Positions 1 through 29,198 of a DNA stretch of 29,198 nucleotides are shown here, piece by piece. The position numbers were made by a program, and so were the translations under genes. Within the stretch, counting starts at the first letter, position 1. Each line of letters opens with the position of its first letter. The notes beneath the pieces are model-generated. The model saw nothing but the letters and a program-made list of their open reading frames with translations. It had not been told where the DNA came from and ran no database searches. Source of the stretch: Candidatus Helarchaeota ASGARD archaeon Hel_GB_B (GTDB taxonomy: Archaea > Asgardarchaeota > Lokiarchaeia > Helarchaeales > HEL-GB-B); the NCBI GenBank assembly GCA_005191425.1, contig SUPR01000038.1, positions 1-29,198 of the forward strand, given 5' to 3'.

Positions 1-545
1 CATTCTCAAAAAAATGGTCAATTTTCGTGGTAAAAGGTCTGTATCTGCTTGGAATTTAGTTTTATATTTTCATTTTACAATTCGCCAGTTTCCTGATCTG
101 GTCGAAGATGTAGTGGACGGGATGAAAATATGTCCGATTATTGCAAGGAGGTCTGAAAATCTATTCTGGAGGTCATTAAAAAGTGGTGTGAAATTAAAGT
201 CGGAAACTATTTATATAAAAAATTCCAAATAATGAAAGCAACGGAAATTAAAAAAACTCTGATTTTATTAGTTTTAATTTGAGTTTTCAAAAAAAATTTG
301 AAAAATATTTACACTTTTTCATTGAAATTTTTATAAACAAATTTCAACCAATACTTCATCAGATTTAACTAGAAAATCAACATCTATATAGAAAATTTAA
401 GAATTAAAGTTGGTAATAAAAAAATTAAATAAAATTATGTTGGATGTGATATTTTAGAAAAAATCGAAAAAATTAAAAAAATAGCATTGGAAAAATGTTG
501 GGTTTAAATTAAGAAAAAAATGCAATAATCAAAAAGTTCAAATAT

Positions 546-695
546 GGAACACCATGCTTGCTACTTTTTCTTTCGATTTAACCCAACAGTTGTCTGGGTG
601 CTCCCAGGCTACGGGGAACCCTCAAACCGGCGGAATCGTTCCGCAGATTGGGTAACTCCCTACATTTTCTTTTTCCACTTCAGGCATGGTGTTCC
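546..695 (+). ncRNA. Candidate structured non-coding RNA (alternatively a MITE-like element), family unrecognised
   Basis: 15-bp terminal inverted repeat (546-560 GGAACACCATGCTTG / 681-695 CAGGCATGGTGTTCC). Inner stem 581-586/648-653, hairpins 592-609 and 630-644. Core 581-660 is 48/80 G+C versus 14/60 in the flank 481-540. Both non-Watson-Crick positions are G-U on the + strand. Confidence 0.55.
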
Positions 696-895
696 TTCTT
701 TTTAAAAATTAAATCTCATCATCATTAAAATAATTTTTGGAAATTATGTTCTGAATTCAAAAAATTTTCTAATATAATTTGTGTATCATTTTCTCTTATT
801 TTTTAAGTTGGACGATTAATTTTACATTAAAAATTCTTTATTTGATCATTACCATAATTTCTATAAGAGGAAATGTAGAATATTAATTAGTAAAA

Positions 896-3139
896 ATGGA
901 AAAAAAAATTTCGACTCTAATTGAAAACATCAAGAATTCTGAATCTAGAGATCTTGTTTATTATTGGGAAGAGGAAAAAAGTTTTCCAGAATTTGTAGAT
1001 AATTTTAAAGGACTTAAATTGGACCCACGAATAGTAAAAGTCTTAAATTCATCTGGGATTAAACAATTATATGTTCATCAATATGATTCAATAAAAAAAA
1101 TTCTAAATGGACAAAATTTGATGCTAAACGCTGGTACAGGATCTGGTAAAACTGAGGCTTTTATAATTCCAATTATTTCTGAATGTTTAAAAAATAATGA
1201 TAAGTGTTTTGCAATTTTAATTTATCCTACAAAAGCATTAGCTTTAGACCAAATGGACAGAATGTATCAATTGACCAAAGAACTAGGTATAAAAATAGCC
1301 AAATATGACGGCGATACCCCTTATGATCAGCGAAATGATATTTTGAACAATCCTCCAAATATTTTGATTACAAATCCTGACATGCTCCATAGAAATATTC
1401 AGGATAAAAATCTTCAAAAAATATTATCGACAATAAGATTTGTTGTTTTTGATGAAATACACAATTATTCTGGAGTATTTGGGTCGTCCGTTCATTATAT
1501 CATCAAAAGACTCAAGCGGTTTATGGAGAATCCCCAGTTTATATGTCTTTCAGCAACAATTGGAAACCCTAAAAAATTTGCTGAAAATTTATTTGGAGAA
1601 AATTTTGAATTAGTTGAATCAAAAAAAATCTTAAGAAGAAAAAGAAAACACTTAATGATTAAGCCAAACCACTCAAAATATTCAGAAGCAGTTTATTTAA
1701 CTCGAGCTTTGTCCGAAAAAATAGGTATTAAAACTTTAATTTTTTGTGAAAGCCATCTGAGTTGCGAACTTCTTAAAAAGATAGCTGATTTTAGAAATAT
1801 TAGGTTAGGAATTCATAGAGCTGGAATAAATATTAAACATCGTTCTAAAGTTGAACAGATGCTAAAAAATAGTAAATATAACGCAGTTGTATGTACTCCA
1901 ACTCTCGAGTTAGGAATTGATATTGGCGATTTAGGCGCAATCATTAATCTTTCAATACCTCCTACTTTTAGTCGATATTTACAAAGAGTAGGAAGGTCTG
2001 GACGCAGAAATGAAGAATCTATTGACATTTTACTAATTGGTGAGGATCCTATTTCTAATTATTATATGCACCATCCAAGTGAATATTATGGGTCTAGCCC
2101 TGAGCCAGTTTATATTGATCCTGAGAACCCTGATGTTATTAAAAAACAATTAATTTCTATGTGTATTGATAGTCCTCTTGTCCCTCACGATTTACTTTCC
2201 CTAAATGAGAAAGAAAAGGAAATAATGCGCGAACTTTTAAGGGAGGGTTATATTCAAATCCAAGATAAGTTATACATTGTTGCTACAGACAAGGGAGAAA
2301 AATTGTTTTATACAATAAATCTACGTGGCTCAGGTGATGAAGTCTTAATAAAATGTAATGGAAAAATAATTGGAAAACGAGAAAAACAATTAGCAATAAG
2401 AGAATTATATGAGAATGCTATTTATATGGCAGGTGGCCACGATTATATTGTAGAAAAATACGATATAGATAATGATGTAGCTTATGTTAAAGAACTTTTT
2501 AAGCGTAGAAAATATTATACAAAAGCCTTATATAATTCCACAATATCTAACTTTAAATTGATCAATAATAAGATCGTTAAAGGTATTATTGTTAATTATG
2601 GCGAAGGAGAAATTAATGAAAAGGTAGATGGATATATTATAAAAGATTTGGTCGAAAATAAAACTTTACAAAAGAAAGAACTATCCGTACCACTTACATA
2701 TAGTTATAAGACTAAAATGTTATATATAAATTTACCATTTAACTCAAAATATAACATAAGTGACAGAATTAAAGCATCACATACTATTGAACATTTGTTT
2801 ATTCATGCAGGTATTTCTCTAACGGGCGCTAAAATTACCGAATTTGGTGGAATTTCATATCCTAATGGTTCCATTTTTATTTATGATTATATGCCCGGGG
2901 GTAGTGGACTAGCAAGATTGCTTTTTGCTCGATTTGATAAAATTTTGATGAGGTCTTTTGAAATTTTAAAAAATTGCCATTGCGAACGAGACGGATGTCC
3001 AAATTGTGTATTTTCACCATTTTGTGGATCAAATAATGAATTTCTCTCAAAATCAATTGCAATCAATGTATTATCTGACATTCTATACAACAATAATGAT
3101 AAATTAAGCCTAATTTTTAGTAAAACTCCAATTAAATAA
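896..3139 (+). CDS. DEAD/DEAH-box SF2 helicase with C-terminal DUF1998 Zn-binding domain (Hrq1/MrfA/SftH family)
   Basis: Walker A GTGSGKT, DExH (FDEIH), motif III SAT, motif VI QRVGRSGR, C-terminal CxC-x3-CxxC (CHCERDGCPNC) preceded by HTIEH. Confidence 0.92.
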   Translation: MEKKISTLIENIKNSESRDLVYYWEEEKSFPEFVDNFKGLKLDPRIVKVLNSSGIKQLYVHQYDSIKKILNGQNLMLNAGTGSGKTEAFIIPIISECLKNNDKCFAILIYPTKALALDQMDRMYQLTKELGIKIAKYDGDTPYDQRNDILNNPPNILITNPDMLHRNIQDKNLQKILSTIRFVVFDEIHNYSGVFGSSVHYIIKRLKRFMENPQFICLSATIGNPKKFAENLFGENFELVESKKILRRKRKHLMIKPNHSKYSEAVYLTRALSEKIGIKTLIFCESHLSCELLKKIADFRNIRLGIHRAGINIKHRSKVEQMLKNSKYNAVVCTPTLELGIDIGDLGAIINLSIPPTFSRYLQRVGRSGRRNEESIDILLIGEDPISNYYMHHPSEYYGSSPEPVYIDPENPDVIKKQLISMCIDSPLVPHDLLSLNEKEKEIMRELLREGYIQIQDKLYIVATDKGEKLFYTINLRGSGDEVLIKCNGKIIGKREKQLAIRELYENAIYMAGGHDYIVEKYDIDNDVAYVKELFKRRKYYTKALYNSTISNFKLINNKIVKGIIVNYGEGEINEKVDGYIIKDLVENKTLQKKELSVPLTYSYKTKMLYINLPFNSKYNISDRIKASHTIEHLFIHAGISLTGAKITEFGGISYPNGSIFIYDYMPGGSGLARLLFARFDKILMRSFEILKNCHCERDGCPNCVFSPFCGSNNEFLSKSIAINVLSDILYNNNDKLSLIFSKTPIK

Positions 3140-3311
3140 ATTTAATTGCTCTATATACATTTATTTAAATAAAATTTTTATGTCCTAATGAAAATAATAT
3201 AAAGAACCCGTCTACAAACTAAAAAACTACTTGTTATTTGTTTATTAAAAATTACAAATGTTATTCACATAATACATGGATTAATGAATATTAAATGAAA
3301 AATTATTCAAC

Positions 3312-3566
3312 ATGAGATTATTTAAAAAACTTTCGGACTATTTTGAAACTAATAGATACCAACACATAATACCAGCGGGTTTTGATTATAAGGACTTAGA
3401 AGAATTTCAATCAGTTCTTTTTAAAGAACATGAAATTGCAAGAATGAAGTATGATGAAACAAATAATAATGATTTTGCTGATATTGCTATTGATTGTTTG
3501 GTAACAATAAATCAATTGGAGCGGTTAAAACTTCGCACATTGATAAAAAATAAATTAGATTGGTAA
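3312..3566 (+). CDS. Small hypothetical protein (84 aa, predicted helical)
   Basis: ATG-started ORF filling the gap between the helicase and the convergent DUF362 gene; plausible charged composition; no family recognised. Confidence 0.6.
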   Translation: MRLFKKLSDYFETNRYQHIIPAGFDYKDLEEFQSVLFKEHEIARMKYDETNNNDFADIAIDCLVTINQLERLKLRTLIKNKLDW

Positions 3567-3627
3567 ATTTTTTTTTCCTTTTAAACTTTTGTTTAGAACA
3601 TTAAAAATGGCTTGATTTAATTGAATT

Positions 3628-4806
3628 TTATTCGTGTCTTATTTTATTAAGCTGCTGTCCTGGTAAGAGATCTGATGGATATTTTTTAAACAGTTTACCC
3701 CATTCAGTTTTATTATATTCTTTAATTCTTTTCCTGCCTACTGTATTAATCCAATAGAGGTCATGATAAATTGTCGAGAGCATAACTGGGCCAACATTAA
3801 AAAGCCAAGTATGTAATAAGGGCTCAAGAAATTTTAGACGTCCCTTTCTGACCATCTGGTCACCCCAAATTACAAGACTTCTTTTTACTTTAAATCCCCA
3901 ATTTACCTTCTTATAGTCAATACCATCATCTGTTATAATTTCGATTTGGTCAATATCGCCAACACCAAGTCCTTCATCATGTGCGAGTTTTATAAAGGGC
4001 AATTTTAAAGGGTCAAACCCCATGATACTAGCAGCTACTGCATCGACAGCTACTTGGTCATATCCCGCCATTATAATATTCTTAATTCGCGGTATCATAC
4101 ACCTGGGCCCTTCACCATCTCCTGCTACAGTTCCATCTACGATTGCCATTATATTTGGATGTATTTGCTTTTGTATTATTAATAAATCAACAAGTACTTC
4201 ACTCATATACTGGTGGGAAAAATGCCGTCTTTTTGTTAATAGCCCACCAAATGCATTTTTCATAGCGCAAGTAATTCCACCACCAGTTTCAGGATTTTCA
4301 CGGCTAAATTTTCCACCTTTTGCTCCTGTATGACCATGCGTCTTAAAGGTAGGTAAATGCATAATATTTTTCCCTATATAAAATGCTGGAATACTGAAAC
4401 CTTTTGGGAAAATAACTGAATCAAGGACATGGAGTGGGATCTTACTTTTAAATGGTATAAATTTTACTCGTGTAAGTGGGACAAAATAGCAATTATATTT
4501 ACTTATTATTGGTTTCCATTTATTACCGTTTAGACCTTTTGATATATTTGTTACAACTGTTCTATTTTCGGCTGTAAAAATATTTTCACCTTTAAAACCA
4601 TCTTCTCGTAACTTTTTTAATACTCCTTCTACCTGCCATGGCGGTGATGAACATGCCGGAAAATATTTACTCCATGACAAATTTAATTTTACTATTAATT
4701 TCTTTTTAGGGTCAAAATGTTTAGTATAATTTGTCATGTCCATTAAATCTGCGTAATCTTTTAAAATAGTCTCTGCAGTTACTTTCTTTATATATATTTT
4801 TGGCAT
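3628..4806 (-). CDS. DUF362 domain-containing putative Fe-S protein
   Basis: VKLNL near N-terminus, HLPTFKTH, T-C-AMKNxFG, DGTVAGDGEGP and DxVAVDAVAAxIMGFDP motifs typical of DUF362. Confidence 0.85.
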   Translation of the reverse strand: MPKIYIKKVTAETILKDYADLMDMTNYTKHFDPKKKLIVKLNLSWSKYFPACSSPPWQVEGVLKKLREDGFKGENIFTAENRTVVTNISKGLNGNKWKPIISKYNCYFVPLTRVKFIPFKSKIPLHVLDSVIFPKGFSIPAFYIGKNIMHLPTFKTHGHTGAKGGKFSRENPETGGGITCAMKNAFGGLLTKRRHFSHQYMSEVLVDLLIIQKQIHPNIMAIVDGTVAGDGEGPRCMIPRIKNIIMAGYDQVAVDAVAASIMGFDPLKLPFIKLAHDEGLGVGDIDQIEIITDDGIDYKKVNWGFKVKRSLVIWGDQMVRKGRLKFLEPLLHTWLFNVGPVMLSTIYHDLYWINTVGRKRIKEYNKTEWGKLFKKYPSDLLPGQQLNKIRHE

Positions 4807-5177
4807 TTTCTATTCCTTCTTAATTCTACGGGAAAAATTTCTTAGAAAGTTCTCTATCTTTACTTTCTATATATTTTTTATTTTAATTATTTTTTTAAAT
4901 TAATAGAATGTTAATTTTACAATCAATGAGGAATTTTATTTCAATATTTAATAATATATTTTTTCTTGAAAAAATTTTCTAAATATTTCTAATTGCAAAA
5001 ATTTTTGATATTTTGTGTAGTTGATTTCAAATCTATTCTTTTTAATCTTTTATAATATTTATTTTCATAAAAATTAATACATAGATTAAGAAAAATATAA
5101 AAAAATATTAATTTTTTAAATTCATAAAATATTTTAAAATTGATAATTTAAAACCTTTTCATTGGAGCCGAATAAAA

Positions 5178-6437
5178 ATGTCATCGGATTATATAAACCC
5201 TGATTATATAAGATATGAAGATTTAGACCATGTATATGGCGAATCTATGTTCCCTGGAAGCTTATTTCTTTATACAAAAGAAGAAAATGAGTTTCGGACT
5301 AACCTTCGTAATTTTATTATGGACGAAATTGCACCGTTAGTCCCTGAGATCGAAGAGAAAGCGAGTTTTGACCTATGCTTGGAAGCTTATCATCGACTTG
5401 GAAAAGCTGGATATTTAACATTCTCATTTCCCAAATCTATAGGTGGTCAAGGTAAAGGATATGTTTATAGGACAATATTTGGTGAAGAGTTAGCTGCTGT
5501 TAATAGTGCAATTGTTGTAACTTATGGAGCTTCAGCAAATCTTTTTGCTGCTCCGATAATTCACTTTGGGACAGAAGAACAAAAAAAGAAATTTCTAAAA
5601 CCAATTATGAATGGTGAACTTTTAGGTGCAATTGGAATAACCGAACCATCTGCTGGGAGTGATGCTGTTGGTGGAATGAAAACAACTGCAATAAAAAAAG
5701 GTAATGTCTATGTTATTAATGGCGAAAAAAGATATATTACCAATGGCTCTAGAGCTGATTACATTTTATTATATGCACTAACAGATCCGAACGCTCCTAG
5801 GAAACATAACGGAATAAGTGCCTTTATCTTTCCCACTGATACGCCTGGATTTGAACGAGTAAAAGATTATGAACTTGCTGGACGTCGTGGATCAGTCAAT
5901 TCGCAATTAAGATTCCATAATTGTGAAGTACCGGCAGAGAACCTTGTAGGTGGCCCTGAAATGGAGAATAAAGGAATAAAAATAATGATGTATGGACTTG
6001 ATGGAGAACGGTGCTTTACATGTTCTCAATATGTTGGAATAGCCCGTACTGCATTTGAAATTGCCACCAAATTTGCAAATATTAGAGTACAATTCAAAAA
6101 AAGACTGCGCGATTTTGAAGGTATTAGTTTTAAAATTGCTGAAATGTACGCAAAATTAGAAGCAGGTAGATTACTTATGTTAAGAGCTGCTAGAATGCTT
6201 GATAATGGACTCAATGCAACAAAAGAAGTGGCTGCTGCTAAATTTACTTGCGCCACAAATCAGATGGAAATAGTTGTCGAAGCAATGCAAATATTGGGTG
6301 GAATTGGTTATACAAAAGAATTTCCATTAGAACAGCTCTTCAGAGACTCCAAGATATCTCAGATTTCTGCTGGTACTGTAGAAATACTTAAATTCTTGTG
6401 TCAAAGAGAAATCTACAAGGCATTTAACTTAAAATAA
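5178..6437 (+). CDS. Acyl-CoA dehydrogenase (isovaleryl-CoA-dehydrogenase-like catalytic layout)
   Basis: ITEPSAGSD, NGEKRYITNG, QILGGIGY, FRDSKISQISAGTVEI; upstream GGAG RBS. Confidence 0.95.
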   Translation: MSSDYINPDYIRYEDLDHVYGESMFPGSLFLYTKEENEFRTNLRNFIMDEIAPLVPEIEEKASFDLCLEAYHRLGKAGYLTFSFPKSIGGQGKGYVYRTIFGEELAAVNSAIVVTYGASANLFAAPIIHFGTEEQKKKFLKPIMNGELLGAIGITEPSAGSDAVGGMKTTAIKKGNVYVINGEKRYITNGSRADYILLYALTDPNAPRKHNGISAFIFPTDTPGFERVKDYELAGRRGSVNSQLRFHNCEVPAENLVGGPEMENKGIKIMMYGLDGERCFTCSQYVGIARTAFEIATKFANIRVQFKKRLRDFEGISFKIAEMYAKLEAGRLLMLRAARMLDNGLNATKEVAAAKFTCATNQMEIVVEAMQILGGIGYTKEFPLEQLFRDSKISQISAGTVEILKFLCQREIYKAFNLK

Positions 6438-6768
6438 GTATTTTCTAAAATACATAAAAAATTTTTAAAATATAATTATTAATTTATTAAAAGTTATGGA
6501 CCCCAACCCCTTAACTGAAGAATATCCCTATATCATTCATTTAGGTCCAAAGTTATTCAATATAACAAATTTCACTTTTTATATCTATTATTTTTTTTTA
6601 ATAATTTTAAATTATTTCTTTATTATCAATGCATTTACTTACTCATCCCCCATTTTTTAAATTTTCTATAACAAATATAATTTTCATTTTCTAGGAATTC
6701 ATAGAAAAATATTATAATTATTATTACCCATATTTTATAAGTGAAAAATTTAATTTTACTTATTTTTA

Positions 6769-7878
6769 GTGAATGAAATGTATGATGAAAAAGAAAAATT
6801 AATCGCAATAAGAAATATTGTCAAGAAATCAAAAATATATTTTTATAAAGAAGTTATCCTTTTTATTGATAAATATCTAAATGGAGAAATTCCTCCAAAT
6901 TCCATTATAGATAAATCTAATATTTCTGCTATTTTAAATATTGATAAAATAAAAGTTTCAAAAATTCTAAGTATTCTCAAGAAATTAGGGGTCATCGAGA
7001 AAATTGGTAATCAAAAATATTATTTAAAAAAAGTTAGTGATTTCAAAAACATTGCAAAAAATTGGGTAATGGACTCAATATCAAATGATTTAGATGATTT
7101 AAATTTATTGTTCAATGAACATAGTCAAATCACTTTTTTCCAAAATTTGGATTTATTAGCAGGGTATTCTAAGAGCAATGAACTTATTAGTACGCTCAAT
7201 TTAAACAAAAACATATATCAAGAAAATTGTTTATGTGAATTATTATTTAAGGAAAATTGGGACGGTATCCCAAACTCGCACAAAGATGTTATTGATGGGA
7301 GCATTTCAAAATATATTTATGAACTTTATCATACAAAATATTTGATTCTAAAAAAGAAACTAGATTCTTTATCTAATGATCCCTATTGTAGTGGCAAATT
7401 CTATTATATCACCTGTCTTAAGCAAATTAAAAACATTTTTTTCCCTCAATTTATCGATAGCGTAAAACCATTGCCAAAAAAAAATAGGAAAACTTTAGTC
7501 TATTTACTTAATAATTTTAGAGATGGTATTTATGAATTCAAGAGATATTTCGATAAAAATAAATTCATGTTAATAATAAACACATCTTTCGATAGATTTA
7601 ATGGCCCCATGATACTTGTTGATAATTATTTTTTACAATTATATTATGAAGATTATTATTCTCCAATAAATTCATCGATTCTATATTTTAATAACCCACA
7701 TATTTCCAGAATAATTTCTGATAAATTTATAAAATTGTTTTTGACGCTATTTCGTCATGAAATTGCTCAGTTTAATATATTTTCAGATTTTGATAAAATG
7801 TCTGGAAGTGAATACGGCAATTATTTATATCAGTTGGCTATAAAAGTCTTGGACAATTATATTGAGAAAATAAAATAA
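6769..7878 (+). CDS. Putative transcriptional regulator: N-terminal winged HTH (GntR-like) plus unassigned C-terminal domain
   Basis: LNGEIPPNSII...VSKILSILKKLGVIEKIG resembles the GntR wHTH pattern; GTG start, alternative ATG at 6778. Confidence 0.55.
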   Translation: MNEMYDEKEKLIAIRNIVKKSKIYFYKEVILFIDKYLNGEIPPNSIIDKSNISAILNIDKIKVSKILSILKKLGVIEKIGNQKYYLKKVSDFKNIAKNWVMDSISNDLDDLNLLFNEHSQITFFQNLDLLAGYSKSNELISTLNLNKNIYQENCLCELLFKENWDGIPNSHKDVIDGSISKYIYELYHTKYLILKKKLDSLSNDPYCSGKFYYITCLKQIKNIFFPQFIDSVKPLPKKNRKTLVYLLNNFRDGIYEFKRYFDKNKFMLIINTSFDRFNGPMILVDNYFLQLYYEDYYSPINSSILYFNNPHISRIISDKFIKLFLTLFRHEIAQFNIFSDFDKMSGSEYGNYLYQLAIKVLDNYIEKIK

Positions 7879-7902
7879 AAACTTAATAATCTTCTTTATA
7901 CT

Positions 7903-8712
7903 TCAGTTGATTTCAATCTTTTTTTTCCAAACAAAAAAGTATGTTAGAATACCCGCAATTATAATTCCTGCAATTACAATATAAATTCGAGGATCATCCA
8001 AATCAAATGGAATTAGATTTAAAATTGGTAAATCAATACCATTTAATCGGAATGAATTATAAAATTGTTCATTCATAAAATCTTGAACTACTGAATAAAT
8101 CCCCAAATATAATACCATATTGCTCATAATTCCAACAAATGACTTTATCTTTTTTATTCTTATCCAATTTATGCAATATGATATTAATACAATTGAAATA
8201 CAAATATAAAACCCTTGGTATCCGTGGTGCATTCCCAAATGGACTGCCGGATAGTTATTTTCCCATGGAATTTGTTGTTTGCTCATAAAAAAATTTAGTC
8301 CAGGAATATCCCCAATAAAAATTCCTATTAGAGCAAATATCCAAGGTAATGAAACAAAAGTTAAACAGATAGTCGATATTATTCTAAACTTATCATTATA
8401 GAATGGTTTAATAACTTTTTGTCCAATTCTATAATTTTCTTTATATTTTGTTGAAAATTTTTTATTAAAAATTATGTGATCAATTATTAAAATGACCGTG
8501 AATATAATTGGAAGGAGACCTAATGTATCTAATGTGTCCAATGCCCATTGAAATCCTGCATTTATAGTTCCATAGGGTAAATGCCCTATCATTGCCCAAT
8601 CGTCATTGATTAACCAATAACAAAAAAATGTTGAAATAACTGAAAAAAGCATAAATATCCACATTAATATCACTGCCACTTTATACCTTTTAGGTGTATT
8701 CTCAATGTTCAT
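7903..8712 (-). CDS. Multi-pass membrane protein with His-rich motif
   Basis: About 6 hydrophobic segments; VHLGMHHG and QDFMNEQ motifs. Confidence 0.8.
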   Translation of the reverse strand: MNIENTPKRYKVAVILMWIFMLFSVISTFFCYWLINDDWAMIGHLPYGTINAGFQWALDTLDTLGLLPIIFTVILIIDHIIFNKKFSTKYKENYRIGQKVIKPFYNDKFRIISTICLTFVSLPWIFALIGIFIGDIPGLNFFMSKQQIPWENNYPAVHLGMHHGYQGFYICISIVLISYCINWIRIKKIKSFVGIMSNMVLYLGIYSVVQDFMNEQFYNSFRLNGIDLPILNLIPFDLDDPRIYIVIAGIIIAGILTYFFVWKKKIEIN

Positions 8713-8870
8713 AATTTATTTACCTCTAATTTTTATAATGATTTATAATATCCTTTATTATATTATATCAATTCTTTTTTTTTTAATATATAATTATATT
8801 TTCATTTAAAAAAGAGTCATTTTAGTAAAAAAATTTTTTATTCATAAAATTTTAGATACTTTTTAATTAT

Positions 8871-10298
8871 GTGATCGATATGTGGAAAAGATTATTATTA
8901 ATAAATACTAACATTTGGAGCAATCTAATTACAGATAATTTTAATTTACCACCTTTAGGATTAGAATATTTAGTTTCATATGTAAGAGACTTAATAAAAG
9001 TAGAAATTCTTGATGCACGGAATTTTCGTATGAGTTATCAAAAAATTGAGAATTATATCAAGAGTTATAAACCAGATATAGTGGGGATTAATTGTAATTT
9101 TACATGTGGAATAAATGCTGCATTTGAAACAGCAAGATTAGTAAAAGAGAAATATAATCCAGAATGTCCTGTAATATTTGGAGGTTGGCATCCTACCTTA
9201 AAGCCCGATGAATGTTTGAAAAATCCATGGGTCGATGCTATAATATTAGGAGAAGGCGAGCTGACTCTAAGAGAATTGATTAAAAAAGGTAGTTTTGAAA
9301 ATGTGGATGGTATTTTTTATAAAAAAGAGGGAAAGATAGTACATAACAAAGAACGGCAATTAATAGAAAATTTGGATGATTTAAAATTCCCATATCGTGA
9401 AAATCGTAAATTTAAAAAGTTTCAAATGTTTAATATCCCAGTTGATACAATTGAAACTTCGCGAGGGTGTCCCCATACCTGCAAATTTTGCTGCATTCAT
9501 GTGTTTTACAGACATAGATGGCGGCCTAGATCGCCCCTTAATATAATAAAAGAGCTATATGAAATTAGAAAAAATAGTAATGTTAGAGATATTTTGATAG
9601 TAGATGACAACTTTACAGTTAATATGAAGCGAATAGAAAAATTATGCAAATTAATAATTAAAAGTAAGCTTGATTTTCACTTTATATGTCAAACAAGACT
9701 TGATAGCATTGCAAAAAACCCTAAGATTGTAAGGTTAATGGCAAAAGCAGGATTTTGGCTTATGTTTGTGGGTATAGAATCCATTACAAAAAAGGGCCTC
9801 ACGGACGTCAATAAAAAAATTAATGTTGAAACTATTCATAAAGCTATTAAAATATTACACGAAAATCACATTATTATTGTAGGAAATGTCATTATTGGGG
9901 CAGATTTAGATGAAACAGAAGAAGATATTATGAAAAATGTAGATAATATTAAAAAATTACAAGTCGATTTTATGAGTTATTCTATTTTAACTCCTCTGCC
10001 AAGTACAAAAATTTTTGAAAAATTAGAAAATGAAAATTTAATTATAAATAAAAATTGGGCTGATTATAATTTTAAAAATGCGGTAATAAAAACACACCAG
10101 TTAACTCCAAAAGATTTAACCAGAATTACTCGGTTAGTAAACATTAATGCTGCCTTACATAGGTCAAATTTAAATCTATTCAGAAAGCTTTCAAAATCAA
10201 GAGGAATATTATTCATTATAAAAAACGGGATAAATTCGGCACTTGACATAATCAATATATTTTTAAAGGCAAAACTTGCAAAACGACAAACTAAATAA
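8871..10298 (+). CDS. B12-binding domain radical SAM protein (class B methyltransferase-like)
   Basis: N-terminal PPLGL...DIVGI...GGWHPT...GEGE cobalamin-binding fold; ETSRGCPHTCKFC (CxxxCxxC); VDDNF, GIES. Start may be the ATG at 8880. Confidence 0.92.
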   Translation: MIDMWKRLLLINTNIWSNLITDNFNLPPLGLEYLVSYVRDLIKVEILDARNFRMSYQKIENYIKSYKPDIVGINCNFTCGINAAFETARLVKEKYNPECPVIFGGWHPTLKPDECLKNPWVDAIILGEGELTLRELIKKGSFENVDGIFYKKEGKIVHNKERQLIENLDDLKFPYRENRKFKKFQMFNIPVDTIETSRGCPHTCKFCCIHVFYRHRWRPRSPLNIIKELYEIRKNSNVRDILIVDDNFTVNMKRIEKLCKLIIKSKLDFHFICQTRLDSIAKNPKIVRLMAKAGFWLMFVGIESITKKGLTDVNKKINVETIHKAIKILHENHIIIVGNVIIGADLDETEEDIMKNVDNIKKLQVDFMSYSILTPLPSTKIFEKLENENLIINKNWADYNFKNAVIKTHQLTPKDLTRITRLVNINAALHRSNLNLFRKLSKSRGILFIIKNGINSALDIINIFLKAKLAKRQTK

Positions 10299-10487
10299 TG
10301 CCTTATACGAAACAAAAAGTCAAAAATAGCCAGTCCATGAATTTTATGTTTATTAATTTTTGGCTTGAATAATTAAAAACATTTATTATTTAATCTAATT
10401 CCGGCCAAATTTTCAATTTTTAATGAAAATAAAGATGAGTTAATTAAGCATTTAATCGATTTTAAAAAAAGAGAGATAAAACTGAAG

Positions 10488-13052
10488 TTAAACTACATTA
10501 CAGAATTCTGTTCTTTCTATTATATCATCTTGAATTCTTTTGCCAAGTCTGACAAAGTATGCAGCGTATCCTGAAACTCTTACAATCAGATCTTCATAAT
10601 TTTCGGGATGTTTTTGTGCATCCTTCAAGGTATCTGAGTCTATAATATTAAATTGAATATGATATCCTCCCATATCAAAATAAGACAGGATTAAAGATTC
10701 TAATGTCTCAACACCCTTCTCTGAATTAAGTAATAATGCAGGAAATTTCATATTTAATGAATTTCCAAATCCAATTTTTGTATGATCAATTTTTGCAAGA
10801 GAATTGAGCGTAGCTGTTGGTCCATTAGTTTCTGCGCCATTACTGGGTGAAATACTGTTTGAAAAAGGTTCTCCAGCTTTTCTTCCATCTGGGGTTGCCG
10901 GTTCAAGCGCTCCCTCGTAGACATTAAGTCCATAAGAAATAAAGCTGCTTTTAAAGTGTCCACCTCTTCTTAACTTCCGATGAAAGACCATATCTGAAAA
11001 TTTATCTACAAGTTCTACAGCAATAGAATCTACATAATCATTATCATTACCAAATTTAGGTCCATTTCTAAGCTTTTGCATGAGTATTTCATTATTTTTA
11101 AAATTATTTTTAATTGCATGGACTAGGTCCTTCATCTTAACCGACTTTTCATCATAAACAAATTTTTTAATTGCTGCTAACGAATCTACAGCGGTTGCTA
11201 GTCCACCACCACCCACAACACCAAATTTATAAAGTGCCCCTCCTGCTGTCATATCTTTGGCGTTTTCAATACAACCATCAATTGTACATGAAATTAATGG
11301 GTTATGATACTTTTCTGCCCAAATATCATCTCTTATGTTTGTTGCTTTAGTACATATTGATACCACATGTTTCATTTGTTTATAATAAGCGTCCATAAAT
11401 TCATCAAAACTTTTGAACTGTGTGGGATCTCCAGTATCTATTGTATCAAAATTTCCAAAAAAGGTAGTCCTTCCACGATTAAAAATTAAATCAATTATCG
11501 TTGGAAAATATTCTTTTGATCCACCTGTCGCACCAAAAGTATCACCATTACCATTAGGTTCAACACAACCAACAATACAATAATCCCTTGCTGCTTCGAG
11601 TGAGTATCCATCTCTCATTAATGCTTTAACAGTAATTTCATCGTTGAAGAACGCAGGACCATTGGTGTGTTTATGGAGCTCGACAATTTTTCTAATATAT
11701 TCTTTTGGGGATGTCTTTGAAATTCTAAAAGAGACCGAAGTCGCCAATTTTGTATTTCTAACGGCATCAATAAATAAATATGTTAATTCGTTTACAGCAT
11801 CGTTTCCATTTTTATCTATACCACCAAGAGTTATGTTCTCAATATCTGAACCTAAGTGGTTTAAATTTACACCCATAATATTTGGCCAAATTACTACATT
11901 GTTATTAATTTTTATAATAAATTCTTCAATAAGCCTAAGTGCTTCGATTTCCGTAATTTTACCAGATTCAATATCCTTTTTATAAAACGGATATAATAAT
12001 TGGTCGACTCTACCAGGTGTTATACCACTTCCTGCTCCATAACTTATAATTACAGCATTTTGAGTAAACCATAAAGATTGTAAAGCTTCATAAAATGATT
12101 CTGGTGGATTCCAAGGTACTTTTTTACAAATATTTGATATTTCCTGAAGCTCTTTCCTTCTTTCGAGGTCTTTTTCAGTTCTAGACTTTATTTCGGCCAG
12201 GTTGGAAAATCGATCACTAAAATTTTTAATGGCATTACAAACTATTTCAACAGATTTAAGAAAATTTATTTCGTCATCATTTGAGGCAGTTTTTAGTCTT
12301 ATCAAAGCTTTTTCTTTAATTCCTTTAAATCCATATTTGAGGACATTTTTATGACCAACAACTATATGGGCTTGTGTATCTATACAACGTCCTCTACCTT
12401 TAATATTATCAGCAGATCCTCCTTTTATGGCTTCTATCATACTTGGAAGTTTGATTATTAATTTTAATATGTTTTCATACTTTTTTAACTTGGCTTTTAA
12501 CCCTTTATTTGTATTCGTTATTGAATTTTCTCTTTTAATCATAGAAATAAAATTATTTAAATCAAAAGCATGTAATTTTCTCAAAATTTCCTTTAAACTC
12601 AAATTTAATTTACTACTTATCCCCGCTTTTTCAAATCTAGAAATTTTAATATCTCTTACTGTTTTTCCCTTCCAATAAGGTAAGATTTTTTTGAATAATA
12701 ATTTTTCATCTTCTGGAGATATAATATATCCGAATTTTTTTAAATCTGGTAAGAGGTATTTTAAGACATAATTAATATCACCCCTTTCAGGAGCAAATGG
12801 AGGTGCAATAAAGTGTGACGCCCTATTTCCAACAAGCTTTTCTTCATCATATATTTTTATAGTCATATTCTCAAAGGTCTTTTTAAGAGCTTTTGCGGCT
12901 TGAATTGATGGATGTTCTCCTTCTGTTTCTTGATATGATTCTGTATAATATTTTGCTCTTTCCATACATAACCAATGAGGTGATGTTAACAATCGCTTCT
13001 TATGGATTTTATTTTTGGGGTGTAATTCTGGTGAGACTATTAATGATTTCAT
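10488..13052 (-). CDS. Glycyl radical enzyme (PFL2/glycerol-dehydratase-like superfamily), substrate unknown
   Basis: C-terminal Gly loop LIVRVSGY, single-Cys loop IVGCVEP, GRVDQLLYP, ERAKYYTESY N-terminal motif. Confidence 0.93.
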   Translation of the reverse strand: MKSLIVSPELHPKNKIHKKRLLTSPHWLCMERAKYYTESYQETEGEHPSIQAAKALKKTFENMTIKIYDEEKLVGNRASHFIAPPFAPERGDINYVLKYLLPDLKKFGYIISPEDEKLLFKKILPYWKGKTVRDIKISRFEKAGISSKLNLSLKEILRKLHAFDLNNFISMIKRENSITNTNKGLKAKLKKYENILKLIIKLPSMIEAIKGGSADNIKGRGRCIDTQAHIVVGHKNVLKYGFKGIKEKALIRLKTASNDDEINFLKSVEIVCNAIKNFSDRFSNLAEIKSRTEKDLERRKELQEISNICKKVPWNPPESFYEALQSLWFTQNAVIISYGAGSGITPGRVDQLLYPFYKKDIESGKITEIEALRLIEEFIIKINNNVVIWPNIMGVNLNHLGSDIENITLGGIDKNGNDAVNELTYLFIDAVRNTKLATSVSFRISKTSPKEYIRKIVELHKHTNGPAFFNDEITVKALMRDGYSLEAARDYCIVGCVEPNGNGDTFGATGGSKEYFPTIIDLIFNRGRTTFFGNFDTIDTGDPTQFKSFDEFMDAYYKQMKHVVSICTKATNIRDDIWAEKYHNPLISCTIDGCIENAKDMTAGGALYKFGVVGGGGLATAVDSLAAIKKFVYDEKSVKMKDLVHAIKNNFKNNEILMQKLRNGPKFGNDNDYVDSIAVELVDKFSDMVFHRKLRRGGHFKSSFISYGLNVYEGALEPATPDGRKAGEPFSNSISPSNGAETNGPTATLNSLAKIDHTKIGFGNSLNMKFPALLLNSEKGVETLESLILSYFDMGGYHIQFNIIDSDTLKDAQKHPENYEDLIVRVSGYAAYFVRLGKRIQDDIIERTEFCNVV

Positions 13053-13526
13053 TTTTATTCTATAATTAATATATACAGAAAATATTTTTAATTTATTTAT
13101 GATCTACTCCGAAAATTTGTAAAATATAAAATTTTTATTTTAAATAATTAAATAACGTATTTTTAGAATTTAAATAAATATAACAAATTATTGGTTTAAT
13201 TGGTCCCAATAATGCACCAATTTTAAGGATTATATTTAGTAATTATTTCATTTTTTCTATATATGATTTAAAATTAGATTTTCGAAATTAAAATTAGATT
13301 ATAAAATATTATAAAAAATTATATTAAAAATTCTAACTATCTTTTTAATATAAGAACGAACATAGATATAAAATAAGTAATAATACTAATTTTAAGTTTT
13401 AAATAAAATCTACAATTTACTTTTTACCAAAAACCAAGATAACATTTATAATTTTAGCCAGACAAAAGATTTTTTAATTTAATTAGTCTATTTTAAATTA
13501 AAGTTTAAGAATTTATAACAAATAGC

Positions 13527-14765
13527 ATGGAAGTAAATTTATTGAAAAAAGATATGGATTTTTTTTCCGATTTCCAAATAGAAAAGTGTAACATTTGTGG
13601 GAAATGCTTCAATGAATGTCCAGTTCTAAAATTACCCATAGATGAATCTATTGCTGAAATGAAACGTATTTTAGCTGGGAATGAAACTAAAGTTGTTTTA
13701 CAAAAATGCCAGAGTTGTTTTTATTGTAATTTAATTTGTCCAAATGGTGCAAATCCAGCTCAATTAATATTGCATAGGTGGTATCAATATTATCAAAAAA
13801 ATGGGCTACCAATGTGGGCTAAGTATTATAATACATTAGATAATCCAAATTTCAGAAGTTATACATTAGCAATGCGTGGAATTCCAAAAGATGAACGCAA
13901 ATTATATGAAAAATGGAAAAATTTAGACCCCGTAAAAGGGACATATTGTTATCCTGGTTGTAATGTATATACTGCTGCATATTTAACAGAAACTAGTTTA
14001 TTTAAGGACCTAGAAATACGTTATTCATTGGATTTCTGTTGTGGCGAAACATTTTATAGGACTGGTTTATTTGATCAAGTTAAAGACCAGACCCAACGAT
14101 TAAATAAATATTTTAATAAATTGGGAGTTAAAGATATGGTCGTTTTATGCACTGCAGGTACTAATGTCTTTAAAAATATTTTACCTCGATTTGGTGCAAA
14201 ATTCGATTTTCCTATTAAGTCATATTTAGATTATTTATGGGAAAAAATAGAAAATGGTGAAATTAAATTAAAAAGGCAAATATTAAAAGGGATAAAGGTT
14301 ACAATCCAAGATTCTTGTTATTCTAAATTTTTTGGTGAAAATTATATTAATATACCAAGAAAAATACTAGAAAAATTAGGCGCCACTATTGTTGAAATGA
14401 AGAATTCCCGCGAATGCACAATCTGCTGCGGTATTGCAGGCGGATTTAGCCCATATTCTGGATATTTTCCTCTTGACCTAATAAGAGCAACACTTTCTAG
14501 GCTTAGAAATGCAAAGAAGACTGGAGCAAAAATGCATGTGGTGTATTGTGCTGGATGCCTACAAATGTTTTATGTAGTAAAATTACTTTATCCACCAGCA
14601 TTGCCAGTATATCATATTATTGAATTACTTCAATTATCTATCGGAGAAACCCCCAAAAGAAGAGAATTCAGGCGAGCTATTTCATTTTTTCTTGGGATCA
14701 TAATAAAACAATTTCCTTTACTTTTATCAAGGAAAAGGTATAGATTACCTAAAATCCCACATTAA
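13527..14765 (+). CDS. HdrD/GlpC-like Fe-S oxidoreductase subunit (4Fe-4S dicluster plus CCG domains), paralog 1
   Basis: CNICGKCFNECP, CQSCFYCNLICP; YPGC, FCCG, QDSC, ICCG, YCAGC. Confidence 0.88.
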   Translation: MEVNLLKKDMDFFSDFQIEKCNICGKCFNECPVLKLPIDESIAEMKRILAGNETKVVLQKCQSCFYCNLICPNGANPAQLILHRWYQYYQKNGLPMWAKYYNTLDNPNFRSYTLAMRGIPKDERKLYEKWKNLDPVKGTYCYPGCNVYTAAYLTETSLFKDLEIRYSLDFCCGETFYRTGLFDQVKDQTQRLNKYFNKLGVKDMVVLCTAGTNVFKNILPRFGAKFDFPIKSYLDYLWEKIENGEIKLKRQILKGIKVTIQDSCYSKFFGENYINIPRKILEKLGATIVEMKNSRECTICCGIAGGFSPYSGYFPLDLIRATLSRLRNAKKTGAKMHVVYCAGCLQMFYVVKLLYPPALPVYHIIELLQLSIGETPKRREFRRAISFFLGIIIKQFPLLLSRKRYRLPKIPH

Positions 14766-14780
14766 GCCGGTGCGAATAAA

Positions 14781-16130
14781 ATGAAAGAATTTGTTTTAAA
14801 TGATTTTTTTGATATAGACAAATGTGATCAATGTGGTATTTGTCTAAATAAGTGTCCAGTACTCTTATACCCTATTGAAAAAGCAAAAATAGAAATAAAA
14901 AAATTAATTAATTTAGAAAAAGCCGAAGTAATTTTGAAATGTCACAGTTGTTTTAGCTGTAATCTATATTGCGACAAAAATTGCAACCCATATAATTTAA
15001 TTTTATTTAATTTTTATACCAGATATGTAGAAAAAGGCATCTCACCAATAGCAAAACTTGTCCTTCCAAATGAGAAATATAATTTATGGACAGGACTTGA
15101 GTTTCTATTCTCTAAAAACGAAAATGAAATAATAAATAATTGGGATAAAGAGTTTACTAAACAATTTTTATTAATGGGCTGTTTCACTCAATTCTTTCCA
15201 TATTTAACCGAGAGTAATATTATTAAAGATATCAAAAAACGAGGCACAGAAAAACTTTGGTGTAATGGTGGGCATATCTATCAATTAGGGTTGTTAGACA
15301 TTGTAGACCAAATAGGCAATATGACAATCAATGAATTTAAAAGAAAGAAGGTCGAAAAAATAATTACTTTTATGGAAGCAGAATATTCAATGATTAAAAA
15401 TATACTACCCAGATTTGGACACAAAATTGATATTGAATTAGAAACGTTATCTCAATACCTTTTAAAAGAAATAAAAAATAATGACCTTAAACTTACAAAA
15501 AGATTAAAAAGTAAAGTCACAATCCACGATAATTGTTTCTCTAAAAGTTTGGGCAGTGAATCTTGGGATACAAACAGGCAAATATTGAACGAACTAGGTC
15601 TAAAGATTATTGAAATGGAACATAATAAAGAAAATGCGACTTGTTGTGGCTTTGGAGCAGCCTCATATAGTTTTAATGTCCTTGACATTATGAAACAATC
15701 TTATATACGCTTAAAAGAAGCCGAATCCACAGGTGCCAAAGCATTAATAGTTTATTGTAGTGCGTGTCTGTTTATTTTTTCTGTAGCCAAAGAATTATTA
15801 AATATTAAGCTTCCTATATTCCATATTTTTGAGCTAGTTCAATTTGCTACTGGTGAGACCCCCAAGCATAATCAATCAAAAAGGTCATGGGATATAATTT
15901 CAATTTTCACCGTTCAGATGCTTTTAAACCTATTTTCAAAAAATTTTAAAATAAAAACCATTGATTCTAATAAAACATGGAGTTTTTCATCAATATTAAA
16001 ATTTAAAATACTTAAATTGTTAAATAAATTGTTTCATTTTCGAATGGTAAGAATTTTCTACTCAAAATTATTTAAAATACTATTAAAATTATATAATAAT
16101 ACAGATATTCCTTTAGTACTCTTATTCTAA
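14781..16130 (+). CDS. HdrD/GlpC-like Fe-S oxidoreductase subunit, paralog 2, with long hydrophobic/basic C-terminal tail
   Basis: CDQCGICLNKCP, CHSCFSCNLYC; HDNC, TCCG, YCSAC; first CCG degenerate (WCNGG); 15 nt after paralog 1. Confidence 0.88.
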   Translation: MKEFVLNDFFDIDKCDQCGICLNKCPVLLYPIEKAKIEIKKLINLEKAEVILKCHSCFSCNLYCDKNCNPYNLILFNFYTRYVEKGISPIAKLVLPNEKYNLWTGLEFLFSKNENEIINNWDKEFTKQFLLMGCFTQFFPYLTESNIIKDIKKRGTEKLWCNGGHIYQLGLLDIVDQIGNMTINEFKRKKVEKIITFMEAEYSMIKNILPRFGHKIDIELETLSQYLLKEIKNNDLKLTKRLKSKVTIHDNCFSKSLGSESWDTNRQILNELGLKIIEMEHNKENATCCGFGAASYSFNVLDIMKQSYIRLKEAESTGAKALIVYCSACLFIFSVAKELLNIKLPIFHIFELVQFATGETPKHNQSKRSWDIISIFTVQMLLNLFSKNFKIKTIDSNKTWSFSSILKFKILKLLNKLFHFRMVRIFYSKLFKILLKLYNNTDIPLVLLF

Positions 16131-16300
16131 GTCATTAACATTTAAAATTCCCATATATAATCTGTTTATATTTTAAGCTCTTTTATTTTTTTAAGTACAT
16201 TTCCACTTAAATTCATAATTTTATTAACAATTATAAATTTATATATCAAAAAGTTTAATATTGATTAATTTATTTATGCAATTCTAATAGAGGGTTTAAG

Positions 16301-17071
16301 ATGTACTCTTTTACGTTTAGCCTAATGAAAAATGCTAAAATTGAAAATGTGAGAATCAAGAAACGACCTTATATTTTTAGAGGAGTTTTTATGAATTTAT
16401 TATCTAAAATTGACTCTTCATTGGTAGACTCTCTTCATGTTCCAAATAAAATACGGCCATATTCTATTAAATTGTTATATTCTGAAAATGGCATCGAATT
16501 TATTTTAAACATTTTTAACCAAGATTTATCGGAACAGATATTACTGCATATTCTTGAAATGAAGGAGCAAGAATTAAACATTGGTGGTACTGATTTTATT
16601 ATCAAAAATATAAAATTAGAAACAAAAAAAATTAGTAATTTTATCAAAAATTCATATCGGATAATAAAATTTGAAATTCAGTTTAAAACTCCAACTTATT
16701 TCCAGAAGAAAGGTTCAGAAATGACAATTCGTTTTCCTAGCCCTCTGTCCATATTTACCAATTTAGCTCATTTATGGAACCAATTTGCTACTGGAGATTC
16801 TCACTTGGACTTTACAGATTTTTATGATTGGGTGGATAAAAATATTTACCTTACAAGTTATAAGCTAAAAACACAAACAATCGACATCGGGAAAAAGTCT
16901 AGACCTGTTGGTTTTATTGGATGGGCAAAATTCGTCAATTTAGATCCTAATAATGGGTTCTCAAATTGGATTGATGCTTTATGCAGATTTGGTGCTCTGA
17001 CTAATTTAGGAGGAAATAGAACAGCTGGTTGTGGAATGATAGAATATTCCCCAATAGAATTCCATGTTTAA
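16301..17071 (+). CDS. cas6: CRISPR-associated endoribonuclease Cas6, stand-alone
   Basis: LH...RPYS N-terminal motif, FKTPTYF...FPSPLSIF..L..LWNQF, GFIGW, C-terminal G-rich loop NLGGNRTAGCG; GAGGGT RBS upstream. Confidence 0.88.
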   Translation: MYSFTFSLMKNAKIENVRIKKRPYIFRGVFMNLLSKIDSSLVDSLHVPNKIRPYSIKLLYSENGIEFILNIFNQDLSEQILLHILEMKEQELNIGGTDFIIKNIKLETKKISNFIKNSYRIIKFEIQFKTPTYFQKKGSEMTIRFPSPLSIFTNLAHLWNQFATGDSHLDFTDFYDWVDKNIYLTSYKLKTQTIDIGKKSRPVGFIGWAKFVNLDPNNGFSNWIDALCRFGALTNLGGNRTAGCGMIEYSPIEFHV

Positions 17072-17305
17072 AACAATTAAATTTTTAATAATGAAATAAA
17101 TACAACAAAAATTTTAAAACATAACCAAACTATTCTTAAAGTCTTATTTATCTATATCAATTAAATCAATAATATTTTAAAATTTTTTATAAAAATAAAG
17201 CGTTTTTTAATATATATAAGAAAAATATATGTTTAGAATGTTCTGTTATAATCATTGAAAAAAATAATATGATAATTTATTAAATTTTATCGTAGATTAT
17301 TTAAT

Positions 17306-18013
17306 TTATTCTATTTTTATTGTAATTGGTGGAAATGTCCAGAACGATACTCCTTCTTTTCCTTCAAATTCAAAATTTGAAGTATACGGTACAAACTTAT
17401 AAAATCCTGAAGGTGCCGTTAGATTAAAATTATGCGTAAATTCCATTTTTTCACCAACTGCAACTTCAAATTGTTCTTTTTGCTCAAGTTCTGGGCCTGA
17501 GAAATCTCCAAGCTCGTTTCCAAAAAGATCTTCAATTCTAAAACCTGTTGCAAATTCATTTAATTTATAAAACACAATTTTAGAATCACTTGTATTAATA
17601 ATTTGAAGTATACAGACTCCACCAACCTCTTTATCTTGATTCTTTTTCGTCTCGCCTTTAAAACTAGTCCCTTGTTTCCAAAAATACCTTAAAATTATAC
17701 CTGAACTATCTATAAATTCTCTTACGACATTGTATCCACTAACCGAATTTTCAGAAACAAATGATAAATATCCATCACCGGATTTCTTAATATTTGCAAT
17801 AATTTTATCACTAAATGATTCATCTCTATCATATCTATCAATTATATCTGAAAAATCTAATCCAGGCTCTATGTCAAAAACTATTTCATTGAGTTCATCC
17901 GACTTTTCTGGCTCCAAATCTTTAATATATATCGGAGTAAACCCAAAACCTTTCATATCTGTCGTAACTTTACTGTCCAAATCTAATTTTTTACTACTTA
18001 TTAATAGAAACAT
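17306..18013 (-). CDS. Hypothetical acidic protein, C-terminal half beta-strand-rich
   Basis: 235-aa ORF with ATG start and GAGGA RBS upstream on the minus strand; no family recognised. Confidence 0.75.
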   Translation of the reverse strand: MFLLISSKKLDLDSKVTTDMKGFGFTPIYIKDLEPEKSDELNEIVFDIEPGLDFSDIIDRYDRDESFSDKIIANIKKSGDGYLSFVSENSVSGYNVVREFIDSSGIILRYFWKQGTSFKGETKKNQDKEVGGVCILQIINTSDSKIVFYKLNEFATGFRIEDLFGNELGDFSGPELEQKEQFEVAVGEKMEFTHNFNLTAPSGFYKFVPYTSNFEFEGKEGVSFWTFPPITIKIE

Positions 18014-18439
18014 AATTAATTATCCTCTTACTTGATATTATTTTATTTTTCACTATATATAATATCAAAATTTAAGACCTTTTTAACATTTTTGGATAAA
18101 TTGGCAAATATAAATTAAATTTATATAATTTTTATATTATTTGACAAGTAAATTTTTAATTTAATAATTAATAATTCCTTCATTGCTTATAATTTGATCA
18201 AAAATCTATAATTTGTAATTCTAATCTTTAATATTCTAAAGTTTTACGTTTTATTATATTATAGATTAAAATAAATTAACCAAAATTTTATGTTCATAAA
18301 AAATCAGAAATATTCTAAAGAATAAATTAAAAATTAACAATACTATTTAAATTAATTACAATAAATTTTTATATGATTTAAATAAAAGAAACTAAGAATA
18401 ACTTAACAAAAAAATGATATTGATAGGTTTAGATTTAAA

Positions 18440-18802
18440 ATGAGTTTAGTGGACGAAGCAAAAAAGGTATTAACTGAACTTGGAGAAAAAGTTAATATTC
18501 TTGGATCGGCAGTTATACGCACAAATGGGCTAATGATTGTTTCATCACTCCCTAGTGAATCGAATGAACGAATGATTGCTGCTATGAGTGCGGCATTATT
18601 GGGAACTTCAAAAAGAACCGCTGAAGCATTATTTAATGGCAATTTTAGAAGTTTAAATTTAGAAATTGATAAAGGTAATATGTTTTTAATTGGCGCCGGT
18701 AAAGTAATCTTAGTTGTTTTAACTGATGTTGCGCCTAATGTAGGTTTAATAACATTAGAAATGGAATCCGCAAGTGAAAAATTAAGTAAAATATTTGGGT
18801 GA
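18440..18802 (+). CDS. Roadblock/LC7 (MglB-like) domain protein
   Basis: SAVIRTNGLMIVS...IAAMSAALLGTS..TAEAL...LEIDKGNMFLIGAG..ILVVL...NVGLI pattern; 120 aa. Confidence 0.92.
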   Translation: MSLVDEAKKVLTELGEKVNILGSAVIRTNGLMIVSSLPSESNERMIAAMSAALLGTSKRTAEALFNGNFRSLNLEIDKGNMFLIGAGKVILVVLTDVAPNVGLITLEMESASEKLSKIFG

Positions 18803-18809
18803 TTTAAAA

Positions 18810-19268
18810 ATGTCTGAGCAATTAAAATTTATTGCAAGCATGTTCAAGATGTGTATGAGCGAATTTGATATGGTTATGGGCCCTGAGACCATTATGACAA
18901 TTTTCCGTCTTATTGGTGAACGTCAAGGAGAAGCTATTGAAAAAAGAATGCGAGAAAAATTCAATGTTAAAGAATGGACTCCTTCTGATTTTGCAAATTA
19001 TATAGTAAAAGATGTTTTTGAACCAGCTTTAGGTGAAGGTGGTGCTGAAGTCATAGTTTCAAGTGATAATGAGCTTATAATAAAATTCAAAATTTGTCCA
19101 TTTGAAAAAGCAGGTATTGACATATCTAAAAAATTTTATTGTACTTATACCGAAGGTTTAACAGAAAATTCAGCAAAAAAAGCATTTGGGGATGCGGAAA
19201 TTATAAGCGAGGACTTAAAATCTAATGGCGCGCCTATTTGTACTATTAAAATTAAAATTAAACAATGA
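18810..19268 (+). CDS. V4R-like / methanogen output domain 1-like protein
   Basis: GERQG helix, FKICPF, FYCTYTEG and GAPICTIKI Cys pattern. ATG 18810 preferred over TTG 18795 because GGGTGA lies at 18797-18802. Confidence 0.7.
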   Translation: MSEQLKFIASMFKMCMSEFDMVMGPETIMTIFRLIGERQGEAIEKRMREKFNVKEWTPSDFANYIVKDVFEPALGEGGAEVIVSSDNELIIKFKICPFEKAGIDISKKFYCTYTEGLTENSAKKAFGDAEIISEDLKSNGAPICTIKIKIKQ

Positions 19269-19279
19269 TTGAATGAAAA

Positions 19280-20032
19280 ATGATCCAAAATCTCTTAATA
19301 TTAAAAAAATCTGGTGAAAATATTTACCATAAAGCATTTGGCCACTTTGACATGGACGAAACAGTTATGTCCGGCTTTTTTTCAGCTTTTTTTGTTTTTT
19401 CGCAGGCATTATGTGGCACTGATATAAATACAATGGAATTAGGGACTAAATTCAAAATTGTATTTGATAAAGCAATACATAAAAATAATGAAATAATTTT
19501 CGCAGCAATTTGTGATGTTTCTGATAGTATTATTAATGTTCACAAGACATTGGAATCTATTAAAAATTATATTATCTTCAAATATGGTGAGAAAATAAAT
19601 AAAGTTGGTTGCGATTTAAAATGTTATAATGACCTCGATTCTTTTATTGAAAAAATCATATATACCTCCCAAGAACTTGACATTGATAGAGAACTTTATA
19701 AAAAGGCTAAAGAAATTTTAAAAGATCTTGATGCCAATGATGAAATATTAGACAGCGCCCTAATTTCGTCAACCGGTGTTACATCTTCCACTGATAAAGA
19801 TAAGGAATTTTTAAATTTAATGATTAAACAGATGGATGCTTTTTTTAAATTAACCAAAAGAGTTCTTGATCAAATAATTTTAAAATTTCAAAATAGATAT
19901 ATTATTTTATATCATATAAATGAAAATTTAATTATCTCTTCTTTAACTAAAAAGAATGTTCAAATTGGTATAGCTACTCTTTTAGTTGAAGAAGCTGCAA
20001 GTAAAATCGCTAAAATCTACAATAAACATTAA
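19280..20032 (+). CDS. Longin-domain (N-terminal) plus roadblock-domain (C-terminal) fusion protein
   Basis: MIQNLLILKKSGENIY...MSGFFSAFFVFSQAL...IIFAAICD is a longin-like pattern; ILDSALISSTG...DQIILK...IILYHINENLIISSLTKKNVQIG is a roadblock-like pattern. Confidence 0.75.
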   Translation: MIQNLLILKKSGENIYHKAFGHFDMDETVMSGFFSAFFVFSQALCGTDINTMELGTKFKIVFDKAIHKNNEIIFAAICDVSDSIINVHKTLESIKNYIIFKYGEKINKVGCDLKCYNDLDSFIEKIIYTSQELDIDRELYKKAKEILKDLDANDEILDSALISSTGVTSSTDKDKEFLNLMIKQMDAFFKLTKRVLDQIILKFQNRYIILYHINENLIISSLTKKNVQIGIATLLVEEAASKIAKIYNKH

Positions 20033-20056
20033 AAACTAATATTTTGTGATATTATA

Positions 20057-20473
20057 ATGGGTTTAATTTCTAGATTAAAAGAATTTTTCACGGGAAAACC
20101 TATCGAAACATTTCAGGAATTAGAAAAAGATATGAATAAACTGTATAAAAAATGTAATTGTAGTTTAATTGCTTTTGTAGGTGTAGCTTCTAAAATTAAA
20201 GGTTTACCTCTTATTTATTCGGCTGATAATGAGAATAATGTCCGATTATTTTCCGCTAAATTGCCTCTAATAATTAATCCATTGAAAAATTTTCAAGAAA
20301 CCAAGCCTATTGATTCTATTAAAATTAATTACAATAATGAATTTATTTATTTAAAACCGATATTAGATAACATTGCTTTTATTGCGATGTACAATCAAAA
20401 ATCTGATTTTTTGACGATTAATCAATGGTTAGACAATAATTTTTCTATTTTATTAAATCTTTTTAAAAAATAA
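20057..20473 (+). CDS. Roadblock/profilin-like fold protein with N-terminal amphipathic helix
   Basis: MGLISRLKEFF start; SLIAFVG...GLPL...IDSIKINY...IYLKPILDNIAFIAM strand/helix order resembles roadblock; last gene of a tight operon. Confidence 0.55.
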   Translation: MGLISRLKEFFTGKPIETFQELEKDMNKLYKKCNCSLIAFVGVASKIKGLPLIYSADNENNVRLFSAKLPLIINPLKNFQETKPIDSIKINYNNEFIYLKPILDNIAFIAMYNQKSDFLTINQWLDNNFSILLNLFKK

Positions 20474-21427
20474 ATTAGTTTTACCTATAATTGGATAATA
20501 TCTTTTTATTTTATAATTTCCATCCTTTTTTAAAATTACATCTATGCCCATATTAAACTTTTTACTGTTTAATTCTAATGAATACCAAAAAATATCTGTC
20601 CAATTATCTTGTTTCCCCTTTATTTTGCAAACTATATAATCTAATCTATTAAAAGTCTTTTTAACTCCTTTTAATTCATATGAATATGCAATCATTTCAT
20701 CTTCCGAATTTAAAGGAGGATTTACTTCATATAATGGTAATTTAAAAGATTTTTCACTTGATAAATGCCTAGTAATTATATTGTAATTTCTCCATTTTAA
20801 TAATTTATATTTCTCATTTCCACTTACCAAATATTTAACATCTATTATTTTAAAGGTGATTCTAGAAAAAGTCGGTAGTGTTTCTTTTTTAAATTTAATA
20901 GTTACAATCAATTTTAATATAATATGTATTAAAAAGTAACTTACAAAAACAATTGAAATTAATGTACAAAGATAATAAAATGCCACAAAATTTGCTGTAA
21001 TATAAAAATAATATAAATAAATTAATGATGGTATACTGATAAATATTGTAGCTGGGTCAACACCATAGATTATATTTAATTTTATATGCTTTTTTACAAT
21101 GGGATATAATGAATATGTCCCATAATTTGTTAAAGTATCACAAAAAATATGCAGTAAAGACCCTGTAAGCCCTGCAATTAATATTAAAGCATAATTCAAT
21201 TTTGTCAAAAACATAAATACGAAAGCAACTATTGCTGTATAAACAATTGCTATTGGTATTGCGTGGACAATTCCTCTATGTTCGAAAATTGGAAATTTCA
21301 AACCCAGTGGATATATAAGTATATCTAAATCTACAAACATAGCCATAAATCCAGCAATAAATGCTAACCTTAAGTCATATTTAGCAAATATTAAAAACCC
21401 TATTATAATATGGCTAAAAGTATCCAT
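20453..21427 (-). CDS. YdjM-like membrane-bound metal-dependent hydrolase
   Basis: MDTFSH, DLD, EHRGIVH, LLHIFCD..TNYG motifs; several TM helices; overlaps the convergent gene by 21 nt. Confidence 0.88.
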   Translation of the reverse strand: MDTFSHIIIGFLIFAKYDLRLAFIAGFMAMFVDLDILIYPLGLKFPIFEHRGIVHAIPIAIVYTAIVAFVFMFLTKLNYALILIAGLTGSLLHIFCDTLTNYGTYSLYPIVKKHIKLNIIYGVDPATIFISIPSLIYLYYFYITANFVAFYYLCTLISIVFVSYFLIHIILKLIVTIKFKKETLPTFSRITFKIIDVKYLVSGNEKYKLLKWRNYNIITRHLSSEKSFKLPLYEVNPPLNSEDEMIAYSYELKGVKKTFNRLDYIVCKIKGKQDNWTDIFWYSLELNSKKFNMGIDVILKKDGNYKIKRYYPIIGKTNLFFKKI

Positions 21428-21467
21428 ATTTATAACCTAAATATGAAAATGAATTGGTAATATATTT

Positions 21468-22100
21468 TTATTGGTTTTTCTCTTTTATCCACTTTTTACA
21501 TAATTCTTTTGCATCAAATGGATTTATTGCAAAACCATCTGCCCCAATTTGTTCTGCGAATTCTTTAGAAAGCGGCCTCCCTCCGACAATCACTTTGACC
21601 TTGTCCCTTAGGCCTACCTCTTTTAAAGCATCTATAACTTCCTTCATATAACTCATAGTATTGGTTAATAAAGTTGACATTGCAAGAATATCTGCATTAT
21701 GCTTTTTAATTGCTTCAATAAATTGTTCAGCTGTTACTTCAACACCCAAATCATATACAATAAAACCTGCCCCAATTAAAAAGGCAGAAACTATTGTTTT
21801 ACCGATATCATGGACATCTCCTTTAACAGTTCCAAATACCACAGTACCTTTTATTCCTGATTTCTCTTTGTTTAACCTTGGCAATATCATTTCAATACCT
21901 TTTTTGGCAGCTTCTCCTGATAAAATTAGTTCCGATAGAAAATATTCCCTATTTTCATAAAGTTCTCCAACTTTATCAAGTCCTTCGCTTATCGCATCAA
22001 TTATCTTCCCTATTTCTATGTTATTATCTAAAGCCTCATTAACAGCTTCCTCAATACCGTCTCCAAAATCAATAATTATCTTCTTTATTTTTTCTAACAT
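21468..22100 (-). CDS. Corrinoid (B12-binding) protein, MtbC/MttC-like
   Basis: GTVKGDVHDIGK (DxHxxG), LGVEV, STLLT, VIVGG, GADG; N-terminal cap domain. Start moved to ATG 22100 (MLEK) because of an upstream GGAGA RBS. Confidence 0.92.
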   Translation of the reverse strand: MLEKIKKIIIDFGDGIEEAVNEALDNNIEIGKIIDAISEGLDKVGELYENREYFLSELILSGEAAKKGIEMILPRLNKEKSGIKGTVVFGTVKGDVHDIGKTIVSAFLIGAGFIVYDLGVEVTAEQFIEAIKKHNADILAMSTLLTNTMSYMKEVIDALKEVGLRDKVKVIVGGRPLSKEFAEQIGADGFAINPFDAKELCKKWIKEKNQ

Positions 22101-22604
22101 ATATTCAATCTCCGTTTTCTTGGAAATTAAAATAATTTTTATATTAAAAAAATGTTCCTTTTTTAATTTAATATGTTGTCTATTCAATAAATTATGAATT
22201 TCTTGCTCATTGTGTTTAACATTTCCAAATTAACAAATAAAATTTTATGCTCTTATGTTTTTATTCAAGGTAATATTATATTATTTTTTAAATATTGTGG
22301 AAATCTCTTTTAATATTAACTCACAAATATAATATTCATTTTCATTTATTCTAAACTATACTATATTTTACTATTACTATCTTTTTAAAACACCTTTTTT
22401 CTTAAAATATAGATATTTTCATTAGATTATCTATTATTTTTCTCCATTCTGTAAAAAATTGAAAAGATTTCAAGAAAATCAATTTTTTTAATTTTAATTA
22501 CAAAATAAATTAATTTAGGCAATTTAGTATAGGTTGAACTGATTTTTAAAAAAAATTTCATTTTAATTATTCGTATAGCCCGTTTTAAATAAAAATTGTA
22601 TATT

Positions 22605-22627
22605 TAATTTGCTATAAATGTGAATTA
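22605..22627. repeat. 23-bp direct repeat, copy 1 (TAATTTGCTATAAATGTGAATTA)
   Basis: 22/23 identical to 25514-25536; includes the permease stop codon. Confidence 0.75.
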
Positions 22628-23548
22628 GTCTATCACGTCCATAAGACTTAAACGTGAAATAGATAAGATCAACATGACCACCGAAAAACAGATTAAGAAG
22701 ATAAGACTAATTAATGCGTCAATTGATATTGCAAAATTATAATTAAACATTGATGTTAGGCTAAACAACTGACCGTTAGTCCTCATTGATATAATGTTGA
22801 ATCGGCCTATTCCATTTATTAAATTTGTGTAATAAAAGTCAAGCCTTAAACAACATAAAATCATAACTAAAATTCCATACCAAATGATAGAATTTCCTTG
22901 ACCCATTGCTGTGTATAAATTCATTTGTATCGTCAATATAACGATCCCGTAGATCATTAGAGGATAAAATAAGAAATAAATAACCGCAAACGCAATTGTT
23001 GCACCCTGTTTCTTAAAAATTGACGCAAGACATGCCGCTAATGCGAACGAACTTATGATCGAAATTATTGGGAGAAATATTGTGGGTAAAATAATGTCCA
23101 TTTCATAATGGAAAATGTTAATACCAAATAAAATTGAATAAATGATTGAATATACTATTACTGATGCTGCAATTATTATAAATGCTAACGCAAGAAATGA
23201 TATAAGCTTAGAAACTATCAGATCTCCCCTATTAATTGGTTTACTATATATAATTTTAACTCTTACTCCATATCCAATTACGCTCTTTGCACCATAAATT
23301 CCGGCAAACAGTGGCCCAATTATTCCACCAAAACACACTAAATTAATTTCATAAAGAAAATTCTCAAAGTTTTCAAGTATAACAGTCAAAGTCGAACTTG
23401 TACCAAATCCAAAAATCATAGAGAGATATATTCCAAGCAGGTTAAATAATGGTATCATAAATATGATTAGAAAACCAACTAATACTTTTACTATTTTAAA
23501 TGAATCTTTTAAATCATATCCTAATATATTCAATATTTTAATTTTCAT
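22625..23548 (-). CDS. ABC-2 type transporter permease
   Basis: Six or more TM helices, SKPINRGDLIVSKL loop motif, overlaps the ATPase gene. Confidence 0.88.
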   Translation of the reverse strand: MKIKILNILGYDLKDSFKIVKVLVGFLIIFMIPLFNLLGIYLSMIFGFGTSSTLTVILENFENFLYEINLVCFGGIIGPLFAGIYGAKSVIGYGVRVKIIYSKPINRGDLIVSKLISFLALAFIIIAASVIVYSIIYSILFGINIFHYEMDIILPTIFLPIISIISSFALAACLASIFKKQGATIAFAVIYFLFYPLMIYGIVILTIQMNLYTAMGQGNSIIWYGILVMILCCLRLDFYYTNLINGIGRFNIISMRTNGQLFSLTSMFNYNFAISIDALISLIFLICFSVVMLILSISRLSLMDVID

Positions 23549-24491
23549 TTGATGATTCCTCGTCTACAACTAATTTTTTAAATATTTCCTCTAAAGTTAA
23601 TTGTACCGTTTCAAAATGATACAACTTAATATTATTCTCTGATACTATTCGGGAAATATTCTTAAAAATAAATTCTGGATTATCGCATTCAAAAGTTATA
23701 TAATCTTCTTGATCGTTTGTAATAGTCAACTCAATTTCCTCAGATAATTTATCAAATAATAAATTTTGATCTGAAACTTTAATTTTAAATAAATTTTTTG
23801 CCAATTTTTGAGATAATTTGTTAATTTTACCTGAAGCTACAATTTGACCTTCGTTCATTATCGCAACATTATTGCAAACGCGTTCTACTTCTGGGAGAAT
23901 GTGTGAGCAATAAATAAATGATTTTCCTAACTTAACTAATTCTTTTATTTTGTCCAAGATTTCAGAGCGTCCTATAGGGTCCATATTAGAGGTAGGTTCA
24001 TCAAAAAAATACAATTCAGCATCTCTGTTAATTAAAGCTCCTGCAAGCCCTAACCTTTGTCGCATTCCTCCTGAAAACTTAGCTGCTGGCTTGTCCTTCC
24101 ATTCATTTAACCCAACAAATTTCAAAATTTCATCAACATCGTTTTTTAGTTCACTTTTTGATATCCCATATAACCTTCCTATAAGCATCAAAAACTTTCT
24201 GGCTGTTAGATTCAAAAGAATAAAATTTCTTTCAGGTAAAAATCCAATTTTTTGCCTTATTTCTATTCCATCCTTGTAATAATCAAGTCCACCAAACATT
24301 TTTATTGTACCATAGTGGGGTTTTAAAAGACCAGCTAAGATCGATATCGTAGTTGTTTTTCCAGCTCCATTTGGGCCAAGCAACCCAAAAGCTCCCCTCT
24401 TGATTTTAATGGACACATCCTTTAAAGCACAAAAATTACCGTAATATCTAAATAAATGTTCTAATTCTATTATATTATCCTGACCCTTCAA
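23538..24491 (-). CDS. ABC transporter ATP-binding protein (ABC-2/DrrA-like)
   Basis: Walker A GPNGAGKTT, signature FSGGMRQR, Walker B FFDEPT, H-loop CSH, LEEIF tail. Confidence 0.96.
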   Translation of the reverse strand: MKGQDNIIELEHLFRYYGNFCALKDVSIKIKRGAFGLLGPNGAGKTTTISILAGLLKPHYGTIKMFGGLDYYKDGIEIRQKIGFLPERNFILLNLTARKFLMLIGRLYGISKSELKNDVDEILKFVGLNEWKDKPAAKFSGGMRQRLGLAGALINRDAELYFFDEPTSNMDPIGRSEILDKIKELVKLGKSFIYCSHILPEVERVCNNVAIMNEGQIVASGKINKLSQKLAKNLFKIKVSDQNLLFDKLSEEIELTITNDQEDYITFECDNPEFIFKNISRIVSENNIKLYHFETVQLTLEEIFKKLVVDEESSNEN

Positions 24492-24493
24492 TT

Positions 24494-25483
24494 CTAAACC
24501 CCCTTCTTAAATTTTTTTGCTTTCTTAGATAAATATTCCTCAATTTCTTTATTTTTCCCCTGCCTTGGCTTGTATAATCTTTTATAAGTTATGAATATAA
24601 TGGTTATGACTATTACACTTGAAATAATTATTACATAAAGATAATTTGGAATCGCTACTGGAATAGTTATATTAGTATTTGTCAATACTATCTGAGTTGA
24701 GGACTCAGTTATCGTTTCTTTCTCTGTATTATTTCCAAATTGGACCGTATTCTTTGTATTGTAGTAATAATATCGCTCTATTAAAATTCCTGTTAAACAA
24801 TTCCAATAAAAATCATCATACTCTATTGAATTAATCCCAAATTGTTTATTATTCTTTAATGACCTAAATACGTTTCCTGTAAATGTAAATCTCATTCTAT
24901 ATACATTTATCAAATATGACCTTCCTAAAGGATTGTAAAATTTTTGGAACGCGTCTAAGAATTTTAAATTAAGAACGCCAACGCCATTTGTGTAAAAGTA
25001 GAAATTATTAATAGAATCCCAAGAATAACCTAAAATGTATAAAGTAATGTATTTAGGGAGTATATTATTTTTTAATAATGCATATATCTCAGTATACTTC
25101 GTAGAATTTATTTTATCCGGAATTTTCTTACCTATAGTCGTATTTCCTAAATGATAAATTGTACTACTACCATTATATACTGTTAAATTTCCAAAAATAC
25201 TCTCTTTTGTAATATTCAATACAAAAAGTTTGACCTTTAAATTATATGAAATCATTTTCTCACTAGAATTAATAAGCGTTTGTGTAGTAGTCCAATTATT
25301 TACCGAATTTACTCTATAAAATGAAATTATTGTTTTATTCTGAAAAATAAAATTATATGTTAAAAAATCCCCGCTTTTTACGGAATAATTCCAATTTCCT
25401 TTTACTATCGGTACCATTATTATGGTATTAAAAAATATTAATGTTAAAACTCCAATTAGAAAGTAGCGCTTGTCCATCAACAT
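24494..25483 (-). CDS. Secreted, C-terminally membrane-anchored putative glycoprotein
   Basis: N-terminal signal-like helix, C-terminal TM helix plus basic tail, 11 N-x-S/T sequons. Confidence 0.8.
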   Translation of the reverse strand: MLMDKRYFLIGVLTLIFFNTIIMVPIVKGNWNYSVKSGDFLTYNFIFQNKTIISFYRVNSVNNWTTTQTLINSSEKMISYNLKVKLFVLNITKESIFGNLTVYNGSSTIYHLGNTTIGKKIPDKINSTKYTEIYALLKNNILPKYITLYILGYSWDSINNFYFYTNGVGVLNLKFLDAFQKFYNPLGRSYLINVYRMRFTFTGNVFRSLKNNKQFGINSIEYDDFYWNCLTGILIERYYYYNTKNTVQFGNNTEKETITESSTQIVLTNTNITIPVAIPNYLYVIIISSVIVITIIFITYKRLYKPRQGKNKEIEEYLSKKAKKFKKGV

Positions 25484-25513
25484 TTAAACCCAATTTTTTT
25501 GTAATAAATACTA

Positions 25514-25536
25514 TAATTTGCTATAAATTTGAATTA
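25514..25536. repeat. 23-bp direct repeat, copy 2 (TAATTTGCTATAAATTTGAATTA); contains a probable TATA box for the minus-strand cassette
   Basis: 22/23 identical to 22605-22627; minus-strand TTTATA about 40 nt upstream of ATG 25483. Confidence 0.75.
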
Positions 25537-26014
25537 TTAAAGGTTGTCATAATTTTTCAGATAATTTTTTAAATTTAGAAAATATTTTTTTGCTCAAATC
25601 TTTTTCATCTTTTTAAAGATATGCAAGAAAAAAAAAATAAATTAAAATAATGATAATTAGAATAATTTAATTAAAACCGGTGAGATCTTTTATAAATAAT
25701 TTAATAATTTTATATTATATCTAAGAATTCTCTTAATTTTAACTTGAATATCCAAACTTAGCTTTTCTTTTCTTTATAGATTATAGTTAATTAATCTTTA
25801 ACATTATCTATGCATTAACTAACCCTTTTTTATTATATCTACATACAATAAGTCTATCAGTCTTAAACTCAAATTCTCTTATCATCATTCTCATAAAATT
25901 TAAAAGGTTATATGTTACTTTAAAGGCAAAATTCAGCGTCCTATTATTAATTTTATAAATATTTTTTTGACTTAAATGTAAAATTTAAAAATTTAATCTT
26001 AAATAAAAAAGAAA

Positions 26015-26767
26015 TTAAATTAATAAAAACAAAAAATATATCATTAAGAGATTACCTACCAAAATCCCAGCTCTTTTATGGACATTTTTTGGTGTAATTT
26101 GTTTTCTAAACAAAAATAAAATTCCAATTGGTATTGTGATTAATGGTAATAAGTATAAATCGAATAATAAAAACGTCCCTACCAAGCAAAAAATAATTGA
26201 TATGAATGAAAAAATAAGAATTACAAATCTTGATAATTTTATTTGGTATTTTCTAAATGCCTCTTGATCCGAAATTTCGTGAATTATTTGACCTGCTATT
26301 GAAAACATAAAAACTCCTAAAATTATGTTAATCTGTCCGAAAAATGTTGGTTCTGATATATTTGGAATTTTTACCATTAAATATGGAAAAACTATGTAGG
26401 AAAACACGAGGACAAATTTGTTTATAATTGCATATTTTTTAATTTTAAAGCAATATAAAACAACTAAAATTGCACTTGTAAAGAAAAATATCAAATTTAA
26501 TATGTTATAAATAAATGATTCTAACATTAATAAAAATCCGAATAAAAAAGAAATTAAAAAAAAGGCAATTAATTGGTTTTTCGAGAATTCTAAAGACCTA
26601 TCTTGGTCCTTAATATCATTTAAAAGGTTTCCACAAATTCCAAAAAATATCCATCCCCCAATAAATTTTATATAATTGATAATTTCTAAATTGTTGATAT
26701 AGATTGCTAAAAGGATCGAAGTCAAAACAGAAAACAAATATTCTAATCTTAATGTTTTAAGGATCAT
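26015..26767 (-). CDS. UbiA prenyltransferase family protein
   Basis: N-terminal KTLR, first Asp-rich motif NLLNDIKDQD, degenerate second motif HEISDQE, about 8 TM helices. Confidence 0.8.
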   Translation of the reverse strand: MILKTLRLEYLFSVLTSILLAIYINNLEIINYIKFIGGWIFFGICGNLLNDIKDQDRSLEFSKNQLIAFFLISFLFGFLLMLESFIYNILNLIFFFTSAILVVLYCFKIKKYAIINKFVLVFSYIVFPYLMVKIPNISEPTFFGQINIILGVFMFSIAGQIIHEISDQEAFRKYQIKLSRFVILIFSFISIIFCLVGTFLLFDLYLLPLITIPIGILFLFRKQITPKNVHKRAGILVGNLLMIYFLFLLI

Positions 26768-27459
26768 TTTATTTCATTATTATTTTTTCTCTGCCCTGCT
26801 TTTGTTTATCAACAAAAATTTTATAATTTATACAATTAATAAATGCTCTTTTTTATAAAAAAAGTTATGAATTTAAGGGCGGTCATAAAATTCGAATAAA
26901 ATAACAAATAATTTGATAATATCATCGTCTTATTTTCTTATCCAGAATTTCTATAATCATAATAATAAATTTTCAATGAAATTACAACTAGACCTTATGT
27001 ATTGAGCAACAACATTAATTTGGCCCCCAAAAAATTTGATTTAATAGAGTATGACCAATAAGATTATTGAACTATCTAAAATATTAATAAATCTGAAATT
27101 TAAAATGAGAGACCGATTTATTATTCTTATTAAATTTTTATATATTTCAATTATCCTTATGATTTTATGTGTTATAATAAAATTAAACAACAAAATTGGG
27201 GGCATAAATAAGGTTTCGAATTTTCCTTAACAGTTCTTTATTTATTAAACTAATTTTTTCTAAAAATCTTACAATTATAAACAAATTTAATTTTTCAATC
27301 AATGTAGAATTTATTACAATAAAATATTTACAAATAGGATTAAAATTTATATAATTCATATTATTAATTTTAAAATAATTTCATGAAAAATATAAAATAA
27401 CATCGGAGGAATATAAAATTCCAAAATTATATGAAGATCAAGAAAAAGGGAAATATTTA

Positions 27460-27666
27460 ATGCTACAATTTGAAAAGTGCACAGGTTGTGGCTTATGTAT
27501 CGAAGTTTGCCCTACTAAAGTACTAGAAAAAGGCGATAAACTGAACACTAAAGTAGCCTATCCACCTAAGATTGTCGATGGAAAAGAATGTAAGTTCTGT
27601 CAAGAGTGTGAATTGATTTGTCCTGATCTATCAATTTATGTAATAGAGGTTGGTAAAAATGATTAA
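27460..27666 (+). CDS. korD: 2[4Fe-4S] ferredoxin, delta subunit of 2-oxoacid:ferredoxin oxidoreductase
   Basis: CTGCGLCIEVCP and CKFCQECELICPD; overlaps the alpha subunit gene. Confidence 0.88.
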   Translation: MLQFEKCTGCGLCIEVCPTKVLEKGDKLNTKVAYPPKIVDGKECKFCQECELICPDLSIYVIEVGKND

Positions 27667-28876
27667 TGATGATTTAATTTTAGAAGATTACGATTTAGAA
27701 CCCGGGAAAAAAATATTAATGGGAAATATAGCAATGGCTGAAGGTGCAATAGCTGCTGGGTGCAGGTTCTTTGCGGGCTACCCAATAACACCACAAAACG
27801 AAGTTCCACAACATTTGAGTCAAAGACTTCCAGAAGTTGGTGGCAGATTTATCCAAATGGAAGATGAAATTGGAAGTATTAATGCAGTAGTCGGTGCTTC
27901 ATTTGCTGGTCTAAAAGCAATGACGTCGACTTCAGGACCTGGTTTTTCGCTTATGCAAGAAACCATTTCAATGGCAGCAAACAATGAAATTCCCTGCGTT
28001 ATTTGCGATGTACAAAGAGCTGGGCCAGGGTCTGGTATTGTATCTCTTCCTCATCAATCAGATGTTATGCAAGCTCACTATGGCGGAAATGGTGAATATA
28101 TTTTACCTACATTTGCTCCTTCTACATGTCAGGATCTTTTTGACTTTATGATGGACGCTTTTAATACAGCTGAAAAATATAGAGTACCAGTTGTAGTCTT
28201 ATCTGATGCATTTTTAGGACATAATCATGAGCAAGTGATTATTCCCACTGCTGATGAAATTCGTAAAAAAATTATTCCAAGAAGAAGAGTGCTTCTTGAT
28301 GATGATGGAAATATCCTAAACCCAAAATCTTATCGACCATTTACTTATGAAGATCCTAGTAATAGAGGACATTATATTATCCCACCCCCACCAGTTTTAG
28401 GAACTGAATATCATCCAAACTGGATGCCTACCGTTACTCACACCCCTGATTCAATTGCCTCTGAAGATCCATATGTTAGCACTAAAGTTAATGAAATGAT
28501 TACTTATAAAATAATTTCAAACGCTGATAAAATTTGTAAAAATGACCGCCGCTGGCTAGATGACAGTAATATCGCTGTTTTATGTTATGGGCTACCCTAC
28601 AGAACTGCAATAAAAGCTGTTAAAGACGCACGAGATGAAGGAATAAAAGTAGGGATTTTTCGATTACGTGTAGTTTGGCCTTTACCAGAAAAAGAAATTA
28701 AGGAAGTTGCTGAATCCGTTGACACAATCCTTGTCCCTGAAATTAATTTAGGACAAATATTAACCTACGTAAAAGCAATAGGTGGTTGCGATGCAAAAAT
28801 ATTACCTATTACGGCTATAGGCAGACTTCACGAGCCTAAAGAAATATTAGCAAAAATAAAGGAGGTAAATAAATAA
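27659..28876 (+). CDS. korA: 2-oxoacid:ferredoxin oxidoreductase alpha subunit
   Basis: GNxAxAEGA, FFAGYPITP, QMEDEI, TSTSGPGFSL, VQRAGP. ATG 27659 preferred over TTG 27650 (GAGGT RBS at 27646-27650). Confidence 0.93.
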   Translation: MINDDLILEDYDLEPGKKILMGNIAMAEGAIAAGCRFFAGYPITPQNEVPQHLSQRLPEVGGRFIQMEDEIGSINAVVGASFAGLKAMTSTSGPGFSLMQETISMAANNEIPCVICDVQRAGPGSGIVSLPHQSDVMQAHYGGNGEYILPTFAPSTCQDLFDFMMDAFNTAEKYRVPVVVLSDAFLGHNHEQVIIPTADEIRKKIIPRRRVLLDDDGNILNPKSYRPFTYEDPSNRGHYIIPPPPVLGTEYHPNWMPTVTHTPDSIASEDPYVSTKVNEMITYKIISNADKICKNDRRWLDDSNIAVLCYGLPYRTAIKAVKDARDEGIKVGIFRLRVVWPLPEKEIKEVAESVDTILVPEINLGQILTYVKAIGGCDAKILPITAIGRLHEPKEILAKIKEVNK

Positions 28877-29198
28877 TGGCATTATTACCAACTTATACTA
28901 TTGAAAAACCAGACCATCCATATGGTAAAAATACATTTACTGGACTACTCAGTGGTCATACCTTTAATTTATTCTGTCGAGGTTGTGGTTATGGTACAAT
29001 AGCTCATTTGTTTACGCGCGTCTGGGAAGATAATGGTCTAGACTTAAATTATCCTAATATAGTTGGTGTTGGTTGTTATTCAATGATCCCCCTAGTGCTA
29101 CCAGGTCATAAGAACATGGCACTTCATGGTAGGGGAATTGCTGTTGCAACTGGACTTAAATTAGCAAATCCCGATCTTAAGCCAATTGTCTGGGAAGG
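28876..29198 (+). CDS. korB: 2-oxoacid:ferredoxin oxidoreductase beta subunit (partial, runs off the window; absent from the ORF track)
   Basis: Translated by hand: MALLPTY...FCRGCGYG...GVGCYS...LHGRGIAVATGLKLANPDLKPIVWEG; TAATG stop/start overlap with the alpha gene; GGAGG RBS at 28861. Confidence 0.92.
   Translation, partial: MALLPTYTIEKPDHPYGKNTFTGLLSGHTFNLFCRGCGYGTIAHLFTRVWEDNGLDLNYPNIVGVGCYSMIPLVLPGHKNMALHGRGIAVATGLKLANPDLKPIVWE

Follow-up and report, generated by a model that had tools for sequence, protein, structure and literature searches.

A GC-rich, structured island in an AT-rich Asgard archaeon as a candidate lineage-restricted small RNA gene

The stretch of DNA analysed here, 29,198 nucleotides and referred to below as the window, comes from an AT-rich Asgard archaeon and carries, between two ordinary genes, a sharply bounded GC-rich island of 150 bases (546-695; hereafter, the element). 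The element is non-coding, and the arrangement of repeats and hairpins first noticed in a sequence-only reading of the window is confirmed as being more than chance. We tentatively favour the view that it is a small, independent gene for a structured RNA, about 150-170 nt long and restricted to this lineage. If transcribed, it would add one more lineage-specific structured RNA to the Asgard archaea, a group whose ncRNA repertoire is almost unknown, and its layout, a clamp and an open loop with two exposed near-identical motifs, would merit biochemistry. In practical terms, it gives the first small-RNA sequencing of the lineage a named candidate to look for.

Composition, layout and predicted fold

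The GC content of the element is 50%, and 60.3% over its core (581-653), as compared with 27.7% in the window, 28% in the genome and 17.5% in both flanks (260-545 and 696-895). GC islands in AT-rich archaea are reportedly a classic sign of an RNA gene, a point ascribed to Klein, Misulovin and Eddy in 2002, and an island of 50-60% GC in such flanks argues for our preferred reading. The closing stem, the direct repeats, the 60% GC core, the hairpins, the GGG/CCC pairing and the two CTCCC motifs of the sequence-only reading were all recovered, by reading the sequence and by a repeat search, and are collected with the neighbouring signals in the table.

Table. Parts of the element and neighbouring signals, in window coordinates
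Feature	Position	Strand	Remarks
5' arm of the 15-bp closing inverted repeat	546-560		pairs with 681-695
3' arm of the closing inverted repeat	681-695		pairs with 546-560
Direct repeat, copy 1, CTACTTTTTCTTT	561-573		part of a 20-nt unpaired 5' linker (561-580); T5 at 565-569
Direct repeat, copy 2, CTACATTTTCTTT	660-672		part of a 27-nt unpaired 3' linker (654-680); T4 at 665-668, T5 at 670-674
GC-rich core	581-653		two hairpins and two mutually exclusive closures
Core hairpin	592-598/603-609		includes T593-G608; extendable by 589-590/611-612
Core hairpin	630-635/639-644		GCGGAA/TTCCGC, loop TCG
GGG/CCC	613-621		within the core
ACCCAA/TTGGGT	581-586/648-653		one of two possible core closures
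Alternative core closure	613-621 with 650-653 and 657-661		
BHB-like hairpin (helix, 3-nt bulge, 4-bp helix, bulge), then ACA (662-664) and a T-run	613-664	+ only	lead
Stretch complementary to parts of the element	490-522	+	GTTGGGTTTAAAT (495-507) to 576-587; AAGAAAAAAATG (511-522) to both T-rich linkers
TATA-like TTATTTTAA	725-733	-	putative, in AT-rich spacer; box centre lies 34 nt upstream of the stem, with A-rich CCAAAAA before it
T5 (535-531) and T7 (520-514)	513-535	-	11 and 26 nt past the stem; possible minus-strand terminators
TTCTTTTT	696-703	+	directly after the closing stem; possible terminator, judged from archaeal oligo-T termination
TATA-like TTTAAATT	503-510	+	putative; 36-43 nt upstream of the stem

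The closing stem consists of 14 Watson-Crick pairs and one G-U pair (T558-G683), which forms on the plus strand and becomes an A-C mismatch on the minus strand. The two direct repeats are identical at 12 of 13 positions in the repeat search; judged by the genome-wide frequency of such T-rich 13-mers, a repeat of this length is borderline (estimated p of about 0.05-0.1). On the plus strand the two linkers contain a single G in 47 nt, and on the minus strand they are purine-rich, so that the two strands of the loop would be unable to pair with each other. CTCCC is present at 601-605 and 656-660, and the hairpin loops, of 4 and 3 nt, belong to neither of the stable types GNRA and UNCG. The whole is nested: inverted repeat, direct repeat, core with a short terminal inverted sequence (TTAACCCAA / TTGGGTAA), direct repeat and inverted repeat.

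An ORF of 53 aa (544-705) spans the element. Its codon score is -0.52, as compared with at least +0.24 in windows of the helicase gene, its GC3 is 49% against 19%, and a protein search returned neither a Pfam family nor a homologue. A protein gene at 544-705 was rejected on account of this foreign codon usage and of the lack of a Pfam family or homologue.

The MFE of a 161-nt stretch is -57.5 kcal/mol on the plus strand (z -5.87; 0 of 200 shuffles as good) and -53.6 kcal/mol on the minus strand (z -4.13; again no shuffle as good). Folding of this quality (z -5.9 and -4.1) argues for a small RNA gene. Conversely, the core by itself folds with a modest gain over shuffles (z -1.8 to -2.7), which, like the ordinary loops and the absence of a K-turn by eye, counts against that reading. 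The sequence-only reading had the core folding as a junction closed by ACCCAA/TTGGGT. The two sequences are there, but the MFE fold uses a different pairing, in which 613-621 pairs with 650-661 in place of the junction; the best fold constrained to contain the junction reaches -54.3 as compared with -57.5 kcal/mol. As modelled, the fold of the core is ambiguous between the two closures.

In the 3.54-Mb genome we found 17 inverted repeats of at least 13 bp with a GC-containing seed and with arms 50-220 nt apart. Two of the 17 surround a GC-rich interior in AT-rich flanks, namely the element and, at C74:25125-25281, the non-coding end of an IS110 copy. That no more than two loci of the genome combine a long GC-containing inverted repeat with a GC-rich interior, the element being one of them, is in favour of a small RNA gene. 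It is also consistent with the main rival explanation, to which we give a smaller chance and which we regard as rather unlikely: that the element acts, or once acted, at the level of DNA, as a palindromic insert of recent origin, whether acquired or generated, that has no function as RNA. Such a relic might be the solo non-coding end of a mobile element, a site for recombination or protein binding, or the result of a small insertion, with the 13-nt repeats as its duplication scar. The nested layout of inverted repeat, direct repeat and core would fit a relic of this kind, as would the fact that the sole architectural analogue in the genome is a mobile-element end, and a recent DNA palindrome would look identical to the RNA gene that we prefer. 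However, an unconstrained core of 60% GC should decay fast in this genome, and the element shows no similarity to other loci, the IS110 end included.

Genomic setting and searches for relatives

The natural setting, as seen in other assemblies, is an AT-rich spacer of 724 nt that has the element mid-way and separates a PHP-domain gene (+) from the gene (+) for a DEXH helicase of the MrfA type, which has an MZB/DUF1998 domain. Between the end of the element and the ATG of the helicase gene lie 200 nt of AT-rich, TATA-like DNA. The 10 kb to the left, recovered from other assemblies, code for an acetyltransferase, hydrolases, an acyl-CoA dehydrogenase, PEMT and short-chain dehydrogenases. Genes for a reverse transcriptase, a transposase or an integrase are absent from these 10 kb and from the 28 kb to the right of the element, and so the genes left of the window, to which the sequence-only reading had pointed as a place to look for such enzymes, offer no reverse transcriptase or transposase within that distance. 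These surroundings count against a DNA-level relic.

The element is carried unchanged by contigs from JGI, ENA and NCBI that belong to the same species and are 99.5% identical. It is invariant in six assemblies, as compared with 4 SNPs in the 286-nt spacer upstream; this comparison is in the direction of a small RNA gene, although the difference is not significant (overall divergence 0.46%). None of the six assemblies has an empty-site variant or a presence/absence polymorphism, and Logan contigs from four DNA runs, covering 300-1000, contain no variant, joint or deletion in the element. Moreover, the bases just outside the 15-bp arms (…AAATAT / TTCTTT…) are not duplicated; it is the inner 13-nt direct repeats that flank the core instead. 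The absence of a target-site duplication around the arms and of a presence/absence polymorphism both speak against a relic.

The window itself begins with the end of a multi-copy repeat (1-259, ending at about 259) that includes the C-terminal 76 codons of an ORF without a Pfam family. Near-identical copies are found at the end of C152 and at the starts of C105 and C63, with fragments at C150:17845-18051 and C104:779-989 and on C45, C168, C137 and C76, and four contigs break inside the repeat. It is missing from the site in other strains (L056, L085-L088) and so represents an unclassified mobile element that is polymorphic for insertion here. Since the strains without the repeat still carry the element, and since no GC island was found alongside the other genomic copies of the repeat, the element is independent of it. 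The non-coding nature of the element, surroundings free of mobile genes and this independence are all in favour of a small RNA gene. To the right of the helicase gene, an 84-aa ORF (3312-3566, +) that precedes a DUF362 gene was called as a gene in 5 of 5 other assemblies and has no Pfam family. A 369-aa ORF further on (6769-7878, +) has as its sole Pfam signal a sub-threshold match to an N-terminal phage replisome organiser domain (21.7 bits; cut-off 23.3).

Rfam 15 gave 0 matches at gathering thresholds in the window. With E up to 10, four chance-level matches were obtained in 300-950; they scored no higher than 22 bits, where the cut-offs are 34-80, and the element is covered by none of them. 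ARAGORN placed no tRNA at the element. The sequence-only reading, which knew of no RNA class that the element would match, is upheld in this respect, and the novelty that it proposed is not removed by an Rfam family. Within its own genome the element has one copy, as determined both by BLASTN and with a covariance model, so that the dispersed copies that the sequence-only reading had considered do not exist here; in a BLASTN search of this genome and 40 relatives the matches elsewhere were chance ones to the T-rich linkers. A single copy also weighs against a relic.

The covariance model, built from the single sequence and comprising 39 base pairs, gave no credible relative when run on the order (7 genomes), the class (151) and the phylum (151). 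Three weak matches at the level of the class were rejected, as they were antisense or within ORFs. Viral contigs contained nothing that matched either of two patterns, metagenome contigs matched the two-hairpin pattern in the same species only, and in genome contigs a degenerate two-hairpin pattern gave 2 matches in GC-rich bacteria, for an estimated 2.4 or so expected by chance. Plasmid and phage collections gave no BLASTN match to the element. In 161 genomes of the class the pair of direct repeats, used as a pattern, was matched no more often than a reversed control, and the 13-mers used as probes for trans targets were uninformative, with about 50 near-matches per orientation genome-wide. 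Helicase orthologues of 46-48% identity in two relatives (G006 and G002) have no comparable upstream element, and the PHP orthologue (58% identity) in the sole same-genus genome (G001) has no GC island downstream.

Among the genomes and collections searched, the element thus appears in one species only. No homologue was found in the genus, order, class or phylum, or in the metagenome, genome, viral, plasmid and phage collections, and so neither covariation nor long-term purifying selection is seen, which counts against a small RNA gene. Occurrence in one species would suit a relic, although no donor was found for it either in any collection searched. The sequence-only reading had offered a novel archaeal ncRNA or a mobile element. 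A structured, unrecognised element that is possibly an ncRNA stands, but the mobile half of that proposal is unsupported: a non-autonomous element or MITE does not agree with one genomic copy by BLASTN, none in relatives and no empty site in six assemblies.

We consider it extremely unlikely that the element belongs to a known class, that is, that it is a retron msr-msd, a MITE, a Y RNA or YrlA, a tRNA, a 5S rRNA or a 53-aa protein gene. Its inverted repeats do recall retron a1/a2 or MITE terminal repeats, its pyrimidine-rich loop on a long terminal stem is reminiscent of Y RNA, and an open frame spans it, but each candidate is contradicted by the tests. A retron was rejected, as neither the 93.7%-complete genome nor the recovered left flank contains RVT_1, and the retron-like layout of the sequence-only reading is not borne out. 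Rejection of a MITE follows from the single copy, the absence of copies in relatives and the lack of an insertion polymorphism. For Y RNA and YrlA, TROVE (PF05731) is absent from this 93.7%-complete genome in a search in which the controls responded, and no Y RNA of Rfam is matched. A tRNA was rejected in view of the ARAGORN and Rfam results and of the absence, by eye, of a 7-nt T-loop on either strand. 5S rRNA (RF00001) is unmatched at the element with E up to 10, and the SRP RNA (Archaea_SRP) and RNase P RNA (RNaseP_arch) are matched elsewhere in the genome, as befits an archaeon; all three were rejected. A replication-origin ORB site was also dropped: there is a single partial resemblance (GTGGAAA…GAAA…GGG on the minus strand), no cluster and no orc1/cdc6 nearby. 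Single mini-ORBs are scattered and bind weakly (PMC1904270).

Other RNA-like loci of the genome came to light in these searches. Twenty GC islands were compared with Rfam and gave no match; most lie within long ORFs, so they provide no base rate. An orphan island outside long ORFs, C97:12385-12459 (+), has 56% GC in flanks of 27% GC, an 8-bp GC stem (GTGGCGGG/CCCGCCAC) enclosed by an AT-rich outer stem of 9 bp, and no Rfam match. A relationship between this island and the element was rejected, as the 10-mer that they have in common is not significant (22 of 500 shuffles). The islands C107:13221-13293 (-) and C111:17806-17880 (-) resemble tRNA genes with non-canonical introns. The former has a textbook T-arm (CTGGG-TTCAAGT-CCCAG) after an AT-rich insert, and in the latter the T-arm (CCGGG TTCGA … AATCCCGG) is seemingly interrupted; both were missed by ARAGORN, which lists 16 tRNAs for the whole genome, and by Rfam (E up to 0.01). 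For 5S rRNA, nothing in this genome passes the Rfam cut-off of 38 bits; the only matches are two weak, adjacent ones in tandem at C108:17125-17316 (-), of 24 and 19.9 bits.

Strand and possible modes of action

The signals for the strand conflict. The two G-U pairs, 558/683 and 593/608, fit the plus strand, and the sequence-only reading had taken them as a sign of selection on a plus-strand RNA. This argument is weak, because under neutral transitions (C-to-T, either strand) both would fall on the plus side about 1 time in 4, and it is opposed by two T5 runs and by a skew of G below C on that strand. Also for the plus strand are the better fold energy and the T-run immediately 3' of the stem. 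Archaeal RNA polymerase terminates at oligo-T, and on the plus strand the element has T5 runs at 565-569 and 670-674 in addition to a T4. In contrast, among 14 known ncRNAs of the same genome (12 tRNAs, the SRP RNA and the RNase P RNA; about 2 kb in total) there is no run of at least five T on the sense strand. The GC skew of the element is -0.15 on the plus and +0.15 on the minus strand, as compared with 0.00 to +0.14 in all 14 known ncRNAs, and the minus strand has no internal run of at least four T. Boxes comparable to the minus-strand TATA-like sequence are found about 24-34 nt upstream of the tRNA, SRP and RNase P genes of the genome. In having G above C, no T run of four or more, a TATA-like box and T5 and T7 runs downstream, the minus strand resembles the known RNA genes of this genome, which supports a small RNA gene, and we lean slightly towards it as the transcribed strand. 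That composition and T-run avoidance point to the minus strand and the G-U pairs to the plus strand nevertheless counts against that reading, and is what would be expected of a DNA relic without RNA-level selection on either strand, as is the tolerance of T5 runs on the plus strand. The element also holds a caution, namely that G-U counting alone does not settle a strand.

If the element is a small RNA gene, the 15-bp terminal helix would join the 5' and 3' ends of the RNA and clamp open a large internal loop with strands of 20 and 27 nt. The loop would carry the 73-nt GC-rich core, with its two stable hairpins, as a scaffold, and each of its strands would display one copy of the near-identical 13-nt motif. 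The most likely way for such an RNA to work would be as a scaffold with two equivalent single-stranded sites, the partner being either an RNA-binding protein that forms dimers or a complementary nucleic acid of which two copies bind. Transcription, the strand transcribed and the bivalent display are all features that we infer.

An RNA of the plus strand acting in cis, either as a leader or attenuator of the helicase mRNA or as an insulating terminator after the PHP gene, seems to us improbable. The orientation that the element shares with both flanking genes would agree with it, as would the T-run directly 3' of the stem and the G-U pairs. In the form spelled out here, which we likewise hold to be improbable, the closing stem and UUCUUUUU would stop transcription, with the A-rich stretch at 490-522 supplying alternative pairings. 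In the MFE fold of 470-720 (251 nt, plus strand) the pairings of 490-522 with the linkers and with ACCCAA displace the closing stem. As a lead, then, 490-522 would give alternative pairings if plus-strand transcription starts upstream, but A-rich/T-rich complementarity is expected by chance in DNA of 17% GC. Against an action in cis, the internal T5 runs would halt archaeal RNA polymerase early, 200 nt of AT-rich, TATA-like DNA separate the element from the ATG, and the relatives lack such a leader before the helicase, just as the same-genus genome lacks an island after the PHP gene. The regulatory link to the helicase drawn in the sequence-only reading fails on the same two relatives. To our knowledge, hairpin-dependent attenuation is not an established archaeal mechanism.

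To a guide-type RNA of the plus strand we give a slimmer chance still. Here a hairpin followed by ACA would make an H/ACA-like pseudouridylation guide, possibly with a BHB intron (624-655) for the tRNA-splicing endonuclease. In the MFE fold ACA and a T-run come directly after the hairpin 613-661, and the lower part of this hairpin, a 5-bp helix, a 3-nt bulge (622-624), a 4-bp central helix (ACCC/GGGT) and a second 3-nt bulge (654-656), has the canonical BHB orientation. However, a BHB-like layout as good was present in 111 of 300 shuffled 200-nt segments (37%). From the upper stem to ACA there are 17 nt, whereas the canonical spacing in H/ACA RNA is 14-16 nt, and by eye the upper stem GCGGAA/TTCCGC has neither a K-turn nor a K-loop (no tandem G.A). 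The H/ACA models of Rfam are unmatched at the element, RF00064 has no match anywhere in the genome, the 15-bp outer stem would be left unexplained, and a T5 run lies upstream on the same strand. A box C/D guide RNA finds no support either: box C (RUGAUGA) is absent from both strands of 546-695; an ATGATGA at 716-722 (-), outside the element, scores 22 bits to snoR10 against a cut-off of 65.

Comparison with known RNA systems

In a retron msr-msd, as in the element (546-560/681-695), an inverted repeat joins the 5' and 3' ends and hairpins lie within; unlike a retron, the element has no reverse transcriptase at its locus or in its genome. Y RNA and bacterial YrlA share with it a terminal stem formed by both ends, a pyrimidine-rich internal loop and, on the plus strand, an oligo-U tail, but the genome has no Ro/TROVE protein and no Y RNA of Rfam matches.

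The nearest counterpart within the genome is the 5' non-coding RNA of the IS110 element, a bridge-RNA candidate and the only other case of a perfect closing stem of at least 13 bp around a GC-richer interior of about 130 nt. This RNA (C74:25125-25281, minus strand; L047:1626-1782) folds with -69.8 kcal/mol (z -8.1) and lies upstream of a fragmented recombinase, of which PF01548 and PF02371 are in separate ORFs. In contrast, no DEDD recombinase (PF01548, PF02371) is found beside the element or within 10 kb, and there is no similarity between the two RNAs by sequence or by covariance model. Moreover, the 13-bp closing stem of the IS110 RNA encloses two arms directly, without the large open loop of the element. 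A point of likeness is that in bridge RNAs the two strands of a large internal loop both bear guide segments (bioRxiv 10.1101/2024.06.21.599552).

Very improbably, the element could represent a new kind of archaeal RNA, in which a terminal helix clamps a loop with two 13-nt strands in mirror register, to serve either as a bivalent guide or, on the plus strand, as a U-rich, ENE-like triple-helix clamp. The bivalent guide might by analogy be likened to the paired guide loops of bridge and C/D RNAs, without an adjoining recombinase; it shares this very small probability with the triple-helix version. Triple-helix clamps of the ENE type are found in PAN and MALAT1. On the plus strand of the element, a U5-C-U3 and a U4-C-U5 strand would face each other across the internal loop between helices, with the C at a similar height, and the register of the linkers is the one needed for a U.A-U / C+.G-C triplex with an A-rich strand, a resemblance at the level of sequence only; AAGAAAAAAA at 511-520 is complementary to both linkers. 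Unlike ENEs, the element has no ENE match in Rfam, and suitable A-rich tracts are everywhere in the genome; we know of no stable poly(A) tails in archaea. The ENE-like reading would apply only if the plus strand were transcribed through its own T5 runs.

The small RNA gene that we prefer has its closest parallel in the Hgc RNAs of Methanocaldococcus and Pyrococcus, small RNAs of GC-rich islands that came from GC-content screens of AT-rich archaea. The element differs from RNAs of this type in matching no Rfam family, Hgc included, and in having no homologue in the genomes searched. Like them, it is sharply bounded, GC-rich, folding and non-coding, and lies in an AT-rich intergenic region with TATA-like sequences upstream and T-runs downstream.

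Follow-up and report, generated by a model that had tools for sequence, protein, structure and literature searches.

The DNA analysed here (the window: the entire contig C116, 29 kb or 29,198 nucleotides) carries an intact cas6 gene which stands among metabolic genes and for which neither a CRISPR array nor any cas partner was found in the assembled genome. The encoded protein is a new member of the known Cas6 family in a relic-like state, an observation that is correct and of an ordinary kind. Tentatively, the gene is read as a recent remnant of a type I-B locus that has been lost; it is most likely a genomic relic of an ordinary kind rather than an enzyme put to a new use.

The window protein is an intact Cas6 with a conserved predicted active site

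Cas6 is a metal-independent endoribonuclease, and the hallmark of the family is a sequence-specific cut in CRISPR repeat RNA, 8 nt from the 3' end of the repeat. By sequence as well as by fold, the window protein is a genuine Cas6, and it displays every feature of the family that can be assessed in silico. It matched the Pfam family PF10040 (CRISPR_Cas6) with an E value of 4.9e-14 and 53.3 bits (cut-off 25), as well as ten Cas6 models of PADLOC, the best being Cas6_IIIa (E 5.2e-22); no NCBIfam model matched. Searching the PDB by sequence, the sole significant match was Streptococcus thermophilus Cas6 (6fjw; residues 33-248). From 627 relatives of the window Cas6 gathered by an exhaustive search, 62 sequences were taken into an alignment (A1), which served as input for an AlphaFold2 model with a mean pLDDT of 95.3 and a pTM of 0.91. 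This model shows the order beta-alpha-beta-beta-alpha-beta twice, predicting the two tandem ferredoxin-like (RRM) domains that are expected of the Cas6 family. Foldseek comparison of the model with the PDB returned Cas6 proteins as all of its best matches (E down to 2.6e-19), headed by 6fjw (TM 0.78/0.83), 4c9d and 4c97 within a TM range of 0.72-0.83, and further matches comprised T. thermophilus Cas6A and Cas6B as well as Sulfolobus, Pyrococcus and type IV Cas6.

The ortholog alignment favours the M1 start (ATG at 16301) rather than the start given by the 248-aa database call, and over its whole length the protein can be aligned with its closest relatives, without truncation or motif-breaking indel. 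A full-length cas6 with its own ribosome-binding site had been described in the original prediction, which agrees with the intact frame and the Shine-Dalgarno-like GAGGG motif that precedes it (Table 1). No record of this same protein was found on other contigs.

Table 1. Coordinates of the cas6 gene, its predicted functional elements and its flanks in the window
Feature	Position	Strand	Description
cas6 ORF	16301..17071	+	256 aa plus stop; full length; tandem RRM fold (model); 0 internal stops/frameshifts
Shine-Dalgarno-like GAGGG	16290..16294	+	6 nt before ATG; read from sequence, putative function
R27 codon	16379..16381	+	position of TtCas6A Arg22 / TtCas6B His23 (scissile-phosphate contacts); profile alignment to 4c98
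H46 codon (predicted catalytic His)	16436..16438	+	equivalent to TtCas6A His37 / TtCas6B His42
Glycine-rich loop N235-G245 (NLGGNRTAGCG)	17003..17035	+	aligned with G-rich loops of 6fjw and 4c98
Upstream intergenic region	16131..16300	.	AT-rich; no repeat-like or cas-derived sequence
Downstream intergenic region	17072..17305	.	AT-rich; no array remnant

According to Niewoehner et al. (PMC3902920), the active sites of the T. thermophilus enzymes are formed by Arg22/His37 in TtCas6A and by His23/His42/Tyr256 in TtCas6B, and the leaving group is protonated by the His. R27 and H46 of the window Cas6 were placed on TtCas6B His23 and His42 by profile-to-PDB alignment, correcting a 4-residue tag offset of chain 4c98. 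H46, in the motif SLHVP...RPYS, aligns with the His of TtCas6B 'KLHEA', that is His42, and is conserved in 58 of the 62 sequences of alignment A1; this is the N-terminal His whose retention had been noted before, and it is predicted to be the catalytic His after helix alpha1. The R27 position holds R in 51 of the 62 family members. Since an Ala occupies the position of TtCas6B Tyr256, the predicted active site resembles that of TtCas6A. By analogy with the latter enzyme, H46 would protonate the leaving group and R27 would hold the scissile phosphate, with the glycine-rich loop binding the repeat RNA.

That C-terminal loop, corresponding to the family pattern GhGxxxxxGhG, has G237 and G245 invariant and R240, T241 and G243 near-invariant among the 62 sequences (G243 in 60 of them), whereas position 235 is N in 51 and G in 8. 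The loop sequence had thus been read correctly in the original prediction, but not its first residue, which had been taken for a substitution: in the alignment, Asn235 is the subfamily consensus, a clade variant instead of a lesion, and therefore gives no hint of altered specificity. All invariant or near-invariant positions are kept (H46, F128, P131, P146, G204, G207, L227, G237, R240, T241, G243 and G245). On the basis of the model and these residues, the window Cas6 looks structurally and catalytically competent.

The closest orthologs reside in type I-B loci of related Asgard archaea

The nearest homologs of the window Cas6 are P0002, P0003 and P0004, from Helarchaeota/Promethearchaeota MAGs, which are 57-59% identical over the full length and are named 'CRISPR system precrRNA processing endoribonuclease RAMP protein Cas6' by NCBI. 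Together with the window protein they form one clade (support 99/99), and they have in common with it the motifs FRG, LH...IRPYS, TPTYFQKK and NLGGNRTxGCG. The difference lies in the surroundings: the orthologs sit beside cas1-cas2-cas4, cas7b-cas8b or cas3b, in all three cases with the cas neighbours within ~2 kb, whereas for the window gene neither a cas neighbour nor a partner elsewhere in its genome was found. In the ortholog loci, the order is cas1-cas2-cas4-cas6 (L002), cas7b-cas8b divergent from cas6 and followed by a two-repeat mini-array (L003), or ISL3 transposase, cas6, cas3b (L005). From these contexts it follows that a type I-B locus is the normal home of this Cas6 lineage in related Asgard archaea.

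CRISPR-Cas genes also accompany more distant homologs. One of them (L006, 40% identity) adjoins a csa3-like gene and cas4-cas2-cas1, another (L004, 29%) lies in a type IV csf locus, a third (G026, 41%) has a true array after it, and the fourth (G003, 41%) has cas1 and cas7 on the same contig. The terminal branch of the window Cas6 measures 0.33 substitutions per site, compared with 0.34-0.41 for the orthologs embedded in I-B loci; these orthologs are at most 59% identical to the window cas6, and synonymous sites are saturated.

The distribution of CRISPR-Cas in the group is patchy. Cas1 matches were detected in 7 of the 41 relatives' genomes, and a 2026 survey of 1006 Asgard genomes reported CRISPR-Cas in 27% of them (PMC13700489). 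The genome of the sister species in the same genus (G001) showed no match to cas6, Cas1, RAMP or DevR-Cas7.

No CRISPR array or cas partner was found in the assembled genome

Since the window is a whole contig, with 16.3 kb from cas6 to its left end and 12.1 kb to its right end, the distance of about 12 kb on either side within which the original prediction had seen no array or other cas gene is bounded by the contig ends. Up to both of these ends the statement is true for the scanned set of ORFs (90 aa or longer, except 26015-26767 and 28876-29196). The absence of a repeat-spacer pattern, which had been noted for the two intergenic flanks, extends to the whole window, where no direct-repeat family or array-like tandem repeat was found. 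Both flanks are short and clean, with neither a cas pseudogene nor a degenerate repeat, so that no direct trace of a locus deletion can be seen, and blastn of the flanks against the genome gave only short AT-rich matches. No transposase, integrase or repeat borders cas6 in the window, and the GC content of the gene (0.296, compared with 0.277 for the window) is like that of its neighbours. The Pfam matches of these neighbours agree with the earlier placement of cas6 between metabolic genes. They include a DEAD/MrfA-type helicase, DUF362, an acyl-CoA dehydrogenase, a B12-radical-SAM protein and a PFL-like glycyl-radical enzyme, and further window genes encode two CCG/4Fe-4S proteins, a Roadblock/LC7 cluster, YdjM, a B12-binding protein, the ATPase of an ABC transporter and POR; the remaining scanned ORFs had no Pfam match.

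No homologous cas6 site, either empty or occupied, was found in relatives when the sister species G001 was compared, because synteny breaks beside the Roadblock operon and because the CCG neighbours belong to a paralog family with 19-30 matches in each genome of this order. In G001, synteny is confined to the Roadblock operon (18440-20473), the CCG neighbours have no clear ortholog and a 235-aa neighbour gene has only paralog-like matches of 29% identity. The CCG neighbours themselves (13527-16130, + strand) are two tandem CCG-domain/4Fe-4S genes, HdrD/GlpC-like, of this strongly expanded family.

The genome (G000) is a MAG of 3.54 Mb in 182 contigs with 28% GC, 93.7% complete and 4.9% contaminated. 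k-mer periodicity scans over all 182 contigs revealed no CRISPR array. Periodic k-mers on C7, C36, C61, C73, C80 and C95 were rejected as arrays, being coding tandem repeats of Pro-rich, LRR or coiled-coil type whose periods are multiples of 3. Profiles for Cas1 (PF01867), Cas2 (PF09827), DevR-type Cas7 (PF01905), Csh2/Csd2-type Cas7 (PF05107), Cas5 (PF09704) and Cas3-HD (PF18019) had no match in the MAG, but matched in control genomes; likewise, the RAMP profile (PF03787) matched in controls and in the relatives G026, G040 and G009, but not in the MAG. When Asgard Cas1/Cas2/Cas4 (two sets), Cas8b, Cas7b, Cas3b and Csf1-3 from the relatives' loci were used as tblastn queries, no partner was found, and the only matches were cas6 itself and a Csa3-like regulator of 29% identity.

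Thus, none of the components of a working type I-B system (cas8b-cas7-cas5-cas3, a cognate array and cas1-cas2(-cas4)) is found in the 93.7%-complete MAG, and the RAMP subunits of a type III system (Csm3-5 or Cmr1, 3, 4, 6) are equally missing in the PF03787 search, with Cas10 left out. The stand-alone status that the original prediction had given to cas6 consequently holds for the whole assembled MAG, and the type I/III loci elsewhere in the genome that it had named as evidence to the contrary were not detected in the assembled 94%. With a MAG of this completeness and number of contigs, the absence of partners is valid for the assembled genome and falls short of proof.

Candidate cognate repeats for the window Cas6 are known only from relatives, and the two CRISPR repeats found beside their cas6 genes, a 37-mer from L003 and a 37-mer from G026 ending in ATTGAAAG, were used as probes. 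The G026 repeat had no match in the MAG, and the L003 repeat gave only two AT-rich matches with 10 mismatches each, taken as chance. A search with a strict regular expression for a type I-E-like repeat likewise had no match. At the contig ends, no sequences in a repeat-spacer arrangement were observed, only multi-copy mobile-element termini or long overlaps common to several ends; the fragmentation of the assembly is not explained by arrays.

A GC-rich 38-mer common to six contig ends was discarded as a CRISPR repeat, since it is part of the ~135-nt terminus of a multi-copy mobile element. This terminus, whose GC-rich core CGGGATAGAGGCGTTTGGGGTCACGCCAGTATCTGTTC has 12 matches at no more than 5 mismatches, lies at the left ends of C35, C95, C110, C111, C120 and C148, with internal copies on C9, C18, C19, C93, C99 and C119, and accounts for several of the assembly breaks. 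The left end of the window has roughly 100 nt in common with C105, C152 and C63.

Orphaned CRISPR-associated genes decay in the same clade and genome

Single-sequence scans of metagenome and genome contigs for relatives of the window Cas6 found nothing, nor did a scan of the genome contigs with a clade profile; a profile-guided scan of metagenomes yielded L042. This contig (gene at 1751-2296) and L043 (324-872, protein P0005), both from JGI metagenomes, carry a cas6 of the same clade, 55% identical to the window Cas6 and 74% to P0003, in which the first ~85 residues are missing, including the N-terminal RRM with the catalytic His. The L042 copy has a TAA within the conserved TPTYFQKK motif, and the L043 copy, from a strain 96.6% identical to L042, has the same truncation and no stop. 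These genes share with the window cas6 not only the clade but also a position between non-cas genes, in their case a coiled-coil gene and an epimerase gene, and differ in being truncated where the window gene is whole. Orphaned copies of this Cas6 clade do occur and decay.

A second CRISPR-associated gene is stranded in the window's own genome. The only match to Csx1 (TIGR02221, CARF-HEPN), on contig C120 (8027-9258; 1307-2538 in L035), is frameshifted, with 111 aa in one frame and 318 aa in another that overlaps it, and thus represents a type III accessory gene that is both orphaned and broken.

Origin and fate of the orphan cas6

The results are best accommodated if the window cas6 is a young relic, a reading that may well be right and that draws on the I-B ancestry of the gene, the failure to detect partners both here and in G001, the decaying orphan of the same clade and the broken csx1. 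The rest of the system, comprising cas8b-cas7-cas5-cas3, cas4-cas1-cas2 and the array, would have been lost in this organism, and cas6 would remain as a recently orphaned gene surrounded by metabolic ones, possibly still expressed, most likely without a cognate substrate and heading to decay. Both the loss within this lineage and the present lack of function of cas6 are what we infer. Against this reading stand the two clean flanks, which show no trace of a deleted locus, and the intact ORF in a genome of 28% GC, where neutral drift makes stops quickly; we estimate one stop per ~12 codons in random sequence of this base composition. Taken together, the intact frame and the unaccelerated branch indicate either that orphaning was very recent or that the gene is still under selection, and they keep alive two other explanations, a Cas6 acting in trans and an exaptation. 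The original prediction, which had offered a distant array or a repurposed enzyme, was right about the stand-alone status of the gene, but its list of options had missed the relic of a lost I-B locus, the best supported of all.

A Cas6 acting in trans, with its array and a I-B/III effector locus in the ~6% of the genome not assembled or binned, is rather unlikely, although the fragmentation of the MAG leaves it room, arrays and defence islands being often badly assembled or binned, and an intact gene with an unaccelerated branch and its own SD-like motif is what would be expected of a working gene. The remote enzyme would then process the pre-crRNA of that locus, in the manner of stand-alone Cas6 from I-A, I-B and III systems. 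Types I-A and III Cas6 are free enzymes that serve several complexes (PMC5965381). However, this explanation needs not only an atypically detached cas6 but also a bin from which all cas contigs are missing. The closest orthologs have their cas genes within ~2 kb whereas here 16 kb on the left and 12 kb on the right contain none, the 3.54 Mb gave no match to any cas family or Asgard Cas protein searched, contig ends lack repeat units with assembly breaks explained by IS-type elements, cas6, Cas1, RAMP and DevR-Cas7 had no match in the sister species, and the type III accessory gene csx1 is broken. Acquisition of cas6 alone or with a fragment, by HGT or transposon relocation from another Asgard archaeon and never with partners, would fit with its absence from the sister species, with the ISL3 transposase directly adjoining cas6 in L005 and with the several copies of the ISL3 family in G000. 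It is nevertheless the most improbable of the explanations, given that no mobile element or repeat borders the gene, that its composition matches the host and that the nearest known relative, only 59% identical, leaves no recent donor identifiable.

We also give a low probability to an exaptation in which, after the loss of CRISPR, Cas6 was selected to bind or cleave cellular non-CRISPR RNA or to regulate by RNA binding. Intact near-invariant residues, the absence of rate acceleration and the embedding among housekeeping and metabolic genes at a host-like GC content are all compatible with it, and non-canonical regulatory roles have been described for Cas6 (PMC12102369). Conversely, there is no ortholog in the same-genus genome G001, no conserved synteny, no orphan ortholog that several species have kept (apart from the window gene, the clade has a single known orphan, which is in decay), no repeat-like candidate substrate found in the genome and no residue change that hints at altered specificity, the loop Asn being the clade norm. 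That selection is maintaining an intact Cas6 of I-B lineage so that it can process or bind RNA of the host must be doubted at least as strongly. Nothing found here requires an exaptation, and the earlier idea of repurposing gains no supporting evidence from these data. The substrate that had been proposed along with it, the element at 546-695, showed no link to Cas6: it is single-copy, unlike the relatives' CRISPR repeats, and lies 15.6 kb away.

This element (+ strand) is a GC-rich island in AT-rich intergenic DNA with a multi-stem fold closed by a 15-bp helix (MFE -57.5 kcal/mol, z-score -5.9). No Rfam family was found in the window at gathering thresholds, and weak matches around the element, far below the gathering score of each family, were treated as chance; the element is a candidate unclassified structured RNA.

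Comparison with known Cas6 enzymes and significance

Orphan cas genes, like partial loci, are well known; such orphans are left behind as CRISPR-Cas systems are frequently gained and lost. In Pyrococcus furiosus, with seven arrays and three effector modules, Cas6 (PDB 3I4H and 3PKM) is encoded away from the effector operons and serves several systems. The window Cas6 resembles it as a relative in fold (Foldseek) and in the fact that a free enzyme need not sit in an effector operon (PMC5965381), but differs in that no arrays or effector modules were detected in its genome. With S. thermophilus Cas6 (6FJW) and T. thermophilus Cas6A and Cas6B (TTHA0078 and TTHB231; PDB 4C8Y, 4C97, 4C98 and 4C9D) it shares the tandem RRM fold (TM 0.72-0.83; E 2.4e-14 by sequence alone and 1.7e-34 with a profile), whereas identity is only 15-22%, its loop starts with Asn instead of Gly, and those enzymes have known arrays and effector complexes. 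The term 'standalone Cas6' is used in reviews for an enzyme free of an effector complex, not for one that is genomically orphaned (PMC5965381), and stand-alone CRISPR modules have been noted in many genomes (PMC6452270). A literature search for genomically orphaned cas6 found no dedicated study.

The window thus adds a cleanly documented case of an orphan cas6 for Asgard archaea, and two stages of one trajectory, an intact and a truncated orphan, can be seen within one Cas6 clade. It also calls for caution, as lone cas6 annotations in MAGs should not be read as evidence of CRISPR immunity or used for linking viruses to hosts. Should selection for non-CRISPR RNA prove true, the gene would represent a rare natural case of Cas6 recruited to the RNA metabolism of its host, and would offer a compact tool for RNA processing.

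Other Cas6- and Cas1-related genes in relatives

A distinct clade of Cas6-like proteins of 289-291 aa was observed in sister families, ~33% identical to the window Cas6 and with an insertion near residue 215. Its members (G007:C59, L028 6534-11701; G040:C70, L029; G009:C36, L033; G017:C41, L034; G023:C297, L015) often have no adjoining cas genes and recur beside a protein of ~718-734 aa with only a weak 'mad8' match. In G007, which is 99% complete and has no Cas1, RAMP or DevR match, the gene lies beside an intact Csx1. The clade may be a conserved non-canonical Cas6 module, and its frequent occurrence away from cas genes and next to the ~720-aa protein hints that exaptations might exist in this class.

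Cas1-domain matches (E 1e-10 to 1e-5) were also detected inside open frames of 1474-2772 aa in order-level relatives (G005:C6, C7, C11 and C1; G006:C87 and C14; G002:C38), which could represent giant Cas1-fusion proteins or casposon-like elements. Finally, the Logan contig L004 carries, at 2142-10825, csf1, the RAMP gene csf2 and csf3, followed by a PAPS-reductase-like gene and the Cas6 of 29% identity to that of the window. Upstream of this type IV-like module lie genes for an integrase, a DUF3440/PAPS-reductase and a ParB-like protein, and the whole probably represents a type IV system that is carried by a mobile element and has Dnd/PAPS-reductase accessories.
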